Under the pieces are notes generated by a model. The model was not told the DNA's origin and searched no databases. It worked only from the letters and a program-made list of their open reading frames with translations. This document shows, one piece after another, positions 1 through 64,000 of a stretch of 64,000 bases of DNA. The translations under genes were made by a program, and so were the position numbers. The first letter of the stretch is position 1, and every line of letters begins with the position of its first letter. Source of the DNA: Eubacteriales bacterium (GTDB lineage: Bacteria > Bacillota > Clostridia > Oscillospirales > CAG-272); contig JAZRAJ010000091.1 of the NCBI GenBank assembly GCA_045634485.1, positions 166 to 64,165 on the forward strand, in the 5' to 3' direction.

Positions 1-810
1 AAAAAGGCTCATGTTATCCTTGGCGAGTATTTTAAATACTTAACTCAACAAGAGCTGATAAATAAAAATCCTATGCTGTCCACACCGATGATTAAGAAAA
101 GCAATTTCTATGCGATGCAGGACAAGGAAGATTTGTCGACGAGCGAAACGGTAACGATTTTTACGGCGGAAGAAATAGAAAAATTGAAGGCTGAGGCAAA
201 TAAACAATACAAGACAGGGAAGAAGCTTTACCGCCAAGCGGGAGCGTATATTTTGATGCTCAACACGGGACTTCGAGCTGGCGAGATGTTGGGCGTTTTG
301 AACCGAGATATTGACCTTGTGGGGCGAGTTCTGCATCTTCAAAGGGGAGTAAAGGTCGTGAACAAACGCAACGGTGTGGAGCTTTTAGACGGCTCAACCG
401 AGGTCAAGGTTGGAAAGCTCAAAAGTGCGACGAGTAAGAGAGATATTCCGCTTAATGATGTTGCAATTCAAATGATAAAGGAGTTGCGAGATGAGTTCTA
501 CTTCGGAGAGGACAGTCCACTGATTTGCGACGAAAACGGAAATTACACCAAACCCGACTTGTTCCGCAGAAGATACCACCGACTCCTCGACGGAGCAGGG
601 ATAGAAAGCAAGGGTCTGCACTCGCTTCGGCATACATTCGCAACGAATCTCGTCAACGGAGTGAGGCAACCCGACGGAACGGTTAAGGCTCTGACCGTAA
701 GACAAGTCGCAGACCTGCTCGGACACTCAACAACGCAGGTGACCGAGATGTACTACGTTAAGAAGGATATGAAAATGCTCGACGGCGTGACGAATGATTT
801 TTGCCTATAA
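1..810 (+). CDS. int: tyrosine integrase, C-terminal 269 aa (5' end lies left of the window); copy 1 of 3
   Basis: Frame 1 is open from base 1 (KKAHVILGEYFKYLTQQELINKNPML...). It is collinear with aa 138-406 of the complete copies at 12957-14177 and 22471-23691. Catalytic-domain motifs: TGLRAGE, HSLRHTFATN, LLGHS, EMYYV. Confidence 0.92.
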   Translation, partial: KKAHVILGEYFKYLTQQELINKNPMLSTPMIKKSNFYAMQDKEDLSTSETVTIFTAEEIEKLKAEANKQYKTGKKLYRQAGAYILMLNTGLRAGEMLGVLNRDIDLVGRVLHLQRGVKVVNKRNGVELLDGSTEVKVGKLKSATSKRDIPLNDVAIQMIKELRDEFYFGEDSPLICDENGNYTKPDLFRRRYHRLLDGAGIESKGLHSLRHTFATNLVNGVRQPDGTVKALTVRQVADLLGHSTTQVTEMYYVKKDMKMLDGVTNDFCL

Positions 811-957
811 TGACTCAAAAATTGCGTCGGAGTAAGCAAAGAAAAAGGCGGTTGCGTGATGCAATCGCCGTAAAAATTGATGCTTTTTTGCATAATTGGA
901 AATTAATATATCATCAATATTATGTATATGAATTTAAAGTTTTAAGAATAATTGAAT

Positions 958-1539
958 TTATGCAGCATTTTTAAATATATCTTTTTGAATAATTAAATTT
1001 TTTCTTAATCGCAACAAAATATCCGAACGCTCTTTTTCTGTATAATTGGTATCAACTTCAATATTATTTGCATGTGCTAAAGTTTGTGTATGGCTACATA
1101 AGCAGTCTATGAGTGAAGCAAGTTCATTTGTTGAAAATTGTATGCAAATCTTTTTTCTTGAAGATTTTTCGAGGTTGTCCATAGCGGTGATTAAATTATC
1201 AATTATATCGTTTGTTAAATTTTGTTCATTAACGGCTACGATATATGCATTAAGATGTTCTTTAAACGAGTCTATCTTTTTTTGCTTGGACTTGTTTACT
1301 AAATGTATGGTTATACCTGTTACAGCAATTGTTAGAGTGGCAAGAGCAAAAACTCCAGCAGCGATGATTGCGGCATTGTTAGAGCTTTTTGAGTCATTTG
1401 TGCTTGATGTTGTATCGAGATGTTTAATTATACGGTTTGAAGTAGCATCTTTGGCTAATCCTGTTATGTTAATTTTGCCTGCAATATAGTCGTTGTAGAT
1501 GTTGGTAGGTACTACTATATGTGGTTGTATAATGGGCAT
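958..1539 (-). CDS. hypothetical single-pass membrane protein (193 aa), island cargo
   Basis: ORF 958-1653, with the start moved to ATG 1539, which is preceded by an AAGGAGAA RBS. One hydrophobic helix (AAIIAAGVFALATLTIAVTGITIHLV). No family recognised. Confidence 0.6.
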   Translation of the reverse strand: MPIIQPHIVVPTNIYNDYIAGKINITGLAKDATSNRIIKHLDTTSSTNDSKSSNNAAIIAAGVFALATLTIAVTGITIHLVNKSKQKKIDSFKEHLNAYIVAVNEQNLTNDIIDNLITAMDNLEKSSRKKICIQFSTNELASLIDCLCSHTQTLAHANNIEVDTNYTEKERSDILLRLRKNLIIQKDIFKNAA

Positions 1540-1632
1540 ATTAATTTCTCCTTCTTGTTTGATTAAAAATTGATACTTTTTTGATGCTGTACTAAATGGA
1601 AATAGTGTCACGGTATAGCACCGAAAAGAAAA

Positions 1633-1806
1633 GTGAAATATTTTGCTTCGCAAAATGTGAAATCTTCGCTCTGCTCAGGTGAAATCACTCACTTCGTTCG
1701 TGGTGAAATGAAATCCACCCACTCGCCGTAAGGCGAATTTCACTGTCCGAAGGACAATTTCACCGCCGTTTGAGGCGATTTCACCCACCCGATAGGGTGG
1801 ATTTCG
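1633..1806. repeat. phased heptamer array: 4x GTGAAAT then 3x ATTTCAC (+ATTTCG), 20-24 bp period, mostly palindromic spacers
   Basis: GTGAAAT at 1633, 1657, 1679, 1703. ATTTCAC at 1737, 1757, 1778. ATTTCG at 1801. Spacer examples: ATTTTGC-TTC-GCAAAAT, TGTCC-GAA-GGACA, CGCC-GTTTGA-GGCG, CCACCC-GATA-GGGTGG. A paralogous array lies at 16571-16744. Confidence 0.85.
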
Positions 1807-1809
1807 TTG

Positions 1810-1843
1810 AAAAAAGCCCAACGCGATTGCGTTAGGCTTTTTT
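1810..1843. terminator. bidirectional hairpin terminator abutting the tRNA-fragment repeat
   Basis: A6-AGCCCAACGC-GATT-GCGTTAGGCT-T5. An identical copy lies at 16748-16781. Confidence 0.6.
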
Positions 1844-1845
1844 CT

Positions 1846-1890
1846 TGGCAGGGGCGGGAGGACTCGAACCCGCGACCCACGGTTTTGGAG
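1846..1890 (-). repeat. 45-bp direct repeat = 3' part of tRNA-Trp (anticodon loop to CCA); att junction between island C and island B
   Basis: TGGCAGGGGCGGGAGGACTCGAACCCGCGACCCACGGTTTTGGAG is identical to 16784-16828 and to 23953-23997 inside the intact tRNA. The sequence diverges immediately beyond it. Confidence 0.95.
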
Positions 1891-2061
1891 TGGCTTCGAA
1901 GTCTTTAAAAGCCTTGAACTTGCTCGCTTTTTCGCACGGTTCAACGCACTTTCCAAACAAAACCACGTGTCATAATTGTGTCTGAAAAAAATTGATGCTT
2001 TTTTGATGCTATAAGAAATTTTTGAGTACATATTAGCCGTCAGCGTGATGTTGATGTTATG
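1891..2061. repeat. conserved integrase-distal island arm (non-coding)
   Basis: About 170 bp that align closely with 16829-17000, e.g. GCTCGCTTTTT(T)CGCACG(G/T)TTCAACGCACTTT and ACCACGTGTC(A/G)TAATTGTGTCTGAAAA. Contains TTGATGC-N5-TTGATGC at 1992-2010. Confidence 0.85.
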
Positions 2062-2090
2062 CAAAATTTGGGGCGCAATGCAAACAAAAG
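2062..2090 (+). repeat. cargo-slot boundary repeat, left copy, island B
   Basis: CAAAATTTGGGGCGCAATGCAAACAAAAG. Related copies at 12385-12414, 17001-17031 and 21932-21965. Confidence 0.8.
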
Positions 2091-2149
2091 CGATATTATT
2101 TTTGCTTTTAAAAATATGTAATCTTTTCTTTGCATTTTTGTAAAAAAAC

Positions 2150-2178
2150 TTGAAAAAATGTCGAAAACGTGCTATAAT
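2150..2178 (+). promoter_or_regulatory. sigma-A type promoter heading the WYL/dynamin cargo
   Basis: TTGAAA (2150-2155), 17-nt spacer, TATAAT (2173-2178). Confidence 0.6.
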
Positions 2179-2184
2179 AAAAGA

Positions 2185-2340
2185 GCCGCATAATCCGAAT
2201 AATTGTACCGTTAAGGGAAGATACTTTGATAAAAAGGTGTTTTCTCGTTCTTTTCATACCTTAACGGAGGAAAAAGGATTGTGTGGCAACAATCGAGATG
2301 CACTTTTTTGTGCGTCTCTGTATGGAGGCGCACTTTTTTG
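2185..2340 (+). ncRNA. structured leader or small RNA with mutually exclusive hairpins ending in a terminator
   Basis: Stem CCGTTAAGG (2208-2216) pairs with CCTTAACGG (2259-2267). Segment 1 is GAGATGCAC (2295-2303), segment 2 GTGCGTCTC (2310-2318), segment 3 GAGGCGCAC (2325-2333), followed by T6. Pairing 2:3 gives a terminator; pairing 1:2 competes with it. Confidence 0.4.
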
Positions 2341-2448
2341 TTAATAACTCGGATTATATGACTTTATTCTATTGTATCATTTCAATTAGACACACCTATG
2401 TCTTACTGTTTTGATAAAATAAAAACATCAAAAAAGGAGGCAATTTTC

Positions 2449-3420
2449 ATGGAGTCAACGCGACAAGACAGAGCTCTTGAAATCTTCTTCCGCGCCTTGC
2501 GAGGAGAGGATATTGTTGTTAATGAATTAGCGAATGAATATGGTGTGTCAACTAAAAGTATATCAAGAAATATAAGTGATTTAAAATCATTTCTTGCCGA
2601 CCACAGAGAGCTTGTCGGAAATACCGAGCTTGAGTATTCATATAAGGATAAATGTTATAGATTATATATGGACGAGTTCCTATCCAACAAGGAGTTATTT
2701 GCGCTTGTTGAGGTAATGATTGGTGCAAGAGCTTTTTCAAAAATGGAGCTTTTGACATTGATTGATAAATTAAGAAACTTTACAACGGTTGATGATAGAA
2801 GTAAGCTTAACGAGCTTATAAGAAATGAGATATATCATTATCCCGAGGTGAAGCACGATTGCGAGAGTATTCAAGACAGTCTTTGGCAGATTGTGAATTG
2901 TATTAACGAGTGTAAGGAAATTACGATTGAATATTATCGCATGGATAGGCGGTGGAAAACTCATCGTATTTGTCCTGTATCTGTAATGTTTACAGATTAC
3001 TATTTTTACCTTATTGCATTTATGGCGGAGGGAAAAAAGGACAAGCCGTATTATTTTAGACTTGATCGCATTAAGAATGTTACCGAGCATAGAAAAAAGT
3101 ATTCGGTTGACGAGATTCCTGAGTTTGATGAGGGCTTACTTCGTAAGCGTAGTACGTTTATGTGGCAAGGTAAGCTACGAACAGTTCGTTTCGAATTTAG
3201 CGGGCCATCGGTTCAAGCGGTTCTTGATAAGCTTCCAACCGCAAGAATTATTGAGCGACTTGGAGATGGAAAATATCTTATTGAGGCTGAAACCTACGGC
3301 GACGGAATCAAGATGTGGCTGCTGAGTCAGGGTAGCTGGGTTAAGGTAGTAGCACCACAGGAATTTGTGGAGGAGATAAAAGAAGAAATTAATGAAATGA
3401 GTAGTTATTACATCGAATAA
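2449..3420 (+). CDS. HTH-WYL-WCX transcriptional regulator (BrxR/CapW/PafBC-like architecture)
   Basis: AAGGAGG RBS 7 nt before ATG 2449. N-terminal HTH (NELANEYGVSTKSISRNISDLKSF). WYL-domain signature (ITIEYYRMD...RICPVSVMFTDYYFYLIAF...PYYFRLDRIKNV). C-terminal WCX-like tail (KVVAPQEFVEEIKEEI). Confidence 0.85.
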   Translation: MESTRQDRALEIFFRALRGEDIVVNELANEYGVSTKSISRNISDLKSFLADHRELVGNTELEYSYKDKCYRLYMDEFLSNKELFALVEVMIGARAFSKMELLTLIDKLRNFTTVDDRSKLNELIRNEIYHYPEVKHDCESIQDSLWQIVNCINECKEITIEYYRMDRRWKTHRICPVSVMFTDYYFYLIAFMAEGKKDKPYYFRLDRIKNVTEHRKKYSVDEIPEFDEGLLRKRSTFMWQGKLRTVRFEFSGPSVQAVLDKLPTARIIERLGDGKYLIEAETYGDGIKMWLLSQGSWVKVVAPQEFVEEIKEEINEMSSYYIE

Positions 3421-3465
3421 TATTTGCCATTTTTTTAATGTTTTCACGTGTGAGGTAGAAATGAT

Positions 3466-5931
3466 ATGAAAGAAATCATATTGGCTAATGAAGTAAAAAA
3501 GATTCTCTCGTCATCCGAACAGAGAAAGCTTCGTTATGCCAGCGACTTAAACTGGTTAAATACATGGGAAAACTTATGGACAACAGACAGAATCCGTGTA
3601 GGCGTTGTCGGTGTTACGAGCAGCGGTAAATCAACTCTGATTAACGCTTTATTGGGCGACAATCTGTTGTCTGTTGCTGTTCGTCCTTCTTCCAGCCAAT
3701 TAGTGAGCTGTTCTTATGCAAAGGAACGCTCTGCTATAGTCTATTTCTTGGACGGCAAGAAAAAGAAAATCGGAGACAATGCACAGTTGAAAGATTCAAT
3801 CGTGCAGTATTCCGATGAAAGCTATAACAAGCGGAACGAAAAGCAGGTTGCCCAGCTTGAACTTTCTACGCCTAATTTTGACTTAGGCGAAGATGTTTTA
3901 TTGGTTGATAGCCCTGGCTTAGATGCAACCGGTTATGAAGCTCACGAAAAGCTGACCTTGGAAACGCTTCTTCCTACTGTCGATGTAGTCATCTTTGTTA
4001 CTACGGTCAAATCGGAAGTTGATAAGAAGATGAAGCAGACACTTGATACCATAGCAAAGTACAACTGCCCTGTGATGGTTGTTCAGAATATGCTTGATGC
4101 CGTTCGTCCGAGCGTTGATGGTAGAAAGAGTGCTGCCGACGTAGCTAAAGAGCGAATGAACCGAGTTCAATTAGCGGTAGAACAATCAAAGATAAAGAAT
4201 AAAAACGAAGTTAAAATCACTCAAATTTCCGCTGTTATGGCAATGCAATATCGTTGCCATAAAGAGCATAGCGAAGAAGAAACTCGTAATTTTAAGCGTT
4301 CCAGATATGAAACTTTTGTTGCCGGTGTAAAAGAATTGGTCGCATCTAAAAGACCGGAAATCGAAAAGCAGCGAGTGAAGACAATTTTGGAGCACATTGA
4401 GGAGCTTATTCGTCAAGAAGATAAGCGTACCCAAAATATCAGTACCAATATCCTTGTTGATAATACACTTTCTTCCGTATCCGAAAGTGTTACTGAAGCC
4501 TTGGACACTACATACGATGATATTCAAGGCGTTATTCAAGAATTACAGAGAATGTATGATAAATACTTCTCGGATAGCAACTCCACGAAAAAGAATAAGT
4601 CAACAGTTTCCTTTTTGGGGATTGCATCATCTCTATTCTCCTCCTCAAAGGATTCTCTTGATGAGGATGAAATCAAGGAAATCAAACGAGTAGTTAAGCT
4701 GTTTGAAACAAAGGTTGTCCAGAGTGTGCGTGGTTTCTCGACACAATGTTCAGCCGCAATCAAAAAATTAAATCTACCTACTCGTGATTTATGGAGTTAT
4801 AACGGACTTCCTCGTATGCCGGAAGTCGAAGTAAAAACCAAAACTGTAGAGCGCAGCAGAACGGTCAAGAAGAAAGGCTTCGGTCATACTCTCGGTAGAA
4901 TCTTTTCTTTGGGACTTTATAAAGGCACGGAAACAGAGCACTATACCGAAACTGTTGTTGACGATGAAGCAACACGGGAATCTGCCAAGCGTTATATTGA
5001 GCGACTTCAATTTGAATATGGCAAAACGCTCGAAGCTTGGCATACCAACGCTAAATCAACAGTTGCTTCTATACAGCAAGAAATCGACCTTCGTTTTGCA
5101 GCTATTCAAGAGAAAGAACAGCAAGTTATGGATGCTGCCGATTGGAAAGAAATCCGTGCGGCTCTTGAAAAGTACATGAGCGAATATGGTGGCATAAAGA
5201 CCCCTGTTGTACAAACGGAATCTACATCAAAAGAGCAACCACAAGAAACACAAGACAGCACCAAACTTATCAAGGTTTCTGCCCAAATTGCTCATTTACA
5301 TGATGCGGCTGAAAAATACCTTTTTGCCGTGCAGAGTTCCTCGTTTAATTACGCATTAGAAGCCAAAGAACGTAAAGGCTGTCCTGCTTTTGTAGTATCA
5401 AATAGCCCAGATAATTTAACGGACTTCCTTTATCGTTTCTACGGAATAAAAAAGAATGATTTCTCAAAGGAATCCATTCTACATCTTTCCGATGAGTTGA
5501 CCGTGGCTTGTTCCCCGACAGATGCTCAGTTGGAATCCTTGAAGCAACCGGCGACAGGCACGAACATTTTCCTGTTGATAAATGGCTTGCAGTTCCATAC
5601 CGAGTACGAAACAGCACTCCGTCATGCTGTTCAAGGGAACTTAAAAGATAATGATGCCCTGTTTTTCGTTATCCAAGATTTTGAAATATTGGCTAACGGA
5701 AATGCTATTACAGAGTGCATTAGAACCGTCCGGATGGAACAAGGTTCACACAAAGGCGTTGTTCTTATCAGCCATAAAAATCCCGTGTATAACATGGCTG
5801 TTATTCACGCTCAAACAACGGAAGGAAAACTCAAAGAAGAAACGATATTCTATAATTCTTTGACAACCAAGTTCCCATCATTGGTCGATGAAGTTGCAAA
5901 GAAACGTATAAACAACATATTGCGTACCTAA
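3466..5931 (+). CDS. dynamin-like GTPase A (821 aa) with an extra C-terminal alpha/beta-like domain
   Basis: G1 GVTSSGKSTLINALLG. G3 LLVDSPGLD. G4-like VVQNMLD. Long helical middle region. C-terminal ~220 aa unassigned. GAGGT RBS. Confidence 0.85.
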   Translation: MKEIILANEVKKILSSSEQRKLRYASDLNWLNTWENLWTTDRIRVGVVGVTSSGKSTLINALLGDNLLSVAVRPSSSQLVSCSYAKERSAIVYFLDGKKKKIGDNAQLKDSIVQYSDESYNKRNEKQVAQLELSTPNFDLGEDVLLVDSPGLDATGYEAHEKLTLETLLPTVDVVIFVTTVKSEVDKKMKQTLDTIAKYNCPVMVVQNMLDAVRPSVDGRKSAADVAKERMNRVQLAVEQSKIKNKNEVKITQISAVMAMQYRCHKEHSEEETRNFKRSRYETFVAGVKELVASKRPEIEKQRVKTILEHIEELIRQEDKRTQNISTNILVDNTLSSVSESVTEALDTTYDDIQGVIQELQRMYDKYFSDSNSTKKNKSTVSFLGIASSLFSSSKDSLDEDEIKEIKRVVKLFETKVVQSVRGFSTQCSAAIKKLNLPTRDLWSYNGLPRMPEVEVKTKTVERSRTVKKKGFGHTLGRIFSLGLYKGTETEHYTETVVDDEATRESAKRYIERLQFEYGKTLEAWHTNAKSTVASIQQEIDLRFAAIQEKEQQVMDAADWKEIRAALEKYMSEYGGIKTPVVQTESTSKEQPQETQDSTKLIKVSAQIAHLHDAAEKYLFAVQSSSFNYALEAKERKGCPAFVVSNSPDNLTDFLYRFYGIKKNDFSKESILHLSDELTVACSPTDAQLESLKQPATGTNIFLLINGLQFHTEYETALRHAVQGNLKDNDALFFVIQDFEILANGNAITECIRTVRMEQGSHKGVVLISHKNPVYNMAVIHAQTTEGKLKEETIFYNSLTTKFPSLVDEVAKKRINNILRT

Positions 5932-5954
5932 GAGGACGATGAAAGGAGATTGTC

Positions 5955-6860
5955 ATGCAATCTAAGGATATAGTAATGCAGGTTTCGGAAGAAACCGCTG
6001 AAGTAATGGAAGAAATATCAGAACAGCTTATGGAAGAATCTGATGCTCGTTTCGACGAAGTTGTGGAAGCCATCGAAGAAGCTGTAAAAAAAGTTGAAAG
6101 TCTCTATGCCGAGTTTACAGGCTATGCCGGTAATTCTAATAAGCAGCTAACATCAAACCAAGCGGAACTTATGGATAAGTTTGGTACTGTTTTGGATGCT
6201 ATTGGGGTGTTCAGAAAAGAAATTGGTGAACAAACAGTACAATCAAACGAAAAGGTTGATCGTTTGATTGTAATCATGGCTGATGTTCCCCAGCTCGTTC
6301 AAGCCGTTTCAAACAGCATCTCCGAATCCGCTGATGCGAGAGGCAAATTTGAAGCTACTCTTTTGGAAGATGTAAAGGGTCTTGCTCAAAGTCTTGTCGA
6401 ATTTCAGAAGCTTCAATCCGATGTTGTGGACAAGCTAAATGCTGATGACAGTCAAGAAAAGCTGATTTCTGCTCTAAATAAATTAACTGATATTGAAAAG
6501 GAAATTCTTCAAACCAAGGACGCTATCGGGAATGTTTCTGACACGCTTCGGAATTGTAGCACTCTTATCGAACAGCTTCTGTCCTCTGTGAAAGGCTTGC
6601 AGGAGAATGACGAAAAGATTCTTAATGTTGGTGAAGAAAACACCAAGAAGGCTGATGAGCTTGGAAAACAGACCGAGGAGACTTCAAAGCTACTCTTTGA
6701 AAAAATGGGCGATATATTGATCTATCTCGATACACTCTCCCATTCCGTTCAAACTATTTCGAAAAAGCAAAACGAACTCTGTGAAAAGCAAGCGGAGCTT
6801 GATAAAGATGTGAAATATTTGAAATTGCCATTCTTTAAAAGATGGTTTACGAAAGGATGA
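5955..6860 (+). CDS. acidic coiled-coil protein (301 aa) with a basic/aromatic C-terminal tail
   Basis: AAAGGAG RBS. E/D/Q/K-rich heptad-like sequence throughout. Ends in LKLPFFKRWFTKG. Its stop codon overlaps the next gene's start. Confidence 0.7.
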   Translation: MQSKDIVMQVSEETAEVMEEISEQLMEESDARFDEVVEAIEEAVKKVESLYAEFTGYAGNSNKQLTSNQAELMDKFGTVLDAIGVFRKEIGEQTVQSNEKVDRLIVIMADVPQLVQAVSNSISESADARGKFEATLLEDVKGLAQSLVEFQKLQSDVVDKLNADDSQEKLISALNKLTDIEKEILQTKDAIGNVSDTLRNCSTLIEQLLSSVKGLQENDEKILNVGEENTKKADELGKQTEETSKLLFEKMGDILIYLDTLSHSVQTISKKQNELCEKQAELDKDVKYLKLPFFKRWFTKG

Positions 6861-8704
6861 AGAAAATTATGGTAGACTATATTATAGGCGATTCAAGGTT
6901 GCTTGAATTGTTAGACAAATACTCTGCTGTTGTCGGTGAAGGAGCTAAGGCTTCCGACATTATCAGTAAATTGGCTCAGAATGTCCAAAACCCCGAACTC
7001 ATTGTGCCCGTGTTGGGTTCGCAAGGCATGGGAAAAAGCACTCTTATAAATGCTATCCTTGGTGCTAATATCCTTCCTAATGATGCAGATGAAACAACGT
7101 GTGTTCCTGTTGAAATCCGTTATGGCACAAACGAGAAGGCTGTGGTTTACTTCCAATCTGGAGAAACGGCAGAAATCGAACTCTCATGTGATTCGCTTCG
7201 TGAGTTCGTTGACAACAACGAAAACGACGGCAACGAAAAGTGTGTGTCTCACATTGCACTTGAAACGCCGAGCGAGTTACTTAAAACAGGTCTTGTCATT
7301 GTTGACCTTCCCGGTGTTGGCTCTTTGACACAGAATAACCACGAAACAACAATGAGATACATTCGCCAGTTGTGTACAGCAATTTTTGTTATCCCTACAG
7401 TACCCACAATCAGACGAAGTGAGGAAGTCTTTATTCGTGGTGCTTGGAGCAGTTTTTCTTCTGCTATTTTTGTTCAGAACAGATGGGATGACGAGACAGA
7501 CCAGGAAGTTAATGATTCTGTGGCTTTCAACTCTTTAGTATTAAATAACATCGCTAAAAACGCCAATACAACTTTCAACGGAAAGATTTGTGTGGTTAAT
7601 GCGTATAGAGCTATTCTAAGCAGATTACATAATGATTCCGCAGAGTGTGAGCGTTCTAATCTTCCGGAGCTTCTTACCGAGTTGGAAAACCTCGGTGAAA
7701 ATAGAATCAATCTGGAAACCGCCAATTTTAAGGCAAAAGTCGGTTCCTATATTGAGGCAGCCCAAGCTGCTATTATGCAGTATATTGCCGAAAGTCAAAT
7801 GAACGAAGAACAGCTCCGTGCTGAACGAGAGAGGATTTACGAGGAGTTTAATGCTGCTACTAACGAAATCCAGCAGCTTGTTGATGATGTTTTGGAGTGT
7901 GTAGAAGACGAAAAAAACAAAGCAGACATTTTCGCCGGAAAATTGGCTAAAGAATCTGCTGAAAGTCTTCGTGCCGACACTCACAAATTGATAGGCAATG
8001 GTATTGTTGATGGCGAGCAGTTGACGGAGGCGTTTTCTGACTATCAAGAGAAGTATCTTTTGGATGCGGTTGAGCAGCACTACGATTATATGAATACCAT
8101 GACCTACGAGTTAGGCAAAAAACTTGAAGTTTTGGCAGAAAAGATTTCACTTGAACGAGCATCTTCCTTTGAAGCTCAGAAGTTTGAAAACGGACAAGCT
8201 TTCAAGTTTGAGAAAGGGTTGGAGTTTGGTATTGACCTTGCTGGAGCCATTGGTGGTACATATACTGCTGCTGCAGTTGGTGGCATGGCGTGTTGGACTA
8301 GTGGCAAAATCGGTGCAGCTCTTGGTTCTGCTGGTGGACCTATTGGTACTGCAATAGGTATTGTGGCTGGTATTGCTGTAGGTGTTGTTGTTGGACTTAT
8401 AGGAAAGAAAACTAAGCATAGCATTACTGCTAAACGTGGCTCACAAGCAAAAAAAGCAATCGAGCCTTTCATCGAGGAATTTCAAGATAAAATCTATGTG
8501 TCTATTTCCTCAAACATTAACGCAGTTATGGAGAGCATCACGGATATTCTGCAATCCTATATAGAAGACCGCAGAGCCTACTATGAAGATATGATGCAGG
8601 CGAAAGAACGTGCTGCTGATGCAGACCATGAAAGCAAATTTGACGTTGCCGAGCTGAATGAGCATTACGCTTATCTTGAAAGCAAAAAGGAGGCTTTGAA
8701 ATGA
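6857..8704 (+). CDS. dynamin-like GTPase B (~615 aa) with a glycine-zipper membrane hairpin
   Basis: G1 GSQGMGKSTLINAILG. G3 VIVDLPGVGS. G4-like VQNRWDD. Hydrophobic Gly-rich stretch GAIGGTYTAAAVGG...GIVAGIAVGVVVGLIGKK (nt ~8238-8410). The start is taken as ATG 6857 (ATGA overlap with the upstream stop); 6842 or 6869 are possible. Confidence 0.85.
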   Translation: MKKIMVDYIIGDSRLLELLDKYSAVVGEGAKASDIISKLAQNVQNPELIVPVLGSQGMGKSTLINAILGANILPNDADETTCVPVEIRYGTNEKAVVYFQSGETAEIELSCDSLREFVDNNENDGNEKCVSHIALETPSELLKTGLVIVDLPGVGSLTQNNHETTMRYIRQLCTAIFVIPTVPTIRRSEEVFIRGAWSSFSSAIFVQNRWDDETDQEVNDSVAFNSLVLNNIAKNANTTFNGKICVVNAYRAILSRLHNDSAECERSNLPELLTELENLGENRINLETANFKAKVGSYIEAAQAAIMQYIAESQMNEEQLRAERERIYEEFNAATNEIQQLVDDVLECVEDEKNKADIFAGKLAKESAESLRADTHKLIGNGIVDGEQLTEAFSDYQEKYLLDAVEQHYDYMNTMTYELGKKLEVLAEKISLERASSFEAQKFENGQAFKFEKGLEFGIDLAGAIGGTYTAAAVGGMACWTSGKIGAALGSAGGPIGTAIGIVAGIAVGVVVGLIGKKTKHSITAKRGSQAKKAIEPFIEEFQDKIYVSISSNINAVMESITDILQSYIEDRRAYYEDMMQAKERAADADHESKFDVAELNEHYAYLESKKEALK

Positions 8705-10500
8705 CTTTTTCTGACTTAAAGAAAAAACACGAAATCATTCAAAAGCTGATTGATGCTACAAACGATGAAGAACTTTCCACTTTGTCCAAGTTTATGCGTA
8801 GCAGAATTTCTTCTCCTGAAAGCTATGTTACGATGCTGGGTGAAACAAGTAGCGGAAAGACTACTTTAATCAACGGGCTTCTTAATGAACGACTTTTGAA
8901 AACAAGTGCAGTTCCAACTACAGGTGCAATCGTGGAAGTCCACTTTGATTCTGAGGTTACATCTCCAGAATATTATGCCATCAATCGTGATGCCACAATG
9001 GAGAGACTTGATGCAAATACTTTCGGGGATTTATCGAGTAATCCCGACGATTTGTTAGCAAGATTGCAAATTGCTGTTCCGGAAGTTAATGGTCTTGCTG
9101 GATTAAGATTGTTTGACACTCCTGGTTACGGTTCCATTGTGGATAAGCACGAGGAAGTTCTGCGAGAGTTCATTCCTAACAGCGATGTTATCATCTATGT
9201 TATTGGCTACAAAATCGGCATCCAAGAAAACGACTTTCTCTTTATGCGTTGCATCCAGGAGCTGATACACGATGATACGGATGTAATTGTTGTTGTAAAC
9301 CGTTGTCCTGCAACGGTCTCAGAAAAAGATAGACGTATGACGGAGATTCGCCGTTATGCAGAGGATTTGTTCCATAGGGATATTCCGATTTTTACTGTAG
9401 CAACCGAAACGAGCGATACCGGATATACGTTGCCTAAAGCTGCAAATTTGTGGGCTTATGTAAATAAATTGCTGAACTCTGCAGAGAGACAAGAAACGCT
9501 TATCAGTACACTCAACTCTTATCTGGATGACCTTTTGGCGCAGGCAGATAGCCTCATCGAAAAGCACGAGCTTGCAAACATCATGTCTCAAAAAGAGAAA
9601 GAGGAACTCAAAGCCTGTGCTGACGAGCTTCGTAGAAAAGGCAACGACATCGTAAATACGGAAATCACTCCTACGTTTGACCGCCTTATTGCAAATACAC
9701 CAAGATTGTTTGAACAGGCAAAGGAAACCATTCATGCGGAACTTTCTGAAGCTATTGCTGATGAAAGAACATGTCGCATGGATGAAACCATCGCTTTTGT
9801 AAATAACCACTCTCTCCCCATGGCAATTAACCGAGAAACCAAGGAGTATGAAAGACGGTTAATGCTGGAACTTGATGCAATGAATGAGCGTGTTGACGAT
9901 TATCTCAACGAGGCTATCGCTAACTACTACCATGAAATCGAACTTCATTTTGCAACAAACGCAGAGCTTGCAGCTCGTACAGGCGGAGGCAAAATCGTGG
10001 GTAAGATGATGGAAAACGGCTTGCGTCAATACTTTGCCGCTTTTGGCGGCGCTGGCGGTGCAGGTGCCGGTGTTGCAAACGCCGCAAAGCACTTGCTAAG
10101 TAAAACAGGAAAGCTTTTCGGTAAAAAATTCTCGCGCGAAACATACAACAAACTTGCTCACACTCTCAGTAAGATGAAATTCACGTCGCTTAAGGCAATT
10201 GGAAATGCTGTTACTGTAATAATTGAGGTTGCCCAGGTCATAATCGACTATTCGACGTGGAAGCCAAAGTTAAAGAAACAAGTCCGAAAAGGTTTGGGTG
10301 AGTGGTATGACAAGACCGTAGATACCGTAACCAAGGACTTGGAAAACCTTAAAGCTGAAAACATTAAAACACTGAAGGATATTATCGACGATATTGCCTC
10401 TACATACGAGCTGGAGGCAGAGGAAATGATTGAAAATATGCCAGAACTGATAGCGTTGAAAGCTGAAACACATAAGAAATTGGAGGAAGCAAAATTATGA
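8701..10500 (+). CDS. dynamin-like GTPase C (599 aa)
   Basis: AAGGAGG RBS and an ATGA overlap with the upstream stop. G1 GETSSGKTTLINGLLN. G3 RLFDTPGYGS. Degenerate G4 VVVNRCP. Gly-rich FAAFGGAGGAGAGVANAA (nt ~10035-10083). Confidence 0.85.
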   Translation: MTFSDLKKKHEIIQKLIDATNDEELSTLSKFMRSRISSPESYVTMLGETSSGKTTLINGLLNERLLKTSAVPTTGAIVEVHFDSEVTSPEYYAINRDATMERLDANTFGDLSSNPDDLLARLQIAVPEVNGLAGLRLFDTPGYGSIVDKHEEVLREFIPNSDVIIYVIGYKIGIQENDFLFMRCIQELIHDDTDVIVVVNRCPATVSEKDRRMTEIRRYAEDLFHRDIPIFTVATETSDTGYTLPKAANLWAYVNKLLNSAERQETLISTLNSYLDDLLAQADSLIEKHELANIMSQKEKEELKACADELRRKGNDIVNTEITPTFDRLIANTPRLFEQAKETIHAELSEAIADERTCRMDETIAFVNNHSLPMAINRETKEYERRLMLELDAMNERVDDYLNEAIANYYHEIELHFATNAELAARTGGGKIVGKMMENGLRQYFAAFGGAGGAGAGVANAAKHLLSKTGKLFGKKFSRETYNKLAHTLSKMKFTSLKAIGNAVTVIIEVAQVIIDYSTWKPKLKKQVRKGLGEWYDKTVDTVTKDLENLKAENIKTLKDIIDDIASTYELEAEEMIENMPELIALKAETHKKLEEAKL

Positions 10501-10913
10501 GTCGTGATTTTGAAATCGTTCAAAGTAGAAGAAATACCCCCACCCCTGCAGTAGACCAGGGAGATGTTACTGTTCTCCCTTCTTCTCAAAACAATTCTCG
10601 TATCGGAGATGCTATTGCAGATAACTTCGGTCAGATATTAGACCTTGCATCCAATATTGTTGAAATTGAGAAGATGAAGGTTCAGTCCGAGGCTGTATTG
10701 AAGCAGATGGAGGAATCCAGAAAGAATCTCTTGGCAGAGGCAGAGGCTTATGCCACTAAGAAAAATGCCGATACTGACAGCGTAATTCAGAAAATGCAGA
10801 TGGTCAGAGACATGATGCGTGATTTCTACCAGTACAACAACAATGCTAATCTGTCCGGCGAAGACTTCTCTCGCATAATCAGCAGCATTGTTAGTGAGAT
10901 GGGACGGTTATAA
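10497..10913 (+). CDS. hypothetical helical protein (138 aa), operon member
   Basis: ATGA overlap with the stop of the preceding GTPase gene. GGAGG RBS at 10482-10486. No family recognised. Confidence 0.65.
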   Translation: MSRDFEIVQSRRNTPTPAVDQGDVTVLPSSQNNSRIGDAIADNFGQILDLASNIVEIEKMKVQSEAVLKQMEESRKNLLAEAEAYATKKNADTDSVIQKMQMVRDMMRDFYQYNNNANLSGEDFSRIISSIVSEMGRL

Positions 10914-10914
10914 T

Positions 10915-11247
10915 ATGGTATCAATCGGTGGATTTGGCGATTTGTTTTCTGTTGTTTTAGCCGCTTCTAAGGATAAGGTTTATATGGAAACAGCCGAGAA
11001 AATGCAGGCTGCTTTTCATGAACTGATTCTTGCTGAGGCTGATGCAAGGCGAGATAAAACAGCTACGTTGATTCGTACCATGGCAAAAATCGATGGTGAG
11101 GTTATTCGATTTAAAATAGAATATAATCGTATTATTGAACAGTTATCACCAGAGGCTATAGCTGCAATTGATGGCTATTTGAAAATAATAGAGCAGAAGA
11201 AGAAAGATATTGCTCACGAAAAAAATGCAATGAAGGTTAGGAGGTAA
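10915..11247 (+). CDS. hypothetical helical protein (110 aa), operon member
   Basis: ATG lies 1 nt after the upstream stop. Same strand and compact spacing. No family recognised. Confidence 0.55.
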   Translation: MVSIGGFGDLFSVVLAASKDKVYMETAEKMQAAFHELILAEADARRDKTATLIRTMAKIDGEVIRFKIEYNRIIEQLSPEAIAAIDGYLKIIEQKKKDIAHEKNAMKVRR

Positions 11248-11252
11248 TACTT

Positions 11253-11465
11253 ATGTCATCGTTGTTGGTGAACATAAAGCATATAAATAAATGCGCATTT
11301 TGCAAGTATTGGTATGATCCTACGAATAGTGCGATTATTCCTAAATCGCCCGCTATTGGATTATGGGAAATACGCGACATTAATCAAAAATGTATGTGCT
11401 TAAAGAAAAATGCTAAAATGTCTGCTAATTCATTTTGCAGTAGCGATTTTATCAGTAAAATTTAA
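11253..11465 (+). CDS. Cys-rich small protein (70 aa)
   Basis: GGAGG RBS inside the end of the previous gene. CAFCKYW...CMC...C pattern suggests metal binding. Confidence 0.55.
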   Translation: MSSLLVNIKHINKCAFCKYWYDPTNSAIIPKSPAIGLWEIRDINQKCMCLKKNAKMSANSFCSSDFISKI

Positions 11466-11506
11466 TTTTAAAAATTATTATTTATTTGATGGAGAAAATA
11501 AAATTC

Positions 11507-11641
11507 ATGAGCATTCTTATTATGAAGCGTAAATGTGTATATTGTAAGAAGGTATATACATATAATCCAAGTGTTGGAAATTTCGGGCTTGTGTGTCCGA
11601 AATGTAATAGGAGTCAGCCGATTTCTCGTTTTATAAAGTAA
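11507..11641 (+). CDS. zinc-ribbon mini-protein (44 aa; not in the supplied ORF track)
   Basis: MSILIMKRKCVYCKKVYTYNPSVGNFGLVCPKCNRSQPISRFIK. Pattern is CxxC-N17-CxxC. GGAGAA lies upstream of the ATG. Confidence 0.45.
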   Translation: MSILIMKRKCVYCKKVYTYNPSVGNFGLVCPKCNRSQPISRFIK

Positions 11642-11715
11642 AAAAATATTAAACGGTTTAAAAACGAATTTTGGTTGAATGTTCTTATAATTTGTTTATC
11701 AAGACACCCATCTGT

Positions 11716-11768
11716 CCTCCTGTAAGTGTATAATTTTAGTACAAGCTAAAAATTATATTTACAGGAGG
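11716..11768 (+). promoter_or_regulatory. long hairpin sequestering the RBS of the 11776 ORF
   Basis: CCTCCTGTAAGTGTATAATTTT (11716-11737) pairs with AAAATTATATTTACAGGAGG (11748-11768). The right arm contains the GGAGG located 7 nt before ATG 11776. Confidence 0.55.
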
Positions 11769-11775
11769 CTTTTTT

Positions 11776-12357
11776 ATGATATTCGATTGGAAGAACAACA
11801 AAGAGGAAGCGTTAGCTAACGGTGTGTATGAGAAAAATATTTTATCTGTTGGCTTAGTTATGATGAAAACGACAAACAAGGTGGTTGCGCATCATACGTT
11901 CCGCAACTTTGAAAAGCTGGAATTTGAAGAGGGAACGCTCATTGAGGATTGCATTTTTGAGGATTGCGGCACGATTACGTTTAACGAGTGCAGAATTGAG
12001 AATTGCTCATTTTCTCGTATAGAATTTATTTATTCTACCGACGATTGCTTTAGCAATTCAAAGTTTTCAAAGTTGGTGTGCGATGATGATATGCTAATAA
12101 GCTTAGAGAACACAGAAATCACTCATTGTAGCTTTGATGACGTGGAGCTTCGTGAGGATTCCTATCTTTGCGATGGCGTTGGAACAGCGTGGATTGAGCA
12201 TTGTAGCTTTTCAAATATTCGCACAAGCAGAGAGGATAAGGAAATTATTATTAGCGAGCAAACTGTCGGTAAGATTTTCAAGCGCAAGGAGCAGTTTTGC
12301 ATTGTAGATGAAGAAACCTGCACCGGACTTGATTCTATTATTGAATTAGAGGATTGA
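11776..12357 (+). CDS. hypothetical protein with repetitive Cys/Phe-containing beta-helix-like repeats (193 aa)
   Basis: Repeats such as IEDCIFEDCGTITFNECRIENCSFSRIEF and ITHCSFDDVEL...IEHCSFSNIR resemble pentapeptide/beta-helix repeat proteins. The family assignment is not secure. Confidence 0.6.
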   Translation: MIFDWKNNKEEALANGVYEKNILSVGLVMMKTTNKVVAHHTFRNFEKLEFEEGTLIEDCIFEDCGTITFNECRIENCSFSRIEFIYSTDDCFSNSKFSKLVCDDDMLISLENTEITHCSFDDVELREDSYLCDGVGTAWIEHCSFSNIRTSREDKEIIISEQTVGKIFKRKEQFCIVDEETCTGLDSIIELED

Positions 12358-12384
12358 AGCTTTTAAAATGGTTTTTTCGCCCCT

Positions 12385-12414
12385 CAAAATTTGGGGCGCA
12401 TAAACAAAGAAGAA
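12385..12414 (+). repeat. cargo-slot boundary repeat, right copy, island B
   Basis: CAAAATTTGGGGCGCATAAACAAAGAAGAA. Partners at 2062-2090, 17001-17031 and 21932-21965. Confidence 0.8.
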
Positions 12415-12450
12415 GGATTTTTGAAATCAAGTAAATTTACGGTCATTATC

Positions 12451-12479
12451 TTGACAAGTTTTTCGTCTTGTGTTATAAT
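12451..12479 (+). promoter_or_regulatory. perfect consensus promoter (extended -10), specific to island B
   Basis: TTGACA (12451-12456), 17 nt, TGtTATAAT (12471-12479). The ~100 bp containing it is absent from the homologous region of island A. Confidence 0.65.
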
Positions 12480-12550
12480 CAAATAGAACGATATGTTCTT
12501 AAAATTGAAAGTGAGCTATCCGCCCATCTGTGAAAATGGGGAGCAAGGGT

Positions 12551-12611
12551 GAGCATCAGGAGATATTGTAGAGTTTTTCTGCGGTCTTTTGATGCTCATT
12601 TTTTTATTTTT
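12551..12611 (+). terminator. long-stem intrinsic terminator (conserved backbone element)
   Basis: GAGCATC (12551-12557) ... GATGCTC (12591-12597), followed by ATTTTTTTATTTTT. The homologue is at 22008-22067. Confidence 0.6.
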
Positions 12612-12956
12612 GCGAGTGGTGGTATATTTGAATTTCACTCATTTTGGAGTGATTTTGAGCCGAAAATTCCCGCCGTATTTTGTTGCAGGAATAAGGGCGA
12701 CGTCGTGTGCGACGTTTCGCCCGAACACATCGGTCGGCAACGCCGACCGTTCAAGGCTTTGTGAGGATTTCTTCTACGACGTCGTGTTGCGCAAATTTTT
12801 GGTGAAACAATGGCGTTTTGCGCAAAAATCTGCGTGAGCTTTAGAGTTGCAAGGCTTTGTTTTGCAGTCGTAAAAGTTTTTGCGTCAAATTTCAAAAAAT
12901 GCTGGATATATCGTGGAATTTGTGGTATTGTATGTGCTAACGAAAGGAGATTTTTT

Positions 12957-14177
12957 ATGGCAACTAAAAAACTATTAACTAACGGAAATGCGTTCAAGCG
13001 GACTGACGGTCGTTGGGGTGGTACGGTCTGGTATATGGATGAGTCGGGCGAGCGAAAACGCAAGAGCTTTTCGGGTACGATCAAGCAAGAGGTAAACAAG
13101 AAAATGACTGCCTATATTGAGGACTTCAACCGTGAAATTGAAAACTCAATCGAGGCGAACAAGACGCTAAAAGATAGTATGACGAATTTGCTTCAAGTCT
13201 TTAAATTCCCGTCGGTCGAACGCACAACATACGATAGGTATGAGTGTACCGCCATCAATCAAATTTATCCGTTGATTGGGGAAAAAACGGTTGGGAATAT
13301 TTCTTCTGCCGATATAAAAAAAGTCCTCAATCATTGGATGAATGAGGGCTACGCATATACAACGGTCAAAAAAGTACACATTATTCTCGGTGAATATTTT
13401 AAATATCTCACTCAACAAGAGATGATAACGAAAAATCCTATGCTTTCAGCGCCGATGATTAAAAAGAGTAATTTCTATGCTATGCAGGACAAGGAAGATT
13501 TGCCGACGAGTGAAACGGTAACGATTTTCACGGCGGAAGAAATAGAAAAATTAAAGGCAGAGGCGAGCAAAACCTATAAGACTGGAAAGAAACTTTACCG
13601 CCAAGCGGGAGCGTATATTTTGATGCTAAACACGGGACTTCGAGCTGGCGAAATGTTGGGCGTTTTGAACGCAGATATTGACCTTGAGAGGCGAGTTCTG
13701 CACTTGCAAAGGGGAGTAAAGGTTGTGAATAAACGCAACGGTGTGGAGCTTTTAGACGGCTCAACCGAGGTAAAGGTCGGAAAGCTGAAAAGTGCGACGA
13801 GCAAACGAGATATTCCGCTTAATGATGTTGCAATTCAAATGATAAAGGAGCTGCGAGCGGAGTTCTACTTTGGCGAGGACAGTCCGCTGATTTGCGACGA
13901 AAACGGAGATTTCACAAAACCCGATGTGTTCAGACGGAGATTTCACCGACTACTTGACGGAGCAGGGATAGAAAGCAAAGGTCTGCACGCACTACGTCAT
14001 ACGTTTGCGACAAACCTTGTAAACGGAGTAAGGCAACCCGACGGAACGGTTAAGGCGCTGACCGTAAGGCAAGTCGCAGATCTGCTCGGACATTCAACAA
14101 CGCAGGTAACCGAGATGTATTATGTGAAAAAGGATAACAAAATGCTGGGTGGGATAACGGATGGGTTTTGTTTGTGA
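12957..14177 (+). CDS. int: tyrosine integrase with N-terminal arm-binding domain (406 aa); copy 2 of 3
   Basis: AAAGGAG RBS. N-terminus FKRTDGRWGGTVWYMDESGERKRKSFSG resembles the Tn916-type arm-binding domain. Catalytic motifs: LRAGE, HALRHTFATN, LLGHS, EMYYV. Same length as copy 3 and closely collinear with it. Confidence 0.93.
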   Translation: MATKKLLTNGNAFKRTDGRWGGTVWYMDESGERKRKSFSGTIKQEVNKKMTAYIEDFNREIENSIEANKTLKDSMTNLLQVFKFPSVERTTYDRYECTAINQIYPLIGEKTVGNISSADIKKVLNHWMNEGYAYTTVKKVHIILGEYFKYLTQQEMITKNPMLSAPMIKKSNFYAMQDKEDLPTSETVTIFTAEEIEKLKAEASKTYKTGKKLYRQAGAYILMLNTGLRAGEMLGVLNADIDLERRVLHLQRGVKVVNKRNGVELLDGSTEVKVGKLKSATSKRDIPLNDVAIQMIKELRAEFYFGEDSPLICDENGDFTKPDVFRRRFHRLLDGAGIESKGLHALRHTFATNLVNGVRQPDGTVKALTVRQVADLLGHSTTQVTEMYYVKKDNKMLGGITDGFCL

Positions 14178-14405
14178 GGGGTTGCAGATTTTGTGAAAAT
14201 ATGATATAATGATCTTGTTTATCAAGAGTGTACGAAATAAAGCGAAAAATAAGAGTTTTGTGGTGTTTTATATAGAAAAAAGCAAAATGCAACCGGTAGT
14301 TGACACATTGAAAGCTGGCGGTTGGTAGTGTGCAAGTGCGATTTGTGCTATAATATAGGCACGATAAAGCGCAGGCTTTACGAATTTATCAAACGAGGTA
14401 TTTTT

Positions 14406-15206
14406 ATGATTTTGGCAGATAAGATTATTAGATTGCGAAAAAAGAATGGTTGGTCACAAGAGGAGCTTGCAGATAAAATGAATGTATCCAGACAAGCTGT
14501 TTCAAAATGGGAAAGTGCGCAAAGCATCCCCGATTTAGAAAAAATATTACAGCTTAGCAAGTTGTTTTGTGTTACAACAGATTATTTGTTAAAGGATGAT
14601 ATTGAGGATGAAGAATTTACGAATGATTCGTATGATGCGTCCGTTAAAAAAATCACCATAGAAGAGGCGAACATTTATCTCAATCAAAGAAAAAAAGCTT
14701 CTTGGCGTATTGCGCTTGCTACATTTTTATGCATTATATCTCCCATAACTCTCATTATTTTGACTATATTATCGGAACAACCTAATTCTATTGTAACGGA
14801 AATAACAGCATGCGTAATTGGATTAATTGTTTTGTTTGCTGTTGTTTTGTGTGCTGTTCCGATTTTTATCTATTGCGGATTTAAAAACCAGCCGTATGAA
14901 TTTCTTGATAAGAATATTCCATTTGAGCTTGAATACGGAGTTAGAGGATTGGTAAACGAAAAGAAGAAAGCTTTAAGAACTGCTTATGTTACTTATAATA
15001 TAATCGCAACCTGTTTATGTATTTTTTCTGTTATTCCACTAATTTTATTATCTTTTACGGAAAACGAGGTGCTTATTGCGGTTGCACTTGCTGTAGCTTT
15101 AGTTATTGTAGGTGTAGGCGTAGGAATGTTTATCGTAGTCGGAACTCAAAACGCAAGTATGCAAAGGCTTCTTAAAGAGGGGCACTTCGCTGAAAATCAG
15201 CGTTAA
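14406..15206 (+). CDS. membrane-anchored XRE-family HTH protein (266 aa)
   Basis: GAGG RBS before ATG 14406. HTH_3 motif (IRLRKKNGWSQEELADKMNVSRQAVSKWESAQSIPDLEKILQLSKLF), followed by about 4 hydrophobic helices. Confidence 0.8.
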   Translation: MILADKIIRLRKKNGWSQEELADKMNVSRQAVSKWESAQSIPDLEKILQLSKLFCVTTDYLLKDDIEDEEFTNDSYDASVKKITIEEANIYLNQRKKASWRIALATFLCIISPITLIILTILSEQPNSIVTEITACVIGLIVLFAVVLCAVPIFIYCGFKNQPYEFLDKNIPFELEYGVRGLVNEKKKALRTAYVTYNIIATCLCIFSVIPLILLSFTENEVLIAVALAVALVIVGVGVGMFIVVGTQNASMQRLLKEGHFAENQR

Positions 15207-15232
15207 AATAAAGATTTTACGGAGATAGTTAT

Positions 15233-15766
15233 ATGAAAAATAAAAATACTGATTTTAAAGAAATTGGTGGTTTTAGCGTTAATGACAAGAAACCACAAAC
15301 GGTATTGTCGGTAATGTTTTTGCTGATAGCAGGTGTTGGCGCAGGTATTGTGTTTCTTACTCAAGCATATGCAAACAATGTCGTTCCCGTTTGGGTAATA
15401 ATATTGTCGGTAATTGCTTTTATCATCATACACGAATTGATACACATTGTATTTATGTCTGCTTTTTCAAAAGGTAAGATTAATGCTAAAATCAAATTTC
15501 CTACGATAGCTGTTGGTTCAGATGCGTATTTTAGTAAAGTGCAATATGTAATTATCGCATTAGCGCCTGTTATTATTTTGGGAATAGCGAGCTTGATTTG
15601 CTTATTATTGCTTCCACACAAGCTATTATTCTCTATATTATTAGTATTAAATTTTGCTACTGCAAGTGGAGATTATATTTTAACTTATTATGCATTAAAG
15701 CAAAATAAGAATACATATTTTGTGGATATGGCAGAAAAAACAATAATTTATTCACAATGCGATTGA
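15233..15766 (+). CDS. polytopic membrane protein with HExxH motif (DUF3267-like putative zincin peptidase)
   Basis: IIHELIHIVF (HELIH) at a helix end. Several TM helices. 177 aa. Confidence 0.65.
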   Translation: MKNKNTDFKEIGGFSVNDKKPQTVLSVMFLLIAGVGAGIVFLTQAYANNVVPVWVIILSVIAFIIIHELIHIVFMSAFSKGKINAKIKFPTIAVGSDAYFSKVQYVIIALAPVIILGIASLICLLLLPHKLLFSILLVLNFATASGDYILTYYALKQNKNTYFVDMAEKTIIYSQCD

Positions 15767-15840
15767 TTATAAATGTATTGAGTAAATTGGATATGATATA
15801 ATAATTGTGTTAGTGAATAGTTTAATGAGGTAGTTTATAC

Positions 15841-16446
15841 ATGAATAAATATGAAAAACGTTCCCAAAAAAACTATGATAAAAAAGCAGAAAAATACGAT
15901 TCTACATTTGACGGAAAATTTACTGTAAAATTAAATGAAACCTTATGTGATATGATTTCGACAAATGATGAAGATATTATAGCTGATGTTGCTTGCGGTA
16001 ACGGACGCTTGTTGTATATGCTCGCTCAAAAAAAATCGTTTAAAGGATATGGCGTTGATCTTTCTGAAAAGATGATTTTAGAAGCGAAAAAGCAAAATCC
16101 TAAAATGGATTTTTTCGTTGCGGGGTGTGAAAATCTTCCGTTTAAAAATCAAGAAATAGATATAATGACGGTTTGTGCAGCATTTCATCATTTTCCGGAT
16201 ATTCAAAAATTTGCCCAAGAAGCAGGTAGAGTGATAAAGAAAAATGGAGAATTATATATCGCAGATGTATATTTGCCCACATTTTTCAGATTGATATGTA
16301 ATCCATTTGTGAAGTTGTCAAAATCCGGTGATGTTAAATTTTATTCGCCAAAAGAAATTGTTGAACTGTTTGAAAATAATGGCTTTGTAAAAAATAGCGT
16401 TGAAATAAAAGGTAAGTTTCAACTTATAAAATTACAAAGAATTTGA
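15841..16446 (+). CDS. class I SAM-dependent methyltransferase (201 aa)
   Basis: Motif I DVACGNGRLL. Post-I GVDLSEKM. Methyltransf_11-like layout. Confidence 0.8.
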   Translation: MNKYEKRSQKNYDKKAEKYDSTFDGKFTVKLNETLCDMISTNDEDIIADVACGNGRLLYMLAQKKSFKGYGVDLSEKMILEAKKQNPKMDFFVAGCENLPFKNQEIDIMTVCAAFHHFPDIQKFAQEAGRVIKKNGELYIADVYLPTFFRLICNPFVKLSKSGDVKFYSPKEIVELFENNGFVKNSVEIKGKFQLIKLQRI

Positions 16447-16570
16447 TTGATTTTATCGTAAATATGCATAAAAGGCTGACGAATTTTTAATCGTCAGCCT
16501 TGAATTTTTGATACTTTTTTGATGCTGTACTGTACGGAAATAGTTTCACGGTATAGCACCGAAAAGAAAA

Positions 16571-16744
16571 GTGAAATATTCGGCTTTGCCGAATGTGAAA
16601 TAATCCACTTCGTGAATTGTGAAATATTTCCCTTCGGTCGATGTGAAATGAAATTTGCCCACATTCGCGTCAGCGAATATTTCACATTTGCGGAGCAAAT
16701 ATTTCACAGCAAAGCTATTTCACTTGCCTAAAGGGCAAATTTCG
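16571..16744. repeat. phased heptamer array, second copy (island B integrase-proximal end)
   Basis: GTGAAAT at 16571, 16595, 16619, 16643 (exact 24-bp period). ATTTCAC at 16679, 16701, 16717. ATTTCG at 16739. Spacer examples: ATTCGGC-TTT-GCCGAAT, AATCCAC-TTC-GTGAATT, ATTTGC-GGA-GCAAAT, AGC-AAA-GCT, TTGCCT-AAA-GGGCAA. Confidence 0.85.
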
Positions 16745-16747
16745 TTG

Positions 16748-16781
16748 AAAAAAGCCCAACGCGATTGCGTTAGGCTTTTTT
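16748..16781. terminator. bidirectional hairpin terminator abutting the tRNA-fragment repeat
   Basis: Same sequence as 1810-1843. Confidence 0.6.
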
Positions 16782-16783
16782 CT

Positions 16784-16828
16784 TGGCAGGGGCGGGAGGA
16801 CTCGAACCCGCGACCCACGGTTTTGGAG
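16784..16828 (-). repeat. 45-bp direct repeat of the tRNA-Trp 3' part; att junction between island B and island A
   Basis: Identical to 1846-1890 and 23953-23997. Confidence 0.95.
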
Positions 16829-17000
16829 TGGCTTAAAAGTGCCGTGAAGCCTTGAAAATGCTCGCTTTTTTGCACGTTTCAACGCACTTTTCACACTAAA
16901 CCACGTGTCGTAATTGTGTCTGAAAATTTTTGATGCTTTTTTGATGATATGATAAAATTTCAGCTTACATATTAGCCGCTAACGTACTTTTGACGCTCCT
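16829..17000. repeat. conserved integrase-distal island arm (non-coding)
   Basis: Aligns with 1891-2061. Contains TTGATGC-N5-TTGATGA at 16930-16948. Confidence 0.85.
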
Positions 17001-17031
17001 CAAAATTTGGGGAGCTATAAACAAAGAAGAA
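17001..17031 (+). repeat. cargo-slot boundary repeat, left copy, island A
   Basis: CAAAATTTGGGGAGCTATAAACAAAGAAGAA. Confidence 0.8.
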
Positions 17032-17099
17032 TAATTTATAAAGATGAAAGGCTTAATGTAAAGAAAAAATAATTATTTTAATAAAGATACTTTACTTTT

Positions 17100-17128
17100 A
17101 CGCTGAAATGTGATATAATTTTCAGCGT
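17100..17128 (+). promoter_or_regulatory. abiE promoter -10 embedded in a 9-bp inverted repeat (putative AbiEi operator)
   Basis: ACGCTGAAA-tgtgaTATAAT-TTTCAGCGT. TATAAT is at 17114-17119, and the ATG is 18 nt after the repeat. Confidence 0.55.
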
Positions 17129-17145
17129 AAAAGGTAGGTGGTTTT

Positions 17146-17739
17146 ATGACAAAGACGGAAAAGTTAAATGATTTAATTAAATTAAGTAATGGATATCTTT
17201 ATATTGCCGATGCGGAGAAGCTTGGTATTTCTAAGGTTTATATTCGAGAATACGTTCTTGCTAACAATCTTGAACGTGTGGCGCATGGATTATATAAGTC
17301 TTCTGATGTTTGGACGGATGATCTCTATATTTTGACATTTAATAATAAAAAAGCGGTATATTCATTTGATACTGCTCTTATGTTAAATGGGCTAACCGAG
17401 CGAGAGCCATCGGAAATATTCGTCACTGTATCAAGATCATACAATGCTTCGCACTTGCGTAGTAAGGGTATTATTGTTAATTATGTTAAAGATGAATGGT
17501 TAGATTTAGGGCGAACTGTTGCTAAAACCGTCTATGGGAATGAAGTGTCGGTTTATGATATGGAGAGAACGATTTGCGATATTATTCGTGTGAGGGATAA
17601 AAAAGATCCGCAGATGTTTACCTATGCTATAAAAGAATACGCAAAAAGTGCAAATAAGAATCTCCCAAGACTTATGAAATATGCAAAGGAATTCGGCGTA
17701 GAAGCGGAATTGCGTAAATATATGGAGGTGTTGTTGTGA
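17146..17739 (+). CDS. abiEi: AbiEi-family antitoxin / transcriptional regulator (197 aa)
   Basis: N-terminal winged-helix-like LIKLSNGYLYIADAEKLGISKVYIREYVLANNLERVAHGLY. GTGA overlap with the downstream AbiEii gene. Size and order are typical of AbiE pairs. Confidence 0.8.
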   Translation: MTKTEKLNDLIKLSNGYLYIADAEKLGISKVYIREYVLANNLERVAHGLYKSSDVWTDDLYILTFNNKKAVYSFDTALMLNGLTEREPSEIFVTVSRSYNASHLRSKGIIVNYVKDEWLDLGRTVAKTVYGNEVSVYDMERTICDIIRVRDKKDPQMFTYAIKEYAKSANKNLPRLMKYAKEFGVEAELRKYMEVLL

Positions 17740-18599
17740 TTATAAAGACATCAAGACAACTCAAGGATAAGGTATCGAATCTATCGGGAAATGACAGCAA
17801 GAAAGCGCAGACATTGATAAGAAAATATATGATGGAACGCTTCCTCGCAAGAATATCCCATTCAAAGTATAAAAACAACTTCATCCTCAAGGGTGGAATG
17901 CTCGTTTCTGCGCTTGTAGGCGTAGAATCAAGGGCTACTATGGATATTGATACAACCGTAAGAATGTTGCCTTTAACAAAGGATAATGCAATTGAAGTGA
18001 TTGCCGAAATTATGAAAATAGATCTTGATGACGATATTTCCTATGAAATCAAAAAGGCTGAGGATATTATGGAAGAACACGACTATTCAGGCGTTCGTTT
18101 TACCATTTCGGTAACGCTTGAGAAGCTGCGTGATACCATTAAAATTGACATTTCCACCGGTGATGAAATAACGCCATCTGCTATTGAATTTTCTTATCCT
18201 ATGATGTTTGACGACGAAAGGATTAATATTTGGTCATATAATCTTGAAACTATGCTTGCAGAGAAGCTTGAAACTGTTATTGCAAGATCAACGCTTAATA
18301 CGAGGATGCGTGATTTTTACGATATACATATATTATGGTCAGAAAAAGCAAATATGATCAATATTGAAACGCTTCGTCGTGCAATTATCAATGTTGCTCG
18401 TAAGAGAGGAACTCTTGAACTCTTTGATAATATGGATGAAATTCTTGATGATATTGTGGAAAGCGATTATCTTCGTAATAATTGGAATAATTATAGAAAA
18501 GGCAGTTACTATGTTGGTGACCTTGAATGGGCGGATGTGCTTGAAATAACAGTTAATATACTAAAAAATGAGATTGGAAGCTTGAGCGTTAAGGCGTGA
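17736..18599 (+). CDS. abiEii: AbiEii/AbiGii-family nucleotidyltransferase toxin (287 aa)
   Basis: GTG start overlapping the upstream stop. FILKGGMLVSALVG...RATMDIDT nucleotidyltransferase motif. ETMLAEKLETV and FYDIHIL are typical of the DUF1814 family. Confidence 0.85.
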   Translation: MIIKTSRQLKDKVSNLSGNDSKKAQTLIRKYMMERFLARISHSKYKNNFILKGGMLVSALVGVESRATMDIDTTVRMLPLTKDNAIEVIAEIMKIDLDDDISYEIKKAEDIMEEHDYSGVRFTISVTLEKLRDTIKIDISTGDEITPSAIEFSYPMMFDDERINIWSYNLETMLAEKLETVIARSTLNTRMRDFYDIHILWSEKANMINIETLRRAIINVARKRGTLELFDNMDEILDDIVESDYLRNNWNNYRKGSYYVGDLEWADVLEITVNILKNEIGSLSVKA

Positions 18600-18640
18600 A
18601 AAGATGATTTTATAGTTAAATAAATTATTGCGAGGTTATT

Positions 18641-21600
18641 ATGTCTGAAACGGATAATAAAAAATCAATTATAGATAATATCACACTTAAAGAGCTGATA
18701 GAAAAATATGGATTGCCGATAGATGTGAAAAAATCGTGGTGGTTTGGCGATTACTATTTTCGTGCAGAAAAAATTCAGCATACAGGCGTTGTTGCGGGTA
18801 CAATTTTTAAAGATGGGAAAATACATGAGTCTAAAAGTTTTTCTCAAGGTGAGATTATGCAATTATTGACTCCTTCATCAATTGAAGAAAGTAAAAGTGC
18901 AAAAAAGAAATCTTATATATTCTTGCCTAATCCAAACAAATTGGATACCGATATTACGCATTATATCAAGGGAGAAACTAAACTTTTTGTTAAAAGTGGC
19001 AATTCAATCAAAGTTGCTATTTTTGACCATTTTAGAGAGAAAAATGATCAACTTCTCATATATGTGATTCCAGAAGGGGCAATAAATGTGAAATTCTATC
19101 CTTTCCCACAAAGTGAATTAGTATTTCCAAATAAGGATGATGCCAGAAGTAAAATTGATAAAGAAAGTCGTCGATTTGAAATTTCGCATTCTCGTAATAT
19201 TGTTTCTGCATTTAAGAAAAAACCTAAATCGCGTAAGCCTTCTGAAAATACATCTGATGAGTATGAATATGAACGTGGATATCATCAAAAAGTGGATAGT
19301 AAATTAGAGGATGATTTGCGCATTCCTGAAGAAAATAAACGTGTCGCTCAATACGATTTGGCTTATGCAGATGAAGAATTAAGAGAAGAAATTGTTTCTG
19401 CTCGTGAAAATAAATATATTGTTGACGATCATACTATAATTTCACACAAAATAAGAAAGGAAACTGCTGATTCTCGTATTCTTTCTGCACAAGATGAGAT
19501 ATTAAGAATACGAGGAATACGCAGTAAACCTTATTTTGCACGAATAGATTGTGGAGAAAGTATGCGAGATTTGCATACAGTTTATCTTGGAAATGATGAT
19601 ATTGATGGATATGTTGTTTCTTGGAAAAATGCTGAATACGGTAATGCATATTATCAATCTTCTGTGCTTCAAGGACGACAAGATATTGTTTTAGCTTTAA
19701 AACGTATTGTGGATATTACATATGGTGATTTCAAGGGATATGAAGATGAGATTTCATTATATGCCGATGGTGACATTTTTGAAAAAACAGAGAATGAAAT
19801 TGTTGAAGGAAAGACCGACGAACTTTTGAATAGATTGTTGCTCGAAAGTCGTGCGGATAAGCAAGTCCATGATATTATTAAAACCATACAAGGTGAGCAG
19901 TACGATATTATAACAGCGGATTTCAGAAAAAATGTAATAGTTAACGGATGCGCTGGTTCCGGAAAGACAATGATTATGTACCATCGCCTTTCCTATATGG
20001 CGTATAATTATCAATTATATCTTGGAAAAACACTTGACACTAATTTAGTATATATAATATCTCCGTCGCCGTTTTTTGATTCAAGTAATGATGAATTGTT
20101 AACAAAATTATCAATCGGTACAGTTTATCAAGCGCCATTTTCTAATTTTGTGGATAAACTTCTTGATTTATATTGTTCAAAAAAATCAATAATACCATTC
20201 TATGGATTAACGTCTTACTTGGATGCTCTTGGAGATAGTCCATCTGAATTTTTTAATACGAATGAGTTTAACTCGTTTACCGATGTTATTGAGGCGGTTG
20301 ATGAAAACACTTTGTTATATAAACAATGGGCACTTTCTTTGATAAATCAATTTTTAACGGCACAGAATTTCAAAAAAATTGATTTTGAAGTGATTGCAAA
20401 ATATGCAAATGAGGCTTCTACTTTTTTCTCTTCCTCGGATTATTATTATAATGAGTGTTTTGCAAATAAGAATAATGGTGAAACTAAATATTATTCAAAA
20501 CAAGCCATTGTTGGAATATCTATGGAAAATGTAATCGCTGCTTTAAATACGAAGCATGGAAAATCAAGTGCTATATACAAGCAAAGATTGAAGAAAATAA
20601 CCAAGTATCTTTCTATACTAAGATGTTGTTTATCATTAAAAACAAAGAAAACTTTAGGATCAGAAATTTCAACGGATATATCTGATTTTTGGGACTTGCT
20701 TGATAATACAAAAGTGTTTGAAAAAATGCTGTCAATTATCCTTGCGGAAAGATTGTTTGAATGTATATCCACTTCTGTAAATGTGGAAAGAGGATATATG
20801 CTAAAGTGTTTATATGCTTTTCAAAATACATATAGTAAAAATGAATCTGAAGTTGTAAAATTATATTTTCTACATTCTCTTAGTAAAAAATATGGTGCTA
20901 TTGTATCCGAAGATGCTTTAGTTTTTGTCGATGAATTTCAAAATTATTCTGCTTTCGAGTTGCAATGTGTAAAAGAAGCTTATGAACATCCCGTATTTAA
21001 CCTTTTCGGTGATTACGATCAGCGCATAGAGGAAAAGGGAGCAAACTTGAAAGCTCAATTGAAATCAATTTTAGTAGAACCTAATATATATAATATCAAT
21101 GTGAATTATCGTAATGCGAAACAAATTACAGAATATATTAATAGATGTGTACATAAAAACATGCAATCAATAGGAGTAGATGGATCGGTTATCGAAGTTG
21201 CGCTCGAAGATTGTGATTTTAAACTATCTGATAGAACTGCAATTATTTGCAAGGATATTAAAATGGCATTAACATTTATTAAGCGATATATAGATGCTAA
21301 GCTAATAAATAATTCTACTTCTACTAAAGAATTGGCTATGGATAAATATACATTAATTACTGTTGATGATTCAAAAGGACTTGAATTTGATACTGTGTAT
21401 GTACTAGATTATGGAATGTCAGATAACGAAAAATATGTTGCATATACTCGTGCATTAGATACGCTTATTGTTATTTCAGATGATTTAGAAGCAATAAAAA
21501 AATCTGAAGAGGAGGCAGAGAAAAAAAGAAGAGAGCAGGAACGGTTAACATTAGAAACACGAAAAAAAGAAGAAAATTTTCAAAAACATATTGTTGAGGA

Positions 21601-21874
21601 AAATGCTGAATATGAATTTGAAGAAGAAAAAATAAAAATTCGTGAAGAAGCTGAACGTAAACTACGTATGGAAATTGAACGTCAAGTTCGTGAAGAGATT
21701 GCACATGAAATTCGCGAAGAAATTGAACATCAACTAAGAGAAGAAGCAGATGTTGCTGAGAAGAGAAAAAAAGAATATAATCGAATGTGTAATGTTTGTC
21801 AATATTGTGGAGGACGTTTTAAGGGATTGCTCGTTAAGCGTTGCTCTGCTTGTGGTAAACGAAAAGATTATTAA
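18641..21874 (+). CDS. HelD-like UvrD-family (SF1) helicase with unassigned N-terminal domain, C-terminal E/K/R coiled coil and 4-Cys zinc ribbon (1077 aa)
   Basis: HelD-type segment KPYFARIDCGE...TVYLGNDDIDGYVVSWKNAEYGNAYYQS. Walker A GCAGSGKT (19946-19969). DEFQN Walker B. GLEFDTVYVL...YVAYTRALDTLIVI. Tail REEIAHEIREEIEHQLREE, then CNVCQYCGG...CSACGKR. Confidence 0.8.
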   Translation: MSETDNKKSIIDNITLKELIEKYGLPIDVKKSWWFGDYYFRAEKIQHTGVVAGTIFKDGKIHESKSFSQGEIMQLLTPSSIEESKSAKKKSYIFLPNPNKLDTDITHYIKGETKLFVKSGNSIKVAIFDHFREKNDQLLIYVIPEGAINVKFYPFPQSELVFPNKDDARSKIDKESRRFEISHSRNIVSAFKKKPKSRKPSENTSDEYEYERGYHQKVDSKLEDDLRIPEENKRVAQYDLAYADEELREEIVSARENKYIVDDHTIISHKIRKETADSRILSAQDEILRIRGIRSKPYFARIDCGESMRDLHTVYLGNDDIDGYVVSWKNAEYGNAYYQSSVLQGRQDIVLALKRIVDITYGDFKGYEDEISLYADGDIFEKTENEIVEGKTDELLNRLLLESRADKQVHDIIKTIQGEQYDIITADFRKNVIVNGCAGSGKTMIMYHRLSYMAYNYQLYLGKTLDTNLVYIISPSPFFDSSNDELLTKLSIGTVYQAPFSNFVDKLLDLYCSKKSIIPFYGLTSYLDALGDSPSEFFNTNEFNSFTDVIEAVDENTLLYKQWALSLINQFLTAQNFKKIDFEVIAKYANEASTFFSSSDYYYNECFANKNNGETKYYSKQAIVGISMENVIAALNTKHGKSSAIYKQRLKKITKYLSILRCCLSLKTKKTLGSEISTDISDFWDLLDNTKVFEKMLSIILAERLFECISTSVNVERGYMLKCLYAFQNTYSKNESEVVKLYFLHSLSKKYGAIVSEDALVFVDEFQNYSAFELQCVKEAYEHPVFNLFGDYDQRIEEKGANLKAQLKSILVEPNIYNINVNYRNAKQITEYINRCVHKNMQSIGVDGSVIEVALEDCDFKLSDRTAIICKDIKMALTFIKRYIDAKLINNSTSTKELAMDKYTLITVDDSKGLEFDTVYVLDYGMSDNEKYVAYTRALDTLIVISDDLEAIKKSEEEAEKKRREQERLTLETRKKEENFQKHIVEENAEYEFEEEKIKIREEAERKLRMEIERQVREEIAHEIREEIEHQLREEADVAEKRKKEYNRMCNVCQYCGGRFKGLLVKRCSACGKRKDY

Positions 21875-21881
21875 AATATCT

Positions 21882-21909
21882 TTTTTAGTTTTTAGTTTTT
21901 AGTTTTTAG
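21882..21909 (+). repeat. tandem heptamer (TTTTTAG)x4
   Basis: Read directly, just after the helicase stop codon. Confidence 0.9.
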
Positions 21910-21931
21910 TTTGGCTAATTGGTTTACTTCT

Positions 21932-21965
21932 CCAAATTTGGGGCGCAATAAACAAAGAAAAAGAA
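21932..21965 (+). repeat. cargo-slot boundary repeat, right copy, island A
   Basis: CCAAATTTGGGGCGCAATAAACAAAGAAAAAGAA. Confidence 0.8.
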
Positions 21966-22007
21966 ATTTTCAAAATCAAGCGTTTTTTAGATGTGCAAAA
22001 CAATAGT

Positions 22008-22067
22008 GAGCATCAGAAGAATTTACGGAGTTTATCCGTGTTCTTTCGATGCTCATTTTTTGTTTTT
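22008..22067 (+). terminator. long-stem intrinsic terminator (conserved backbone element)
   Basis: GAGCATC-AGAAGAA-TTT-ACGGA-GTTTA-TCCGT-G-TTCTTTC-GATGCTC, followed by ATTTTTTGTTTTT. Confidence 0.65.
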
Positions 22068-22470
22068 GAGAGTGGAGAATAATTCTAATTTCGCTCATTT
22101 ATGGGCAATTTTGAGCCGAAAATCTCCGCCGTATTTTTTTGCAGGAATAAGCAAAGTCACCTTTCGGCGACTTTTGCGTTTTACATCGGTCGGCAACGCC
22201 GACCGAAAAGGGCGAAAAAGGCAGATGCTGCAAGGGCTTTTGAGGTTCGGGCGTGGGTGATTTTTGTTTTTTGAATTAGGGACAATTTTTCGAGTTTGTA
22301 GAGCCATTGGGGACAAGATTGCGAAAAAGTCCCATATTACAAGGAAAGTTGCGGCGACTTTCGTGCGCATTTAAAATAATTGTGTCTTGTATGATAACTT
22401 TTTCAAAATCGCTGGATATTCGAAAAATCTTGTGGTATTGTTGTAGTAAAAAAGTAAAGGAGGTTTAATT

Positions 22471-23691
22471 ATGGCAACTAAAAAACTATTAACTAACGGA
22501 AATGCATTCAAGCGGACTGACGGTCGGTGGGGCGGTACTGTTTGGTTTATGGATGAGTCGGGCGAGCGTAAGCGAAAGAGTTTTTCGGGTACGACCAAGC
22601 AAGAGGTAAACAAGAAAATGACCGCCTATATTGAAGATTTTAACAATGAAATTGAAAACTTAATCGAGGCGAACAAGACGCTCAAAGAGAGTATGACGAA
22701 TTGGTTGCAAGTTTTCAAATTTCCGTCGATCGAGCGCACAACATACGATAGGTATGAGTGTACTGCAATCAATCAAATATACCCATTGATTGGGGAGAAA
22801 ACGGTCGGAAATATTTCTTCTGCCGACATTAAAAAAGTCCTCAATCATTGGATGAATGAGGGCTATGCCTATACAACGGTTAAAAAGGCGCACGTTATTC
22901 TCGGCGAGTATTTTAAATACTTGACTCAACAAGAGCTGATAAATAAAAATCCTATGCTATCCGCGCCGATGATTAAAAAGAGTAATTTTTATGCGATTCA
23001 AGAAAAGGAAGAATTGCCGACAGCCGAAAGCATTACGATTTTTACATCGGAAGAAATAGAAAAATTAAAGGCGGAAGCAGCGAAATCATACGCAACCGGA
23101 AAGAAGCTTTACCGCCAAGCAGGGGCGTATATTCTTATGCTCAACACGGGCTTGCGAGCTGGCGAGATGTTGGGCGTTTTGAACGCAGATATTGACATTG
23201 AGAGGCGAGTTTTACATCTTCAAAGGGGAGTAAAGGTTGTAAACAAACGCAACGGTGTGGAGCTTATTGACGGCTCTGTTGAGGTTAAGGTCGGCAAGCT
23301 AAAAAGTGCGACGAGCAAACGAGATATTCCGCTAAATGATGTCGCAATTCAAATGATAAAGGAGTTGCGAGAGGAGTTTTATTTCGGCGAGGATAGTCCG
23401 CTGATTTGCGACGAGAATGGAAATTACACCAAACCCGACGTGCTCAGACGGAGATTCCACCGACTTCTCGACGGAGCGGGGATAGAGAGTAGGGGTCTGC
23501 ACGCGCTACGCCATACCTTTGCGACCAACCTCGTCAACGGAGTAAGGCAACCTGACGGAACGATTAAGGCTCTGACCGTCAGACAAGTCGCCGACCTGCT
23601 CGGACACTCAACAACGCAGGTGACCGAGATGTATTATGTGAAAAAGGATACAAGTATGCTCACTGGCATCACTAATGACTTCTGCCTATAA
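22471..23691 (+). CDS. int: tyrosine integrase with N-terminal arm-binding domain (406 aa); copy 3 of 3, adjacent to the intact tRNA
   Basis: AAGGAGG RBS. Same motifs as copy 2. The stop codon is 261 bp from the tRNA-Trp 3' end. Confidence 0.93.
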   Translation: MATKKLLTNGNAFKRTDGRWGGTVWFMDESGERKRKSFSGTTKQEVNKKMTAYIEDFNNEIENLIEANKTLKESMTNWLQVFKFPSIERTTYDRYECTAINQIYPLIGEKTVGNISSADIKKVLNHWMNEGYAYTTVKKAHVILGEYFKYLTQQELINKNPMLSAPMIKKSNFYAIQEKEELPTAESITIFTSEEIEKLKAEAAKSYATGKKLYRQAGAYILMLNTGLRAGEMLGVLNADIDIERRVLHLQRGVKVVNKRNGVELIDGSVEVKVGKLKSATSKRDIPLNDVAIQMIKELREEFYFGEDSPLICDENGNYTKPDVLRRRFHRLLDGAGIESRGLHALRHTFATNLVNGVRQPDGTIKALTVRQVADLLGHSTTQVTEMYYVKKDTSMLTGITNDFCL

Positions 23692-23914
23692 TGACTCAAA
23701 AATTGCGTCGGAGTAAGCAAAGAAAAAGGTGACCGCAGAAAACGAAAATCTGCGGTCTCCTTGATGCTCTTTTGACGCTCATGATACTTTTTTGATGCTG
23801 TACTGTACGGAAATAGTGGCACACAATGTGATAAATGGCACGATTGTGCTTTCGTGTTGATTGAGAAAACGGTTGAAAAAGTAGATAGAAAACCGCTTTT
23901 GTACAGAAAAACAC

Positions 23915-23948
23915 AGAAAAAAAGAAAACCGAAGCCTTTCGACTTCGG
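23915..23948 (-). terminator. intrinsic terminator of tRNA-Trp, supplied by island A sequence
   Basis: Minus strand reads CCGAAG-TCGAAAGG-CTTCGG, followed by TTTTCTTTTTTT, starting 4 nt after the CCA end. Confidence 0.7.
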
Positions 23949-23952
23949 TTAT

Positions 23953-24028
23953 TGGCAGGGGCGGGAGGACTCGAACCCGCGACCCACGGTTTTGGAGACC
24001 GGTACTCTACCAACTGAGCTACACCCCT
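23953..24028 (-). tRNA. trnW: tRNA-Trp (anticodon CCA), 76 nt with encoded CCA
   Basis: Reverse complement is AGGGGTGTAGCTCAGTTGGTAGAGTACCGGTCTCCAAAACCGTGGGTCGCGGGTTCGAGTCCTCCCGCCCCTGCCA. Acceptor stem AGGGGTG/CGCCCCT. Anticodon loop CU-CCA-AA. T-loop TTCGAGT. Discriminator G. Confidence 0.93.
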
Positions 24029-24040
24029 GTGCACTTGACT

Positions 24041-24069
24041 ATTATATCACATTCTTTTCTATTTTGCAA
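24041..24069 (-). promoter_or_regulatory. tRNA-Trp promoter
   Basis: Minus strand reads TTGCAA (24064-24069), 17 nt, TATAAT (24041-24046), about 12 nt upstream of the tRNA 5' end. Confidence 0.65.
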
Positions 24070-24182
24070 GTCTTTTTTTGAAAAAAATTGCATTTTCTTT
24101 TATTTTTATTCGATTTTCTTTTAATATCTATGATTTTTTGCCTTTTGAAACAATAAATTTTAATTTCTCCCTATTTAATATA

Positions 24183-24211
24183 TTGATTTTTCTCTCTTTT
24201 TATGTTATACT
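24183..24211 (+). promoter_or_regulatory. metF promoter
   Basis: TTGATT, 17 nt, TATACT. The leader is only ~40 nt. Confidence 0.5.
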
Positions 24212-24253
24212 TTTTTTATTACTTTAATATAGTAAAGCTTTTTGGAGGCTCTT

Positions 24254-25129
24254 ATGAAGCTTATTGAACTTTTTAATCAAGACAAGATGCATCTTTCCTT
24301 TGAGGTTTTTCCCCCGAAAACCTCTACCGCCTTTGACAGTGTAAAGCATGCGACCGAAGAAATTGCAAAGCTTTCTCCGTCCTTTGTCAGTGTTACCTAC
24401 GGTGCGGGCGGCGGTACGAGTCGCTACACTCTTGAAATTGCCGAAAATATAAAGAAGAACTACGACGTTCCCACTCTTGCTCATCTTACCTGTGTTTCCT
24501 CGACCAAGGAAACCGTACGTGAGCGCATAGAGCAGATTCACTCTGCGGGAATAGACAACATTATGGCTCTGCGCGGAGATCTTACACCTGAGCTTGAGGC
24601 TACCGACCGTTCAGCTTGGGCATACCGTCACGCAGTTGACCTTATTCGTGACATAAAAGAAAGCGGTTACGATTTTTGCATTGGTGGTGCTTGCTATCCC
24701 GAGGTACATCCCGAGAGTGCAAATCAAGCTGATGATATTAAATATCTTAAGGAAAAGGTTGATGCGGGTTGCTCATTTTTAACCACTCAGATGTTTTTTG
24801 ACAACAATTTGCTCTACAATTTTCTTTACAAGATACGCGAGGCGGGTATAACCGTGCCGATAATTCCGGGTATTATGCCTATTACTAATGCAAATCAGAT
24901 TGAGCGTGCGATAAAGCTTTCGGGCTCCTTTGTTCCTCAACGCTTTAAGGCGTTAGTTGACAAATTCGGTCACAATCCCGATGCTATGAAGCAGGCGGGA
25001 ATTGCCTATGCTACCGACCAGATAATCGATCTTTTTGCCAACGGAATACTCAACGTTCACGTTTACTCGATGAACAAGCCCGACGTTGCGGCAAGTATTC
25101 AGTCCAATCTTTCAAGTATTATAGGTTGA
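24254..25129 (+). CDS. metF: 5,10-methylenetetrahydrofolate reductase
   Basis: GGAGG RBS before ATG 24254. SFEVFPPKT, VTYGAGGGT and LAHLTC motifs of the MTHFR family. Confidence 0.9.
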   Translation: MKLIELFNQDKMHLSFEVFPPKTSTAFDSVKHATEEIAKLSPSFVSVTYGAGGGTSRYTLEIAENIKKNYDVPTLAHLTCVSSTKETVRERIEQIHSAGIDNIMALRGDLTPELEATDRSAWAYRHAVDLIRDIKESGYDFCIGGACYPEVHPESANQADDIKYLKEKVDAGCSFLTTQMFFDNNLLYNFLYKIREAGITVPIIPGIMPITNANQIERAIKLSGSFVPQRFKALVDKFGHNPDAMKQAGIAYATDQIIDLFANGILNVHVYSMNKPDVAASIQSNLSSIIG

Positions 25130-25135
25130 TTTAAA

Positions 25136-25732
25136 ATGGCGTTGACCTTAGTAAAAACCTACGCCTTACCACCGATAGACAGGCGTGAGGTGCTTCGCTA
25201 TGCGGGTGTGCGTTCCCAAGGTGGGGAAACCGACGAGCTAAACTGTAGACTTGATGAGGCAATCTCCTTAGTAGAGAACAAGCTGAGTCCCCGTGTTTGC
25301 TACTGTGAGCTTGATGTGTCCGAGTGTGATTTTTGTGGCTCGGTTGATTTAAAAAGAAATCTTCGTAGCAGTCATTCGGTTATTATTTTTGCCTCTACTC
25401 TCGGAGTTGAGCTTGACCGACTTATATTTAAATATTCGGTGCTTTCGCCCGCTACGGCTCTTTTGCTTGAGGCGTTGGGCAACGAGCGCATTGAGGCACT
25501 GTGCGACACCTTTAACGAGGATATGCGTAAATTAAAGCTTACGCTTGGCGAGTCGCTCCGTCCTCGATTTAGTGCGGGCTACGGAGATTTACCGCTTGAA
25601 TATCAACGTAGGATTTTTGATATTCTTGATCCGCACACGCATATAGGGCTTACTCTTAACGATAGCCTACTTATGTCGCCCTCAAAGTCGGTTACGGCGT
25701 TGATTGGCGTTGAAAAAATAAAGGAAATATAA
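25136..25732 (+). CDS. stand-alone methionine synthase activation-domain-like protein
   Basis: RPRFSAGYGDLPL resembles the RxSxGYP motif of the MetH reactivation domain. Sits directly upstream of a MetH that lacks this domain. Confidence 0.6.
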   Translation: MALTLVKTYALPPIDRREVLRYAGVRSQGGETDELNCRLDEAISLVENKLSPRVCYCELDVSECDFCGSVDLKRNLRSSHSVIIFASTLGVELDRLIFKYSVLSPATALLLEALGNERIEALCDTFNEDMRKLKLTLGESLRPRFSAGYGDLPLEYQRRIFDILDPHTHIGLTLNDSLLMSPSKSVTALIGVEKIKEI

Positions 25733-25734
25733 AA

Positions 25735-28137
25735 ATGAAGCTTTTAGAACTTTTACAAAACAAAATTTTATATCTTGACGGTGGAATGGGTACGCTTTTG
25801 CAAAAGCGTGGACTCTCTGCGGGAGAACTTCCCGAGAGGTGGAATATTACTCACTCCGACGTTATCGTTGATATACACAAGGCATACCTTAACGCAGGCT
25901 CAAACGTAATAAGCACCAACACCTTTGGCGCAAATTCGCTTAAGTTCTCGGACGAGGAGCTTGATGAGATAATCAAGTCTGCGGTTGCCAATGCAAGGCG
26001 TGCTATCGAGCTTTCAAGTCAAGATACCGCCTTTGTGGCTCTTGACATCGGACCTACGGGTAAGATGCTCCGTCCCTATGGAGATCTTGACTTTGAGGAT
26101 GCGGTTTCGGTTTTCTCTCGTACCGTTGAGCTGGGTGTTAAGTATGGAGTTGACCTTATCTTTATTGAAACTATGAACGATTCCTACGAAACTAAGGCGG
26201 CTTTGCTTGCGGCAAAGGAATGCTCCGAGCTTCCCGTATTCGTTTCAAACGCTTACGGCGAGGACGGAAAGCTTATGACGGGTGCCGACCCTCTTACTAT
26301 GGTTGCACTTCTTGAGGGTATGGGTGCCGATGCGATTGGCGTTAACTGCTCGCAGGGTCCTTCGGCTCTTGCTCCTATCGTGCGTGAATATCTTAAATAT
26401 TCCTCGTTGCCTATAATTATGAAGGCGAATGCGGGGCTTCCCACGGCTCTAAACGGTGTTACCGTTTTTGATATTGACGAGAAGCAATTTGCCGACGAGG
26501 TTTCGATTTTGGCTAAGGAGGGCGTAAGAGCTTTAGGCGGGTGCTGTGGCACTACGCCCGCTCACATAGAGGCTCTCGTTAATGCTACTAAGGATATCGA
26601 GCCCGTAGAGATTAAAGAGAAAAATATATCGGTCGTTTCCTCGTATTGCCGTGCCGTTAGATTTGGCGAGCGCCCCGTGCTTATTGGCGAGCGCATAAAT
26701 CCCACGGGTAAGAAGCGTTTTAAGGAGGCTTTGCGCGCAGGGGATATCGATTATATTTTAAAGGAGGGAATTGCGCAGGAGGAAAAGGGTGCGCATATTC
26801 TTGACGTAAACGTTGGACTCCCCGAAATAGACGAGGTTCAGATGCTTCGCCGTGTTGCTTGTGAGCTTCAGGCAATTTCTCCCTTGCCCTTACAAATAGA
26901 TACCTCGGATGCCCTTGCTATGGAGGCGGCGCTTCGCCGTTACAACGGTAAGGCTATGATAAATTCGGTAAACGGTAAGCCCGAGAGCATGGCGGCGGTA
27001 TTTCCGCTTGTTAAAAAGTACGGCGGACTTGTTGTTGCCTTGACACTTGATGAATCAGGTATACCCGAAACGGCAGAGGGCAGACTTGAGATTGCTCGAC
27101 ACATTCTTTGCGAGGCGGAGAGCTACGGAATTTCCAAGAAGGATATAATTTTTGATCCGCTTGCGCTTACCGTAAGCGCTGATGATAATGCGGCAATTCA
27201 GACGCTTCGCGCGGTGGAAATGATAAAAAATGAGCTTGGTTGCCTTACCTCGCTTGGTGTTTCTAACGTTTCGTTTGGACTTCCGTCAAGAGAAACGGTT
27301 ACCGCTACGTTCTTTACTATGGCGCTTACAAGGGGCTTGTCGGCGGCTATAATGAACCCTTACTCAATTGATATGCAAAAGGCGTATTACTCGTACTTGG
27401 CTCTTTCGGGGCTTGACGCAAGCTGTGCAAAATATATTGAATTTGCCTCGGCACTTCCTATGCAGCAAAGCGCAACTCAAGCAGTGCAGGGCGTTGCAAC
27501 GGTAAATAGCGGGGAAGAATTTAAATCCGAGCTTCAGCGTGCGATAATTAAGGGTCTTTGCACCGATGCCGCAAGGCTTGCCTCGGAGCTTATTGCCTCG
27601 GGTATTTTGCTTCTTGACGTTGTTCAAAATGAGGTCATACCCGCTCTTGACACAGTTGGAGTCGGATTTGAGAAAAAGACGGTTTATCTGCCCTCGCTTC
27701 TTATGAGCGCAGAGGCAGCAAAGGCTGCGTTTGAGGTTGTTAAATCGCATATGCCCGCAGGCGAGGGTAATGCAAAATCGACGGTTGTTATTGCCACCGT
27801 TAAGGGCGATATTCACGATATCGGTAAAAATATCGTTAAGCTTTTGCTTGAAAATTACGGCTTTAACGTGGTTGACCTTGGACGTGACGTAGCCCCCTCG
27901 GCTATCGTTGATAAGACTGTTGAGCTTGGCGCTCCCGTGGTTGCCTTAAGCGCTCTTATGACGACGACTGTTCCCGCTATGGAGGAAACGATTAAGCTTC
28001 TTCGCATATCTGCCCCCTTTGCAAAAGTGGTAGTTGGCGGTGCGGTGCTTACTCAGGAATATGCAGATATGATTGGCGCCGATGCCTACGCTAAGGACGC
28101 TATGGGCGCTGTTAGGTATGTTGAGAGTATTGAATAA
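25735..28137 (+). CDS. metH: cobalamin-dependent methionine synthase (Hcy-binding, pterin-binding, cap and B12-binding modules; no activation domain)
   Basis: LYLDGGMGT and GGCCGTTPAHI (Hcy S-methyltransferase). ERINPTGKK (pterin-binding). GDIHDIGKNIV (DxHxxG B12 motif). Confidence 0.92.
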   Translation: MKLLELLQNKILYLDGGMGTLLQKRGLSAGELPERWNITHSDVIVDIHKAYLNAGSNVISTNTFGANSLKFSDEELDEIIKSAVANARRAIELSSQDTAFVALDIGPTGKMLRPYGDLDFEDAVSVFSRTVELGVKYGVDLIFIETMNDSYETKAALLAAKECSELPVFVSNAYGEDGKLMTGADPLTMVALLEGMGADAIGVNCSQGPSALAPIVREYLKYSSLPIIMKANAGLPTALNGVTVFDIDEKQFADEVSILAKEGVRALGGCCGTTPAHIEALVNATKDIEPVEIKEKNISVVSSYCRAVRFGERPVLIGERINPTGKKRFKEALRAGDIDYILKEGIAQEEKGAHILDVNVGLPEIDEVQMLRRVACELQAISPLPLQIDTSDALAMEAALRRYNGKAMINSVNGKPESMAAVFPLVKKYGGLVVALTLDESGIPETAEGRLEIARHILCEAESYGISKKDIIFDPLALTVSADDNAAIQTLRAVEMIKNELGCLTSLGVSNVSFGLPSRETVTATFFTMALTRGLSAAIMNPYSIDMQKAYYSYLALSGLDASCAKYIEFASALPMQQSATQAVQGVATVNSGEEFKSELQRAIIKGLCTDAARLASELIASGILLLDVVQNEVIPALDTVGVGFEKKTVYLPSLLMSAEAAKAAFEVVKSHMPAGEGNAKSTVVIATVKGDIHDIGKNIVKLLLENYGFNVVDLGRDVAPSAIVDKTVELGAPVVALSALMTTTVPAMEETIKLLRISAPFAKVVVGGAVLTQEYADMIGADAYAKDAMGAVRYVESIE

Positions 28138-28150
28138 CGTTATAAATAAT

Positions 28151-28240
28151 GCGGGGATGGAAGCTTCTTGAAAGAAGCTTTCCTTCCCCGTAACCCCATC
28201 CTTCAAGAACCTTGAAGTGAGGGGGATTTTTTTGTTTTTG
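28151..28240. repeat. double-hairpin REP/MITE-like element, copy 1
   Basis: GGGGATGGAAGCTTCTTGAAAGAAGCTTTCCTTCCCC plus CCCCATCCTTCAAGAACCTTGAAGTGAGGGGG. Same design as 37427-37502, 61329-61394 and 61616-61689. Confidence 0.75.
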
Positions 28241-28440
28241 TGAGGACGATATCTCATAGGTGGAAAGTTAACATCCACCACTATCGCACGAACCCCCAAA
28301 GTTCGCAAGCTTACTTCGGGGAACCCCGCGGTGGTCCCCCTTCTCTCACAAGAGAAGGCTATATGTGCGAATATTATCTGTTCGCCCGTTTGCATCAAAT
28401 TAAATTGAAACGATATTTGAGCGCATTATGTAATAAAAAA

Positions 28441-28492
28441 ACTTCCCTTTCAGGAAGTTTTTTGGTGTTACCTTTTTTTCAAAAAAGGTAAC
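28441..28492. terminator. two bidirectional terminator hairpins between convergent metH and the GH20 gene
   Basis: A7-ACTTCC-ctttca-GGAAGT-T6, then GTTACC-T7-c-A6-GGTAAC. Confidence 0.7.
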
Positions 28493-28515
28493 GAAAAATA
28501 CTTAATACAAGCTAA

Positions 28516-29700
28516 CTACCCCATAGCCTCGCCCGATGCGAGGAGGTAGGGGGTAATGTTATCAAGAATTTCGTCGGGAGATTCAGCCGAGGGCTTGTCG
28601 CACCAAAGGCAGAAGGCACCGCCGTATATTTTGTGCTTGGCGGGGTCAACTCTAAAACGAGAGGTGGGCGAGTCGAAAACGTAGGCGCTCCAATCGTTTT
28701 TTAGCTGAGAGGGAGTAATACCGCTCTTCATACCCGAGCCGAGAACGTAGTAGGTGTAAAAGTTTAGGAGATTGTAGATTTTGTAGCCCTCGTCAAGGTA
28801 GGTAAATACGTTGTTTTTTGCGCCGTTTGCGTAGGGCATCCAAAACTCGATATCGATGCTTTTATCAAGCTCAACAACACGCCTCCAATCGGTGTCGCCA
28901 CTCCTAAGAACATCATCGTTCCACATACGCACCGAGGTGTAGCCAAGCGAGCGCATAAGACCTGCGCTTTCATTCATATATAACAAAAACGCATCGTAGG
29001 CAGCGGCTTTTTCGTTGCCCGTTTTGTTTTGTGCAAGTGATTGCCAATGGTCAAGGCTCTGCCATTTTGAGTAGGAATCGTCGATATTTTCTCCAAAGCC
29101 CAAAAGCTCGTCGCCTCCGATATCAAAGGATTTAGCGCCAAGAGAATGGAAAAGCTCGCCGTATTCAATTAAAAGTGCGTGCGCAAATCTAACTGCCTCG
29201 GGATTTGAAATATCTATTCCGCGAGAGAATCGCCTTTGCGCATCCTCGCCCGGAATACTCGAGCCCTGAACTATCGAGCGCTTGCCGTTTTTGTGGAAAT
29301 AATTTCCGATATCCGTACCGTAATGCTCGTTATATCTTTTAACCGCATAATTCATATGCCCGGGGGAGTCAAAGGAAGGAATAAGGTCTATTTTGTAATC
29401 GCTTGCAATCGAGGCGATATAGCGCATTTCCTCCTGAGTGAGAAATTTTTTATCGTTTTCTGCTTCTCCGTTTGCCGCACCGTGAACGCAAAGCGTGTGA
29501 TCGCCACCCGCAAGCCACGGAAATTGCTTTGATTCAAGTCTAAGCCCCATTTCCTCGGAGAAGTGGAGGTAAAGGGTGTTCAGCCCCGCAAGCCTTAGCG
29601 TGGGAATCATTTTTTCAAACCATTTCGGAGAAAAATATTTTCTTCCGCAATCAAGAAAAAATGCACGCTCATCTACGTTGTAAATAGTGTTTTTACTCAT
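28516..29700 (-). CDS. glycoside hydrolase family 20 (beta-N-acetylhexosaminidase-like)
   Basis: FDSPGHMNYA and FDIGGDE catalytic-region motifs. TIM-barrel-size protein of 394 aa. Confidence 0.8.
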   Translation of the reverse strand: MSKNTIYNVDERAFFLDCGRKYFSPKWFEKMIPTLRLAGLNTLYLHFSEEMGLRLESKQFPWLAGGDHTLCVHGAANGEAENDKKFLTQEEMRYIASIASDYKIDLIPSFDSPGHMNYAVKRYNEHYGTDIGNYFHKNGKRSIVQGSSIPGEDAQRRFSRGIDISNPEAVRFAHALLIEYGELFHSLGAKSFDIGGDELLGFGENIDDSYSKWQSLDHWQSLAQNKTGNEKAAAYDAFLLYMNESAGLMRSLGYTSVRMWNDDVLRSGDTDWRRVVELDKSIDIEFWMPYANGAKNNVFTYLDEGYKIYNLLNFYTYYVLGSGMKSGITPSQLKNDWSAYVFDSPTSRFRVDPAKHKIYGGAFCLWCDKPSAESPDEILDNITPYLLASGEAMG

Positions 29701-29720
29701 TTTTTATAAATTTTATAATT

Positions 29721-31991
29721 TCAATCTTTTTTCTTTTTTAGTGTGGCAATACCGAAAATAGCCGATATCGCAATAATAGCCGATATCGAGGTTGAGGCAA
29801 AGCAACCGTTTATCATATTTGCAATATCCTTGCCGTCCTTTTGGGGGCTTGAGGGGGTGCTTCCGTTAGAGTCCTGTGAGGAGCCTTCGCTTGCATTAGC
29901 GCCATTCTGCGAGGTTGATTGCTCGGTGGAGCTACCGCTAACCGAGCCACCTTCGATGCCCGAATTACCGTTGTCGGGGATATTGCCCGCACCGTTTTGG
30001 CTACCGCCTTGAGAGCCACCTGAGCCTTGTGAGTCGCCCGATTCGTTTGAATTGCCCGAGCCTTGTGAGTCGCTCTCGTCAGGTGCTTGGCTTGAAAAGC
30101 TTATTGAGTCGGTTGCCTCGTTATACTTACCGTCTACCTCGTCGCTAATTGCCGCAATGGTTATCTTTAAGCCTCTTATGCTTTTGGGAAGAGTAAAGCT
30201 ACCGTCAAAAAATATCCTTTCGCCGTCGTTGATTTGATAATAAAATTTAACCGTCGGTAAATCCTTGAGCGATTTTGAATACTCGTTTTCAACGCTTGCC
30301 GTTACGCTAACGGTGTCGCCTCCCTTGTAGGAGGATTTGTTGGTTGAAAGCGTAACTTTTGGAGTGCTTTCTTTAACCTCTATTTTTATTTCTGCCTCTA
30401 TCTCGTTATACTCGGCGCTCGTGGGAGTAAATACTACTGTTACGGTGTCGCCGTTTTCGGGAATAAGGCTTACATCCTTAAAGCTCCACGTGCCTCGTAT
30501 CTCGTTTTGATGCAGGCTGTCTATTACCTCTCCGCCCGTGATGCTTGATTTATCTAAGCTCTGACCGTATTTAACGCTTGATGCGGTGGGGAGCGACTTA
30601 AGGGTTGCCACGCCGATATTTACGTTTTTCGTGTACGCCTTTATTCTTGCGTTAAATTTAGTAGACGTATTGCTTGGGTCGGCGGGGTCGTAGAATGCGT
30701 TATCGTTTATCGAAAAATAGGTTTGATTTAGTAAAACCTCTGCGTCGGATTCAACGAGGACGGTGCTTCCGTCCATTATATTTTGGTCGGAGTCAATTGC
30801 AAGGTACGCATCGGTTTCTATAAGAACTATAAAGGTGTCGCCCTTGTTTAGCATTACCGATTTCGTAAGCGGAATAGTGGTAAAGCCTGCCTCGGTTAAT
30901 ATGCCGGATTGCTCGTGTATGGGTGTACCCTTATTGAATTTGCTTGGGGTAAGCTTGTCGGGATTTACGTATATCTTAAGCGAGTAATTTGCGTTTGGCG
31001 TATCGTAGGTAATAAGGCTTACCGCCATAAGCTCCTCGTTGTCCTTTGCGGTAAAGATGTTTGCCGCCGAGGTTTTATCGTAATTAGAGTAGGTAAGCGA
31101 GAGTCCGCCATCGTGCTGATAATTGTTGTCGTAGGCGTATTCGCTTGCGGGGGTAACGTCAAATGCCGTTGCCGAAATTACGCTTTTATCCTCGTAGGAT
31201 ATCCAAAAGTAGCCGTTGAGTCCCCAATTTTCGCCCCAACTGTTTTTAACGAGCCACGCTCCGTTGCTTTTAGGACGTGCGCTTGACTTAAAATTCGTGC
31301 GAGGGTAATTATCGTTCCAGCCAACTATTGTAACCGCATGGTTAGAGGTGTATGCGTTGGGACAGTAGTGGGCGTATATCTTGGTCGAGGCGCTTGTATA
31401 GTTAATATAAGAGTCGCTTGAATAATATGCGGTTTCCACTGCGCCGTAGGTCATTATTGCTTGCTTAACCTTATCGATATCGTTGGGTAGGGAATAGGTG
31501 TATGCGCCGTTAAGGTAATACTCAACGTTTCCGTACATTAGGCTATCGTTAAGCGTTAGGTCGGGGTTTTTTGTAAAGTCATCGTACTCCGCCACGCTCT
31601 CGTCAACGAGTCCTATCCAATTGGAAAAGGTAAATATCGGAAGCTGAGAGTAGCCGCCGTTTTTATAGAAGGGCGAAATAGCGGTTATCGTATCGCCGGT
31701 ATCACGCTCGCCGTTGTAGGCAAAGTATGCAAGATGAAGCTCGGAGAGGTCTATATCGTTCGGGTCTGCGCCGTGGTTTTTTATAGCCTCGGCCTCACAG
31801 CAGGCAATAGCCGCAAACGCCCAGCAGTTGCCGTAATCGCCTTGCGACTTTACCGACGTTACGTTTTCCAAATTCATATAATTACTGTTATATGCGCTCG
31901 GTGTTGTGCTTGCCGACGCTAAAATAGCGCTTGAGGAAAGAGCGGTTATTATAAAAATTAGTGATATGATTGCGCAAATGGCTTTTTTCAT
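29721..31991 (-). CDS. secreted papain-like (C1 family) cysteine peptidase with Ig-like repeats, S/G/N-rich linker and C-terminal hydrophobic anchor
   Basis: Start moved to ATG 31991 (GAGGTG RBS). Signal peptide MKKAICAIISLIFIITALSS. VKSQGDYGNCWAFAA (catalytic Cys). SNHAVTIVGW (His). VKNSWGENWGLNGYFWI. Tail AIIAISAIFGIATLKKKKD. Confidence 0.85.
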   Translation of the reverse strand: MKKAICAIISLIFIITALSSSAILASASTTPSAYNSNYMNLENVTSVKSQGDYGNCWAFAAIACCEAEAIKNHGADPNDIDLSELHLAYFAYNGERDTGDTITAISPFYKNGGYSQLPIFTFSNWIGLVDESVAEYDDFTKNPDLTLNDSLMYGNVEYYLNGAYTYSLPNDIDKVKQAIMTYGAVETAYYSSDSYINYTSASTKIYAHYCPNAYTSNHAVTIVGWNDNYPRTNFKSSARPKSNGAWLVKNSWGENWGLNGYFWISYEDKSVISATAFDVTPASEYAYDNNYQHDGGLSLTYSNYDKTSAANIFTAKDNEELMAVSLITYDTPNANYSLKIYVNPDKLTPSKFNKGTPIHEQSGILTEAGFTTIPLTKSVMLNKGDTFIVLIETDAYLAIDSDQNIMDGSTVLVESDAEVLLNQTYFSINDNAFYDPADPSNTSTKFNARIKAYTKNVNIGVATLKSLPTASSVKYGQSLDKSSITGGEVIDSLHQNEIRGTWSFKDVSLIPENGDTVTVVFTPTSAEYNEIEAEIKIEVKESTPKVTLSTNKSSYKGGDTVSVTASVENEYSKSLKDLPTVKFYYQINDGERIFFDGSFTLPKSIRGLKITIAAISDEVDGKYNEATDSISFSSQAPDESDSQGSGNSNESGDSQGSGGSQGGSQNGAGNIPDNGNSGIEGGSVSGSSTEQSTSQNGANASEGSSQDSNGSTPSSPQKDGKDIANMINGCFASTSISAIIAISAIFGIATLKKKKD

Positions 31992-32078
31992 ATGGTCACC
32001 TCGTAAAACGTTAAGCATATATAATAATTATATCATAATAATTATTAAAATACAAGCATAAAAAAGATATTAAAATGC

Positions 32079-32107
32079 TTGAAAAAAGCGTATACGTGTG
32101 GTATAAT
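32079..32107 (+). promoter_or_regulatory. mgtE promoter (extended -10)
   Basis: TTGAAA (32079-32084), 17 nt, TGgTATAAT (32099-32107). Leaves a leader of ~175 nt. Confidence 0.6.
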
Positions 32108-32283
32108 AACTGTGTATGTGAATACAGCTATATTTTTTGAGATTTTAAATTTTTTTGAAGGGAAGTGCGGATATGAGTGCAGACGGGTGTTATCGAGGTA
32201 TAACTGAATATTACGCAGGTCACGCTCCGCACGGTCTTGGCTTTTAAGACGGAACGTACCTTAGAATATAAGGAGGAAACGCT

Positions 32284-33732
32284 ATGCTTGAAAATCAAGA
32301 AAACAAAAACAACGAAAATAACGATAATAACGAAAACAACGAAATTGTCGAGGAAATTTCCATAGAGGAGGAGCGTGATTACGGCTCTGCGATACTCTCA
32401 ATTATCCGCGGAGATAATGATGACGAGCTTCTTCGTGAGCTTCTTTGCGATTACCACGACAACGATATAGCGTCAATTCTTGACGAGCTTACTCCCGACG
32501 AGCGTGAGCGACTTTTGCGAGTGCTTGGAATTGATGCGATGTCGGATATTTTGCCATATGCCGACGATGCGGCGGAATATATTGCCGAAATGGATGCCGA
32601 CGAGGCGGCGGACGTCATCGAGCAGATGGAAATTGACGATGCGGTTGAAACCCTCGAGGCGCTTGACGAGGAAACTCGAAACGAGCTTTTGGAGCTTATC
32701 GAGGAGGAGGTCAAGGAGGAGATAGAGCTTATTGCCTCCTACGGCGACGATGAATTCGGTAGCGCTATGACCACGAATTTTATTTCGATAGAGCGCACGA
32801 ATGACGTTAAGGGTGCTATGCGCTCGCTTGTTGAGCAGGCGGCGGAGAATGATAACATCTCAACGATATTCGTAACCGAGGACGGCACGTTCTACGGAAC
32901 TATAGATTTAAAGGAGCTTATTGTTGCAAGAAGCTCTGTGTCGCTTGAGGATTTGATTTCGCTTAACTTCCCCTTTGTTTACGCAAAGGAGAGCATTTCG
33001 GAAAATATAGAAAAAATTATAGATTACGCCGAGGAGCTTATTCCCGTGCTTGACGAGCAAAAAAAGCTTATCGGTGTTATTACAACGCAGGATATACTCG
33101 ATCTTGCAACGGCAGAGCTTACCGAGGACTACGCACGATTTGCGGCTCTTAGCTCGGATGAGGATATAAGCGAGCCGATATTTAAGAGCGTTAAAAAGAG
33201 AATACCGTGGCTTGCAATACTTTTGTTCTTGGGACTTATAGTTTCCGCCGTGGTAGGACTCTTTGAGGGGATAGTTCAGGAGCTTCCGCTTATAGTAAGC
33301 TTCCAATCCTTGATTCTCGGAATGGCGGGTAACGTTGGAACGCAGTCGCTTGCGGTTACCGTTCGAACCCTTAACGCCGAGCAGATGAACGCAAAAAAGA
33401 CCTTTAAGTTTATTTTCAAGGAAACGCGCGTAGGCTTTATGAACGGACTTATTATAGGCATCGGCTCGGTGCTTATAATAGGTGGATATCTCTGCTTGCG
33501 CGGAACGGCTCCCACTCTTGCATTTACAACGGCGGGATGCGTTGCTCTTGCTCTTTGCTTTGCAATGATGATTTCGGGACTTACAGGTGCGGGAATACCA
33601 ATGATATTCTCAAAGCTTGGCATAGACCCCGCTATTGCATCTGGTCCGCTTATAACAACGCTTAATGACCTCGTGGCGGTTATCAGCTACTACGGCCTTG
33701 CGTATATATTGCTTTTAAAAATAGCGTTTTAA
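32284..33732 (+). CDS. mgtE: magnesium transporter MgtE
   Basis: Acidic N-domain, CBS pair, and a TM domain with GNVGTQSLAVTVR and DPAIASGPLITTLNDLVAV. Confidence 0.92.
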   Translation: MLENQENKNNENNDNNENNEIVEEISIEEERDYGSAILSIIRGDNDDELLRELLCDYHDNDIASILDELTPDERERLLRVLGIDAMSDILPYADDAAEYIAEMDADEAADVIEQMEIDDAVETLEALDEETRNELLELIEEEVKEEIELIASYGDDEFGSAMTTNFISIERTNDVKGAMRSLVEQAAENDNISTIFVTEDGTFYGTIDLKELIVARSSVSLEDLISLNFPFVYAKESISENIEKIIDYAEELIPVLDEQKKLIGVITTQDILDLATAELTEDYARFAALSSDEDISEPIFKSVKKRIPWLAILLFLGLIVSAVVGLFEGIVQELPLIVSFQSLILGMAGNVGTQSLAVTVRTLNAEQMNAKKTFKFIFKETRVGFMNGLIIGIGSVLIIGGYLCLRGTAPTLAFTTAGCVALALCFAMMISGLTGAGIPMIFSKLGIDPAIASGPLITTLNDLVAVISYYGLAYILLLKIAF

Positions 33733-33759
33733 CTTTAATTTAACACGGAGGCTTTTGAT

Positions 33760-34572
33760 TTGAATATAAAGCAAAAAATAAAAGAAGCCGCCGAATTTCT
33801 TGGTAGAAGGGGACGGCGGATAGAACTGATATTCTTCGGCTTAATACTCGTTTTCGTATTTTTCTCGCCGTTGTTTTTCTATTCCTACACAGAATATCTT
33901 TTTGCATGGCTTACCGAATATATAGTAGAGTCTGCACACCTAACTCCTACGCAGGGCGAAGGCTTGCTTTCGGTTTTTGACATAGCGGCGCTTTGCTTTG
34001 CTATTTTGCTTGCAATCTTCGTTACGCTACCGATATTCTCCTGCTTCTTTAACTACGCATATCGACTCTATCGCGAGGGAATTGCCGGAGGCAAGCGTTA
34101 TCTTTCCTTTGGTAAGCGAGGATATTTTGGCGCTATCGGCTCGGGTGCGGTAATTTGCGGAATTTTTGCGCTTTGCTTAACTCCCGTTGTGACCTTTGTT
34201 ACGCTTGGAAATCAACTCGTGTTTTCCGAGGATGAGCGCATAGTAATACTCGTTAAATATCTTTTTATCTTTGCGATTGCGGCAGGACTCGTGCTTGGAT
34301 TTTTGATATTTATGCTCTTTAGACCCTTCTTCCTTTTCGTGTATTATATATCAAGAGGCGAAAAAGTGACAAGAGCAGTAGCTGACAGTGTAAGACGAAT
34401 GCGCTCGCCGAGGGCGAAGCAGATTTATATGGGATATATAAAGGCATTTTTGCCGTCGCTTCTTTTATCGCTTGCGTCGGTTTTGGTAATATTTTTAATT
34501 GATACGCTACCCAAAATGTCTATAGTTTACTTTGAGGCTGCCGACGAGATTATTTACGGCGAGCAGCAATAG
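33760..34572 (+). CDS. hypothetical polytopic membrane protein (270 aa, TTG start)
   Basis: GGAGG RBS and multiple hydrophobic helices. No family recognised. Confidence 0.6.
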   Translation: MNIKQKIKEAAEFLGRRGRRIELIFFGLILVFVFFSPLFFYSYTEYLFAWLTEYIVESAHLTPTQGEGLLSVFDIAALCFAILLAIFVTLPIFSCFFNYAYRLYREGIAGGKRYLSFGKRGYFGAIGSGAVICGIFALCLTPVVTFVTLGNQLVFSEDERIVILVKYLFIFAIAAGLVLGFLIFMLFRPFFLFVYYISRGEKVTRAVADSVRRMRSPRAKQIYMGYIKAFLPSLLLSLASVLVIFLIDTLPKMSIVYFEAADEIIYGEQQ

Positions 34573-34617
34573 CTTACTAAAGAAAAAATATACTTTAATA
34601 TAAAGAGGAACTGAAAA

Positions 34618-36579
34618 ATGAAAGAGAAATTTTACATTACAACGGCAATAGCCTACGCTTCAAGAAAGCCTCACTTCGGTAACACCTACGAGGTTATTAT
34701 GACCGACGCTATTGCAAGATACAAGAGAGCGCGTGGCTACGACGTATTCTTTTGCACAGGTACCGACGAGCACGGTCAGAAGATAGAGGACCTTGCAAAC
34801 GGTGCGGGTATCACACCTCAAAAGTACGTTGACGGTGTTGCGGGCGAAATCCGTGGAATTTGGGATAAGATGAACACAAGCTACGATTATTTTATCCGCA
34901 CCACCGACGATTATCACGAGGCTACCGTTAAGAAGATATTTAAAAAATTCTACGAAAAGGGCGATATATACAAGGGCAAGTACGAGGGCTGGTATTGCAC
35001 CCCCTGCGAGTCCTTCTTTACCGAAACTCAGGCGGCAGAGGGTAAGTGCCCCGACTGTGGCAGACCCGTGCAGAAGGCAAGCGAGGAGGCTTACTTCTTT
35101 AAGATGAGCAATTATGCCGACAGACTTATGGCGCATATCGAGAGCCATCCCGAGTTTATCGAGCCTGAGTCAAGAAAAAAGGAAATGGTTAACAACTTCT
35201 TAAAGGCAGGACTTCAGGACCTTTGTGTTTCACGTACCTCCTTTAAGTGGGGAATACCTGTTGATTTTGACGATCGCCACGTTGTTTACGTTTGGCTTGA
35301 TGCTCTTACTAACTATATCACGGCTCTCGGCTATGATGCGGATAAGTCATACGAGGAGCAGAGCGAGCATTTTAAAAAGTATTGGCCCTGCGACGTTCAT
35401 ATAATCGGTAAGGATATTCTTCGCTTCCACACCATTTATTGGCCTATATTCCTTATGGCGCTTGATATTCCGCTTCCTAAAAAGGTATTTGGACATCCTT
35501 GGTTTAACTTTGGCGTTGAGAAGATGTCAAAGTCACGTGGAAACGTTATTTACGCAGATTCTCTTGCAGAGAGATTCGGCGTTGACGGAGTAAGATACTA
35601 CGCTCTTGCCGAGATGCCCTATGCATCCGACGGAAGCATTACCTACGATGCGGTTATTAAGAGATTTAACACCGACCTCGTAAACAATCTTGGAAACCTC
35701 GTTAAGCGTACTCTTGATATGCAAAAGAAGTATTTTGACAAGGAGGTTTTAGCCCCCACCGCTCCCGAGGCTCTTGATGACGAGCTTTCTGCGGCTTGCG
35801 TTAAGGCGTATAACGAGTATATCGCTAATATGGACGGCTTCCGTATTGCGGACGCTATCGATAGCGTAATAGAAATGCTTTCCCGCGCAAATAAATATAT
35901 TGACGAAACCACTCCTTGGACTCTTGCAAAGGACGAGAGCAAGAAGGAGCGCTTGGCAACGGTTCTTTATAACCTTCTTGAGGCTATCCGTTGGGGCGCT
36001 ACTATGCTTTATCCCATTATTCCCCAAACCGCAGAGGAGATACTCGAAAAGCTTTGCGTAGAAGGCGTAGACTTTGAGTCTATCGGCACTGCGGATAAGT
36101 TTGGCGGTATCAAGGTTGGCTCTGTTTTGGGCGACTCGAGAGTTATGTTTGCAAGAATTGACGAGGCTAAAATGCTTGCCGAAATAGAGGCAGAGCGTGA
36201 GGCGGCTCGTATTGCCGAGGAAAAGGCTAATGCAAAGCCCGAAAAGCCCGAGGGCTGCGCTCTTATCGGTATCGAGGACTTTATGGGCGTTGAGCTTCGC
36301 ACCGCAAAGGTTCTTTCCTGCGAGCGTGTTCCTAAGGCTAAAAAGCTTCTTTGTATGCAGCTTGATTTGGGATATGAGCAGCGTCAGGTTGTTTCGGGTA
36401 TTGCGGCTTACTACACTCCCGAGCAGATGATTGGCAAAAAGGTTATCATCGTTGCAAACCTTAAGCCCGCAAAGCTTTGCGGAATTGAGTCACAGGGTAT
36501 GATTCTTGCAAGCGGCGAGGAAGACGTAAGAGTCGTATTCTTGGCAGAGGACACTCCTCTTGGCGAGCGTGTGAGGTAA
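34618..36579 (+). CDS. metG: methionyl-tRNA synthetase with C-terminal tRNA-binding domain
   Basis: HFGNTYE (HIGH-type), CPDCG zinc knuckle, KMSKSRGN, C-terminal Trbp111-like GIESQGMILA. Confidence 0.95.
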   Translation: MKEKFYITTAIAYASRKPHFGNTYEVIMTDAIARYKRARGYDVFFCTGTDEHGQKIEDLANGAGITPQKYVDGVAGEIRGIWDKMNTSYDYFIRTTDDYHEATVKKIFKKFYEKGDIYKGKYEGWYCTPCESFFTETQAAEGKCPDCGRPVQKASEEAYFFKMSNYADRLMAHIESHPEFIEPESRKKEMVNNFLKAGLQDLCVSRTSFKWGIPVDFDDRHVVYVWLDALTNYITALGYDADKSYEEQSEHFKKYWPCDVHIIGKDILRFHTIYWPIFLMALDIPLPKKVFGHPWFNFGVEKMSKSRGNVIYADSLAERFGVDGVRYYALAEMPYASDGSITYDAVIKRFNTDLVNNLGNLVKRTLDMQKKYFDKEVLAPTAPEALDDELSAACVKAYNEYIANMDGFRIADAIDSVIEMLSRANKYIDETTPWTLAKDESKKERLATVLYNLLEAIRWGATMLYPIIPQTAEEILEKLCVEGVDFESIGTADKFGGIKVGSVLGDSRVMFARIDEAKMLAEIEAEREAARIAEEKANAKPEKPEGCALIGIEDFMGVELRTAKVLSCERVPKAKKLLCMQLDLGYEQRQVVSGIAAYYTPEQMIGKKVIIVANLKPAKLCGIESQGMILASGEEDVRVVFLAEDTPLGERVR

Positions 36580-36587
36580 TTAAATTT

Positions 36588-37412
36588 ATGCTATTGGAAG
36601 AAATAAGAAATACCGATTGTGCGTTTTTTGATTCGCATGCGCATTATTACGATGAGCGTTTTCGCGGCAAAAAAAATCCACACGGTGTTGATGCGCTTCT
36701 TGACGCTCTTTTCGAACAGGGGATTTTGGGTATTATAAATGTTGGCACAAGCTATTCTTCGGCTTTAGAGGTTATCGAAAAAGCAAAGCAGTATGAAAAA
36801 ATGTATGCGGCGGTTGGTGTTCATCCAAGTGACCTTGATAGTGACGGAATGTCTTATGTTGAGCAGATAGCCAAAATACGTGAGCTTGCAAAAAATCGTG
36901 AGGAAAATAAAATAATTGCAATTGGCGAGGCTGGGCTTGACTATTATTGGACTCAAGATACTAAAGCAGAGCAAAAGGATTGCTTTGAGCGTCAGCTTGC
37001 TCTTGCAGAGGAGCTTTCGATGCCTATTATAATTCACGATAGAGAGGCTCACGGAGATTGCTTTGAAACCGTTTTGCGCTATCCTAACGTTAAAGGCGTT
37101 TTTCATTGCTATAGCGGTAGTGCCGAAATGGCTAAGGAGCTTATAAAACGTGGTTGGTATATTTCTTTTTCGGGTGTAATTTCATACGATAATGCCGAAA
37201 AAATTAAAGGCGTTGCCGCAATTGTTCCCGATGATAAAATTTTAATAGAAACCGATGCTCCTTATCTTACTCCTCAACCATATAGAAATAAATTAAATCA
37301 TTCGGGTAGGCTTTTCTATACTGCATCTGCTCTTGCTCGCGAGCGCGGTGTTGATGTGCGTACTATCTCGGATATTACTTACCGTAATGCGAGAGATTTG
37401 TTTGGAATTTAA
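36588..37412 (+). CDS. TatD-family metal-dependent hydrolase
   Basis: FDSHAHY, GEAGLDYYW, IIHDREAH, FHCYSGS, ETDAPYL. Confidence 0.9.
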   Translation: MLLEEIRNTDCAFFDSHAHYYDERFRGKKNPHGVDALLDALFEQGILGIINVGTSYSSALEVIEKAKQYEKMYAAVGVHPSDLDSDGMSYVEQIAKIRELAKNREENKIIAIGEAGLDYYWTQDTKAEQKDCFERQLALAEELSMPIIIHDREAHGDCFETVLRYPNVKGVFHCYSGSAEMAKELIKRGWYISFSGVISYDNAEKIKGVAAIVPDDKILIETDAPYLTPQPYRNKLNHSGRLFYTASALARERGVDVRTISDITYRNARDLFGI

Positions 37413-37426
37413 TAGTGGTATTTTGT

Positions 37427-37502
37427 GGGGAAAGAAAACTTTTTGAAAAAAAGCTTTTCTTTCCCCCATACCCCCATTCTTTCAAAAACCTTGAAAAAAG
37501 GG
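37427..37502. repeat. double-hairpin REP/MITE-like element, copy 2
   Basis: GGGGAAAGAAAACTTTTTTGAAAAAAAGCTTTTCTTTCCCC plus CCCATTCTTTCAAAAACCTTGAAAAAAGGG. Further inverted GGACCG...CGGTCC hairpins at 37574-37595 and 37708-37728. Confidence 0.75.
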
Positions 37503-37821
37503 CTTTTATTTTTATCATAATTAGTGCGTTTGACGATGGAACGTGGTGTGTTCGCACTGAACCTCGATTGTAGGGACCGGCGTCCTCGACGGTCCAAAAA
37601 CCTAGGATTTTATGTTGTCATCAATCAAGAAAAACATAAACAAAAATGCGGGAGGGGAGGGGCGTGCTCCTCCCGAATAAATAATTAAATTTGCATTTGT
37701 TTAAAATGGACCGTCGAGGGTGTCGGTCTTATTTTTATTTCTCGAAAAAATCGATATTATTGGTTAAATAAAAAGCTATCTCAAGCACGTGCTTGAGATA
37801 GCTTTTTAATAATATTAAATA

Positions 37822-38436
37822 TTACTTTTTCTTCATTTCCTCAAGGATAGCCTTAAGAAGGTCCTCGGTTGTAGGATTAATAAGGCGGTCTGCTTCAGCC
37901 TTTGCCTTAGCCTCTGCCTCGGCTTTAGCCTTAGCCTCTGCCGCTGCGGCTTCCTTTTCGGCAATATAAGCCTCAATGTTCTTTTTGGTGGGCTTAATTC
38001 CACGAGATTTCATTATCTTGCGGTCTTCCTTGGTAATCTTTTTCATTCTGCTTTCAAGATTTTCCGAGTTCTCACGCATAGAGTTAATGGTTTTAACTAT
38101 GCAGAAAAGAACGAAAGCAACGATAAGGAAGTTGATTATTGCTATAATAAATGCTCCCCAGTCGATGTAAATTGAGTTTTTAAGGTCGATTTCTGACGTA
38201 GGCACGCCCGCCTCGTCAAGAACGTAAACCTTTTCGCCAAGGAATGTGTAGACCTCTGAAAGAGCATCCTTGCCGAGTATGAGTCTTAAAATGTGGTTAA
38301 TGATAGGCTTTAATATGTTATTGCTGAGAGCGTTTACAATTGCGGTAAAGGAGCTACCAACGATAACACCGACAGCCATATCAACGATGTTGCCGCGTGT
38401 GATAAATTTCTTGAATTCGCCAAAAAACTTTTTCAT
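37822..38436 (-). CDS. mscL: large-conductance mechanosensitive channel with an Ala/Glu/Lys-rich C-terminal extension
   Basis: FKKFITRGNIVDMAVGVIVGSSFTAIVNALSNNILKPII is a typical MscL N-terminus. At 204 aa it is long for the family, owing to a C-terminal Ala/Glu/Lys repeat tail. Confidence 0.9.
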   Translation of the reverse strand: MKKFFGEFKKFITRGNIVDMAVGVIVGSSFTAIVNALSNNILKPIINHILRLILGKDALSEVYTFLGEKVYVLDEAGVPTSEIDLKNSIYIDWGAFIIAIINFLIVAFVLFCIVKTINSMRENSENLESRMKKITKEDRKIMKSRGIKPTKKNIEAYIAEKEAAAAEAKAKAEAEAKAKAEADRLINPTTEDLLKAILEEMKKK

Positions 38437-38506
38437 AATTTCCTCCTAATATTTAATTCATATTTAATTTTTACAAGGATAATTATACAGTATTTTTGTC
38501 GATTTG

Positions 38507-38935
38507 TCAAGCAAATTCAAGAATTGGAACCTTTTTGGGCGTAACTTCGGGGGTTTTGTGCTTTATGGCAAAGGCAAGAGCCCTCCTTTTTAGCCTAAAC
38601 GCCGAGCTTCGGGAAATCTCCATAATATCGCCACAGCGCTCTATAGGCTCGCAATCGATATAATGCAGATATAATAAAATTTTCTCGCTTGAGTTTGGCA
38701 GAGCGAGAATAAAATCTCTTATTTCAAACATTTTTACTCTTGCAAGGGTAAGGTCGCCCGGGCGCTCGCTTGACCATTCACGTGTGCGCAAGAACTCACG
38801 CTCGTATTTTTCAAGCTCGAGAAGGTCACGGTAAAGCCTGTAGCCCGAAAGATAATTTTTCATTTCCTCGATTTGTGATTGATTGCTTTTGCTTGATGAA
38901 TTGCTTAAAAACAGCGTCTTTGCTATATTGGTCAT
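38507..38935 (-). CDS. sigma-70 region-4-like / ArpU-like small transcriptional regulator (142 aa)
   Basis: C-terminal HTH EPIERCGDIMEISRSSAFRLKRRALAFAI. Size and N-terminal helical region resemble phage late-gene regulators. Tentative. Confidence 0.5.
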   Translation of the reverse strand: MTNIAKTLFLSNSSSKSNQSQIEEMKNYLSGYRLYRDLLELEKYEREFLRTREWSSERPGDLTLARVKMFEIRDFILALPNSSEKILLYLHYIDCEPIERCGDIMEISRSSAFRLKRRALAFAIKHKTPEVTPKKVPILEFA

Positions 38936-38988
38936 TGTTTTCCTTTCTTAAATATTTACAGGTGATATGAAAAAATCGTATATGCGCA

Positions 38989-39192
38989 TCAAGTATATCT
39001 TGGGGTTAGGTGCGCTAATGTGGCGCATTCGCCACAGAAAAATTTGTTGCCTTTAAATTGAAACGGATTGCCTCGGTAGATTTTGCTGCCACACCGAAAG
39101 CAAACGCCGAGCAAGCCGAATATCAATTTTTTAGGTGTGTCCTGCGTTGGACACGAGCCAAAGCAAAATGGCTCCTTACAGTATTCGCACAA
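38989..39192 (-). CDS. Cys-rich zinc-finger-like small protein (67 aa)
   Basis: CEYC...CFGSC...CFRCG...CGEC, i.e. four CxxC-like pairs. GGAGGAG RBS. Confidence 0.5.
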   Translation of the reverse strand: MCEYCKEPFCFGSCPTQDTPKKLIFGLLGVCFRCGSKIYRGNPFQFKGNKFFCGECATLAHLTPRYT

Positions 39193-39264
39193 GTCTTGAA
39201 TAGCTCCTCCTTTCTTATTTATTATTTAAAAATGTATTTCGCATTTGTTTATTATAAAAACCTC

Positions 39265-39293
39265 TTGACAAATTAAAAGGTATGGTATATAAT
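39265..39293 (+). promoter_or_regulatory. consensus promoter of the LexA-like repressor gene
   Basis: TTGACA, 17 nt, TATAAT. Flanked by direct repeats TATTTCGCATTT at 39235-39246 and 39342-39353. Confidence 0.6.
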
Positions 39294-39391
39294 AAACTTA
39301 CTGATTAAATTATAACGGATTTCCGAATTGTTGTCAATAGTTATTTCGCATTTCCGTAATATTTGTTTATTCCTACAATATGGAGGCATAA

Positions 39392-40027
39392 ATGGACTAT
39401 AATATTTTTGAAAAATTACTAAAAATGAATAAAACCACCGTTTACCGCGTATCAAAGGAAACGGGTATAGCCGCCTCAACCCTTAGCGATTGGAAAAGCG
39501 GACGCTCGGTTCCAAAGCTTGATAAAATAAAGCTTATTGCAAATTACTTTGACGTTCCGCTTGAGTATATGCTTACGGGAGATAGCGACACGCTTTTAAT
39601 TGAGGATAGCAGTGCAAAGCGAGCGCCGTTTCAGCGTGGAAAGCGAGTTGCGATAATTGGAGAGATACGCGCAGGCTCGCCGATTATAACAAACGAGTCG
39701 ATACAGGGCTACGAGTATGCCGAGGTTGCGGATGCCGAGGAGTATTTTTATCTTCGTGTGCAGGGCGACAGTATGAAGAATATCGGAATGATAGAGGGCT
39801 CGCTCGTGCTTTTTCACAAGCAGCAGTACGCCGAGGACGGAGATATAGTTGCTTGCCTTGTTGGTGGGGATAGCGCAACAGTTAAGCGCTTTAGACGCTC
39901 AAAGAAAAATATTTTTCTCGTTCCCGAAAACGATGATTACACCCCGATAAGGCTTACCACCGATGATTTTGAGTCGGGCGAGGCACGTATTCTCGGAGTT
40001 GCGTGCGAAATTAAAATAAAGCTGTAA
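39392..40027 (+). CDS. XRE-HTH / S24 peptidase repressor (LexA/CI-like, self-cleaving type)
   Basis: HTH_3 N-terminus (TVYRVSKETGIAASTLSDWKSGRSVP). S24 motifs VQGDSMKN (Ser) and ATVKRF (Lys). Confidence 0.85.
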   Translation: MDYNIFEKLLKMNKTTVYRVSKETGIAASTLSDWKSGRSVPKLDKIKLIANYFDVPLEYMLTGDSDTLLIEDSSAKRAPFQRGKRVAIIGEIRAGSPIITNESIQGYEYAEVADAEEYFYLRVQGDSMKNIGMIEGSLVLFHKQQYAEDGDIVACLVGGDSATVKRFRRSKKNIFLVPENDDYTPIRLTTDDFESGEARILGVACEIKIKL

Positions 40028-40057
40028 GGATTAAAAATATAAATAAGGATATAAAAG

Positions 40058-42007
40058 ATGATTGCTTTAACAGTAGATAATATTTCTCATTCCTTTGGTA
40101 CGAAGCCTGTTCTTGCGGATATTTCCTTCTCGCTTGACGAAAGCGATAGGCTTGGCGTTATAGGCGTTAACGGCTCGGGAAAATCAACGCTTTTTAAAAT
40201 ATTACTTGGCGAGCTTGAGCCTGAGCAGGGCGGAGTTTATATTTCCAAGGATAAAAGCGTTGGAATATTAAAGCAGGACGATGCTATGGCGGCGTTCTCA
40301 GATGACGAGCAGAATATGCCTGTGCTTGAGGTAATGTATAATTCCTTTCCGCATCTTCTCTCAATGGAGAGTAGGCTGCTTATGCTTGAGGAGCTTTTGC
40401 ACAGCGGAGATGAGGGCTCGGAGGAGTATTCCCGTGCCGTGCGTGAGTATTCAACGCTAAATGAAAAATTTATCGCCGAGGGTGGACTTGAGTTCAAGGC
40501 TCGATGCGCCTCGACATTGCTTAAGATGGGCTTTGACGAAAAGGACCAAGGGCGCTCCTTTTGCGAGTTTAGCGGAGGGCAGAGAACTCGACTTGCTCTA
40601 ACTCGTGAGCTTTGCCGTGCACCCGATATTTTGCTTTTGGACGAGCCGACAAATCACCTTGATATGGAAACGCTCCAATGGCTTGAGGGCTTTTTGTCAT
40701 CATATAAAAAGTGCTTGCTCGTTATCTCACACGATAGATATTTTCTTGATAGAGTAACTAATAAAACGCTTTGCATTGAGAATAACCGCGCAAGGCTTTA
40801 TAACGGTGGCTACACCAAGGCGATGGAGCAAAAAAGGGTTGACCGTGAGATAGAGGAGCGACATTATAAAAATCAGCAAAGGGAGATAGCACGTCAGGAG
40901 GCGTATATCGCTCAGCAGAGGGCTTGGAACAGAGAGCGGAATATTATTGCCGCCGAGAGCCGTCAAAAGCTGCTTGATAAAATGGAAAAAATAGAGCGTC
41001 CGCAGGATGCTCCTAAGGGCGTTAAAATTAGATTTGCCGATGCCCCTGCAAGCGGAAACGAGGTTATGAACGTTAGGGATATAGCGTTTGCCTACCCCGG
41101 AGGTAGGAACGTGCTTTTGGATGTAGGCTTTGGCGTGCGTAAGGGAGATAAGCTCTTTTTGGTGGGCGCTAACGGAAGTGGAAAGTCAACGCTTATAAAG
41201 CTTATACTCGGTAAGCTTTTGCCATCCTCGGGATATATCGAGATGGGATATAACGTTCGACTTGGATATTATGATCAGGAAAACCAAAACCTTTCTCCGC
41301 AAAACACCGTTTTAGAGGAGCTTTGGAGTGCTTATCCGCATCTTACCGAGCTTGAGGTGCGTAACACGCTTGCTCAATTTAGATTTATCGGTGACGACGT
41401 TTATTTGCGTGTTTGCGAGCTTAGCGGTGGAGAGCGAGCGCGGCTTACTCTTTCAAAGCTAACTCTTATGCAAACTAATTTACTCGTGCTTGACGAGCCG
41501 ACGAACCACCTTGATATAGCATCGCGTGAGGCACTTGAGGAGGCGCTCGACTCCTACGAGGGAACCGTTGTAATAGTTTCGCACGACCGTTATTTTATCG
41601 AAAAGCTTGCAACGAGAATAATAGATATTATTCCCGCATCGGAGGGCGGTGGCTCGGTTGACGTTACGGTGCTAAGCCGAGGTCAGGGCTATTCCGAGCT
41701 TTGCCGTGACCGTGAAAGACGTCAGGCACAAAAGGTTGAGGCTTTGGACGGTAGCGTATCCTCAATGAGTAGTGCAAAGGAGCAATATTTAAAAAATAAA
41801 AAGGAAAATGCCGACTCACGCAAGGCTAAAAAGCAATTGGAACGCTTGCAAAGGGAGGCAACGAAAATCGAGGAGGAGCTTACCCAAATCGATGAGGAGA
41901 TGAACGGCGAGGCGGCGTACGATTATAACCGTCTTACCGAGCTTGATGAAAAAAAGAACGCTCTTGAGGAGCGCTTGCTTGAAATTTATGAGGAGCTTGA
42001 GGGCTAA
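40058..42007 (+). CDS. ABC-F family ATPase (two ABC domains, C-terminal coiled coil)
   Basis: GVNGSGKST / LSGGQRTRLAL / LLLDEPTNHLD, then GANGSGKST / LSGGERARL / LVLDEPTNHLD. No TM domain. Confidence 0.92.
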   Translation: MIALTVDNISHSFGTKPVLADISFSLDESDRLGVIGVNGSGKSTLFKILLGELEPEQGGVYISKDKSVGILKQDDAMAAFSDDEQNMPVLEVMYNSFPHLLSMESRLLMLEELLHSGDEGSEEYSRAVREYSTLNEKFIAEGGLEFKARCASTLLKMGFDEKDQGRSFCEFSGGQRTRLALTRELCRAPDILLLDEPTNHLDMETLQWLEGFLSSYKKCLLVISHDRYFLDRVTNKTLCIENNRARLYNGGYTKAMEQKRVDREIEERHYKNQQREIARQEAYIAQQRAWNRERNIIAAESRQKLLDKMEKIERPQDAPKGVKIRFADAPASGNEVMNVRDIAFAYPGGRNVLLDVGFGVRKGDKLFLVGANGSGKSTLIKLILGKLLPSSGYIEMGYNVRLGYYDQENQNLSPQNTVLEELWSAYPHLTELEVRNTLAQFRFIGDDVYLRVCELSGGERARLTLSKLTLMQTNLLVLDEPTNHLDIASREALEEALDSYEGTVVIVSHDRYFIEKLATRIIDIIPASEGGGSVDVTVLSRGQGYSELCRDRERRQAQKVEALDGSVSSMSSAKEQYLKNKKENADSRKAKKQLERLQREATKIEEELTQIDEEMNGEAAYDYNRLTELDEKKNALEERLLEIYEELEG

Positions 42008-42030
42008 GCTGAATTTAGGAGGTAATAAAA

Positions 42031-42723
42031 ATGATAGGAATTATTGGCGCTATGAGCGTTGAGGTTGCCGAGCTTAAGGCGAAGGTTACAGACGCAAAAA
42101 AGGAGATTGTGTTCGGCACGGAATATGTAAGCGGTAAGCTTTGTGGCAAGGATGTTGTTATTGCACAGTGCGGAGTCGGTAAGGTTTTTGCGGCTACCTG
42201 CGCTTCAACTATGATACTGAAATATAACGTAAATGCAGTGATAAATACTGGCGTTGCGGGAACTCTTGTTTCTTGCCTTAATATACTTGACTTTGCGGTT
42301 TCCTCGGCGGTTGTTCAGCACGATATGGATACTACGGCGGTTGGGGATGCGCCCGGACTTCTTTCGGGCATAAATATGGTGGAAATTCCTGCCTCTCGCC
42401 GTCTTTCAAGCCTTGCGCTTAACACGGTGCTTGATCAAGGCACGGCTTGCGCTCGCGGAATTATTGCATCGGGAGATCAGTTTATTTCAAGCGTTGAAAG
42501 AAAGGATTATATACGCACCACCTTTGGCGCAATTGCGTGTGAAATGGAGGGTGCGGCGGTAGGTCACGTTTGCTATCTTGCGGGCGTTGAGTTCGTTATA
42601 ATCCGTTGCATTTCGGATAGCGCTACGGGCGAGGCAGAAATGGAGTATCCCGAAATGGTAAGCCACGCGGCTAAAAAATCCGAGGCGGTGGTTTTGGGTA
42701 TGCTTGAGGCTATGGAGGACTGA
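42031..42723 (+). CDS. mtnN: 5'-methylthioadenosine/S-adenosylhomocysteine nucleosidase
   Basis: MIGIIGAMSVEV, GVGKV, EMEGAAV motifs. Confidence 0.92.
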   Translation: MIGIIGAMSVEVAELKAKVTDAKKEIVFGTEYVSGKLCGKDVVIAQCGVGKVFAATCASTMILKYNVNAVINTGVAGTLVSCLNILDFAVSSAVVQHDMDTTAVGDAPGLLSGINMVEIPASRRLSSLALNTVLDQGTACARGIIASGDQFISSVERKDYIRTTFGAIACEMEGAAVGHVCYLAGVEFVIIRCISDSATGEAEMEYPEMVSHAAKKSEAVVLGMLEAMED

Positions 42724-42724
42724 T

Positions 42725-43198
42725 ATGAATAACGTAAATGAGGTAAGAAGAATAAGCAGCTTCTCGGTTGATCACGACCTAATCGACGAGGGGATATACG
42801 TATCTCGAATTGACGGAGATATAACAACCTACGATATGCGCACCCGTAAGCCTAATATGGGCGACTATATGGATAATATAACCATGCACTCGGTTGAGCA
42901 TATGTTCGCAACCTATATAAGAAATTCGAAAATCGGTGGCGACGTTATATATTTTGGACCGATGGGATGCCGTACGGGATTTTATCTTCTCGTAAGAGAG
43001 GCAGATAACGCCGTTGTGCTTAACGAGGTCAAGGCGGTTCTTGCAAGAATTGCGTTTGAATCAAGCGAAATGTTTGGCGCTTCAAGAGTGGAGTGCGGAA
43101 ATTATCTCGAGCTTTCGCTCGACGCTGCAAAGGTTGAGGCTAAGCGCTATCTTGATATATTAAATTCAAGAGAGCAGAGCTTTGCTTATAATAATTAA
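42725..43198 (+). CDS. luxS: S-ribosylhomocysteine lyase
   Basis: Start moved to ATG 42725, 1 nt after the mtnN stop. HSVEHMFATY and GPMGCRTGFY metal-site motifs. Confidence 0.93.
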   Translation: MNNVNEVRRISSFSVDHDLIDEGIYVSRIDGDITTYDMRTRKPNMGDYMDNITMHSVEHMFATYIRNSKIGGDVIYFGPMGCRTGFYLLVREADNAVVLNEVKAVLARIAFESSEMFGASRVECGNYLELSLDAAKVEAKRYLDILNSREQSFAYNN

Positions 43199-43221
43199 TA
43201 TAATGAAAAGGGGTAGGAAAA

Positions 43222-44085
43222 ATGGCAATTAAAATGAACAACTGGACAAATGCAAACCGTAAGGTTATTTGCGAGCTTGACAATTTTAGAGTGGTTGAGC
43301 ATCAAAAGGATTTAAGCGTTAGCCGCGCAAGCGCTGTTAACGAGTATTTCTCCTCACAAATGAACGTAAAGCGCAGACAGGTTGAGATATCGCTTGACGG
43401 TAGAGGAACCGTGAAAACGCAGGCAGGCGCTATGCAGATGCTTGTAGGCAATATTTCTATGGAAACCGGTGTAAAGAGCGCAAAGAGCTTCTTGGGCTCT
43501 ATGGTTAAGTCGGCGGTTACCAACGAAACCGCAGTTAAGCCTGAGTATTCAGGTGTAGGTCAGCTTATACTCGAGCCTACCTATAAGCATATTATATTGC
43601 AGGAGGTTTCCGATTGGGGACCTGCAGGACTCGTTATCGAGGACGGAATGTTCTTGGCAAGTCAGGGAAGTGTTCAACATTCGGTTATATCTCTTACTAA
43701 TGATATAGGTACTGCATTTTTGAGCAACGAGGGATTGTTTAATTTGTGCTTTACAGGCTCGGGCGTTGTAGCGCTTGAAAGCTACGTTCCCATGGAGGAG
43801 CTTATAGAAATAGAGCTTCATGATGACGTATTGAAGATTGACGGTAATATGGCGGTTTGCTGGAGTGGCTCGTTGAGATTTTCAATAGAAAAGGCAACAA
43901 AGAAATTCCTTGGCTCGCTTGCAAGCGGAGAGGGCTTTGTAAACGTTTACAGAGGTACGGGTAAGGTATGGGTTTCTCCCGTGTCGGGCACTCGTGAAAG
44001 CACGCCTAAGGGAATGAGCAACGGCGGAAGCACCGATAAGGACCCTAAGCCAAGCGGTGGATTCCTTGACTCTTTGTTTGGTTAA
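43222..44085 (+). CDS. AIM24-family protein
   Basis: Length and sequence pattern (VKTQAGAMQMLVGNI..., GQLILEPTYKHI, GLVIEDGMFLA, GEGFVNVYRGTGKVWV) are typical of the AIM24/DUF124 family. Confidence 0.75.
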   Translation: MAIKMNNWTNANRKVICELDNFRVVEHQKDLSVSRASAVNEYFSSQMNVKRRQVEISLDGRGTVKTQAGAMQMLVGNISMETGVKSAKSFLGSMVKSAVTNETAVKPEYSGVGQLILEPTYKHIILQEVSDWGPAGLVIEDGMFLASQGSVQHSVISLTNDIGTAFLSNEGLFNLCFTGSGVVALESYVPMEELIEIELHDDVLKIDGNMAVCWSGSLRFSIEKATKKFLGSLASGEGFVNVYRGTGKVWVSPVSGTRESTPKGMSNGGSTDKDPKPSGGFLDSLFG

Positions 44086-44121
44086 TATCTAATTCTTATA
44101 TAAGATTATTATATAAGAATT

Positions 44122-44170
44122 AAAAATCAAGGGAGAACCCTCACGAGGGCTCTCCCTTGATTTGTTTTTT
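44122..44170. terminator. bidirectional terminator between the convergent AIM24-family gene and dapB
   Basis: A5-TCAAGGGAGA-ACCCTCACGAGGGC-TCTCCCTTGA-TTTGTTTTTT. Confidence 0.8.
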
Positions 44171-44211
44171 ATATAGCATATTTGGCACAAGAGGCGCAAA
44201 AAAATATTTAC

Positions 44212-44970
44212 TTACTTCCCCTCAATCATATCGGTCATATTGTAAAGACCGTTTTCTTTTTTAGAGAGATAGATAGCGGCGCGGATAGCACCGGTTGCAA
44301 AGATTTCACGAGATGCCGCCGAGTGAGAAATGGTAACTATCTCGTTCTCGCCTGCAAAAATAGCCTCGTGCTCGCCAACAATGGTTCCGCCTCGAACCGA
44401 GTGTATGCCTATTTCCTTGGATTCGCGAGCCTTACGAACCGAATGGCGGTCATATACGTATTCGCTCTCGGTGCGCTCACTTGCAATTGCGTCTGCAATC
44501 ATAATAGCCGTTCCGCTTGGAGCGTCGAGCTTTTTGTTGTGATGCTTTTCAACTACCTCAACGTCGAAGTCCATTCCAAGAGTTTTTGCCGCTTGCTTTG
44601 CAAGGGTAATAAGAAGATTTATACCAAGGGAGAAGTTGCCCGAACGGAATATAGCAATTTCACTTGCCGCATCGTTTATAAGCGCAAGCTCCTCGTCGGT
44701 GTGACCTGTGGTTGCAATAACAATGGGGGTTTTCGTGCTTTTTGCGTATTCTATAAGAGAGTAGATTGCAGTGTGGTGCGAAAAGTCGATTATAACGTCT
44801 GCCTTATCGGGAAAGTCGGAGATTTTTTCGTATATAGGAAAATCGCAAGCCGCCGCAAGCGATGAGGCGTTTATGTCAACGCCCGCAACTATAGAGCAAT
44901 CGCCCTTAGCCGATGCAATTATTGCCTTACCCATTCTTCCGCCGCATCCGCAAAGAATAATATTAGTCAT
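44212..44970 (-). CDS. dapB: 4-hydroxy-tetrahydrodipicolinate reductase
   Basis: GCGGRMGKA NAD(P)-binding motif. EKHHNKKLDAPSGTA signature. Confidence 0.95.
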   Translation of the reverse strand: MTNIILCGCGGRMGKAIIASAKGDCSIVAGVDINASSLAAACDFPIYEKISDFPDKADVIIDFSHHTAIYSLIEYAKSTKTPIVIATTGHTDEELALINDAASEIAIFRSGNFSLGINLLITLAKQAAKTLGMDFDVEVVEKHHNKKLDAPSGTAIMIADAIASERTESEYVYDRHSVRKARESKEIGIHSVRGGTIVGEHEAIFAGENEIVTISHSAASREIFATGAIRAAIYLSKKENGLYNMTDMIEGK

Positions 44971-45006
44971 ATTAAAACACCTTTCTTTTGTACGTGTTAG
45001 ACTTAA

Positions 45007-45900
45007 TTAAAGCAAGCCGTGCTTCTTAAGCGAAGATACGAGTCTTGCCTTGGTAGCATCCTCCATCTCGCAAAGGGGCAAGCGCATTTCGATATCGCAA
45101 AGTCCCATTTCTGCCATAGCAGTCTTTACGGGAACGGGGTTTACCTCGCAGAAGAGGGAGTTGATAAGCTCAAGATACTTAAGCTGGAGAGCCGCCGCAT
45201 CCTTATAATTACTGTTAAGGCAAAGCTTTGCCATATCGTGTGTTTCCTTGGGGAGAAGGTTAGAGAGAACCGAAATTACACCCTGACCACCAAGCGACAT
45301 AATTGGAACTATCTGGTCGTCGTTGCCCGAGTAAACGTCAAGGCTATCTCCGCACTCTGCAATAAGCTCGGCAACGGCGCTAATGTTGCCCGAGGCCTCC
45401 TTTACGGCAACGATTCTCTCGTGCTTTGCAAGCTCCTTGTAAACGGGGAGAGAAATGTTGCATCCCGTACGAGAGGGAACGTTATAAAGAATTATAGGCT
45501 TGTCGGTAGCCTCTGCGGTGTCAAGAAAGCTCTTAATGAGTCCCTTGGGGGTTGCTTTGTTGTAGTAGGGAGTTACGAGAAGGAGTGCGTCTGCGCCAAT
45601 CTCGCAAGCGTATTTTGAAAGCTCAATACCGTATGCGGTATCGTTGGAGCCTGTTCCCGCAATAACGGGAACTCTGCCCGCTACTGTGTCAACAACGAAC
45701 TTCATACAGTCCATATGCTCCTCGTGAGTAAGGGTTGCCGCCTCGCCTGTAGTGCCTGCAACAACGATTGCGTCAATGCTTCCCGCAATCTGCTGCTCGA
45801 TGATATTTTTAAAGCTTGCGTAGTCAATTGTGCCGTTTTTAAAGGGCGTTATGATAGCGGTTGCAGCTCCTGTGAATATTGATTTCTTAAGTTTGCTCAT
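45007..45900 (-). CDS. dapA: 4-hydroxy-tetrahydrodipicolinate synthase
   Basis: GTTGEAATLT, YNVPSRTG, VAVKEASGN (Schiff-base Lys). Confidence 0.95.
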   Translation of the reverse strand: MSKLKKSIFTGAATAIITPFKNGTIDYASFKNIIEQQIAGSIDAIVVAGTTGEAATLTHEEHMDCMKFVVDTVAGRVPVIAGTGSNDTAYGIELSKYACEIGADALLLVTPYYNKATPKGLIKSFLDTAEATDKPIILYNVPSRTGCNISLPVYKELAKHERIVAVKEASGNISAVAELIAECGDSLDVYSGNDDQIVPIMSLGGQGVISVLSNLLPKETHDMAKLCLNSNYKDAAALQLKYLELINSLFCEVNPVPVKTAMAEMGLCDIEMRLPLCEMEDATKARLVSSLKKHGLL

Positions 45901-45944
45901 AAATAAGTGTTTCCTTTCAAAAATAATTTAAAAGAATTCATATA

Positions 45945-46196
45945 AAAACAAAAAAACTGGTTGAAAACCAGCTGAATTTGTACTATAATATAAGGGAGCA
46001 AAATTTTCCCCTGTTACAGTCAACAAAAACAGATAGCTCTCCATCAAAAAGATGACAGTCCCACGATTATGCATCGAAGGACCAGAAAGTGCGCCGCCGC
46101 AGCGCGCTATCTTCGGCGTTCTACCCTTGGTGTTATCCTCGGCGGTCACGGCGACCATCGGATAAAAGCATCAGTTGTAAAACGCGCCTCTATCAT
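45945..46196 (-). promoter_or_regulatory. lysine riboswitch (L-box) with terminator, leader of dapA-dapB
   Basis: Minus strand reads GATAGAGGCGCG...GCCGAAG...TGGGACTGTCA...TGGAGAGCTATC, which are L-box hallmark blocks. This is followed by the CTGGTT-TTC-AACCAG hairpin plus T7 (45948-45971). Confidence 0.8.
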
Positions 46197-46278
46197 TATT
46201 ATATGTATCCTACATATTATAATAGCATAGATTTCATTTTATGTCAATAGTTTTAAATATTTTAAAAAGGATTTTTTT

Positions 46279-47352
46279 ATGATTATTATTAACGAGAAGA
46301 AGCCTACCGAGCTTTTAGCATCAGATTTTTATTACGATCTTCCCGAGCGCTTGATTGCCCAGCACCCAATGGAGAAGAGAGATCACTCTCGCCTTATGGT
46401 TATAGACCGCAAGAGCGGAGAGGTAACGGACAAGCATTTTTACGATATAATCGATTACTTGCGTGAGGGCGACGTGCTTGTTATCAACGATTCAAAGGTT
46501 ATCCCCGCACGTCTTTACGGACATCTTGAGGGACGTGAGGAGGCACTTTTGGAGCTTTTGCTTCTTCGTCAGCACAACCTTGACGAGTGGGAGTGCCTTG
46601 TTAAGCCGGGTAAGCGAGCAAAAATCGGAAATAAGGCAGTTTTTGGCAACGGTATTCTCCTTGGTGAGGTTATAGACATAGTTGAGGAGGGTAACCGAGT
46701 AATTAAATTCGATTACGACAGAGAGCGCTACACAAGCATATACGAGGTTTTGCAGGAGGTCGGTATGATGCCGTTGCCCCCATACATAACCGAGCGCCTT
46801 GAGGATAAATCACGCTATCAAACGGTTTACGCTCGTGAGGAGGGCTCTGCGGCGGCACCCACGGCAGGACTTCACTTCACGCCCGAGCTTTTGCAAAAAA
46901 TAAAGGATAAGGGCGTAAAAATCGCACCCGTTATGCTTCACGTCGGTCTTGGAACCTTTCGTCCTGTAAAGGTTGAGCGTATTGACGAGCATATTATGCA
47001 CACAGAGTTTTTCTCCGTATCGCGAGAGAGCGCCGAGATAATTAACACCGCAAAGGCAAACGGCGGCAGAATTATCTGCGTTGGAACCACCTCGTGCAGA
47101 ACTATCGAGAGCGTTGCCGAGGATAATGGACATATCCCCGCTATGACGGGAGATACGGGTATATTTATTTATCCCGGATATAAATTTAAGGCGGTGGATG
47201 CGCTTATCACAAATTTCCATCTCCCCGAAAGCACGTTGCTTATGCTCGTTTCGGCTTTCTATGATAAGGAAAAAATGATGGAAATATATAATAATGCCGT
47301 AAGCAAGGAATATCGATTTTTTTCCTTTGGCGACGCGATGCTGATTGTATAA
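46279..47352 (+). CDS. queA: S-adenosylmethionine:tRNA ribosyltransferase-isomerase
   Basis: [30 protein letters not shown] motifs. Confidence 0.93.
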
Positions 47353-47562
47353 AATCCGCAATACCGCGTTGTCGGGCGACGCAGTCGGCTCGGAGTAGGT
47401 AACTACACCGTCGCCTTCCTTGCGCCCTTACGCCTTGTCTTGCGAATTTTCTCCTAACCAGCATATTTCGTCTTGTATAGCATCAACATTGTAGACTCGA
47501 TGCTTATTCAGTGAGCATGCAATGAATTGCACAGACGTGCATATAAAAAAGGAGGCATTGCT

Positions 47563-48519
47563 TTGAATAATTTGAATAAAAAGAAAATACTTGCCGTTGT
47601 CGGTCCAACTGCGAGCGGAAAAAGTGCGTTAGCGCTTGAGCTTGCAAGGCAATACGGCGGCGAAATAGTATCCTGCGATTCTATGCAGATATACAAAAGA
47701 ATGAATATTGGAACGGCAAAGCCAACGGCGGACGAGCTTTTGGCAGTTCCTCATCATATGATAGATATTGCCGAGCCAACCGACAATTTTTCCTGCGAGG
47801 ATTACGTAAGGCTTGCCTCGGCGGCTATAGACGATATCTGCTCGCGCGGTAAGCTACCAATCGTTTGCGGCGGCACGGGGCTTTATCTTGATGCGCTTTT
47901 GCGTGGCGGAGTTTCTGCTCCCTCTATTGATACAAGCGACATTCGCACCGAGCTTTGCGCACGCGCCGAGAGGGAGGGCATCGACAATCTTTACGCCGAG
48001 CTTAAGGCGGTTGACCCCGAGAGCGCTGCGGCAATTCATCCAAATAACGAGAAGCGTATTATTCGTGCGCTTGAGATATATCTTGCCACGGGCAGAACAA
48101 AGTCCGAGCTTGACAGAGAGTCAAGGGGCTTTGAGTCGCCGTATGACGCCACGGTTGCCTATCTCACCTTTGAAAGCCGAGATATTCTTTACAGCCGAAT
48201 TGACCGCAGGGTGGATATGATGGTAAGCGACGGACTTGTCGAGGAGGCACGTAGCCTTATGGACGAGGGCGTTTTCGCACTTAACAGAACGGCGGCGCAG
48301 GCTATTGGATATAAGGAGCTTTTTGGATATTTAGAGGGCAGAGAGTCGCTTGATAGCGCTCTTGAGGCGCTAAAGCGTTCAACGAGAAGATACGCTAAGC
48401 GACAGATAACCTGGTTTTCCGCAAAGGATTACGCTATACCTCTAACGGTAGACGAGGAAAAAGAGATAAAAAGCTTTGAAAATATTGTAAATAATGCAAA
48501 AAAGCTCTTTTCACTTTGA
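47563..48519 (+). CDS. miaA: tRNA dimethylallyltransferase
   Basis: AAGGAGG RBS, then TTG 47563 (the ORF track starts at 47527). P-loop VVGPTASGKS, CDSMQIY, GGTGLY. Confidence 0.9.
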   Translation: MNNLNKKKILAVVGPTASGKSALALELARQYGGEIVSCDSMQIYKRMNIGTAKPTADELLAVPHHMIDIAEPTDNFSCEDYVRLASAAIDDICSRGKLPIVCGGTGLYLDALLRGGVSAPSIDTSDIRTELCARAEREGIDNLYAELKAVDPESAAAIHPNNEKRIIRALEIYLATGRTKSELDRESRGFESPYDATVAYLTFESRDILYSRIDRRVDMMVSDGLVEEARSLMDEGVFALNRTAAQAIGYKELFGYLEGRESLDSALEALKRSTRRYAKRQITWFSAKDYAIPLTVDEEKEIKSFENIVNNAKKLFSL

Positions 48520-48578
48520 GCTTTTTGTGGTATAATATATTGATATGATTCTTTAATTTTTTGAAGGGAGGAGATTTT

Positions 48579-49832
48579 ATGCTTGTAAAAAAGAGTAAGG
48601 CTTTTTTGCCAAAGGTGGCGATGTTTATTTTTATTGCTATAGTCTTTGTTTATACGGCGTATCATTTGGTAAATCTCTTTCTTTCGGAGGATATAGAAAC
48701 CATAATTTCGGGTGTTACCACCGAGAGTGATTCGGTTAGCGGAACGGGATACATTTTCCGTGACGAGATACTCTTTACCTCGGGTACTGCGGGAGCGGTT
48801 GATTACTTTGTTGCCGACGGCGAAAAGATAGGCGTTGGTCAGCAGATAGCAAACGTTTACGGCGTAAGCCTTGCAAGTGACGGAGTTCTTGCAAAGCGAA
48901 TGCTTTTTCTTACCGATAAGCAGATTGCCCTGCTTGAAAAGAGTGTTATAAGCGGTGCAGAGGTTACCGACCTTGCATCCCTTCGCAAGGATGCGGGCGA
49001 CACCTATTATAAAATCTTAAACCTTATCTCCGAGCGTGACACGAGTGAGCTTGCCGTTCAAACCGAAAATATGATGGTAACGATGAACAAGATGAATGTT
49101 CTTACCGACGGCTCATCCTCGGTTACAAGGTCGCTTGAAGCATTAAGGTCGCAAAGAGAGTCCTATTTGGTTGGCGAGCATATGCCACAGACCTCAAATA
49201 TGAGCGGATATTTTTATTACACTCCCGACGGCTTTGAGGCAAGATTTAAGCCTGCGGCGCTTGAGGATATGACGGCTAACGAGTTTTACTCGTTGGTGCA
49301 TTATTACGAGAACACCGAGCCTAAGATAGACAGTGCGGTTTACGGCAAGCTTGCCGAAACAACCGTATGGTATTTTGCAATGCCGCTTTCACAAAAGCGT
49401 GCGGCATCCTTGGTTGACGGCGAGGATTACCGACTTACCTTTAAGGAAAACAACAACACCACGCTCACGATGACGCTTGAAAAGAGAATAGAGGCGAATT
49501 CGCGCGAGGAGTCGATAATGATATTTAAGTGCAATCGCTTGCCCGATAATTTTTCGCTTGACCGTTGCCAAAACGCAGAGATAGAGATATCCGCAATAGA
49601 CGGAATTTACGTTCCCCTTACGGCTATGAAAAAGGTTAACGGCGTGCGCGGAGTTTACGTTCTTCGCGGAAGCGTGGTGCATTTCAGAAAGGTAGATATC
49701 ATCTATAACGGCGCAGACTATTGCCTTGTTGCCGAGAGTGGCGAGGCAGAGGGCGATTACGAATATCTTGGCACGAACGAGCTTATTATAACTAACGGTA
49801 AAAATCTTTTTGACGGGAGGATATTGGGATGA
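48579..49832 (+). CDS. hypothetical membrane-anchored protein (417 aa)
   Basis: GGGAGGAG RBS before ATG 48579. N-terminal TM helix VAMFIFIAIVFVYTAYHLV. The rest is predicted extracytoplasmic. No secure family (a HlyD-like fold is possible). Confidence 0.6.
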   Translation: MLVKKSKAFLPKVAMFIFIAIVFVYTAYHLVNLFLSEDIETIISGVTTESDSVSGTGYIFRDEILFTSGTAGAVDYFVADGEKIGVGQQIANVYGVSLASDGVLAKRMLFLTDKQIALLEKSVISGAEVTDLASLRKDAGDTYYKILNLISERDTSELAVQTENMMVTMNKMNVLTDGSSSVTRSLEALRSQRESYLVGEHMPQTSNMSGYFYYTPDGFEARFKPAALEDMTANEFYSLVHYYENTEPKIDSAVYGKLAETTVWYFAMPLSQKRAASLVDGEDYRLTFKENNNTTLTMTLEKRIEANSREESIMIFKCNRLPDNFSLDRCQNAEIEISAIDGIYVPLTAMKKVNGVRGVYVLRGSVVHFRKVDIIYNGADYCLVAESGEAEGDYEYLGTNELIITNGKNLFDGRILG

Positions 49833-50524
49833 GCCTTGAGTATATAGATAAAAACGTTGCCGAGGTAAGAGAAAAAATAGAGTCTGCAAAGGTGGCGGCA
49901 AAAAGAGAGGGCGACGACGTTATGCTCCTTGCCGCGGTTAAATACGCAGAGCCCTATGAGATTGAGTATTTATACCGCCACGCAGGAATTACGCACGTTG
50001 GCGAAAACCGAGTTCAGCAGCTTCTTGCGCATAGGGAGGCTATTGATTGCGAGGGCTTGGATTTTCACTTTATCGGTACGCTTCAAACCAATAAGGTAAA
50101 ATATATTATCGATAAGGTGAGCATGATTCACTCGCTTGATTCGATAAAGCTTGCCCGTGAGATAGATAAGCAGGCTAAAAAGCACGGCATAATTATGGAC
50201 GTTTTGGTTGAGATAAACAGTGGAGCCGAGGAGAGCAAAAGCGGGGTTTTGCCCGAGGAGCTTGAGGCGTTTTGTAAGGAGCTTGAGGCGTTTTCAAGCA
50301 TAAATCACAAGGGATTTATGACTATGGCGCCAAAATGCGAAAAAAAAGAGGATTATTTAAAATATTTTCAACAAACTTATCGCCAAGTCCTTGACATTTG
50401 GGCAAAAAAAAGGCATAATATAGATAAGCCTATAATTTCTATGGGAATGAGCGATAGCTTTGAAGAGGCTATACTTTGCGGCTCTGATATAGTAAGAGTT
50501 GGCAGAAGACTTTTTGTTAAGTAA
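49829..50524 (+). CDS. YggS/YlmE-family PLP-binding protein
   Basis: LLAAVKY (PLP Lys), HFIGTLQTNK, MGMSDSFEEA. Position upstream of sepF. Confidence 0.9.
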   Translation: MSLEYIDKNVAEVREKIESAKVAAKREGDDVMLLAAVKYAEPYEIEYLYRHAGITHVGENRVQQLLAHREAIDCEGLDFHFIGTLQTNKVKYIIDKVSMIHSLDSIKLAREIDKQAKKHGIIMDVLVEINSGAEESKSGVLPEELEAFCKELEAFSSINHKGFMTMAPKCEKKEDYLKYFQQTYRQVLDIWAKKRHNIDKPIISMGMSDSFEEAILCGSDIVRVGRRLFVK

Positions 50525-50560
50525 AATAAATAATTATTAAATATACGGAGGATAAAAAAG

Positions 50561-50974
50561 ATGGGAATTTTCGGAACAAAAAATGACAGATTCGGTTTTA
50601 GCAAGAACGGAAACGGATTTGACGATTACGTTGATGACAACGGCTTTGAGGATGAGGTTGAGGATGATGTTGCTTCTGTAGAGGCTCCTGCGGCTCCCGC
50701 ATTTACACCCGCACCCCTTTCGCTTAAGATAGTTGCTCCCAAGGCATACGAGGATGCAAAGGAGATTACTGATTTCCTTATGAACGGTAACACCATTCTT
50801 CTTAATATGGACGGCGTTGACCGTGAGCTTACTATCCGCATCATCGACTACTTAAAGGGTGCAGTTCAGGTTGTCGGCGGTATGATAACCAAGGCTGGTA
50901 AGTCCACTATCGTTGTTGCTCCTAAGAACGTTGACATCAGCAGCATCGAGGCTATGGTTGGCTCTAACGACTAA
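50561..50974 (+). CDS. sepF: cell division protein SepF
   Basis: Conserved C-terminal domain (AKEITDFLMNGNTILLNMDGVDRELTIRIIDYLKGAV). ylmE-sepF-yggT synteny. Confidence 0.9.
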   Translation: MGIFGTKNDRFGFSKNGNGFDDYVDDNGFEDEVEDDVASVEAPAAPAFTPAPLSLKIVAPKAYEDAKEITDFLMNGNTILLNMDGVDRELTIRIIDYLKGAVQVVGGMITKAGKSTIVVAPKNVDISSIEAMVGSND

Positions 50975-51085
50975 TTTCGATAACATTTGATAATATTTAT
51001 TTAGGCACGTTCTAAGAGCTTGAACGTGCCTAAATATAAGCAAGAGATTTATTAAAGCATTATTTTTTTAAAAGGAGGGGTTGGC

Positions 51086-51358
51086 TTGCAGTTCTATATA
51101 GTGCTTGAGGTTATAAGGGGAACGGTTTGCGTTTTGCTTTCGGCAATACAGCTTGCAATGACGGCGCGCGCTATCCTCTCGTGGTTTCCAATTGAGCCAA
51201 ACAAGCTAACGCAGTTTTTGGATATAGTAACCGAGCCTGTGGTTTATCCTATAAGAAAGCTTTTTGAAAAGATGAATTGGTTTCAGGATATACCGCTTGA
51301 TATGTCGTTTATGACGGCGTATATTGTGCTTTCTATCGTTTTGCTGTTTTTGGCTTGA
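51086..51358 (+). CDS. YggT-family membrane protein (TTG start)
   Basis: ARAILSWFP motif, two TM helices, synteny. Confidence 0.85.
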   Translation: MQFYIVLEVIRGTVCVLLSAIQLAMTARAILSWFPIEPNKLTQFLDIVTEPVVYPIRKLFEKMNWFQDIPLDMSFMTAYIVLSIVLLFLA

Positions 51359-51375
51359 TTTTTATTTAGAGAGCT

Positions 51376-52164
51376 ATGGATATAAAAAGCTTTGATAGCC
51401 TTTTTGCAAGGCTTGATGATCTTAAGGAGTGCGCTGTCCGAGGAAATTTGGGGGTCAGCGCATTTTTTTCTCCAAGAGAGGAATTGGCGGCGTGCGAATA
51501 TTTAAGGCGCACTAAGACCTCGTTTATCTCGTTTGGCGGATATAGTGACGCCGAGCGGAGAAAAATATATATTTTGCCCGATTATATAGAGCTTGACGAG
51601 GGTAATGACGGTATAGAGATTATTTCGGATTACGGATTTTCCACCGAAATAGAGTCCTTGCGCATAAAGGGCAGTGGCTTTGAGTCGCTTTCGCACCGAG
51701 CGGTTATGGGCTCTATACTTGGACTTGGCGTTGAGCGTGACGCTATTGGCGATATAATTATGCTTGATGCTCACAGTGCAGTATTTTTTTGCGAGTCGAG
51801 GCTTGCCGAGTTTTTTTGCGAAAATCTTTTGCGCATTGGGCGTGATAAGGTGAAAATTGCTCGCATTGACCTTGACGAGAGCATATTACCCGAGCGCAAA
51901 ACTCAAAAAATAAGCGACACCGTGGCTTCCGCACGTCTTGATTGCGTTGTTGCGGCGCTTTGCTCCTGCTCGCGTGAGAGGGCTAAGGAGGCAATTCTTT
52001 CCTCCATAGTCGAGCTTAACTATGAATGTGAGGAGAGAGTGGATAGGGAGGTAAGCGTTCCATCGGTTATATCGGTAAGGGGCGTGGGAAAATTTAGAGT
52101 TACCTCGCTTTCGGACAAAACTAAAAAGGGAAGATACCGTCTTGCGGCGGAGAAATTTATATAA
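51376..52164 (+). CDS. YlmH-like RNA-binding S4-domain protein
   Basis: C-terminal S4 motif ARLDCVVAALCSCSRERAKEAILSSIVELN. Synteny. Confidence 0.8.
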   Translation: MDIKSFDSLFARLDDLKECAVRGNLGVSAFFSPREELAACEYLRRTKTSFISFGGYSDAERRKIYILPDYIELDEGNDGIEIISDYGFSTEIESLRIKGSGFESLSHRAVMGSILGLGVERDAIGDIIMLDAHSAVFFCESRLAEFFCENLLRIGRDKVKIARIDLDESILPERKTQKISDTVASARLDCVVAALCSCSRERAKEAILSSIVELNYECEERVDREVSVPSVISVRGVGKFRVTSLSDKTKKGRYRLAAEKFI

Positions 52165-52201
52165 TTTATAATTACTGTAAAAATAATAAGGAGCGTTTTA
52201 T

Positions 52202-52900
52202 ATGCTTATTTGGTTACTTATAATTGCGGGATGCGTAATACTTGACCAAGCCTCTAAGGCGTGGGTTATGTACGGACTCGGGCTTGACGAGGTTGGAGAG
52301 AGCCTACCGCTTATAGAAAACGTTTTTCATTTTACCCACGTGCGCAACACGGGTGCGGCGTTCGGCATGCTTGGCGGAGATAACGAGAGATGGATTTTTA
52401 TAATAATTTCAACCGTCGGTATTATTGCTCTTTTGGTGTATCTTTGGAAATTCCGTCCGCAGTCTAAGTGGGCTTGCACGGCACTCTCAATGGTTATTGG
52501 CGGCGGAATCGGAAATATGATAGACCGTTGCTTTAGAGTTGGAATAGTTCGTGGCGAGGAGCGCCATTACGTTTTTGATTTCCTTGATTTTTGTGCATTT
52601 CCAAAGCTTTGGAAGTGGACCTTTAACGTAGCCGACGCCTTTGTTTGTGTTGGTGCAGGAATACTTATGGTGTGGTGCGTTGGCTCCTTTATCATCGAAG
52701 CCCGCAAGGAGGCAGAGCTTAAAAGGCGTATGTCAACCATTCTCACACATGAAAGAGTGTATAATCCTAAGAGCGCTTCGGAAAATGCCGAGGATAGTGC
52801 TAATGACTATGAAAGCACCGAGGAAAACGAAGATATAGAAAACATCGAAAATATCGAAAATATCGAAAATATTGAAAAAGACGAAAATAACGAAAATTAA
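52202..52900 (+). CDS. lspA: lipoprotein signal peptidase II with an acidic repeat tail
   Basis: FHFTHVRNTGAAFG, GNMIDR, FNVAD motifs. The last ~70 aa are a non-canonical extension ending in (ENI)-type 9-bp repeats. Confidence 0.9.
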   Translation: MLIWLLIIAGCVILDQASKAWVMYGLGLDEVGESLPLIENVFHFTHVRNTGAAFGMLGGDNERWIFIIISTVGIIALLVYLWKFRPQSKWACTALSMVIGGGIGNMIDRCFRVGIVRGEERHYVFDFLDFCAFPKLWKWTFNVADAFVCVGAGILMVWCVGSFIIEARKEAELKRRMSTILTHERVYNPKSASENAEDSANDYESTEENEDIENIENIENIENIEKDENNEN

Positions 52901-52919
52901 TTTTTAACGGAGATTGCTT

Positions 52920-53930
52920 ATGAACGATGCGTTTATACTTGAAAATGAATATCAGCTTGACGCATCGGAGGCGCCCGAGGCGTTATTGCTAAGGGCAGAG
53001 AGTGGCGACGCCGGAAAGCGTATAGACGCCTTTATCGCCGAAAAAACAGACCTTACCCGCTCTGCGGCGTCAAGACTTATCGAGGGTGGCGACGTTGCGT
53101 TAGAGGGCGCAGAGGATAAGAGGCTTGCTAAAAATTATAAGCTTCGAGAGGGTGATGCTATCGTCGTTACTCTACCCACTCCCGAGCCGTGTGAGGCACA
53201 GCCCGAGGATATCCCGATAGATATTATTTACGAGGATAGCGATATAATAGTTATCAATAAGCCCGAGGGGATGGTGGTTCATCCTGCGGCGGGAAATAGT
53301 AGCGGTACGCTTGTAAACGCTCTGCTTTATCATTGTAAGGATGGGCTTTCGGGTATAGGTGGCGTTATTCGTCCGGGAATCGTTCATAGAATAGATAAGG
53401 ACACCGGAGGACTTTTGGTGGTTGCCAAAAACGATGCGGCTCACTTGTTTTTAAGCGAGGAGATAAAGTATCACAAAGTAGAGCGACTCTACCACGCGAT
53501 AGCCAAGGGTAATTTTAAGGAGGATAGCGGAACGGTTAACGCACCGATCGGCAGACATCCTACCGACCGTAAGAAAATGGCGGTCATTCGAGGCGATGAA
53601 TACAAGAGCCGTGAGGCTATAACTCATTGGTGTGCCTTAGAGCGCTTTGGTGGTTTTACGCATATTGAGTGCGAGCTTGAAACAGGCAGAACTCATCAAA
53701 TAAGGGTTCATATGGCAAGCATTGGACATCCGCTTGTTGGCGATACGGTTTACGGCGGAGGGCAGACACCGTTTGAGAATAGGCATAAGGCTTATATATC
53801 GGGTCAGTGCCTATTTGCCTCAAGGCTTACGCTCACACATCCAAGAACTCGCCGGTGTATGACCTTTACCGCGCCCTTACCCGAGAATTTTGAAAAGCTT
53901 TTGACAATTTTAAGAGCCTCGGTAGAATAA
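52920..53930 (+). CDS. rluD: 23S rRNA pseudouridine synthase, RluD subfamily
   Basis: GGAG RBS, then ATG 52920. S4 domain. HRIDKDTGGLLVVAKN. GRTHQIRVHM. Confidence 0.9.
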   Translation: MNDAFILENEYQLDASEAPEALLLRAESGDAGKRIDAFIAEKTDLTRSAASRLIEGGDVALEGAEDKRLAKNYKLREGDAIVVTLPTPEPCEAQPEDIPIDIIYEDSDIIVINKPEGMVVHPAAGNSSGTLVNALLYHCKDGLSGIGGVIRPGIVHRIDKDTGGLLVVAKNDAAHLFLSEEIKYHKVERLYHAIAKGNFKEDSGTVNAPIGRHPTDRKKMAVIRGDEYKSREAITHWCALERFGGFTHIECELETGRTHQIRVHMASIGHPLVGDTVYGGGQTPFENRHKAYISGQCLFASRLTLTHPRTRRCMTFTAPLPENFEKLLTILRASVE

Positions 53931-53947
53931 AAATAAGGATTTATAAA

Positions 53948-54790
53948 ATGTCAAATAAAAGTAAAAAGTTTGGAAGCATAGTGATTGCGAGCGATCTTGA
54001 CGGAACTTTTTTCGGTTCAAGAACTAATTTGGTGGAGCGCAATCTTGAAAAAATTAAATATTTTTGTGATAATGGCGGCAGATTTACCTTTGCTACGGGC
54101 AGACTTCCGCTGTTTATAAAAAGACCTATTCCAAATCCCGAGGATATCGTTAATTTTCCCGCAGTAATGGGAAACGGCACTTGTCTTTTTGATTATCAAA
54201 GGCAGATAGCGCTTGAGGAGCATTATTTGGATACCGCCTTACTTGCAGAGGTAGAGAACTATTTAATTAGGGAAACCGGATTTGAAGCCGCTATACGCGC
54301 AACCTATGCAGACGGAGTGGTAATGTCTACTCTTGAAAATTCGGCGCTTAAGCGGGAATTTGAAACCTTTCCCGAGTACGTAGAGCGTGTTGTTTGCTCT
54401 GCTCGTGATTGGGGTGGATATAAGCTTTATAAGGCAAATATAAGGGGGAGTGTTGACGTCATTCCCGAGCTTTATCCGCGTGTTAAAAAGGAGTTTGGAG
54501 ATATATTTAACGTAACCACGTCGGCAAAAACTATGATAGAGCTTATGCCGCTTGGAATAAGTAAAGCATCTATGCTTGTTGACGTTAAGGAAAAAATGCT
54601 TGATAAGGGCACGATACTTTGCACCGTAGGAGATTATGATAACGATTTGGAGATGCATTCAATTTCCGATCTTGCGGTTTGTCCTTCAAATGCTAATGAT
54701 GCCGTTAAATCTGTTTGCAAGCTTCAGCTTTGCAGTAACGACGAGGGAGTTATTGCCGACCTCGTGGAGTATTTTGATAAAAACGCTTAA
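53948..54790 (+). CDS. Cof-type HAD-IIB hydrolase
   Basis: IASDLDGTFF (DxDGT), GDYDNDLEM. Confidence 0.85.
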   Translation: MSNKSKKFGSIVIASDLDGTFFGSRTNLVERNLEKIKYFCDNGGRFTFATGRLPLFIKRPIPNPEDIVNFPAVMGNGTCLFDYQRQIALEEHYLDTALLAEVENYLIRETGFEAAIRATYADGVVMSTLENSALKREFETFPEYVERVVCSARDWGGYKLYKANIRGSVDVIPELYPRVKKEFGDIFNVTTSAKTMIELMPLGISKASMLVDVKEKMLDKGTILCTVGDYDNDLEMHSISDLAVCPSNANDAVKSVCKLQLCSNDEGVIADLVEYFDKNA

Positions 54791-55109
54791 TAATTTTAAA
54801 ACGGAGAAGAGGAAAGTAGAAGCCACTTCTCCGTGATTTTGTTTTTAGGAACCTTTTACAATATTATTTTGATGGAATTTTATGTAAACGGGAGGCTAAT
54901 AGCCGACCCTACACCGCACACATCAATATGCCTCGGTTGGCTAACATTGTTCACCCGCTTGCATATTTTTAAAGCATATTAAAGTATTCCTGCTTAATTT
55001 CCATTATTTTGTAAAAATTATGTTGACAACTTGAACAAATAGTGATAAAATGAACTTAGAGGAGTAATAATCCTCGGTTACATTTTAAGCTACGAAAAGG
55101 AGAAGTACT

Positions 55110-56651
55110 ATGTTTAAGAAAATTATTTGCCTGTTTTCAGTATTATGCTTGCTCTTTTCACTTGCCGCTTGCTCCGAGCCCGACGAAACGGATGCTCCCG
55201 ACAAGACAGAGGGAAAGTATACGGTAATTTACAGCGTTGATTACGGAAGAACTCACGCAAGAGTTGTCAGCGTTGACGGCTTTACGGGAGGCTCTCTTGT
55301 GATTGACTCGGAGTATATGGGCGTACCCGTTACCACGATTTCCGCAGACGTTTTCACGGGAATGAAGAGCATTACCTCGGTAACGCTTCCCGATACGATC
55401 ACCACTATCGGTCAGAACGCATTTAGCGGTTGTACCGGATTAAAGGAAATTAACATACCCGTAGGCGTTCAGTATATGGGACAGAATGCATTTAAGGGTT
55501 GCACTGAGCTTGCGGTAAACCTTGCAACCAATGCAATTCCCGACGTTTGGCCCGAAAATTGGAACGACGGATGTAAAGAGGTTATTTTTGGCACTATGAG
55601 CGTTCCGGACTTTAGTACCGACAACAATAACGCTAATAACGAGAATAATGCTAATAACAATAACAACGATAATAACAACAATAATAACACGCAGACCGCT
55701 CAGTATAGCGAGGGCTTGATATTTGAAAGCTACTCAAGCGGCTCGGGCAGAGGATATGCGGTTAAGGGTGTTGGCACCTGTAAGGATGAGCATATAAAGA
55801 TTCCGCCCACCTATAAGGCGTTTAACGATAGAGAAGAGGTTCCTGTTGTTGCAATCAGCGATAACGCATTTAAGAATGCAACCTTTATTAAATCGGTTAC
55901 TATTCCTGATAGTGTATATAAGATAGGAAAGGCTATTTTTGCAGGATGCTCTAATATTGAAAGCATCACAACTCCCCTTATAGGTGCAGATTACAGTAGC
56001 TCAGAGGTTCTTGGATACCTCTTTGGCTCAAATGAGTTTGACGGCGCAGAGCTTATCTCTCAACAGACTATGATGGGCTATAACGCTTCGCTTCAAAACA
56101 AGGAATACTACATTCCCACCTCGCTTCGCACGATAGTGCTTACTAAGTCGGATTATTGCTTTGGTATGTTCTCGGGATGCTACTTCCTAACCTCTGTAAC
56201 CTTGAAGAATGATGATGCAAAACACCCAAATCTTGGTAGCTATGCATTTAACGGATGTAAGGGACTTACCGAAATTAAGCTTTCGGCTAAGTATGAAAGC
56301 ATCGGAGATTATGCATTCTACGGATGTGAAAATCTTAAGAGCGTTACCTTTGAGAACGATTATAGCTATATAATGCTTGAGGAAATTGGCGATAGTGCAT
56401 TTGAAGGATGTAAGGCTCTTACAAGCTTCACTATTCCCAATAACGTAAAGAAGATTGGCGACTATGCATTCTCCGATTGTGAGTCCTTGACAAGCGTAAC
56501 CATTCCTTCGGGCGTAACCTACGTAGGAAATAAGGCGTTTGACGATGGATGCAAGGCTCTTACAAGCATTCGTGTTTTGGCAAGCAGCTCTAACCGTAAT
56601 GGCTGGGATGACCGTTGGAATACAAGCGGTGTTACCCCGAGCTATAATTGA
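55110..56651 (+). CDS. lipoprotein with BspA-type leucine-rich repeats and an Asn-rich linker
   Basis: Lipobox LFSLAAC. Repeats of the form IP..V..IG..AF.GC..L.S. Poly-N segment NNNANNENNANNNNNDNNNNNN. Confidence 0.85.
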   Translation: MFKKIICLFSVLCLLFSLAACSEPDETDAPDKTEGKYTVIYSVDYGRTHARVVSVDGFTGGSLVIDSEYMGVPVTTISADVFTGMKSITSVTLPDTITTIGQNAFSGCTGLKEINIPVGVQYMGQNAFKGCTELAVNLATNAIPDVWPENWNDGCKEVIFGTMSVPDFSTDNNNANNENNANNNNNDNNNNNNTQTAQYSEGLIFESYSSGSGRGYAVKGVGTCKDEHIKIPPTYKAFNDREEVPVVAISDNAFKNATFIKSVTIPDSVYKIGKAIFAGCSNIESITTPLIGADYSSSEVLGYLFGSNEFDGAELISQQTMMGYNASLQNKEYYIPTSLRTIVLTKSDYCFGMFSGCYFLTSVTLKNDDAKHPNLGSYAFNGCKGLTEIKLSAKYESIGDYAFYGCENLKSVTFENDYSYIMLEEIGDSAFEGCKALTSFTIPNNVKKIGDYAFSDCESLTSVTIPSGVTYVGNKAFDDGCKALTSIRVLASSSNRNGWDDRWNTSGVTPSYN

Positions 56652-56996
56652 GTAAGAGTTGATTGAAAAAATTAATTAAATAGTTAATTAAAAGCGAAGC
56701 TCTCCAAACGGAGGGCTTCGTTCGCTTGTATCAAATTTAATTAAAACTATATTTGAATGAGCAATCTTCGCACAAAACCTGTGAGTTTTTGTAGGAAATA
56801 ACCAAAAAATGGCTAATAAATTTTAAGTTGCGGATATAATTTTATTGTCAAAATGTATTGCAAAATGCACAGAAATATTGTATAATTATTAAAAGGTTTG
56901 TTAAAAAGAACCAATAAAAGGCTTAAGTTACTAAAAAACATAGCCTATAAAAAATACAATGTTACCTTCGCAGAGGCGGAGGGGAGGAGGTAGCCA

Positions 56997-59054
56997 ATGG
57001 CTAATTTTGACACAAAAAGAATAAGAAACATCGTATTGCTTGGACATGGAGGTTGCGGAAAGACCTCGCTTGCAGAGGCGATGGCATATATAACGGGCTG
57101 CACTGACAGACTCGGAAAAATAGAGGACGGAAACACCGTTTCGGATTTTGACGCGGAGGAAACAAAGAGAGGCTTCTCGCTCTCAACCTCTATTCTTAAT
57201 ATGACATGGAAGGATAGCAAGATAAATGTTCTTGATGCCCCCGGATATCTTGACTTCGTTGGCGAGGTAAACCAGGCGGTGCGAGTTGCGGATAGCGCTA
57301 TTATCGTTGTAGACGGTAAGGCGGGTATCGAGGTTGGAACAGAGCTTGCTTGGGGCTATGCTACCGAGGCAGGACTTCCCAAGGCTCTCTTTATAAATAA
57401 GTTTGACGATAACGACGCAAGATTTGCTCGTGTTCTCGATGATCTCCACACAACCTTTGGAAAGCATATTTGTCCTCTTACCATTCCTATGGTTAAGGAT
57501 GGCGAGGTTAAGGGATGTATTGACCTTGTAGAGCAGATTGCCCACGTATTCGACGATAACGGACGCCATAGCGTAGAGCTCATTCCCGACGAGTCTAAGG
57601 AAGCCGTAGAGAAGTTCCGCGATATGCTTATGGAGGCAGTTGCAAGCACAAATGAAGACCTTATGGAGAAATACTTTGGCGGCGAGGAGATAACCTATAT
57701 GGAGGTTATTAATGCCGTTCACGAGGGTATTATTAATGGTGAGATAGTTCCCGTATTCTGCGGAGCCGCAACAAAGCTTTGGGGCGTATGGACTATGCTT
57801 GATAAGATTACAGAGTCCTTCCCACGTCACACTGCAAAGAAAAACGAGCTTCTTGCAGATGGCGATGAAATGGAAATTGCTCCCGAGGGCGAGCCTGCTA
57901 TATTCGTATTTAAGACTGTTGCCGATCCGTTTGTTGGTAAGATGTCTTACTTTAAGGTAATGAACGGTACAATTAAACGTGACCTTCTTATGACTAATAA
58001 TACCACGGGCGACACCGAAAAGCTTGCTCATATTTACATAGTAAACGGTAAAAAGCAGGTAGAGGTTGACGAGCTTGCATGCGGAGATATCGGTATGGTT
58101 GCAAAGCTTACCGCAACCAATACAAACGATACTCTTACATGGAACAAGGCGTTCTCTTACGCTCCCATTGAGTATCCTAACCCCTATTACACTAAGGCAA
58201 TGACTCCAGCAAGCGCAAAGGACGAGGGTAAGATTTCGCAGGCTATTGCAAAGATGCTTGAGGAGGACCTTACCGTTAAGTATGAAAATAACCCCGAAAC
58301 AAAGCAGATGCTCGTGTCTGCTCTTGGCGATATGCACCTTGCGGTTCTTTCGGCAAAGCTTAAAAATAAATTCGGCGCAAGCGTTGTGTTTGACACTCCC
58401 AAGGTTGCATACCGTGAGAAGATAACGAAGCGTGTTGACGTTGAGGGTAAGCATAAGAAGCAGAATGGAGGCTCGGGTCAGTACGGTCACGTTAAGATAA
58501 GATTTGCTCCTTCCGATAGCGACGGACTTGAGTTTAGCGTATCGGTAGTTGGCGGAACCGTTCCAAAGAACTTCTATCCCGCAGTTGAAAAGGGCTTACA
58601 GGATGCTATGGTTAAGGGCGTTGCGGGCTTCCCGATGGTTGGTCTTGCGGCAGATCTTTACGACGGCTCCTATCACGACGTTGACTCCGACGAGCTTTCC
58701 TTTAAGACGGCGGCAAATATTGCTTATAAGAAGTGTCTTGAAACGGCAGCTCCTGTTCTTCTTGAGCCTGTTGGAGATATTGATATAACCGTTCCCGACT
58801 CCTTGGTTGGTGACGTTATGGGTGACCTTAACAAGCGTCGCTCGGCGGTTATGGGTATGGATCCCGCCGCTAAGAAGGGCTATACCGTTGTTCACGCAAT
58901 TGCTCCTAAGGCAGAGCTTGTGGAATATCCCATAGTTCTCCGCGCTATGTCGCAGGGCAGAGGAAGCTTTGAGTACAACGTAACGGGCTACGATACCGTT
59001 CCCACCAATATTGCGCAGAAGATAGTTGACGCTTATAAAAAGGAAAATGCTTAA
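56997..59054 (+). CDS. elongation factor G paralogue
   Basis: NIVLLGHGGCGKTSLAEAM (G1), LDAPGYLDF (G3), INKFD (G4). Five-domain length of 685 aa. Confidence 0.88.
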   Translation: MANFDTKRIRNIVLLGHGGCGKTSLAEAMAYITGCTDRLGKIEDGNTVSDFDAEETKRGFSLSTSILNMTWKDSKINVLDAPGYLDFVGEVNQAVRVADSAIIVVDGKAGIEVGTELAWGYATEAGLPKALFINKFDDNDARFARVLDDLHTTFGKHICPLTIPMVKDGEVKGCIDLVEQIAHVFDDNGRHSVELIPDESKEAVEKFRDMLMEAVASTNEDLMEKYFGGEEITYMEVINAVHEGIINGEIVPVFCGAATKLWGVWTMLDKITESFPRHTAKKNELLADGDEMEIAPEGEPAIFVFKTVADPFVGKMSYFKVMNGTIKRDLLMTNNTTGDTEKLAHIYIVNGKKQVEVDELACGDIGMVAKLTATNTNDTLTWNKAFSYAPIEYPNPYYTKAMTPASAKDEGKISQAIAKMLEEDLTVKYENNPETKQMLVSALGDMHLAVLSAKLKNKFGASVVFDTPKVAYREKITKRVDVEGKHKKQNGGSGQYGHVKIRFAPSDSDGLEFSVSVVGGTVPKNFYPAVEKGLQDAMVKGVAGFPMVGLAADLYDGSYHDVDSDELSFKTAANIAYKKCLETAAPVLLEPVGDIDITVPDSLVGDVMGDLNKRRSAVMGMDPAAKKGYTVVHAIAPKAELVEYPIVLRAMSQGRGSFEYNVTGYDTVPTNIAQKIVDAYKKENA

Positions 59055-59213
59055 TTTTTAAGATAAAGCCAAAAAAGCAGAGGTATATTCTCTGTTTTTT
59101 TGGTATATACTTGTCTTTGCTCCAAAGAAGTGCTATAATTCAATGGTTAAATATTTTTATACAAATTATTAAATCTTTATAAATTAATTTTATAGCTGAA
59201 TATGGAGGAATTT

Positions 59214-60581
59214 ATGCAGGTTTTATTAAGCTTGTCGATAGCGCTTCTTGCGGGACTTTTGCTATCTCGACTTGCTAAGGTTATGAAGCTTCCCGCCGTA
59301 ACGGCGTATCTCGTTGCGGGTATTTTGGTAGGACCGTTTTTGCTTGGCAGACTTACGCTCTTTGGAGTGCATTTCGGCTTCGTTGAGGCAGATCTTGACG
59401 CATTTAAGATAATTTCCGAGGTTGCACTTGGATTTATCGCATTTTCGATAGGAAATGAATTTAGACTTTCCGATTTAAAAAAGAACGGAAAGGCTGCAAC
59501 CGTTATAGGAATTTTTCAAGCCGTGGTTGCAACGCTTCTCGTTGATGCCGTACTTATCGTTATAGCGCTTACAACGAATATAATAAGCATCGAGGCGGCA
59601 ATAGTTCTTGGCGCAATAGCGTCGGCAACCGCGCCTGCGGCAACGCTTATGGTTGTTAAGCAATATAAGGCAAAGGGACCGCTTACCGATATTTTGCTCC
59701 CCATAGTTGCAATTGACGATGCGGTTGGACTCGTGCTGTTTGCTATCTCCTTTGGCGTTGCAAAGGCAATAGGCTCGGGCGAGATAAGCCTTATCTCAAT
59801 TTTGTTAGAGCCGATAATAGAGGTTGTGCTTTCACTTCTTCTCGGTGCTATTATGGGACTTTTGTTCCATCTTTGCGAAAGATTTTTCCATTCGAGATCA
59901 AAGCGACTTGCCGTTTCGGTTACCTTTGTGCTTCTCACGGTTTCGCTCTCTATGATTAAGCTTAACGTAGGCCCCGTGCATATCGGATTTTCCTCGTTGC
60001 TTGTTTGTATGATGCTCGGAACGGTGTTCTGCAATATATGCGACTTCTCGGTTGAGCTTATGGATAGAGTGGACCGTTGGACGGCACCTCTCTTCGTGCT
60101 TTTCTTCGTAATAAGCGGAGCAGAGCTTGACCTTAGCGTGTTCATGAATATAGGCATAGTTCTTGTCGGCGTTGCTTACATTGTGGCTCGCTCGGCGGGT
60201 AAGTACCTTGGGGCATTTTCAAGTGCAAAGGCTATGAAGTGTGATAATCAGATAGTAAAATATCTCGGAGTTACGCTTTTGCCTCAGGCGGGCGTTGCAC
60301 TTGGTATGGCAATTAAGGCATCCGACCCCGTAAACGGACTTGGAGAAACAGGCGCTATCGTTGCTCAGATAACTCTCTTTGCGGTGCTTATTTACGAGCT
60401 TGTTGGACCGCTTCTTACAAAGATTGCGCTTACCAAGGCGGGAGAGATTGTTCCCGAGGAAAAGAAGAGCGCAAGAGAAGAGGCTTGGAATATTCTCTCG
60501 GTGCTTCATATCGACCATAGGCACGAGCGCCACGCAAGTCATATCGAGCGCCACGAGGATAAAAAAATAAATAAAAAATAA
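59214..60581 (+). CDS. cation:proton antiporter (CPA2-like) membrane protein
   Basis: GGAGG RBS before ATG 59214. About 12 TM helices. The N-terminus LPAVTAYLVAGILVGP is typical of Kef/Na-H exchanger families. Confidence 0.8.
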   Translation: MQVLLSLSIALLAGLLLSRLAKVMKLPAVTAYLVAGILVGPFLLGRLTLFGVHFGFVEADLDAFKIISEVALGFIAFSIGNEFRLSDLKKNGKAATVIGIFQAVVATLLVDAVLIVIALTTNIISIEAAIVLGAIASATAPAATLMVVKQYKAKGPLTDILLPIVAIDDAVGLVLFAISFGVAKAIGSGEISLISILLEPIIEVVLSLLLGAIMGLLFHLCERFFHSRSKRLAVSVTFVLLTVSLSMIKLNVGPVHIGFSSLLVCMMLGTVFCNICDFSVELMDRVDRWTAPLFVLFFVISGAELDLSVFMNIGIVLVGVAYIVARSAGKYLGAFSSAKAMKCDNQIVKYLGVTLLPQAGVALGMAIKASDPVNGLGETGAIVAQITLFAVLIYELVGPLLTKIALTKAGEIVPEEKKSAREEAWNILSVLHIDHRHERHASHIERHEDKKINKK

Positions 60582-60602
60582 AATAATTTACGAGGTGTAA
60601 AA

Positions 60603-61313
60603 ATGAAGGTTACTGTTTGGAATGAAAATCAGCACGAAAAAAAAGACCCCATTGTTCTTGAGTACTATCCCGGAGGTCTTCACGGCTATATTGCTAATTT
60701 TATAAAGTGCGACGATATAGAGGTTCGCACGGCTACTCTTGACGATGAGGAATGCGGTCTTACCGATGAGGTGCTTGCAGATACCGATGTTCTCGTTTGG
60801 TGGGGACACAGAGCGCACGATAAGGTTCCCGACGAGGTAGTTGACAGAGTTCAAAAATACGTTCTTTCGGGTATGGGACTCGTTGTTCTCCATTCGGGAC
60901 ATCATTCAAAGATATTCCGTAGACTTATGGGTACAACCTGCAATCTTAAGTGGAGAGATAACGCTCACGAGAGAATTTGGACGATTAAGCCTAACCACCC
61001 GATAGCCGCAGGCGTTCCCGAAACCTTCGTTCTCGATCCCGAGGAGATGTACGGCGAGTGCTTTGATATTCCCAATCCCGAGGAGGTAATCTTTATGGGT
61101 TGGTTTAATGGCGGAGAGGTATTCCGTAGCGGTTGCACGTGGACTCGCGGTCACGGTAAGATATTCTACTTCCAGCCCGGTCACGAAACCAATCGCTCAT
61201 TCCAAAACGAGAACGTTCAGTGCATTATTAAGAATGCCGTAAGATGGGCTTGCCCCGTTAACAAGAACATTCCTCTCGTTTGTCCCAACGTTCAGCCTGT
61301 TGAGAATGTATAA
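60603..61313 (+). CDS. ThuA-domain protein
   Basis: KVTVWNENQHE..., DVLVWWGHRAH, VVLHSGHHSK are typical of the ThuA-like class-I glutamine amidotransferase fold. Confidence 0.75.
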   Translation: MKVTVWNENQHEKKDPIVLEYYPGGLHGYIANFIKCDDIEVRTATLDDEECGLTDEVLADTDVLVWWGHRAHDKVPDEVVDRVQKYVLSGMGLVVLHSGHHSKIFRRLMGTTCNLKWRDNAHERIWTIKPNHPIAAGVPETFVLDPEEMYGECFDIPNPEEVIFMGWFNGGEVFRSGCTWTRGHGKIFYFQPGHETNRSFQNENVQCIIKNAVRWACPVNKNIPLVCPNVQPVENV

Positions 61314-61328
61314 TAGTTGATATTTATT

Positions 61329-61394
61329 GCGGGGAAAACTTTCTTAAAAGAAAGCTTTTCCCCGCACCCATTTCAAAGAATTTTTGAAATGGGG
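61329..61394 (+). repeat. double-hairpin REP/MITE-like element, copy 3 (left terminal inverted repeat)
   Basis: GCGGGGAAAACTTTCTTAAAAGAAAGCTTTTCCCCGC plus CCCATTTCAAAGAATTTTTGAAATGGGG. Confidence 0.8.
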
Positions 61395-61615
61395 TTTTAT
61401 TTTTTATCAAAATTTGTGCGCTCGCCGATTGATAGTGATGTGTACGCACTGCACCCAAGTGGTAAGTTTTTAGTCAAGTTTTTTTCAAAAAAACTTGCGA
61501 GGGTATTAGGCGAGTAGCCCCTACCTCTTTCAAAGAATGTGTAAAAGAGGGATAATTTTTATCGTAATTTGTGCGTTAAACGGTCAAGACACAAATTAAT
61601 GGCAAAAAAATAATG

Positions 61616-61689
61616 CCCCTTTCAGCAAAGTTCTTGAAAAGAGGGGGCGTGGGGGAGGAAAAGCTTCTTTTAAGAAGTTTTCCTCCGCC
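61616..61689 (-). repeat. double-hairpin REP/MITE-like element, copy 4 (right terminal inverted repeat)
   Basis: CCCCTTTCAGCAAAGTTCTTGAAAAGAGGGG plus GGGGGAGGAAAAGCTTCTTTTAAGAAGTTTTCCTCCGCC. This is the reverse-orientation version of 61329-61394. Confidence 0.8.
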
Positions 61690-61708
61690 ATATATAGTAT
61701 AAAATAAT

Positions 61709-63175
61709 TCAATTCAATTCAACGAGATATTCCTCAAGAGTGATAGAATCCTCGTAGATTATCGTTGCGGCATATACGCCAACAAAGCGATAATGCCAAG
61801 GCTCGTAGCTATATTTGGTAACGTCGGTTTTATCCTTGGGATAGCGAAGGATAAAGCCATATTTGTGAGCGTTTTGCGATAGCCAAGCAAATGCCTCGGT
61901 TTCCTCAAAGGTTTCGTCAAGCTCACGGTTTAATCCACGCTTTTCAACAAGGTCAACGCAAAGACCGGTGTGATGCTCGCTCGTGCCTGCGGGGGCAGAG
62001 GTAAGCAAAACCTGCTCGCGAGCCTCCTCCTCGGAAACGTCATGCTTTCCCATATAGTCGTCAACGTAATCCTCAAGGAGTCCTGCTTGATATGAAAAGG
62101 AACGGTATGCACTCGAAACGAGAATTTTGTCATCGCCCTCAAGAGTCTTATTAGCCTCATTTACCATAGCAATAAGAGCGAGTGCGGCGATAGGGTCAAA
62201 AAAATCCCTGTTATTGGCGGTTTCAAGTGATGAGAAGATGGGAAGTCCTAATTCCGTAAGGGAAATCAAGCCCTCGGTTGTAACCTCATCCTCTGTTAAG
62301 GGATGCGATTTGTTAACGAGCGTAAGCTTTTCAACGCAAAGCGCCGCGGCTGTTTTTGCATCTATATCGGGCGTTGGATAGCTTGAAAGCTGAATATCGC
62401 TTGCATAGTCAAAGCATTCCGAGGCAAAGGATATAGGGGGATTCGTGCCGTTACTGTAGGATATACGGTGTATCGTTACCTTGTTTTTGGAGTTTACCTT
62501 AACAAGCATACCAACCGAGGTTCCGTCTGCCTTGTGCGAGAAAAGCTTTTCAATAAAGCTAAAGGGAACGAGGCATTTGCCGTCCTCCTTTTCGGTTGCA
62601 TCGGTAATTTGCACCTTGCCGCCAACCTTTACGGCATCTCCGTTTACCGTTGCGGTTGAGGAATCGTCGGTAAGTCTAACGTACGTGCCGTCGGTGCAGG
62701 TAAGCTTAATTCTACCGTTGCTTCCGCTAACGGTAATTTCATCGTTTGCGTATTTTGCTATTATGCGAAGGTCGAAGTAGAACTGACCAAGCTTGTTAGC
62801 CTCCTTGTATTTTAACTCGTAAGGCTCCTCGTCGCCAATGCATACCTCATAATTTGCCTTGGAGGGTCCGCTTTGCGCCTTTAATATAAGAACCACCGCT
62901 ACCGCCGCAATCATTGCTAAGAGCAAAATAATTACGAAGGAAACGAAGATAACCTTAAGCTTATTCTTTTTTGCGTAGCGCTTTGCCTCTGCCATATCCG
63001 ACTTATCGTAGGGGTCAAGCTTGCTTCTGTCAATGCCCTTACGCTTAGTGTTTTTAATCATCTTAAGCTCTGCCTTGCTAAGAGGCTTTTGAGAGTCTAT
63101 GGGAGCATCGGGCGACTTTAGGTCGGTTTTTTCAAAATCGTCCTGAAAATTTATTTTTTTATTCTTTTTCTTCAT
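61709..63175 (-). CDS. membrane-anchored D-alanyl-D-alanine carboxypeptidase (VanY/M15B family)
   Basis: N-terminal TM helix. SAYRSFSYQ, SEHHTGLCVD and YEPWHYRFVG zinc-site motifs. Confidence 0.85.
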   Translation of the reverse strand: MKKKNKKINFQDDFEKTDLKSPDAPIDSQKPLSKAELKMIKNTKRKGIDRSKLDPYDKSDMAEAKRYAKKNKLKVIFVSFVIILLLAMIAAVAVVLILKAQSGPSKANYEVCIGDEEPYELKYKEANKLGQFYFDLRIIAKYANDEITVSGSNGRIKLTCTDGTYVRLTDDSSTATVNGDAVKVGGKVQITDATEKEDGKCLVPFSFIEKLFSHKADGTSVGMLVKVNSKNKVTIHRISYSNGTNPPISFASECFDYASDIQLSSYPTPDIDAKTAAALCVEKLTLVNKSHPLTEDEVTTEGLISLTELGLPIFSSLETANNRDFFDPIAALALIAMVNEANKTLEGDDKILVSSAYRSFSYQAGLLEDYVDDYMGKHDVSEEEAREQVLLTSAPAGTSEHHTGLCVDLVEKRGLNRELDETFEETEAFAWLSQNAHKYGFILRYPKDKTDVTKYSYEPWHYRFVGVYAATIIYEDSITLEEYLVELN

Positions 63176-63200
63176 ATGTTATATTTTCCTCTTTATTGCA

Positions 63201-63761
63201 TTACGGCTTATTTTCTATAATGATGAAAAACGGCGACGTAGGGGAATTGAGAATATTTATTCTCGTAGCGCAGACCTTGTAGCGTGAAAGCGATGAGAGG
63301 TAGTCGCAGATAAGCTTGCCTTCCTCCTCGCCCTCCTTATGTCCGGGGTAAACGGCAATAAGGATTATAGCATCTCTATCCATAAGCTCGATAGCCGCCT
63401 CAATAGCAGGTAGCGTTGTTGAGCGCATGGTGGTAACCTTTTTGTCGCTTCCGGGAAGATATCCGAGGTTAAACATACCCGCCTTTATCGGCACGTCAAC
63501 GTATTTTTTAACGTTGTGGTGCGAGTCGAGAATAAGCGTGTAGTTGTTGGGGCAGTTTGCGTTTTTGAGGTTTTCGGAGGTTGAGGCAAGAGCCATCTCC
63601 TGAACGTCAAAGGCGTAAACGTGGCCAAATTCGCCAACGGTTTTGGAGAGAAATTCGGTGTCGTGACCGTTGCCCATTGTAAAGTCAACGGCAACGCCGC
63701 CCTCGTGCAGGTGGTTGCAAATAAAATATTTCTGAAGCTGAAGAAGATCAAGCATTGGCAT
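63201..63761 (-). CDS. mnmM: YtqB/MnmM-like class I SAM-dependent methyltransferase
   Basis: VAVDFTMGNGHDT motif and a length of 186 aa are typical of the putative rRNA_methylase / tRNA mnm5s2U methyltransferase family. Confidence 0.7.
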   Translation of the reverse strand: MPMLDLLQLQKYFICNHLHEGGVAVDFTMGNGHDTEFLSKTVGEFGHVYAFDVQEMALASTSENLKNANCPNNYTLILDSHHNVKKYVDVPIKAGMFNLGYLPGSDKKVTTMRSTTLPAIEAAIELMDRDAIILIAVYPGHKEGEEEGKLICDYLSSLSRYKVCATRINILNSPTSPFFIIIENKP

Positions 63762-63769
63762 TGCGGTTT

Positions 63770-64000
63770 TTATCCTTTTTTAATTGTATTTGGGGGATTG
63801 TGCAGGTCGGAACGCAGGAATTTTACGGCGCGTTCCACGGCGTCTTTGGAGTTGTACCAGGGCTCCTCGTCGTAGCGGTAGTCAAACTTTTTGCAGAACC
63901 AGCTGACGTCCTCGCGAAGCGTGTCAAAGTATGGCTCGACGACGCCGGCTGCTGCCTTGGAGAACTCGGCGTATTTCTTGCGTGCAAGCTTTGCTTTGGC
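63770..64000 (-). CDS. C-terminal 76 aa of an unidentified protein (5' end outside window)
   Basis: The minus-strand frame is open from base 64000 to TAA at 63770-63772 (...SWFCKKFDYRYDEEPWYNSKDAVERAVKFLRSDLHNPPNTIKKG). Not in the ORF track because no start codon is present. Confidence 0.55.
   Translation of the reverse strand, partial: AKAKLARKKYAEFSKAAAGVVEPYFDTLREDVSWFCKKFDYRYDEEPWYNSKDAVERAVKFLRSDLHNPPNTIKKG

Follow-up and report, generated by a model that had tools for sequence, protein, structure and literature searches.

A six-gene cassette with three dynamin-like GTPases on a tRNA-Trp integrase island, a candidate Eleos-related defence system

The window analysed here, a stretch of 64,000 nucleotides from a Eubacteriales bacterium, carries at 2449-11641 a single tightly packed operon on the + strand. 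In it three Dynamin_N proteins stand together with an HTH-WYL-WCX regulator, a coiled-coil protein of acidic composition, a pair of small helical proteins and a pair of Cys-rich mini-proteins. This raises the question of whether these genes form one system, to which known system they are related, and what they may do. The host of the mobile island is a gut-type Firmicute. The features of the operon and its surroundings are:

2150..2178, + strand: promoter-like site TTGAAA-17-TATAAT with extended -10 (consensus match alone, 11/12)
2185..2345, + strand: structured 5' leader (MFE -58.9 kcal/mol, z = -6.9)
2388..2403: palindrome AGACA-N6-TGTCT, just 5' of the regulator's ribosome-binding site
2449..3420, + strand: HTH-WYL-WCX transcriptional regulator, BrxR/CapW architecture (Pfam; PADLOC WYL 2e-24)
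3466..5931, + strand: DLP1, 821 aa, BDLP/mitofusin-type GTPase (Dynamin_N 4.8e-18; AF2 and Foldseek)
5955..6860, + strand: CC, acidic coiled-coil protein, 301 aa, with positional homologues in most cassettes
6857..8704, + strand: DLP2, 615 aa, LeoBC-like dynamin GTPase (Dynamin_N 3.7e-23; PADLOC LeoBC 2e-13)
8701..10500, + strand: DLP3, 599 aa, LeoA-like dynamin GTPase (Dynamin_N 9.6e-18; PADLOC LeoA 7e-22)
10497..10913, + strand: S138, small helical protein, conserved in ~30 cassettes
10915..11247, + strand: S119, small helical protein of 110 aa (corrected length), conserved across cassettes
11253..11465, + strand: C70, Cys-rich mini-protein with CxxC, 70 aa, facultative seventh gene
11486..11641, + strand: C51, zinc-ribbon-like mini-protein with CxxC...CxxC, 51 aa, rare accessory gene
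11702..11716: second copy of the palindrome, AGACA-N6-TGTC, in the 135-nt gap 5' of the next gene
11776..12357, + strand: 193-aa acidic Cys-rich protein (weak beta-helix/pentapeptide matches in Pfam, below threshold)

The open reading frames lie where the earlier note had placed them, and the four mini-proteins are present, but the second helical protein starts at ATG 10915 and has 110 aa, not 119. The three ATGA stop/start overlaps (6857-6860, 8701-8704 and 10497-10500) were confirmed, and the remaining intergenic gaps of 45, 23, 1, 5 and 20 nt agree with the upper limit of 45 nt that had been given.

Profile searches with Pfam detected Dynamin_N in all three large proteins (DLP1 66.2 bits, DLP2 82.8 bits, DLP3 65.2 bits) above the gathering score of 27 bits. 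All motifs quoted before were recovered in the translations: the P-loop, switch II and G4-like motifs read GVTSSGKST, DSPG and NMLD in DLP1, GSQGMGKST, DLPG and NRWD in DLP2, and GETSSGKTT, DTPG and NRCP in DLP3. The P-loop, DxPG and the G4 Asn are retained across all three families. Mutual alignment of the three proteins is confined to the GTPase domain (~25-27% identity, E 1e-11 to 2e-16), and the suggestion that they are old paralogues holds. At the sequence level all three match BDLP, IniA, Cj-DLP or mitofusin; for DLP2 the values are 3.6e-17 for BDLP and 7e-12 for IniA.

DLP1 is a separate BDLP-fold family. It consists of a GTPase domain (residues 40-265), a helical stalk (281-574), a disordered linker (577-597) and a C-terminal alpha/beta domain (601-821), and its AF2 model (pLDDT 79.8) matched BDLP 2j69 in Foldseek at 8e-14, along with IniA, Cj-DLP and mitofusin. 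The C-terminal domain, modelled at pLDDT 93 and seen solely in the DLP1 family, lacks a P-loop; it appears to resemble the Ras/Rab fold, with weak Foldseek scores against small GTPases (E ~2e-3, TM 0.4-0.5). DLP2 contains a Gly-rich, strongly hydrophobic segment at ~461-520 (hydropathy 2.39), which we take as a putative membrane paddle or hairpin, and DLP3 a Gly-rich amphipathic segment at ~425-520.

The conserved unit comprises six genes in the order DLP1-CC-DLP2-DLP3-S138-S119. We found it in ~35 species genomes or MAGs from Clostridia, Bacilli, Spirochaetes, Synergistetes and Bacteroidota, as well as a Pseudomonadota MAG and one Paenibacillus megaplasmid, and the accompanying genes are ordered alike down to 20-25% identity. 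The order is kept in 33 non-redundant cassettes on genome contigs, and in further metagenomic contigs and the megaplasmid. DLP1, DLP2 and DLP3 co-evolve, their pairwise-identity matrices being correlated at r = 0.91-0.96. The Brachyspira cassette is no more distant from that of the window than those of Clostridium species, which together with the patchy spread across phyla fits horizontal transfer. No published description of the six-gene cassette was found. Where the earlier note asked whether nine or ten genes co-occur, linkage in other genomes and phyla holds, but for six genes.

Searches of known families, including Pfam and PADLOC, gave no match for CC, an acidic protein (59 D/E vs 36 K/R) whose place is conserved while its length varies from 79 to 390 aa. 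Likewise S138 returned coiled-coil noise alone and no known family, and S119 no known family, every homologue being named hypothetical. In one subclade (L011, L020, L026 and L028) S119 is fused to a C-terminal LRAT/NlpC-P60 domain (LRAT ~1e-21). Together with the hydrophobic segments of DLP2 and DLP3, we count these fusions as pointing towards a membrane or lipid link, as far as sequence can tell.

The WYL regulator is a facultative part, as are the Cys-rich proteins. C70 (5 Cys) has homologues 3' of S119 in the close relatives L003, L005, L006, L053 and L057, and 5' of DLP1 in the rearranged locus L011; C51 (4 Cys) has one in a single other locus, L028. The 193-aa protein had no homologue in any retrieved locus and is unique to the window. 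A gap of 135 nt sets its gene apart from the operon, and the gene has a separate promoter-like site; it is window-specific cargo, possibly of the same regulon. The inclusion of these three genes in the unit was therefore not borne out.

The regulator matched WYL (36.4 bits, 5e-9) and WCX (36.0 bits, 9e-9) in Pfam, both above threshold, with just a weak HTH_11 match for the HTH. AAGGAGG is located 8 nt 5' of its ATG at 2449. The promoter-like sites of the region are in total not more numerous than in shuffled sequences. The leader, which matched no Rfam family, contains a long hairpin at 2208-2267, a terminator-like one at 2310-2333 with a T-run, and an alternative hairpin; from this pattern we regard it as a possible attenuator. 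The pattern of the palindrome AGACA-N6-TGTCT is matched 4 times in the window, where 0.26 matches would be expected, and it also precedes the WYL genes of L053 and L028. In L005 the motif AGACA-N6-TGTC occupies the equivalent relative place 3' of the C70 gene. On pattern grounds we suggest this palindrome as a candidate operator of the WYL regulator. The claim of a WYL-headed operon is correct for the window, but a WYL regulator heads the cassette in only ~6-7 of ~36 loci; WYL genes adjoin or sit near ~9 cassettes.

The cassette was proposed to be exchangeable cargo of an integrase island with AbiE on a sister island, and both points were upheld by the following features:

1842..1890: left att-like repeat, 49-nt copy of the tRNA-Trp 3' half, left border of the cassette island
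16780..16828: right att-like repeat, identical to 1842-1890; the AbiE sister island begins with it on the left
12957..14177, + strand: island tyrosine integrase (ORF opens at 12810; likely start M50, by comparison with the 22471 copy)

A third copy of the repeat (23949-23997, 98%) lies inside tRNA-Trp. The integrase (12810-14177) is 85-90% identical to those at 73-810, truncated by the window start, and 22471-23691, and the sister island encodes AbiEi/AbiEii.

Among ten annotated contexts, 6 are defence or mobile islands. Besides the att-flanked tRNA-Trp island of the window, next to the AbiE island, these include Anaerovirgula, where DISARM and Gabija flank the cassette; a RepA_N/ParB element with WYL and two GmrSD_N genes; a locus with type I HsdR and a resolvase as neighbours; one with type III R-M and an SF1 helicase-nuclease nearby; and plasmid pART37, with Dpd, Abi and a KAP NTPase. 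The other four contexts hold no defence genes, and the 202 flanking proteins surveyed are heterogeneous, with many metabolic genes; the expectation that homologues sit in defence islands held only in part.

The strongest alternative, which we consider rather unlikely, is that the cassette serves envelope stress or membrane repair in general, in the manner of mycobacterial iniBAC or B. subtilis DynA. Such a module would be induced by any membrane damage (antibiotics, bacteriocins, heat) and island-borne only as a useful accessory trait, phage protection being incidental if present. In two Brachyspira species the cassette occupies one fixed chromosomal site, conserved in position: two Hsp20 genes in divergent orientation lie on one side and birA/bioB on the other, a setting that looks core-like and related to stress. 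The neighbours in L055 are housekeeping genes only, with MerR and peroxidase, and the Brevibacillus flanks resemble the repair genes AddAB and SbcC. For DLP2 and DLP3, IniA ranks with the best PDB matches by sequence, and IniA and DynA are known membrane-stress proteins (PMC6715688, PMC8844932); DynA seals membranes and thereby delays phage lysis (PMC8844932). As in the cassette, iniBAC joins two dynamins, IniA and IniC, with a small protein, IniB, in one inducible operon. However, iniBAC is a core stress-induced mycobacterial operon that has neither a third dynamin nor homologues of S138, S119 and CC, nor a WYL regulator or a defence-island setting. The heterotypic pairs Campylobacter Cj-DLP1/2 (5owv), two-headed DynA and Nostoc BDLP share the BDLP/mitofusin-class fold of G domain, helical neck/trunk and membrane paddle, and paired genes in a single operon, but have two heads where the cassette has three paralogues and extra conserved non-GTPase subunits, and they are housekeeping where it is island-borne and patchy. 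Carriage across phyla on att-flanked islands and plasmids, the defence or mobile nature of six of the ten contexts, with the cassette set directly among genuine defence systems, recurrent BrxR/CapW-type WYL regulators and the specific likeness of DLP2/DLP3 to LeoBC/LeoA argue against this explanation. What is shared with the BrxR/CapW-type WYL repressors of defence operons is the HTH-WYL-WCX architecture, placed first in a candidate defence operon and preceded by a palindrome; the differences are that only a minority of cassettes have it and that the operator here is a candidate.

A function serving the mobile element and not the host, for example membrane vesicle formation or secretion, or keeping competing plasmids and conjugative elements from entering, is improbable. 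The carriers are indeed integrase islands, a RepA_N/ParB element and a megaplasmid, and LeoABC was initially connected with the release of toxin in vesicles (PMC4159319), vesicle formation or secretion being the role first proposed for ETEC LeoA. Against it, transfer, secretion or toxin genes are not consistently linked; the Brachyspira cassette is stably chromosomal, and the cassette was not found in phage genomes or viral contigs.

Like Eleos (formerly 'Dynamins'; LeoA + LeoBC, including ETEC LeoABC), the cassette has two neighbouring genes for dynamin-like GTPases whose P-loops are intact. The PADLOC matches of DLP2 to LeoBC and DLP3 to LeoA are weak (48-93 bits) yet nearly full length, DLP3 covering positions 101-543 of 559 of the LeoA profile, and as PADLOC has no other dynamin models they could partly reflect generic BDLP similarity. 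In a distant Brevibacillus cassette (L034) the orthologues scored 6e-27 against LeoBC (positions 58-590 of 601) and 3e-19 against LeoA, and the other two-dynamin loci L047, L051 and L052 gave no comparable matches. ETEC LeoA (4aur) is absent from the sequence-level PDB matches of all three DLPs. Annotation tools may label the pair as Eleos because of these profile matches, and would probably do so, but a plain two-gene Eleos locus amid unrelated passengers is highly improbable, being contradicted by the conservation of all six genes, with DLP1, CC, S138 and S119 flanking the pair in fixed order in ~35 loci down to 20-25% identity, DLP1 co-evolving with it and ATGA overlaps coupling the genes translationally. 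The layout thus differs from Eleos, which is two-gene by definition, as had been claimed: a six-gene core conserved across phyla adds DLP1, with its C-terminal pseudo-GTPase domain, CC, S138 and S119. Eleos is reported to lie in defence islands in 60% of contexts (bioRxiv 10.1101/2022.05.11.491447), similar to the 6/10 defence or mobile contexts of the cassette. Kinship with Eleos says little on how the cassette works.

On balance, and by a modest degree of confidence, we favour an enlarged, Eleos-related, membrane-acting candidate defence system. The data themselves show which genes are present, their folds and intact motifs, their conservation and co-evolution, and the genomic settings; for complex formation, trigger, membrane activity and action against phage we infer the following. 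The WYL protein would keep expression of the operon low by way of the AGACA-N6-TGTCT site and the structured leader, until a cue derived from infection or damage releases repression. DLP2, with its hydrophobic Gly-rich paddle, and DLP3, with an amphipathic one, may form a heterotypic dynamin pair on the cytoplasmic membrane, which DLP1 would join with the help of its stalk and of the coiled-coil protein; the Ras-like domain of DLP1, which lacks a P-loop, may act as a sensing or docking module. S138 and S119 might scaffold the assembly or target it to lipid, S119 bearing what would be an LRAT-type phospholipid enzyme in one subclade. By hydrolysing GTP, the three intact G domains would then remodel, tether or seal the membrane and so prevent the phage genome from entering or the progeny from leaving, or else damage the membrane in an abortive mode.

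Most likely the cassette is self-contained and horizontally mobile, carried here as cargo of a tRNA-Trp integrase island under an HTH-WYL-WCX repressor. If DLP2 and DLP3 are indeed remote partners of the LeoBC and LeoA type, it would be related, in enlarged form, to the two-gene anti-phage system Eleos.

The dynamin operon of the window consists of nine closely packed ORFs on the + strand (2398-11641 in the ORF scan), and its core is a real, widespread and co-evolving unit of six genes with three dynamins, more general than the earlier note on this DNA could know. The three large ORFs had been read from their motifs as dynamin-like GTPases. They do belong to the dynamin family (Pfam Dynamin_N 66.2, 82.8 and 65.2 bits against a curated cut-off of 27), and the P-loops, DxPG and G4-like motifs quoted for them are all found in the translations. 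The ATGA overlaps at 6857, 8701 and 10497 are likewise seen in the DNA, the other gaps being 1-45 nt. As the three dynamin-like proteins (DLP1, DLP2 and DLP3) can be aligned with each other across the G domain only, at about 25-27% identity, they are old paralogues, in agreement with the first reading. The regulator starts at ATG 2449, preceded by AAGGAGG, and the second small helical protein, of 110 aa, at ATG 10915. The genes are as follows.

2449 (start), + strand: WYL regulator
3466-5931, + strand: DLP1
5955-6860, + strand: CC, an acidic coiled-coil protein
6857-8704, + strand: DLP2
8701-10500, + strand: DLP3
10497-10913, + strand: S138, a small helical protein
10915-11247, + strand: S119, the second small helical protein
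11253-11465, + strand: C70, a Cys-rich mini-protein of 70 aa
11486-11641, + strand: C51, a Cys-rich mini-protein of 51 aa

Neighbourhoods were surveyed in metagenomic contigs and in one representative genome per species, followed by an iterative profile search over six-frame ORFs. DLP1 has several hundred full-length relatives (about 820 aa). The order DLP1, CC (of variable length), DLP2, DLP3, S138 (homologues of 130-145 aa) and S119 (105-115 aa) recurs at 33 non-redundant loci of the genome collection, as well as on further metagenomic contigs and one plasmid. The hosts include Lachnospiraceae, Oscillospiraceae, Clostridium, Anaerovirgula, Desulfosporosinus and Fuchsiella, as well as Tumebacillus, Ectobacillus, Paenibacillus, Lysinibacillus, Brevibacillus, Synergistales, Brachyspira, Treponema and other Spirochaetia, Flavobacterium, Rikenellaceae and other Bacteroidota, and one Pseudomonadota MAG. 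The pairwise-identity matrices of the three dynamins correlate at r = 0.91-0.96 over 34 cassettes; the genes have moved together, down to 20-25% identity. Similarity is out of step with taxonomy, the window cassette being as near to Brachyspira as to Clostridium folliculivorans and nearer than to Clostridium neonatale, which indicates horizontal spread. A phage-borne origin was rejected: tblastn against phages gave nothing, IMG/VR gave distant G-domain matches only (22-29% identity), and the cassette was not found in phage genomes or viral contigs. The plasmid and phage collections held no DNA near-identical to the window, and exact-sequence look-ups for DLP1 and its Clostridium folliculivorans homologue returned no record.

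The earlier note had suggested that all nine or ten genes might co-occur. Six of them are linked in the same order elsewhere, but the WYL, C70, C51 and 193-aa genes lie outside the conserved unit. A WYL gene is directly upstream only in the window and at loci L005, L020, L026, L028, L053 (split) and L057, with two GmrSD genes standing between it and the cassette in the last. C70 is found in close relatives, once upstream of DLP1 (L011), C51 at one other locus (L028), and the 193-aa protein in the window only, none of the related loci having a homologue. Local additions of this island lineage are the WYL regulator with its leader, the two zinc-ribbon-like mini-proteins and the 193-aa gene.

The regulator has WYL (5e-9) and WCX (9e-9) domains above the Pfam threshold and an HTH_11 match below it (9e-4), and it matches the PADLOC WYL profile at 2e-24. 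A near-consensus promoter-like site at 2150-2178 is followed by a leader of 270 nt, of which 2185-2345 (+) folds far better than shuffles (-58.9 kcal/mol, z = -6.9) and contains a terminator-like hairpin (2310-2333) with a competing alternative pairing. The leader matched no known riboswitch or leader family in Rfam, and it could be an undescribed attenuator or small RNA. Terminator-like sites within the operon are not commoner than in shuffles. Just 5' of the regulator ribosome-binding site lies the palindrome AGACA-N6-TGTCT (2388-2403), which occurs again at 11702-11716, inside the 135-nt gap 5' of the 193-aa gene; the pattern has four matches in the window against 0.26 expected, and at L053 and L028 it also stands 5' of the WYL gene, while at L005 it follows the C70 gene. 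This placement is that of a candidate operator and would fit autoregulation by a BrxR/CapW-like repressor. The 193-aa protein itself (11776-12357, +) is acidic, with 11 Cys and weak beta-helix/pentapeptide matches, and because the candidate WYL operator is repeated in the gap upstream, its gene may be co-regulated cargo.

In the DLP1 family the G/K/S/T, DSPG and QNMxD columns are invariant over 69 sequences. The AlphaFold (AF2) model of DLP1 (mean pLDDT 79.8) has Nostoc BDLP as its best Foldseek match (2j69, 8e-14), followed by IniA, Cj-DLP1/2 and MFN1/2, and it also matches LeoA (4aur, 4e-9). The predicted G domain is followed by helical neck and trunk bundles as in the BDLP fold, while the predicted tip hairpin is a low-confidence part of the model. 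After a disordered linker comes a C-terminal alpha/beta domain (residues 601-821), which reaches pLDDT 93 when predicted alone. Its top structural neighbours are all small or TRAFAC GTPases (Rab, Era, Nog1, Irga6), in matches that are weak but consistent (E about 2e-3, TM 0.4-0.5), and the Foldseek matches include no enzyme or nuclease fold. The family consensus lacks GxxxxGK[ST] at the expected P-loop position. Since the predicted fold is GTPase-like but the consensus has no P-loop, we consider the domain to be probably a degenerate, non-catalytic G-like module. Searched for exhaustively in 1.8 billion representative proteins, it turned up nowhere but at the end of DLP1-type proteins or of fragments of these.

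The anticipated dynamin fold is thus borne out by a model for DLP1, whereas the fold class of DLP2 and DLP3 is assigned from sequence, which places them in the BDLP class (BDLP/IniA/Cj-DLP). GK[ST], DxPG and the G4 Asn are conserved in the DLP2 and DLP3 sets, whose two alignments are partly mixed and are read for motif presence only. DLP2 matches BDLP at 4e-17 and IniA at 7e-12; the matches of DLP3 to IniA and mitofusin are weak. DLP2 has a Gly-rich, strongly hydrophobic stretch at about 461-520 (hydropathy peak 2.39, residues 485-520), and DLP3 a Gly-rich amphipathic one (peak 1.74, residues 496-518); each may be a membrane-binding paddle or tip. Against the PADLOC library, whose Leo profiles have no curated cut-off and are uncalibrated on verified Eleos, DLP2 matches LeoBC (2e-13, 48 bits) and DLP3 matches LeoA (7e-22, 76 bits, profile positions 101-543 of 559). 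Their very distant orthologues in a Brevibacillus cassette (L034) match the same profiles at 6e-27 and 3e-19, respectively. No such match was given by DLP1 or by the dynamins of unrelated two-gene loci in the same scan. The cassette thus appears to include a pair remotely like LeoBC and LeoA. In Lachnoanaerobaculum orale (L052, 4308-11863) two large dynamin-like genes, of 918 and 768 aa, come after a WYL regulator; they are unrelated to the cassette and barely match the Leo profiles, and the locus looks like a further arrangement of two dynamins headed by WYL.

CC, S138 and S119 are all helical, and neither these nor C70, C51 and the 193-aa protein fall into any family in Pfam, NCBIfam, PADLOC or PHROGs. 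When S138 and S119 were compared as profiles with PDB sequences, the searches gave coiled-coil noise only, and those for S119 relatives gave only hypothetical proteins and no new fusions. One subclade has S119 homologues that continue into an LRAT/NlpC-P60 domain (Pfam PF04970, E about 1e-21), at the following places.

L011, 8416-9294: LRAT-fused S119
L020, 13591-14478: LRAT-fused S119
L026, 14784-15710: LRAT-fused S119
L028, 17069-17971: LRAT-fused S119

This family includes phospholipid acyltransferases and phospholipases. The fusion therefore ties the small subunit to membrane lipid, and by homology it points to a phospholipid-modifying activity inside the system. At a Synergistales locus (L014, 8239-11527) three tandem GTPase-like genes of about 350-375 aa, with weak matches to the DLP profiles, lie immediately downstream of the cassette. 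Among flank proteins pooled over loci including this one, three match MMR_HSR1, two DUF697 and two AIG1; the downstream genes may be a second, septin/GIMAP-like GTPase module.

The surroundings of the operon in the window are those of tRNA-gene integrative islands, with tyrosine integrases and direct repeats from a tRNA 3' end.

1842-1890 and 16780-16828: 49-nt copies of the tRNA-Trp 3' half
23953-24028: the real tRNA-Trp, with the same 49 nt inside
73-810, 12810-14177 and 22471-23691: three tyrosine integrases, 85-90% identical

From these repeats and the three near-alike integrases it follows that islands stand in tandem in the window. The middle one, about 1891-16779, has the dynamin operon as its cargo, and the description of the operon as exchangeable cargo of an integrase island was correct. 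AbiEi/AbiEii lie on the next island, together with a large SF1 helicase.

Several further features of these islands were seen. The helicase (18641-21874, +), SF1/UvrD-like and of 1077 aa, is encoded directly 3' of AbiEii and has a long charged repeat tail with CxxC...CxxC at the C-terminus; it is perhaps another defence gene of the AbiE island. The Rfam Gut-1 RNA motif (RF01706, gathering score 50) is present twice, at 1732-1809 (-) with 72.4 bits and 16674-16747 (-) with 60.3 bits, each time about 30-35 nt from a 49-nt att repeat, and weaker matches are found on the + strand at 1619-1690 and 16569-16654. Rfam lists Gut-1 only as an sRNA, without a stated function, and here it looks like a fixed end feature of this island family. 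A conserved sequence containing a hairpin, GCCCCTCAAAATTTGGGGCG then ATAAACAAAGAAG, occurs at 2060-2090, 12379-12431, 16996-17048 and 21927-21979, flanking the cargo segment at both edges in both complete islands; it may represent backbone terminators or a cargo-swap junction. Between the island integrase and the right att repeat (14322-16446, +) three further cargo genes encode an HTH_3 membrane protein, a DUF3267 putative zincin peptidase and a 201-aa protein, the first two resembling a membrane-tethered regulator with its protease.

Ten distinct neighbourhoods of the cassette had usable annotation, a small sample.

Window: att-flanked island adjoining an AbiE island
Anaerovirgula (L056): DISARM-like genes (DUF1998/MZB, PLD, C5 methylase) upstream; Gabija-like genes (OLD-TOPRIM ATPase, UvrD) and a WYL gene downstream
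L057: WYL and two GmrSD_N genes; TnpV, RepA_N, ParB
L053: Type I HsdR, DUF4238, resolvase
L064: Type III R-M, 1613-aa SF1 helicase-nuclease, AAA_14/DUF4143
Paenibacillus pART37 (L061): DpdJ region upstream; Abi protein and KAP NTPase downstream
L062: remnants of IS66 and DUF1016
L003: uninformative neighbours
L055: housekeeping neighbours only
Brachyspira, two species: one common chromosomal slot between two Hsp20 genes and birA/bioB

Recognised defence genes are present in six of these, a raw count from few contexts. The idea of fixed neighbours was rejected, since no family other than WYL and HTH is common to the 202 flanking proteins pooled from 33 loci; matches to WYL, HTH, R-M, integrase, resolvase, transposase and PDC are scattered among metabolic genes. 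Such scattered flanks, together with the defence contexts and the absence from phage, are the signature of an accessory module that is mobile and frequently inserted into defence islands; they are not proof of immunity.

Eleos consists of the two genes LeoA and LeoBC and gives P-loop-dependent protection of B. subtilis against jumbo phages (bioRxiv 10.1101/2022.05.11.491447; bioRxiv 10.1101/2022.12.12.520048), and defence genes adjoin about 60% of its cases (bioRxiv 10.1101/2022.05.11.491447). Among other bacterial dynamins, DynA seals membranes and delays lysis (PMC8844932), Cj-DLP1/2 is a heterotypic tethering pair (PMC6104087) and IniA acts in membrane fission (PMC6715688). The cassette resembles Eleos in that it is often near known defence systems (6 of 10 contexts, a small sample), but it has six genes where Eleos has two, or three if LeoBC is split. 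The layout had been judged unlike that of Eleos, and this is sustained by six genes that are conserved together and co-evolve, one of them for a third dynamin outside the Leo pair. None of Eleos, DynA, Cj-DLP1/2 and IniA has three distinct dynamins or the accessory proteins of the cassette, and no description of a dynamin system with three dynamins or six genes was found in the literature searched. The cassette is not a plain Eleos member, because it is no two-gene system, and, as it shares its core chemistry and likely site of action with known bacterial dynamins, it is not a new category either. We therefore file it as an enlarged variant of the dynamin/Eleos kind, not previously described.

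As to function, we lean towards an Eleos-related, membrane-acting defence against phages or other invaders, which we hold to be the most likely role by a little over even chances. Dynamin-based immunity is known from bacterial Eleos and DynA and from the animal Mx and GIMAP proteins, with a mechanism that is poorly understood. A bolder version, tentative and rather doubtful in our view, makes the cassette a new class of membrane immunity instead of an Eleos variant: a hetero-oligomeric three-dynamin machine in which the P-loop-less Ras-like domain of DLP1 would sense infection and three small helical subunits would direct GTP-driven membrane remodelling, with the LRAT enzyme added in one subclade. 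To our knowledge, a machine in which three distinct dynamins form a hetero-oligomer has not been described from any organism. The main rival to defence, a general module for repair under membrane stress, we regard as unlikely; it is kept alive by Brachyspira, where the cassette occupies its fixed slot beside the two Hsp20 genes and birA/bioB.

The cassette is well defined, compact and ready for experiment. It is a tractable and genetically separable system in which three different dynamins are hard-wired to defined partners, among them a pseudo-GTPase domain and in some lineages also a phospholipid enzyme, and it lets one ask how heterotypic dynamin assemblies form, by what they are triggered and how they act on membranes in an infected cell. 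Present defence-finder models label two of its six genes at best, so in gut Firmicutes, spirochaetes and others the actual system is overlooked or wrongly annotated.

Follow-up and report, generated by a model that had tools for sequence, protein, structure and literature searches.

Why should two of three tandem islands in one tRNA gene carry, beside their attachment site, rows of an invariant heptamer and its complement, separated by palindromes that differ between the two copies, when the third island does without them? The question arises from a stretch of 64,000 nucleotides of a Eubacteriales bacterium (GCA_045634485.1, JAZRAJ010000091.1:166-64165; hereafter the window), for which a preliminary description had proposed that hairpin formation and the heptamer are both under selection, in an element that is accessory rather than required for integration. 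An intact tRNA-Trp gene together with three core repeats and three tyrosine integrase genes (~86% DNA identity among them) identifies three islands inserted in tandem in tRNA-Trp, here called A, B and C, whose landmarks are as follows:

23953-24028, minus strand: intact tRNA-Trp gene (CCA anticodon), the integration target
16780-16828, minus strand: att core, a 49-nt repeat including the 3' part of tRNA-Trp; other copies at 1842-1890 and 23949-23997
12810-14177, plus strand: tyrosine integrase of island B (PF00589)
1-810 and 22471-23691: integrase paralogues of island C and island A, respectively (PF00589)
16508-16524, TTGATACTTTTTTGATG, plus strand: 17-nt repeat TTGATRCTTTTTTGATG, likely arm-type integrase site, present in both arms of all three islands
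23798-23952, no strand assigned: island A interval from arm-type repeat to core, with no array and its own terminator

The cargo is of the defence type, with a WYL regulator and three dynamin-like GTPases in island B and AbiE and a large helicase in island A. Eight matches to the 17-nt repeat occur in the window versus 0.93 expected, and seven of them lie at island ends (877, 1570, 1992, 16508, 16930, 23761 and 23781), the one at 877 having 3 mismatches and falling just after the island C integrase; from their sequence these repeats are likely to serve as arm-type integrase sites. The eighth match (5225, minus strand, 3 mismatches, within the cargo of island B) is probably due to chance. The integrase of island A abuts the arm-type repeat directly; extra genes lie between the two in island B (14322-16446), encoding an HTH-membrane protein, a DUF3267 zincin and a methyltransferase, and the corresponding stretch of island C (958-1540) holds a 194-aa ORF without Pfam match.

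In islands B and C an array and a bidirectional terminator are placed between the arm-type repeat and the core, in the integrase-proximal arm. Exact-pattern searches returned the heptamer layout of island B as it had first been described, with GTGAAAT on the plus strand at 16571, 16595, 16619 and 16643 (an exact 24-bp period) and its complement ATTTCAC at 16679, 16701 and 16717; after the last hairpin there is also a degenerate fourth short-arm heptamer, ATTTCGT, at 16739-16745. By the same search the island C copy has its heptamers at 1633, 1657, 1679 and 1703 (plus strand) and at 1737, 1757 and 1778 (minus strand). The window contains 25 heptamers versus 11.4 ± 3.8 in shuffled sequences, none of 100 shuffles reaching 25, and the two arrays account for 14 of them. 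The palindromic spacers reported for island B are all present (ATTCGGC-TTT-GCCGAAT, ATTTGC-GGA-GCAAAT, AGC-AAA-GCT and TTGCCT-AAA-GGGCAA); the spacers of the array at 16571-16745 form flush palindromes and differ, again as reported, from those of the copy at 1633-1808. The parts of the island B array, the adjoining terminator and the second array are:

16571-16649, plus strand: long arm, four GTGAAAT and three flush 17-nt hairpins (pattern search, sub-threshold Gut-1 match)
16578-16594, 16602-16618 and 16626-16642, plus strand: long-arm hairpins
16650-16660, plus strand: segment X, GAAATTTGCCC, directly after the fourth heptamer and complementary to 16733-16743
16663-16678, plus strand: central hairpin ATTCGC-GTCA-GCGAAT, flush with the first ATTTCAC
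16679-16745, minus strand: short arm, the canonical Gut-1 unit, on the tRNA strand (Rfam RF01706 match)
16686-16700, 16708-16716 and 16724-16738, minus strand: short-arm hairpins
16733-16743: X' (GGGCAAATTTC), inside the short arm
16748-16781, no strand assigned: bidirectional intrinsic terminator (A6, GCCCAACGCGATTGCGTTAGGC, T6), between array and tRNA fragment
1633-1808, plus strand: two-armed array of island C, with different hairpin sequences, CCACCC lineage (pattern search and Rfam)

The motif behind these arrays proved to have a name. The Rfam covariance model RF01706 (Gut-1) matches the tRNA-proximal arm of island B (16674-16747, minus strand) at 60.3 bits and that of island C (1732-1809, minus strand) at 72.4 bits, the gathering cut-off for Gut-1 being 50 bits, whereas the mirror arms fall below this cut-off (16569-16654, plus strand, 42.8 bits; 1619-1690, plus strand, 32.8 bits). 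The consensus of RF01706 is 'GUGAAAU, hairpin' repeated exactly three times, a pattern that the window arrays match. They are copies of the catalogued Gut-1 element in its full-length, two-armed form, each being a mirror-image pair of Gut-1; the motif itself was already catalogued, and has therefore been rediscovered here. Weinberg et al. (2010, Genome Biol 11:R31; PMC2864571) described Gut-1, with 43 representatives, as a structured RNA that they rated confident; it was then known solely from human-gut metagenomes, with no function assigned. The arrays share with it three covarying hairpins separated by GUGAAAU and a distribution in gut-associated Clostridia and gut metagenomes; they differ from it in that the published model comprises one arm of 77 nt, listed as a small RNA, whereas the window element comprises two mirror arms over ~175 nt, in that arrays of the window type lie behind tRNA terminators, and in features that would fit DNA better than RNA. 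The Rfam model lacks the mirror arm, the extra closing helix of 11 bp, which covaries and spans a long range, and the combination of c(GNA)g or c(GNNA)g loops with wobble pairs that are few and symmetric.

A comparison of the two window copies bears on how their differences arose. The arrays of islands B and C are 68% identical, whereas the left flank is 91% identical and the block of terminator and att core is identical at 68 of 68 positions (1803-1870 versus 16741-16808), the terminator at 16748-16781 being 100% identical to 1810-1843. An unbroken match over terminator and core despite integrases that are only ~86% identical suggests, as far as sequence can tell, homogenisation or recent recombination at the island junctions. 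Each window array is 81-85% identical to arrays in other genomes and in other tRNA contexts, and since each is thus closer to foreign arrays than to its neighbour, the two did not diverge in place. What had been taken as covariation between the B and C copies thus reflects two old array lineages and not compensatory change in place, with the structure still kept across the lineages.

Whether hairpin formation is under selection was therefore to be judged from a wider set of arrays. Pattern scans of a genome, a metagenome and a viral collection (one each) yielded 250 loci, from which 104 distinct canonical arrays were parsed, 98 of them forming the rows of a stem alignment. The 104 arrays share a conserved asymmetric layout: a long arm of four heptamers ~24-25 bp apart, a centre of 34-39 bp, and a short arm of three heptamers at 16-25 bp plus a degenerate fourth, followed in ~80 of them by an A-run that we read as the A-tract of a terminator. 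Across the 98 rows the stem cells are paired in 83.6% of cases, compared with 58.6% in 500 shuffles, none of which reaches the observed value, and pairing drops to 33-46% when the partners are slid. Double-sided changes were found in 35 of the 40 stem pairs, and the covariation score of 0.545 compares with 0.149 in shuffles (0 of 500 reaching it) and with 0.06-0.12 for slid partners. Given this excess of pairing and the double-sided changes, the hairpin covariation is genuine. All three helices of the long arm (helices 1-3) are paired in 87-89% of cases, with all 21 pairs covarying, and the outermost stem pairs form in 92-99% of rows, showing that the hairpins are flush with the heptamers. The central hairpin enters this alignment as helix 4 and the short-arm hairpins as helices 5-7. 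Meanwhile each hairpin position has 49-71 distinct sequences among the 104 arrays. The proposal of selection on hairpin formation and on the heptamer is borne out by this set, in that all stems covary and the heptamers are invariant; a palindromy no better than chance in larger alignments, which had been named as the outcome that would speak against it, is not what the alignment contains. A further constant is the third long-arm hairpin (16626-16642, and in most relatives), which keeps a TC/TC internal loop (ATCTC..TCGAT), equivalent to tandem G-A on the opposite strand, while the flanking pairs covary.

Beyond the local hairpins, the centre of the array pairs with the outer end of the short arm. 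The 11-nt X:X' helix has at least 10 nt of perfect complementarity from the start of X in 96 of the 104 arrays, in six sequence families, and its positions 6-9 covary, with a paired fraction of 0.80 versus 0.585 in shuffles (shuffle maximum 0.67). Because X' consists of the 3' side of the last hairpin plus ATTTC (16733-16743), the long-range helix and the last hairpin are mutually exclusive, and the former is able to close off the entire short arm. The loops are also constrained. In the short arm c(GNA)g accounts for ~64% of them on the ATTTCAC strand, and the long arm has the complements of GNA and GNNA; taking the ATTTCAC strand of each arm, the great majority of loops belong to the c(GNA)g or the c(GNNA)g type, the latter without the purine rule of GNRA. 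The Rfam strand shows ordinary c(UNC)g triloops. On the ATTTCAC strand the loops match the extra-stable DNA mini-hairpin motifs d(cGNAg) and d(cGNNAg). This loop bias is tied to the polarity of the heptamer and fits a single-stranded form, DNA or RNA alike. Wobble is rare and nearly symmetric (22 G-T versus 37 A-C in ~1760 pairs), unlike in typical structured RNAs. Folded as RNA, both strands are far more stable than shuffles (z-scores -5.4 to -6.1), the minimum-energy fold of the whole strand being an arm-to-arm fold-back. A ladder in which the heptamers of the two arms pair with each other as stacked four-way junctions was considered and rejected: it is energetically favoured, but among 26 long-arm heptamers that deviate from the word not one has a matching change in the short arm, from which it follows that the heptamer is kept as a word and not as a pairing partner.

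The relatives also reveal where such arrays normally reside. An intact tRNA gene adjoins 37 of the 97 assessable arrays, with 14 isotypes represented, its 3' end always facing the short arm at 51-72 nt from the last exact heptamer; ~10 further arrays have beside them a leftover tRNA 3' end such as integrated elements leave behind, and most of the remaining ones follow a terminator-like hairpin. At L020 the order is intact tRNA-Trp, terminator, array, with no integrase within 1.85 kb on that side. Searches with jackhmmer and phmmer among 4395 ORFs of the other 250 loci returned no relative of the window integrases, which matched only their own three copies, and in a Pfam tally of 147 neighbouring ORFs on the long-arm side Phage_integrase occurs twice, one of the two being the window's own. 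With tRNA adjacency common and relatives of the window integrases absent, the array belongs to the ordinary make-up of tRNA 3' flanks in these bacteria; in gut Clostridia it usually sits right behind the intrinsic terminator of a tRNA operon, in the space that separates this terminator from the promoter of the next gene. An Rfam scan of 20 loci with tRNA-less arrays found only Gut-1 and tRNA and no other stable-RNA gene. One subclass of arrays (L012, L021, L075, L109, L110, L134, L147, L170, L173, L226, L240 and L250) has a GC-rich hairpin without T-run after the short arm, for example CCGACTGTCC..GGACAGTCGG, with no tRNA or other Rfam family nearby.

Island A makes the same point from within the window. 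An alignment of the three island ends agrees with the preliminary description that this island has no array, as shared sequence extends up to ~23819 and resumes at the tRNA core, and that the interval between is unrelated, comprising ~130 bp with a terminator of its own. An island-specific att accessory was rejected on these grounds, together with the other loci without integrase. The earlier view that the array is dispensable for integration stands, given its absence from island A and ~100 related arrays with no integrase relative nearby; such arrays occur generally behind tRNA terminators and are no accessory peculiar to islands, and islands B and C merely carry one in their attachment arm without its being part of the integration machinery. 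Because these islands have terminator and array in the att arm, the tRNA regains its usual 3' flank on integration; island A brings only a terminator and does not rebuild that flank. That the arrays are Gut-1, that the tRNA flank is their usual location and that they do not belong to the attachment machinery we hold, taken together, with high confidence.

With regard to transcription, a promoter scan found no sigma-70-like promoter near either window copy, and copy B is bracketed by terminators, that of the methyltransferase gene (16472-16501) and the bidirectional tRNA terminator. In about one third of related flanks the -35 element of a good, outward-pointing promoter starts 7-10 nt past the last heptamer of the long arm; with a terminator on one side and an outward promoter on the other, the array usually fills the terminator-to-promoter gap. 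In bovine-gut metatranscriptome assemblies (Logan contigs from four runs, unstranded, with a depth that reflects many organisms), 16-21 short contigs, which may include DNA, match arrays of many organisms, and some transcription of arrays is therefore possible. At L079 a ribosome-binding site directly follows the last heptamer, placing this array necessarily in a 5' UTR. A role as leader of one gene family was rejected, as genes of many kinds, housekeeping ones among them, lie next to the long arm, and only PF05635 recurs (12 of 147 ORFs).

PF05635, the family of the 23S rRNA intervening-sequence protein and of the Avd protein of diversity-generating retroelements (DGRs), is the top neighbouring family in that tally. 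The gene for this four-helix-bundle (4HB) protein adjoins about one fifth of the arrays: in ~20 of 104 it starts 32-66 bp from the end of the long arm, always reading outward. No such gene lies next to the other ~80%, to which both window copies belong. In the reverse direction, five 4HB proteins led by exact identity to 36 places, and an array lies upstream wherever upstream DNA is present: ~20 of these places have the order tRNA (Pro, Arg or Leu), terminator, array, promoter, 4HB gene, and in the remainder the tRNA is displaced by a mobile element or the upstream DNA is absent from the record. A MazG-like gene often lies downstream of the 4HB gene. As most of the 36 places represent the tRNA-Pro locus of one species, the independent contexts are few, about three (tRNA-Pro, tRNA-Arg and tRNA-Leu). 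Avd is a nucleic-acid-binding pentamer, and the closest solved structure for the 4HB protein is 2RLD, with five chains per entry. PF05635 is a large family with no known function outside DGRs; unlike the setting of Avd, the array loci contain no DGR, and the link between 4HB protein and heptamer is one of gene adjacency. Separately, tandem 7-nt GTGAAAT-like microsatellites without hairpins occur at several loci (L031:686-734, L024:972-1100, L022, L053, L084, L088 and L108). The one at L031, a Chlorobi locus, lies 45 bp upstream of a PF05635 gene, and L024, an Oscillospiraceae locus, has a mirrored pair of such heptamer runs beside a PF05635 gene.

Several loci bear traces of movement. An identical module of ~1.0 kb (terminator, array, promoter, 4HB gene, MazG-like gene) is found at tRNA-Pro in L252:2230-3247 and at tRNA-Arg in L258:2230-3300, in the latter followed by a second terminator (89% identical) and a different array with the heptamer ATGAAAT/ATTTCAT. 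Near-identical array pairs flank inserts of 0.7-2.7 kb in L036 and L072. In L251, L263, L271, L274 and L275, serine-recombinase or phage-like elements are inserted exactly at ..CCA|GAAAAGAAAC.., ~270 bp upstream of the 4HB gene; at these insertions between CCA and terminator, the terminator and array stay with the downstream gene and the junctions lie outside the array. A word similar to the arm-type repeat, TTTTGATAC, follows the array-terminator-TGGC junctions in L072 and L130.

What, then, might the array do behind a tRNA terminator? Our full reading, in which the Gut-1 array is a tRNA-flank element that islands B and C carry with them and that serves as a protein scaffold at the level of DNA, has in our judgement slightly less than an even chance of being correct in all its parts. 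Its mechanistic core, a DNA scaffold showing rows of heptamers to an oligomeric protein for which PF05635 is the candidate, is favoured over a small RNA and is put forward tentatively, as a possibility suggested by the sequence. The array would act as DNA, on extruded or transiently single strands, where the flush mini-hairpins would fold out, each with its c(GNA)g or c(GNNA)g cap, and align the invariant heptamers side by side, in two mirror-image rows of the 7-nt word. An oligomeric protein, the best candidate being the PF05635 Avd-like protein, would read these rows, the 11-bp helix from the centre to the outer end would close the short arm as an alternative to the last hairpin, and the likely outcome would be to mark or insulate the point where a very active tRNA unit gives way to the next promoter. 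The mirror arms, the rare and symmetric wobble, the loop types and the position between terminator and promoter would favour DNA over RNA, the argument from the loops resting on the general thermodynamics of DNA mini-hairpins.

The published classification implies a different product, namely that Gut-1 is a small non-coding or cis-acting RNA on the tRNA strand, made when transcription runs past the tRNA terminator or starts at a promoter that has escaped recognition, with single-stranded GUGAAAU linkers that bind protein or RNA and with the mirror arm giving rise to a convergent RNA or an antisense partner. We consider this rather unlikely, yet there is much to be said for it: the motif was rated confident on covariation by Weinberg et al. 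(2010; PMC2864571), the stems covary strongly across 98 arrays, both strands fold with strongly negative z-scores, and the metatranscriptome contigs and the 5' UTR array of L079 indicate that transcripts may exist. However, those contigs are short and unstranded and may include DNA, no promoter-like site is found near either window copy, and an array that lies behind an intrinsic terminator, and in about one third of flanks directly upstream of the -35 of the next promoter, is poorly placed for an RNA. Moreover, G-U pairs are rare and without strand bias, which is unusual for a structured RNA, the Rfam-strand loops are mostly c(UUC)g triloops and not the stable c(UUCG)g, and the mirror arrangement would put two different words in one transcript. 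Much the same position, with a terminator on one side and the next promoter or a convergent gene on the other, would suit passive punctuation, in which a row of hairpins with AU-rich linkers pauses or terminates polymerase, or offers RNase sites, in either direction and with no dedicated protein, so that transcription leaking out of the tRNA unit and antisense transcription entering it are both stopped in a REP/BIME-like manner. Mirror symmetry would present the same order of modules to a polymerase from either side, and a terminator scan did pick up several hairpins that have ATTTC directly behind them. But pausing hairpins need no invariant 7-nt word, the U-tracts are merely 3 nt long, the covarying 11-bp helix and fixed 4+4 layout exceed what a backstop terminator needs, and the tight link to the PF05635 gene is left unexplained, such that we hold punctuation to be improbable. 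REP/BIME elements of enterobacteria and BOX elements of pneumococci, which have been reported to bind host proteins and attenuate transcription, do resemble the arrays as modular intergenic palindromes found in opposite orientations after genes or terminators; their units, however, keep their sequence and are thought to spread by transposition (RAYT), whereas Gut-1 arrays keep only the 7-nt linkers while the stems covary, and no RAYT-like gene accompanies them. A REP/BIME-type mobile repeat was rejected since the window copies share the heptamers while their stems differ, and so many distinct sequences occupy each hairpin position.

Movement could nonetheless be the point of the structure, if the array were a site of recombination, either an attC-like folded strand or a BIME/MITE-like repeat through which cassettes behind tRNA genes are exchanged. 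Structure is conserved and sequence variable in attC sites, and the module shared by L252 and L258, the near-identical pairs around the inserts in L036 and L072, and window arrays so divergent inside 91-100% identical flanks would all accord with such exchange. This we judge very improbable, because the Pfam tally of 147 ORFs shows no recombinase or transposase consistently nearby, the insertion junctions lie at the boundary between tRNA CCA and terminator and so outside the array, arrays within one genome differ in sequence, unlike the products of recent transposition, and no target-site duplication or terminal inverted repeat was seen. For the integron attC site in particular, which the arrays resemble in that structure is kept over sequence and a folded single strand is a plausible active form, there is an IntI-type integrase with R and L boxes and a cassette array, none of which Gut-1 arrays have; with no integron integrase among the neighbours and the junctions located as above, attC was rejected. 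Lying as it does in islands B and C, with the arm-type repeat (16508-16524) on one side and the core (16780-16828) on the other, the array recalls the accessory sites of lambda-like attP arms, and a module that bends DNA or binds an Xis- or IHF-like protein could tune excision and integration. Such a role is largely refuted, and we give it next to no credence, as island A, with an integrase ~86% identical and the same arm repeats, has no array and ~100 related arrays have no integrase, many of them lying beside housekeeping genes. Also rejected were a parS/NBS half-site, a relaxed DnaA box, a Rex box, Chi, and IS200/IS605 or RAYT sites, the direct-repeat spacing being a misfit and the neighbouring genes lending no support.

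Taken alone, the finding in the window is modest, another copy of a known motif that had rightly been judged dispensable for integration. Gut-1 has been an orphan motif since 2010, and its placement in tRNA flanks, its two-armed form and its link to a 4HB gene make both the motif and PF05635 testable. It is conceivable, though we would not expect it on balance, that Gut-1 arrays are DNA elements and not small RNAs, and that with PF05635 they form an unrecognised system of nucleic acid and protein that marks the 3' boundaries of tRNA operons in gut Clostridia, of which tRNA-targeting mobile elements would need to bring their own copy. The sequence is compatible both with a flank captured by the islands and with a flank that was selected; that some tRNA-targeting islands restore the tRNA 3' end together with the terminator and the Gut-1 flank hints that this flank matters to the host.

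Follow-up and report, generated by a model that had tools for sequence, protein, structure and literature searches.

The window, i.e. the whole stretch of 64,000 nucleotides analysed, contains three tandem tRNA-Trp islands, one with a WYL regulator and three dynamin-like (Eleos-type) genes, and another, island A, with AbiE and the HelD-like gene studied here (Table 1). The 3' 49 nt of tRNA-Trp recur at 16780-16828 and at 1842-1890. Since the former copy repeats the 3' end of the tRNA gene, we placed island A at 16829-23948. It contains only abiEi, abiEii, the HelD-like gene and an integrase, whose protein is 91% identical to the copy at 12957-14177 and 89% identical to a truncated copy at 1-810. 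The GC content of the cargo is 0.29-0.35 compared with about 0.45 in the flanks. The proposal of an earlier sequence-only reading that the gene is island cargo is thus confirmed and extended by the bounding tRNA-Trp repeats and by the difference in GC.

A GAGG ribosome-binding site lies 7 nt 5' of the ATG of the HelD-like gene. The position and length given by the sequence-only reading were correct, and every motif it had quoted was found in the translation, including GCAGSGKT, VDEFQN (aa 763-768) and YVAYTRALDTL (aa 932-942). The two upstream genes were identified as AbiE by PADLOC (AbiEi, 1.6e-65; AbiEii, 1.4e-96) and Pfam (AbiEii, 3e-41). A promoter-like site (17091-17119) is present only 5' of abiEi, and no terminator-like site was seen in the 41-bp gap between abiEii and the HelD-like gene. 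On this account, abiE and the HelD-like gene may share one transcript. An 89-aa ORF (21991-22260) was considered as a partner gene and rejected: it overlaps a conserved region 5' of the integrase, of which a second copy lies at 12549-12695, and no family matched it.

Table 1. Positions in the window of the HelD-like gene, its protein segments and the other features of island A
Feature	Position	Strand	Basis
attL of island A, 49-nt copy of tRNA-Trp 3' end	16780-16828		98% identical to 23949-23997
abiEi (17146-17739) and abiEii (17736-18599)	17146-18599	+	directly 5' of the HelD-like gene
HelD-like protein, complete ORF, 1077 aa + stop	18641-21874	+	ATG start; homologues at 28-98% identity
N-terminal module, aa 1-195	18641-19225	+	AF2: two predicted beta-barrels, ND1 and ND2
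Secondary-channel-arm-like antiparallel helical hairpin, aa ~197-296	19229-19528	+	AF2; profile aligned to HelD residues 2-103
HelD-specific beta 'torso' segment, aa 297-405	19529-19855	+	KPYFARIDCG; Trp-cage W328
SF1 domain 1A, first half, aa 406-499	19856-20137	+	Walker A GCAGSGKT, aa 436-443, nt 19946-19969
All-helical insertion within domain 1A, aa ~500-752, HelD clamp-arm position	20138-20896	+	AF2 secondary structure
Domain 1A, second half, and domain 2A, aa 753-945	20897-21475	+	motif and profile matches
Long charged helix, aa 946-1049, 58% D/E/K/R	21476-21787	+	AF2 and sequence
C-terminal four-Cys zinc ribbon, aa 1050-1077 (CQxCGGxFKG...CxxCGKxKDY)	21788-21871	+	conservation
Tyrosine integrase of island A	22471-23691	+	Pfam Phage_integrase, 6.6e-18
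tRNA-Trp gene (23953-24028) with attR (23949-23997)	23949-24028	-	tRNA call; repeat

Domain architecture of the HelD-like protein

In the AF2 model (pLDDT 83, pTM 0.72), aa ~197-945 is a complete class-I-type HelD core. Its ~750 residues follow the full class-I order: the secondary-channel-arm hairpin, acidic at its tip, then the segment with the Trp-cage tryptophan, and an SF1 1A/2A ATPase that has all catalytic motifs and a helical insertion where HelD has its clamp arm. Foldseek of this model gave 6wvk_H (B. subtilis HelD on RNA polymerase) as the best match (E 2.9e-25, 846 columns), followed by M. smegmatis HelD (~1e-17), while PcrA/UvrD reached only ~1e-10. The ~15 orders of magnitude between HelD and PcrA/UvrD, together with the HelD-specific arms, agree with the initial description of the protein as HelD-like rather than generic UvrD-like. 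The family profile matched 6wvk_H at E 1.9e-41, spanning HelD residues 2-458 and 540-753. The segment first read as HelD-type (KPYFARIDCGE, aa 296-306; VYLGNDDIDGYVVSWKNAEYGNAYYQS, aa 314-340) was corroborated by NCBIfam HelD_BACSU (E 1.2e-26) and PDB chain 6wvk_H (E 1.4e-15). Because the score against HelD_BACSU (NF041464), 92.8 bits, falls far short of the equivalog cut-off of 419, we consider the protein as a HelD homologue and not as an equivalog.

The hairpin is predicted to consist of helices 204-256 and 263-295 (pLDDT about 90), joined by an acidic tip with E256 and D262-D263 ('ARENKYIVDDH'), and the pattern 'ARE[ND]...DDH' is kept across the family. B. subtilis HelD has its acidic tip at D56/D57 (PMC7749167). 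The Trp-cage tryptophan W137 and the DWR motif were also described for HelD (PMC7749167, PMC8655204), and this motif, usually DWR[A/S]P, was termed 'absolutely conserved' (PMC8655204). Here W328 is invariant in 56/56 sequences; roughly half of the family has DWR at this motif, the clade of the query has SWR and the query itself SWK-N-A. Walker A (G436-T443) is invariant in 56 sequences. The second half of 1A and 2A contain DEFQ (764-767), GDYDQRI (790-796), NYRNA (822-826), KGLEFD (912-917) and YVAYTRA (932-938), and Walker A, DEFQ and motifs III (GDYDQRI), IV (NYRNA) and VI (YVAYTRA) show no variation, or at least 90% conservation, across 28-56 sequences. The clamp-arm-position insertion falls between Walker A and DEFQ and is partially aligned by the profile to HelD residues 303-458; this helical arm within 1A replaces the 1B domain, and there is no 2B domain, in the style of HelD.

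The sequence-only reading had recognised nothing in the first ~290 aa. This stands for aa 1-195 and not for aa ~197-296, which align with HelD residues 2-103. In the AF2 models (pLDDT 83-85), the N-terminal module contains ND1 (aa ~15-72) and ND2 (aa ~105-176) separated by a disordered linker (aa 78-93), and it carries the conserved motifs NPNxLD and FPNKDDA. The Foldseek search advised for this region returned Tudor/SH3-like barrels from the PDB, the best being the 53BP1 tandem Tudor domain (E 1e-3), with further matches to the SETDB1 Tudor, the MRG15 chromodomain and the KIN SH3-like tandem domain. Residues 1-195 are thus predicted, at marginal E-values of ~1e-3, to form two Tudor/SH3-like barrels. 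The module has no Pfam match and no PDB sequence match, and Foldseek against the viral library BFVD gave weak, uninformative matches only. Among 1.84 billion cluster representatives, it matches only 78 proteins. ND1 recurs on other HelD-like cores, once C-terminally, and is also found on an SNF2 helicase and on a dual-OB protein. The module is the only new part of the HelD-like protein, and the double barrel is a new domain family, found on other motors too.

In the C-terminal tail, a 24-nt unit is repeated in tandem ~4 times at 21636-21745, within the region coding for the charged helix. This DNA-level repeat supports the E/K/R-rich near-repeats noticed earlier, which lie at aa 1001-1035. The length of the charged-helix region varies from 0 to 355 aa among relatives. 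The zinc-ribbon cysteines were found as read, at C1053/C1056 and C1068/C1071; the ribbon is kept in the ~40 closest relatives and missing in distant ones. Scanned against Pfam at E<=10, the tail matched generic zinc-ribbon families only, all sub-threshold.

Relatives and their genomic contexts

About 55 full-length relatives were found, all from metagenomes and with 28-98% identity to the query. The family is confined almost wholly to mobile elements and defence islands. Genes of defence or mobile elements adjoin a family member in 12 of the 13 contexts read, a small set picked for long contigs that includes this window and is not a statistical survey. The defence neighbours, called by PADLOC or Pfam, are AbiE, TmtA/Tiamat, Druantia DruE, Gabija (in one context a complete pair, as separate genes), McrBC, AbiL, restriction-modification and Schlafen-like genes; a HEPN-SNF2 protein, KAP NTPase, RmuC, WHH nuclease, resolvases and integrases were also present. 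One relative belongs to a phage genome, where it directly follows the holin gene and adjoins the replication module, and another lies on a RepA_N/relaxase-bearing element. For the closest informative relative (70% identity), the neighbours are Fic and AbiL genes and not AbiE. One subclade keeps a module of a Macro-HTH protein, an ADP-ribosylhydrolase, a VWA-like protein and a free RNA polymerase alpha-CTD. Mobile-DNA hotspots also gather genes without a defence role.

These contexts speak against a housekeeping HelD in a conserved chromosomal setting, the outcome that would have contradicted the original proposal. As for the question whether homologues co-localise with AbiE or other defence genes, the second half holds, while AbiE was adjacent in this window only. 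Since the neighbours change from one context to another, the HelD-like gene looks self-contained, in line with the single-gene idea.

Scanning GTDB genome contigs (species representatives) with the family profile yielded 80 loci and no true family member; these loci are ordinary ~700-aa HelD homologues matched over aa ~245-947 at 25-38% identity and devoid of the N-terminal module. In metagenome contigs, the matches listed were ordinary HelD homologues with the common CAGSGKTM pattern, and no further contexts were obtained. A scan of 2.9 million viral contigs gave no match, and the annotated phage and plasmid collections gave HelD-core matches only (aa ~200-530), with no full-length member. 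The query does match a phage family annotated as 'DNA helicase' (phrog_1967, 3.9e-18). PADLOC 2.0 contains no model of the HelD-like protein. A literature text search, swamped by the word 'held', returned no link of HelD-like proteins to defence, and a serine-recombinase marker paper makes no mention of a HelD-like defence gene. Altogether, the gene product is a HelD variant new in its architecture and in its ecology.

Proposed role and alternative readings

Our main reading, at a probability of roughly 0.5, is that the protein belongs to the HelD class of RNA-polymerase-binding ATPases as an enlarged, horizontally mobile form, carried as cargo by a small tRNA-Trp integrative island. Because the family travels on mobile elements among anti-phage genes, the HelD-like gene may be an undescribed defence acting on the transcription machinery, and we infer both that it serves in defence and that its target is RNA polymerase. 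The protein would dock on the RNA polymerase core as HelD does, the hairpin entering the secondary channel and the inserted arm the main channel, so that the clamp would be opened and DNA and RNA expelled, in a cycle powered by ATP hydrolysis. The N-terminal barrels and the zinc ribbon on its charged helix could serve in targeting or sensing; they might recognise a polymerase that a phage has modified or bound, or else a nucleic acid or protein of the phage. During infection the motor might strip polymerase off phage templates, stop transcription (abortive infection) or rescue the polymerase from phage inhibitors. The alpha subunit of RNA polymerase is ADP-ribosylated by Alt and ModA of phage T4. 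The Macro-HTH, ADP-ribosylhydrolase, VWA-like and alpha-CTD module of the subclade could sense or reverse such phage modification of the alpha subunit, and its free-standing alpha-CTD could act as a decoy. We tentatively propose, at less than even odds, that the HelD-derived motor is an immune effector on RNA polymerase that evicts or locks the enzyme once the barrels and zinc ribbon detect infection, and that in the subclade it may extend to a polymerase-centred multi-gene system.

An intact HelD core would also be expected of a mobile, HelR-like protection factor that removes rifamycin-type antibiotics or bacterial toxins from the polymerase and spreads as a resistance gene, a type of gene typically carried by mobile elements. 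Actinobacterial HelD/HelR make cells resistant to rifamycins, and in B. subtilis, HelD increases resistance to rifampicin (PMC8655204, PMC10719064, PMC12802891). However, the neighbours of this family are defence systems and not resistance genes, the NCBIfam HelR models give the protein 52-53 bits where their cut-offs lie at 750-1100, and the PCh-loop mechanism of class II is inapplicable to a class-I-like architecture, so that we regard this reading as unlikely. It is likewise unlikely that the motor serves the mobile element or phage itself, by clearing host polymerase from the DNA of the element or phage, so as to settle conflicts of transcription with replication when the element excises or replicates, to redirect transcription at takeover or to counter a host defence. 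The RepA_N/relaxase element, the phrog_1967 match and the small HelD-core matches in phage records are consistent with such a service, as is the phage relative located after a holin gene and by a replication module, but this post-lysis position is also the classic slot of prophage-encoded defence 'morons'. Moreover, most contexts are chromosomal defence islands without phage or replication genes, island A has no replication module, and neither the viral contigs (0 matches) nor the annotated phage records contained a full-length member.

The HelD likeness could also reflect ancestry only, the protein being an SF1 helicase or translocase of defence directed at phage DNA or RNA (cf. GajB, the UvrD-like partners of Druantia, Nhi-type proteins). 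PADLOC GajB models match at 1.6e-10 and the family profile matches GajB structures at 2e-8, the barrels and zinc ribbon could bind nucleic acid, and the SNF2 helicase and dual-OB protein with ND1 point in the same direction. Against this, the GajB matches are limited to aa ~900-960, hairpin, Trp-cage and inserted arm are all kept and conserved, and, in the manner of HelD, other segments stand in for the 1B/2B domains. The HelD of B. subtilis lacks helicase activity (PMC8655204), and the family shows neither a nuclease domain nor a fixed nuclease partner; we find this reading quite unlikely. Finally, the three genes are the sole cargo of island A and lie on the same strand, and the 41-bp gap devoid of a terminator-like site and the single promoter-like site 5' of abiEi would suit an extended AbiE in which AbiEii (the nucleotidyltransferase toxin) and the HelD-like protein are together under AbiEi control. 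The cooperation with AbiE suggested by the sequence-only reading is not upheld: AbiE adjoins a family member in 0 of the 12 other contexts read, the 70%-identity relative has Fic and AbiL instead, and AbiE is an established, self-sufficient two-gene system, which leaves this arrangement very improbable. Most likely, the HelD-like protein acts alone, and the adjoining AbiE is a system of its own that shares the island.

The known HelD proteins recycle stalled RNA polymerase, either in housekeeping or as factors of antibiotic resistance. A mobile HelD lineage in defence islands, if our reading is true, would add transcription-complex eviction to the modes of bacterial immunity, whether in immunity proper or in mobile-element conflict. 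An immune HelD motor acting on RNA polymerase would be a hitherto undescribed principle of defence, encoded by a compact, self-contained gene, and would provide a defined handle on how cells sense phage takeover of the polymerase. The Macro, ADP-ribosylhydrolase and alpha-CTD genes that travel with the motor in the subclade hint at a link to polymerase ADP-ribosylation.

Comparison with known systems

AbiE (AbiEi/AbiEii), a type IV toxin-antitoxin system of abortive infection, adjoins the HelD-like gene on island A, possibly in one transcript, and belongs to a different protein family; an assignment to AbiE was dropped for lack of co-occurrence in the 12 other contexts. GajB of Gabija and other UvrD-like defence helicases are likewise SF1 ATPases of defence islands, and GajB models match weakly. 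The comparison with GajB drawn at the outset proved weak, as the PADLOC and PDB matches to GajB do not extend beyond the final ~60 residues of domain 2A. GajB has 1B/2B domains where the HelD-like protein has HelD arms, and no GajA-type partner is present here. An assignment to GajB was rejected, since the PADLOC matches cover aa 898-961 and 760-850 only and island A has no GajA (OLD/TOPRIM ATPase-nuclease).

The Tudor domain at the C-terminus of PcrA/UvrD and the RNAP-interacting domain of Mfd are also small Tudor-type barrels on a flexible linker to a motor, which they tether to the beta subunit of RNA polymerase (PMC8318588). The HelD-like protein differs in having two predicted barrels, N-terminal and with no detectable sequence similarity to theirs, and the PcrA/UvrD Tudor and Mfd domain are missing from the top 50 Foldseek matches of its N-terminal module. 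The barrels may thus be compared with these tethers by analogy only.

Class II HelD/HelR (M. smegmatis, Streptomyces; rifamycin resistance) belongs to the same superfamily, follows the same polymerase-clearing logic and is the second-best structural match. Its channel arm is short and its clamp arm bears a PCh-loop, whereas the HelD-like protein has a long class-I-type hairpin; a HelR assignment was discarded on this hairpin and on the NCBIfam HelR scores given above. Class I HelD (B. subtilis YvgS/HelD; PDB 6WVK, 6ZCA), the RNA polymerase recycling motor, has the same domain order over about 750 residues, with W328 matching W137 and K442 (Walker A) matching K239, although identity in the structural alignment is only 17-18%. 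It has neither the 195-aa N-terminal double barrel nor the ~130-aa charged helix and zinc ribbon, and reads DWR where the HelD-like protein reads SWK. Described HelDs are 650-940 aa long compared with 1077 aa here, and while their genes are mostly off mobile elements (PMC8655204), the HelD-like gene resides on a mobile island among defence genes.

The HelD-like protein and its predicted core

All the motifs that the sequence-only reading had quoted for the HelD-like protein were found at their places, and the ORF has a GAGG ribosome-binding site 7 nt before its start (Table). The homologue search returned 243 hits. The protein has ~55 full-length homologues of 28-98% identity that keep its length class and motifs, and the gene is certainly genuine. 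PADLOC 2.0 holds no model for the protein, and no name for it was found in the sources searched.

Pfam detects only weak SF1 fragments, and the NCBIfam model HelD_BACSU matches the protein at 1.2e-26 with 92.8 bits, for a cut-off of 419. Searched against PDB sequences, the single sequence retrieved the B. subtilis HelD chain (6wvk_H) at 1.4e-15, and a profile of the 56-member family retrieved it at 1.9e-41, with HelD residues 2-458 and 540-753 aligned. An AlphaFold2 model built from the family alignment was confident (mean pLDDT 83, pTM 0.72). Its top Foldseek match in the PDB was B. subtilis HelD (2.9e-25, 846 columns), with M. smegmatis HelD (~1e-17) and PcrA/UvrD/Rep (~1e-10) ranked lower.

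In HelD, an acidic hairpin tip (D56/D57) gets to the polymerase active site via the secondary channel, W137 in a 'Trp cage' fastens the arm to the motor, the Walker A lysine is K239, and a clamp arm replaces domain 1B (PMC7749167; PMC8655204). The acidic tip, W137, K239 and the clamp arm each have a counterpart in the HelD-like protein: its hairpin tip reads ARENKYIVDDH (E256, D262, D263), with ARE[ND]..x..DDH conserved across the family, and W328 and K442 are invariant in the family. The one deviation is at the DWR motif, described as absolutely conserved in HelD (PMC8655204): the protein has SWK and its own clade SWR, and half of the family, outside this clade, has DWR. Sequence and model thus show a core that is homologous to HelD throughout and is predicted to be its structural equivalent, with the ATPase motifs intact and the arm landmarks conserved; aa ~197-945 form a predicted complete class-I-type HelD core, which is probably active.

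Features of the HelD-like protein, of the window and of the loci of relatives (P numbers, individual proteins; L numbers, loci; L004 is the P0021 locus)
Feature	Where	Position	Strand	Details
HelD-like ORF	window	18641-21874	+	ATG start, 1077 aa
KPYFARIDCGE	protein	aa 296-306
GCAGSGKT	protein	aa 436-443
VDEFQN	protein	aa 763-768
YVAYTRALDTL	protein	aa 932-942
E/K/R-rich near-repeat	protein	aa 1001-1035
CxxC...CxxC pair	protein	C-terminal end
Model part 1	protein	aa ~15-72, ~105-176		two small beta-barrels, disordered linker between
Model part 2	protein	aa 204-256, 263-295		helices of a long antiparallel hairpin
Model part 3	protein			beta segment with KPYFARIDCG and W328
Model part 4	protein			first half of domain 1A, with Walker A
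Model part 5	protein	aa ~500-752		all-helical insertion
Model part 6	protein			remainder of 1A, then domain 2A
Model parts 7-8	protein			very long helix, then zinc ribbon
tRNA-Trp gene	window	23953-24028	-
Island A	window	16829-23948		abiEi, abiEii, HelD-like gene, integrase
WYL/WCX regulator	window	2398-3420		island preceding island A
Three dynamin-like GTPases	window	3466-5931, 6842-8704, 8701-10500		island preceding island A
Subclade gene set	L001; L004; L009; L094	13586-19998; 5309-9853; 13717-14769; 6127-6867		Macro-HTH, VWA-like, ADP-ribosylhydrolase, alpha-CTD
Context 1	window			AbiE, tRNA-Trp island
Context 2	P0003	upstream		methyltransferase, ResIII/YagJ, HEPN-SNF2 protein, TmtA/Tiamat (PADLOC 1.6e-59)
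Context 2	P0003	downstream		Macro-HTH, NYN, VWA-like protein, ADP-ribosylhydrolase, free alpha-CTD
Context 3	P0021			resolvase, Macro-HTH, VWA-like, ADP-ribosylhydrolase, frameshifted alpha-CTD; housekeeping genes either side of the block
Context 4	P0022			phage; gene after SPP1-type holin, adjoining nucleotide-metabolism and replication genes
Context 5	P0029			element with RepA_N and relaxase
Context 6	P0051			caspase, full Gabija pair, AAA_11/12-DUF2726, KAP NTPase, RmuC, GIY-YIG, WYL, NERD, PLD
Context 7	P0014			Eco57I-type methyltransferase, DruE (5.9e-118), UvrD-like gene, Macro-HTH
Context 8	P0026			C5 methyltransferase, DUF6339 cluster, resolvase, integrase
Context 9	P0002 (70% identical to query)			AbiL-like genes; Fic directly upstream; LexA-like repressor downstream
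Context 10	P0020			McrBC, two NUDIX genes, RhuM, HIT
Context 11	P0053			contig ends; uninformative
Context 12	P0048			NgoFVII-type restriction-modification pair, DUF6339 cluster
Context 13	P0033			WHH nuclease, Schlafen/AlbA_2 protein, ADP-ribosylhydrolase

N-terminal barrels and charged tail

The first ~290 aa had been called novel; aa 1-195 stay new, but the remainder belongs to the HelD core. The aa 1-195 module had no Pfam match in any of the 25 members scanned and no PDB sequence match. Modelled separately (aa 1-200, pLDDT 85), it is closest to tandem Tudor/chromo/SH3-like barrels (53BP1, SETDB1, MRG15, KIN) in Foldseek, the search that had been proposed for this region, with marginal E-values of ~1e-3. 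The module is rare: its profile found 78 proteins among 1.84 billion cluster representatives, 14 of them below 1e-30. The first barrel, ND1, is also found separately in other HelD-like cores, in an SNF2 helicase and in a dual-OB (DuOB) protein. It lies at the C-terminus of one other HelD-like protein, in the N-terminal region of the SNF2 helicase (aa ~127-253) before the helicase domains, and in three copies on the DuOB protein. This shuffling among proteins suggests that ND1 is an adaptor or sensor domain partnering nucleic-acid motors. By analogy, the barrels may have a precedent in PcrA/UvrD and Mfd, motors whose Tudor domains tie them to the beta subunit of RNA polymerase (PMC8318588). P0128, P0146 and P0177 are carriers of ND1 as a mobile domain.

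The tail is 58% charged and is modelled as one long helix, whose EIREEIEH-type units are encoded by a 24-nt tandem repeat (21636-21745, ~4 copies, 70-74% matches). Relatives have between 0 and 355 aa in this region, so the tail evolves via expansion and contraction. The ~40 nearest relatives keep the zinc ribbon at the end of the chain (CQxCGGxFKG...CxxCGKxKDY); on the tail, Pfam gave generic zinc-ribbon matches, all sub-threshold.

Island A and the loci of relatives

A 49-nt 3' fragment of tRNA-Trp occurs at 1842-1890, 16780-16828 and 23949-23997, and a tyrosine integrase lies ahead of each copy (1-810, incomplete at the window edge; 12957-14177; 22471-23691), the three integrases being 89-91% identical in protein. 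These recurring 3' ends and kindred integrases indicate that positions 1-24028 of the window contain three integrative islands in tandem at this tRNA, all belonging to one family. The cargo of island A has a GC content of 0.29-0.35 versus ~0.45 outside, and PADLOC identified its abiEi and abiEii at 1.6e-65 and 1.4e-96. The HelD-like gene had been described as the only cargo beside AbiE, correctly, as island A otherwise has just its integrase. The 41-bp gap from abiEii to the HelD-like gene contains no terminator-like site and the sole good promoter-like site is 5' of abiEi, so it is possible that the three genes share one transcript. On the preceding island, the third dynamin-like gene (8701-10500), the one of the three scanned, matches LeoA/LeoBC (Eleos-type) models of PADLOC. 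Together with AbiE on island A, this makes the region a composite defence locus.

Small ORFs follow this third gene (10497-11247), and a 193-aa protein with weak pentapeptide/beta-helix matches (11776-12357) stands directly ahead of the second integrase module. From integrase 2 to the tRNA fragment (14322-16446) lie an HTH_3 and multi-pass membrane protein, a DUF3267 putative zincin peptidase and a SAM methyltransferase. A ~50-nt repeat, made of a GC-rich hairpin and then ATAAACAAAGAAGAA, occurs at 12379-12431, 16996-17048 and 21927-21979, with a weaker copy at 2064-2088; it stands before every integrase module, flanks the AbiE and HelD-like cargo on both sides, and may be a cargo-exchange boundary or a terminator.

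We read 13 contexts, the window included, and they bear out that the family does not consist of housekeeping HelD orthologues in conserved context; in species-representative genomes, the HelD homologues returned were all ordinary ones of ~700 aa that lack the N-terminal module. The expected co-localisation was seen with other defence genes, but AbiE is not a conserved partner. The HelD-like gene is mobile and occupies a defence-island niche, and it is distributed as expected for an accessory gene carried by mobile elements and defence islands. At L005 and L006, which give the P0022 context, the gene lies between the holin and an opposite-strand block of dUTPase, NrdD, ClpP and Pol III alpha, and a 251-aa gene is directly downstream. 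Beside two distant family members (L012 2561-6100; L177 6289-9741), a three-gene cluster (~620-637 aa, ~295 aa, DUF6339) may be an undescribed system.

Orthologous Macro proteins (73% and 54% identical) with a common C-terminal HTH-like domain stand next to P0003, P0014 and P0021; the HelD-like proteins of these loci are mutually 57% and 46% identical, in surroundings that differ in their genes. Two of the loci, P0003 and P0021, have further genes in common, for an ADP-ribosylhydrolase (55% identity), for a VWA-like protein (68% identity, also beside P0020) and for a small stand-alone protein homologous to the RNA polymerase alpha-CTD (Pfam PF03118, 4.9e-17), whose gene at the P0021 locus is frameshifted and directly upstream of the HelD-like gene. 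It is striking that a free alpha-CTD travels with two enzymes that remove ADP-ribose and with a motor predicted to bind polymerase. In phage T4, the alpha subunit is a target of ADP-ribosylation by Alt and ModA. Because two to three related loci were sampled, we take this set as a lead, not as a result. The window has none of the Macro-HTH, ADP-ribosylhydrolase, VWA-like and alpha-CTD genes.

Proposed action and comparison with HelD

RNA polymerase is the likely partner of the HelD-like protein, and the evidence leans somewhat towards an anti-phage or anti-mobile-element role; from these two grades, we give the joint claim a probability of roughly 0.5. Beyond architecture and genomic association, we infer that the protein would bind the RNA polymerase core via the secondary and main channels and would expel nucleic acids from it, spending ATP, both in the manner of HelD. 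Recognition of an infection-specific state would fall to the barrels and the zinc ribbon. As the outcome, polymerase could be evicted from phage DNA, transcription could be shut off globally, or polymerase could be rescued from inhibitors of the phage.

Four rival explanations are less likely. A HelR-like resistance factor could be built on the same HelD core, a reading to be weighed with the defence genes found around the homologues. These genes also bear on a function in service of the mobile element itself, which would suit the relatives on a phage and on a RepA_N/relaxase element; no family member was found in annotated phage and plasmid collections. A helicase directed at nucleic acid is a third reading, against which the conserved arm landmarks of HelD speak. 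Finally, the protein could be a third component of AbiE, as a shared transcript might suggest and as the AbiE-less loci of relatives argue against.

Our literature search found no link between HelD-like proteins and phage defence, and a defence-island HelD lineage with a new sensor-like module would be unexpected for the specialist and is directly testable. Among known entities, class I HelD comes closest, with the same core architecture. The HelD-like protein is a homologue and not an equivalog of it, given a score far under the curated cut-off, the altered DWR, the extra domains at both ends, the larger size and the different ecology. Described HelDs have 650-940 aa (PMC8655204), and at 1077 aa the HelD-like protein exceeds every one of them.
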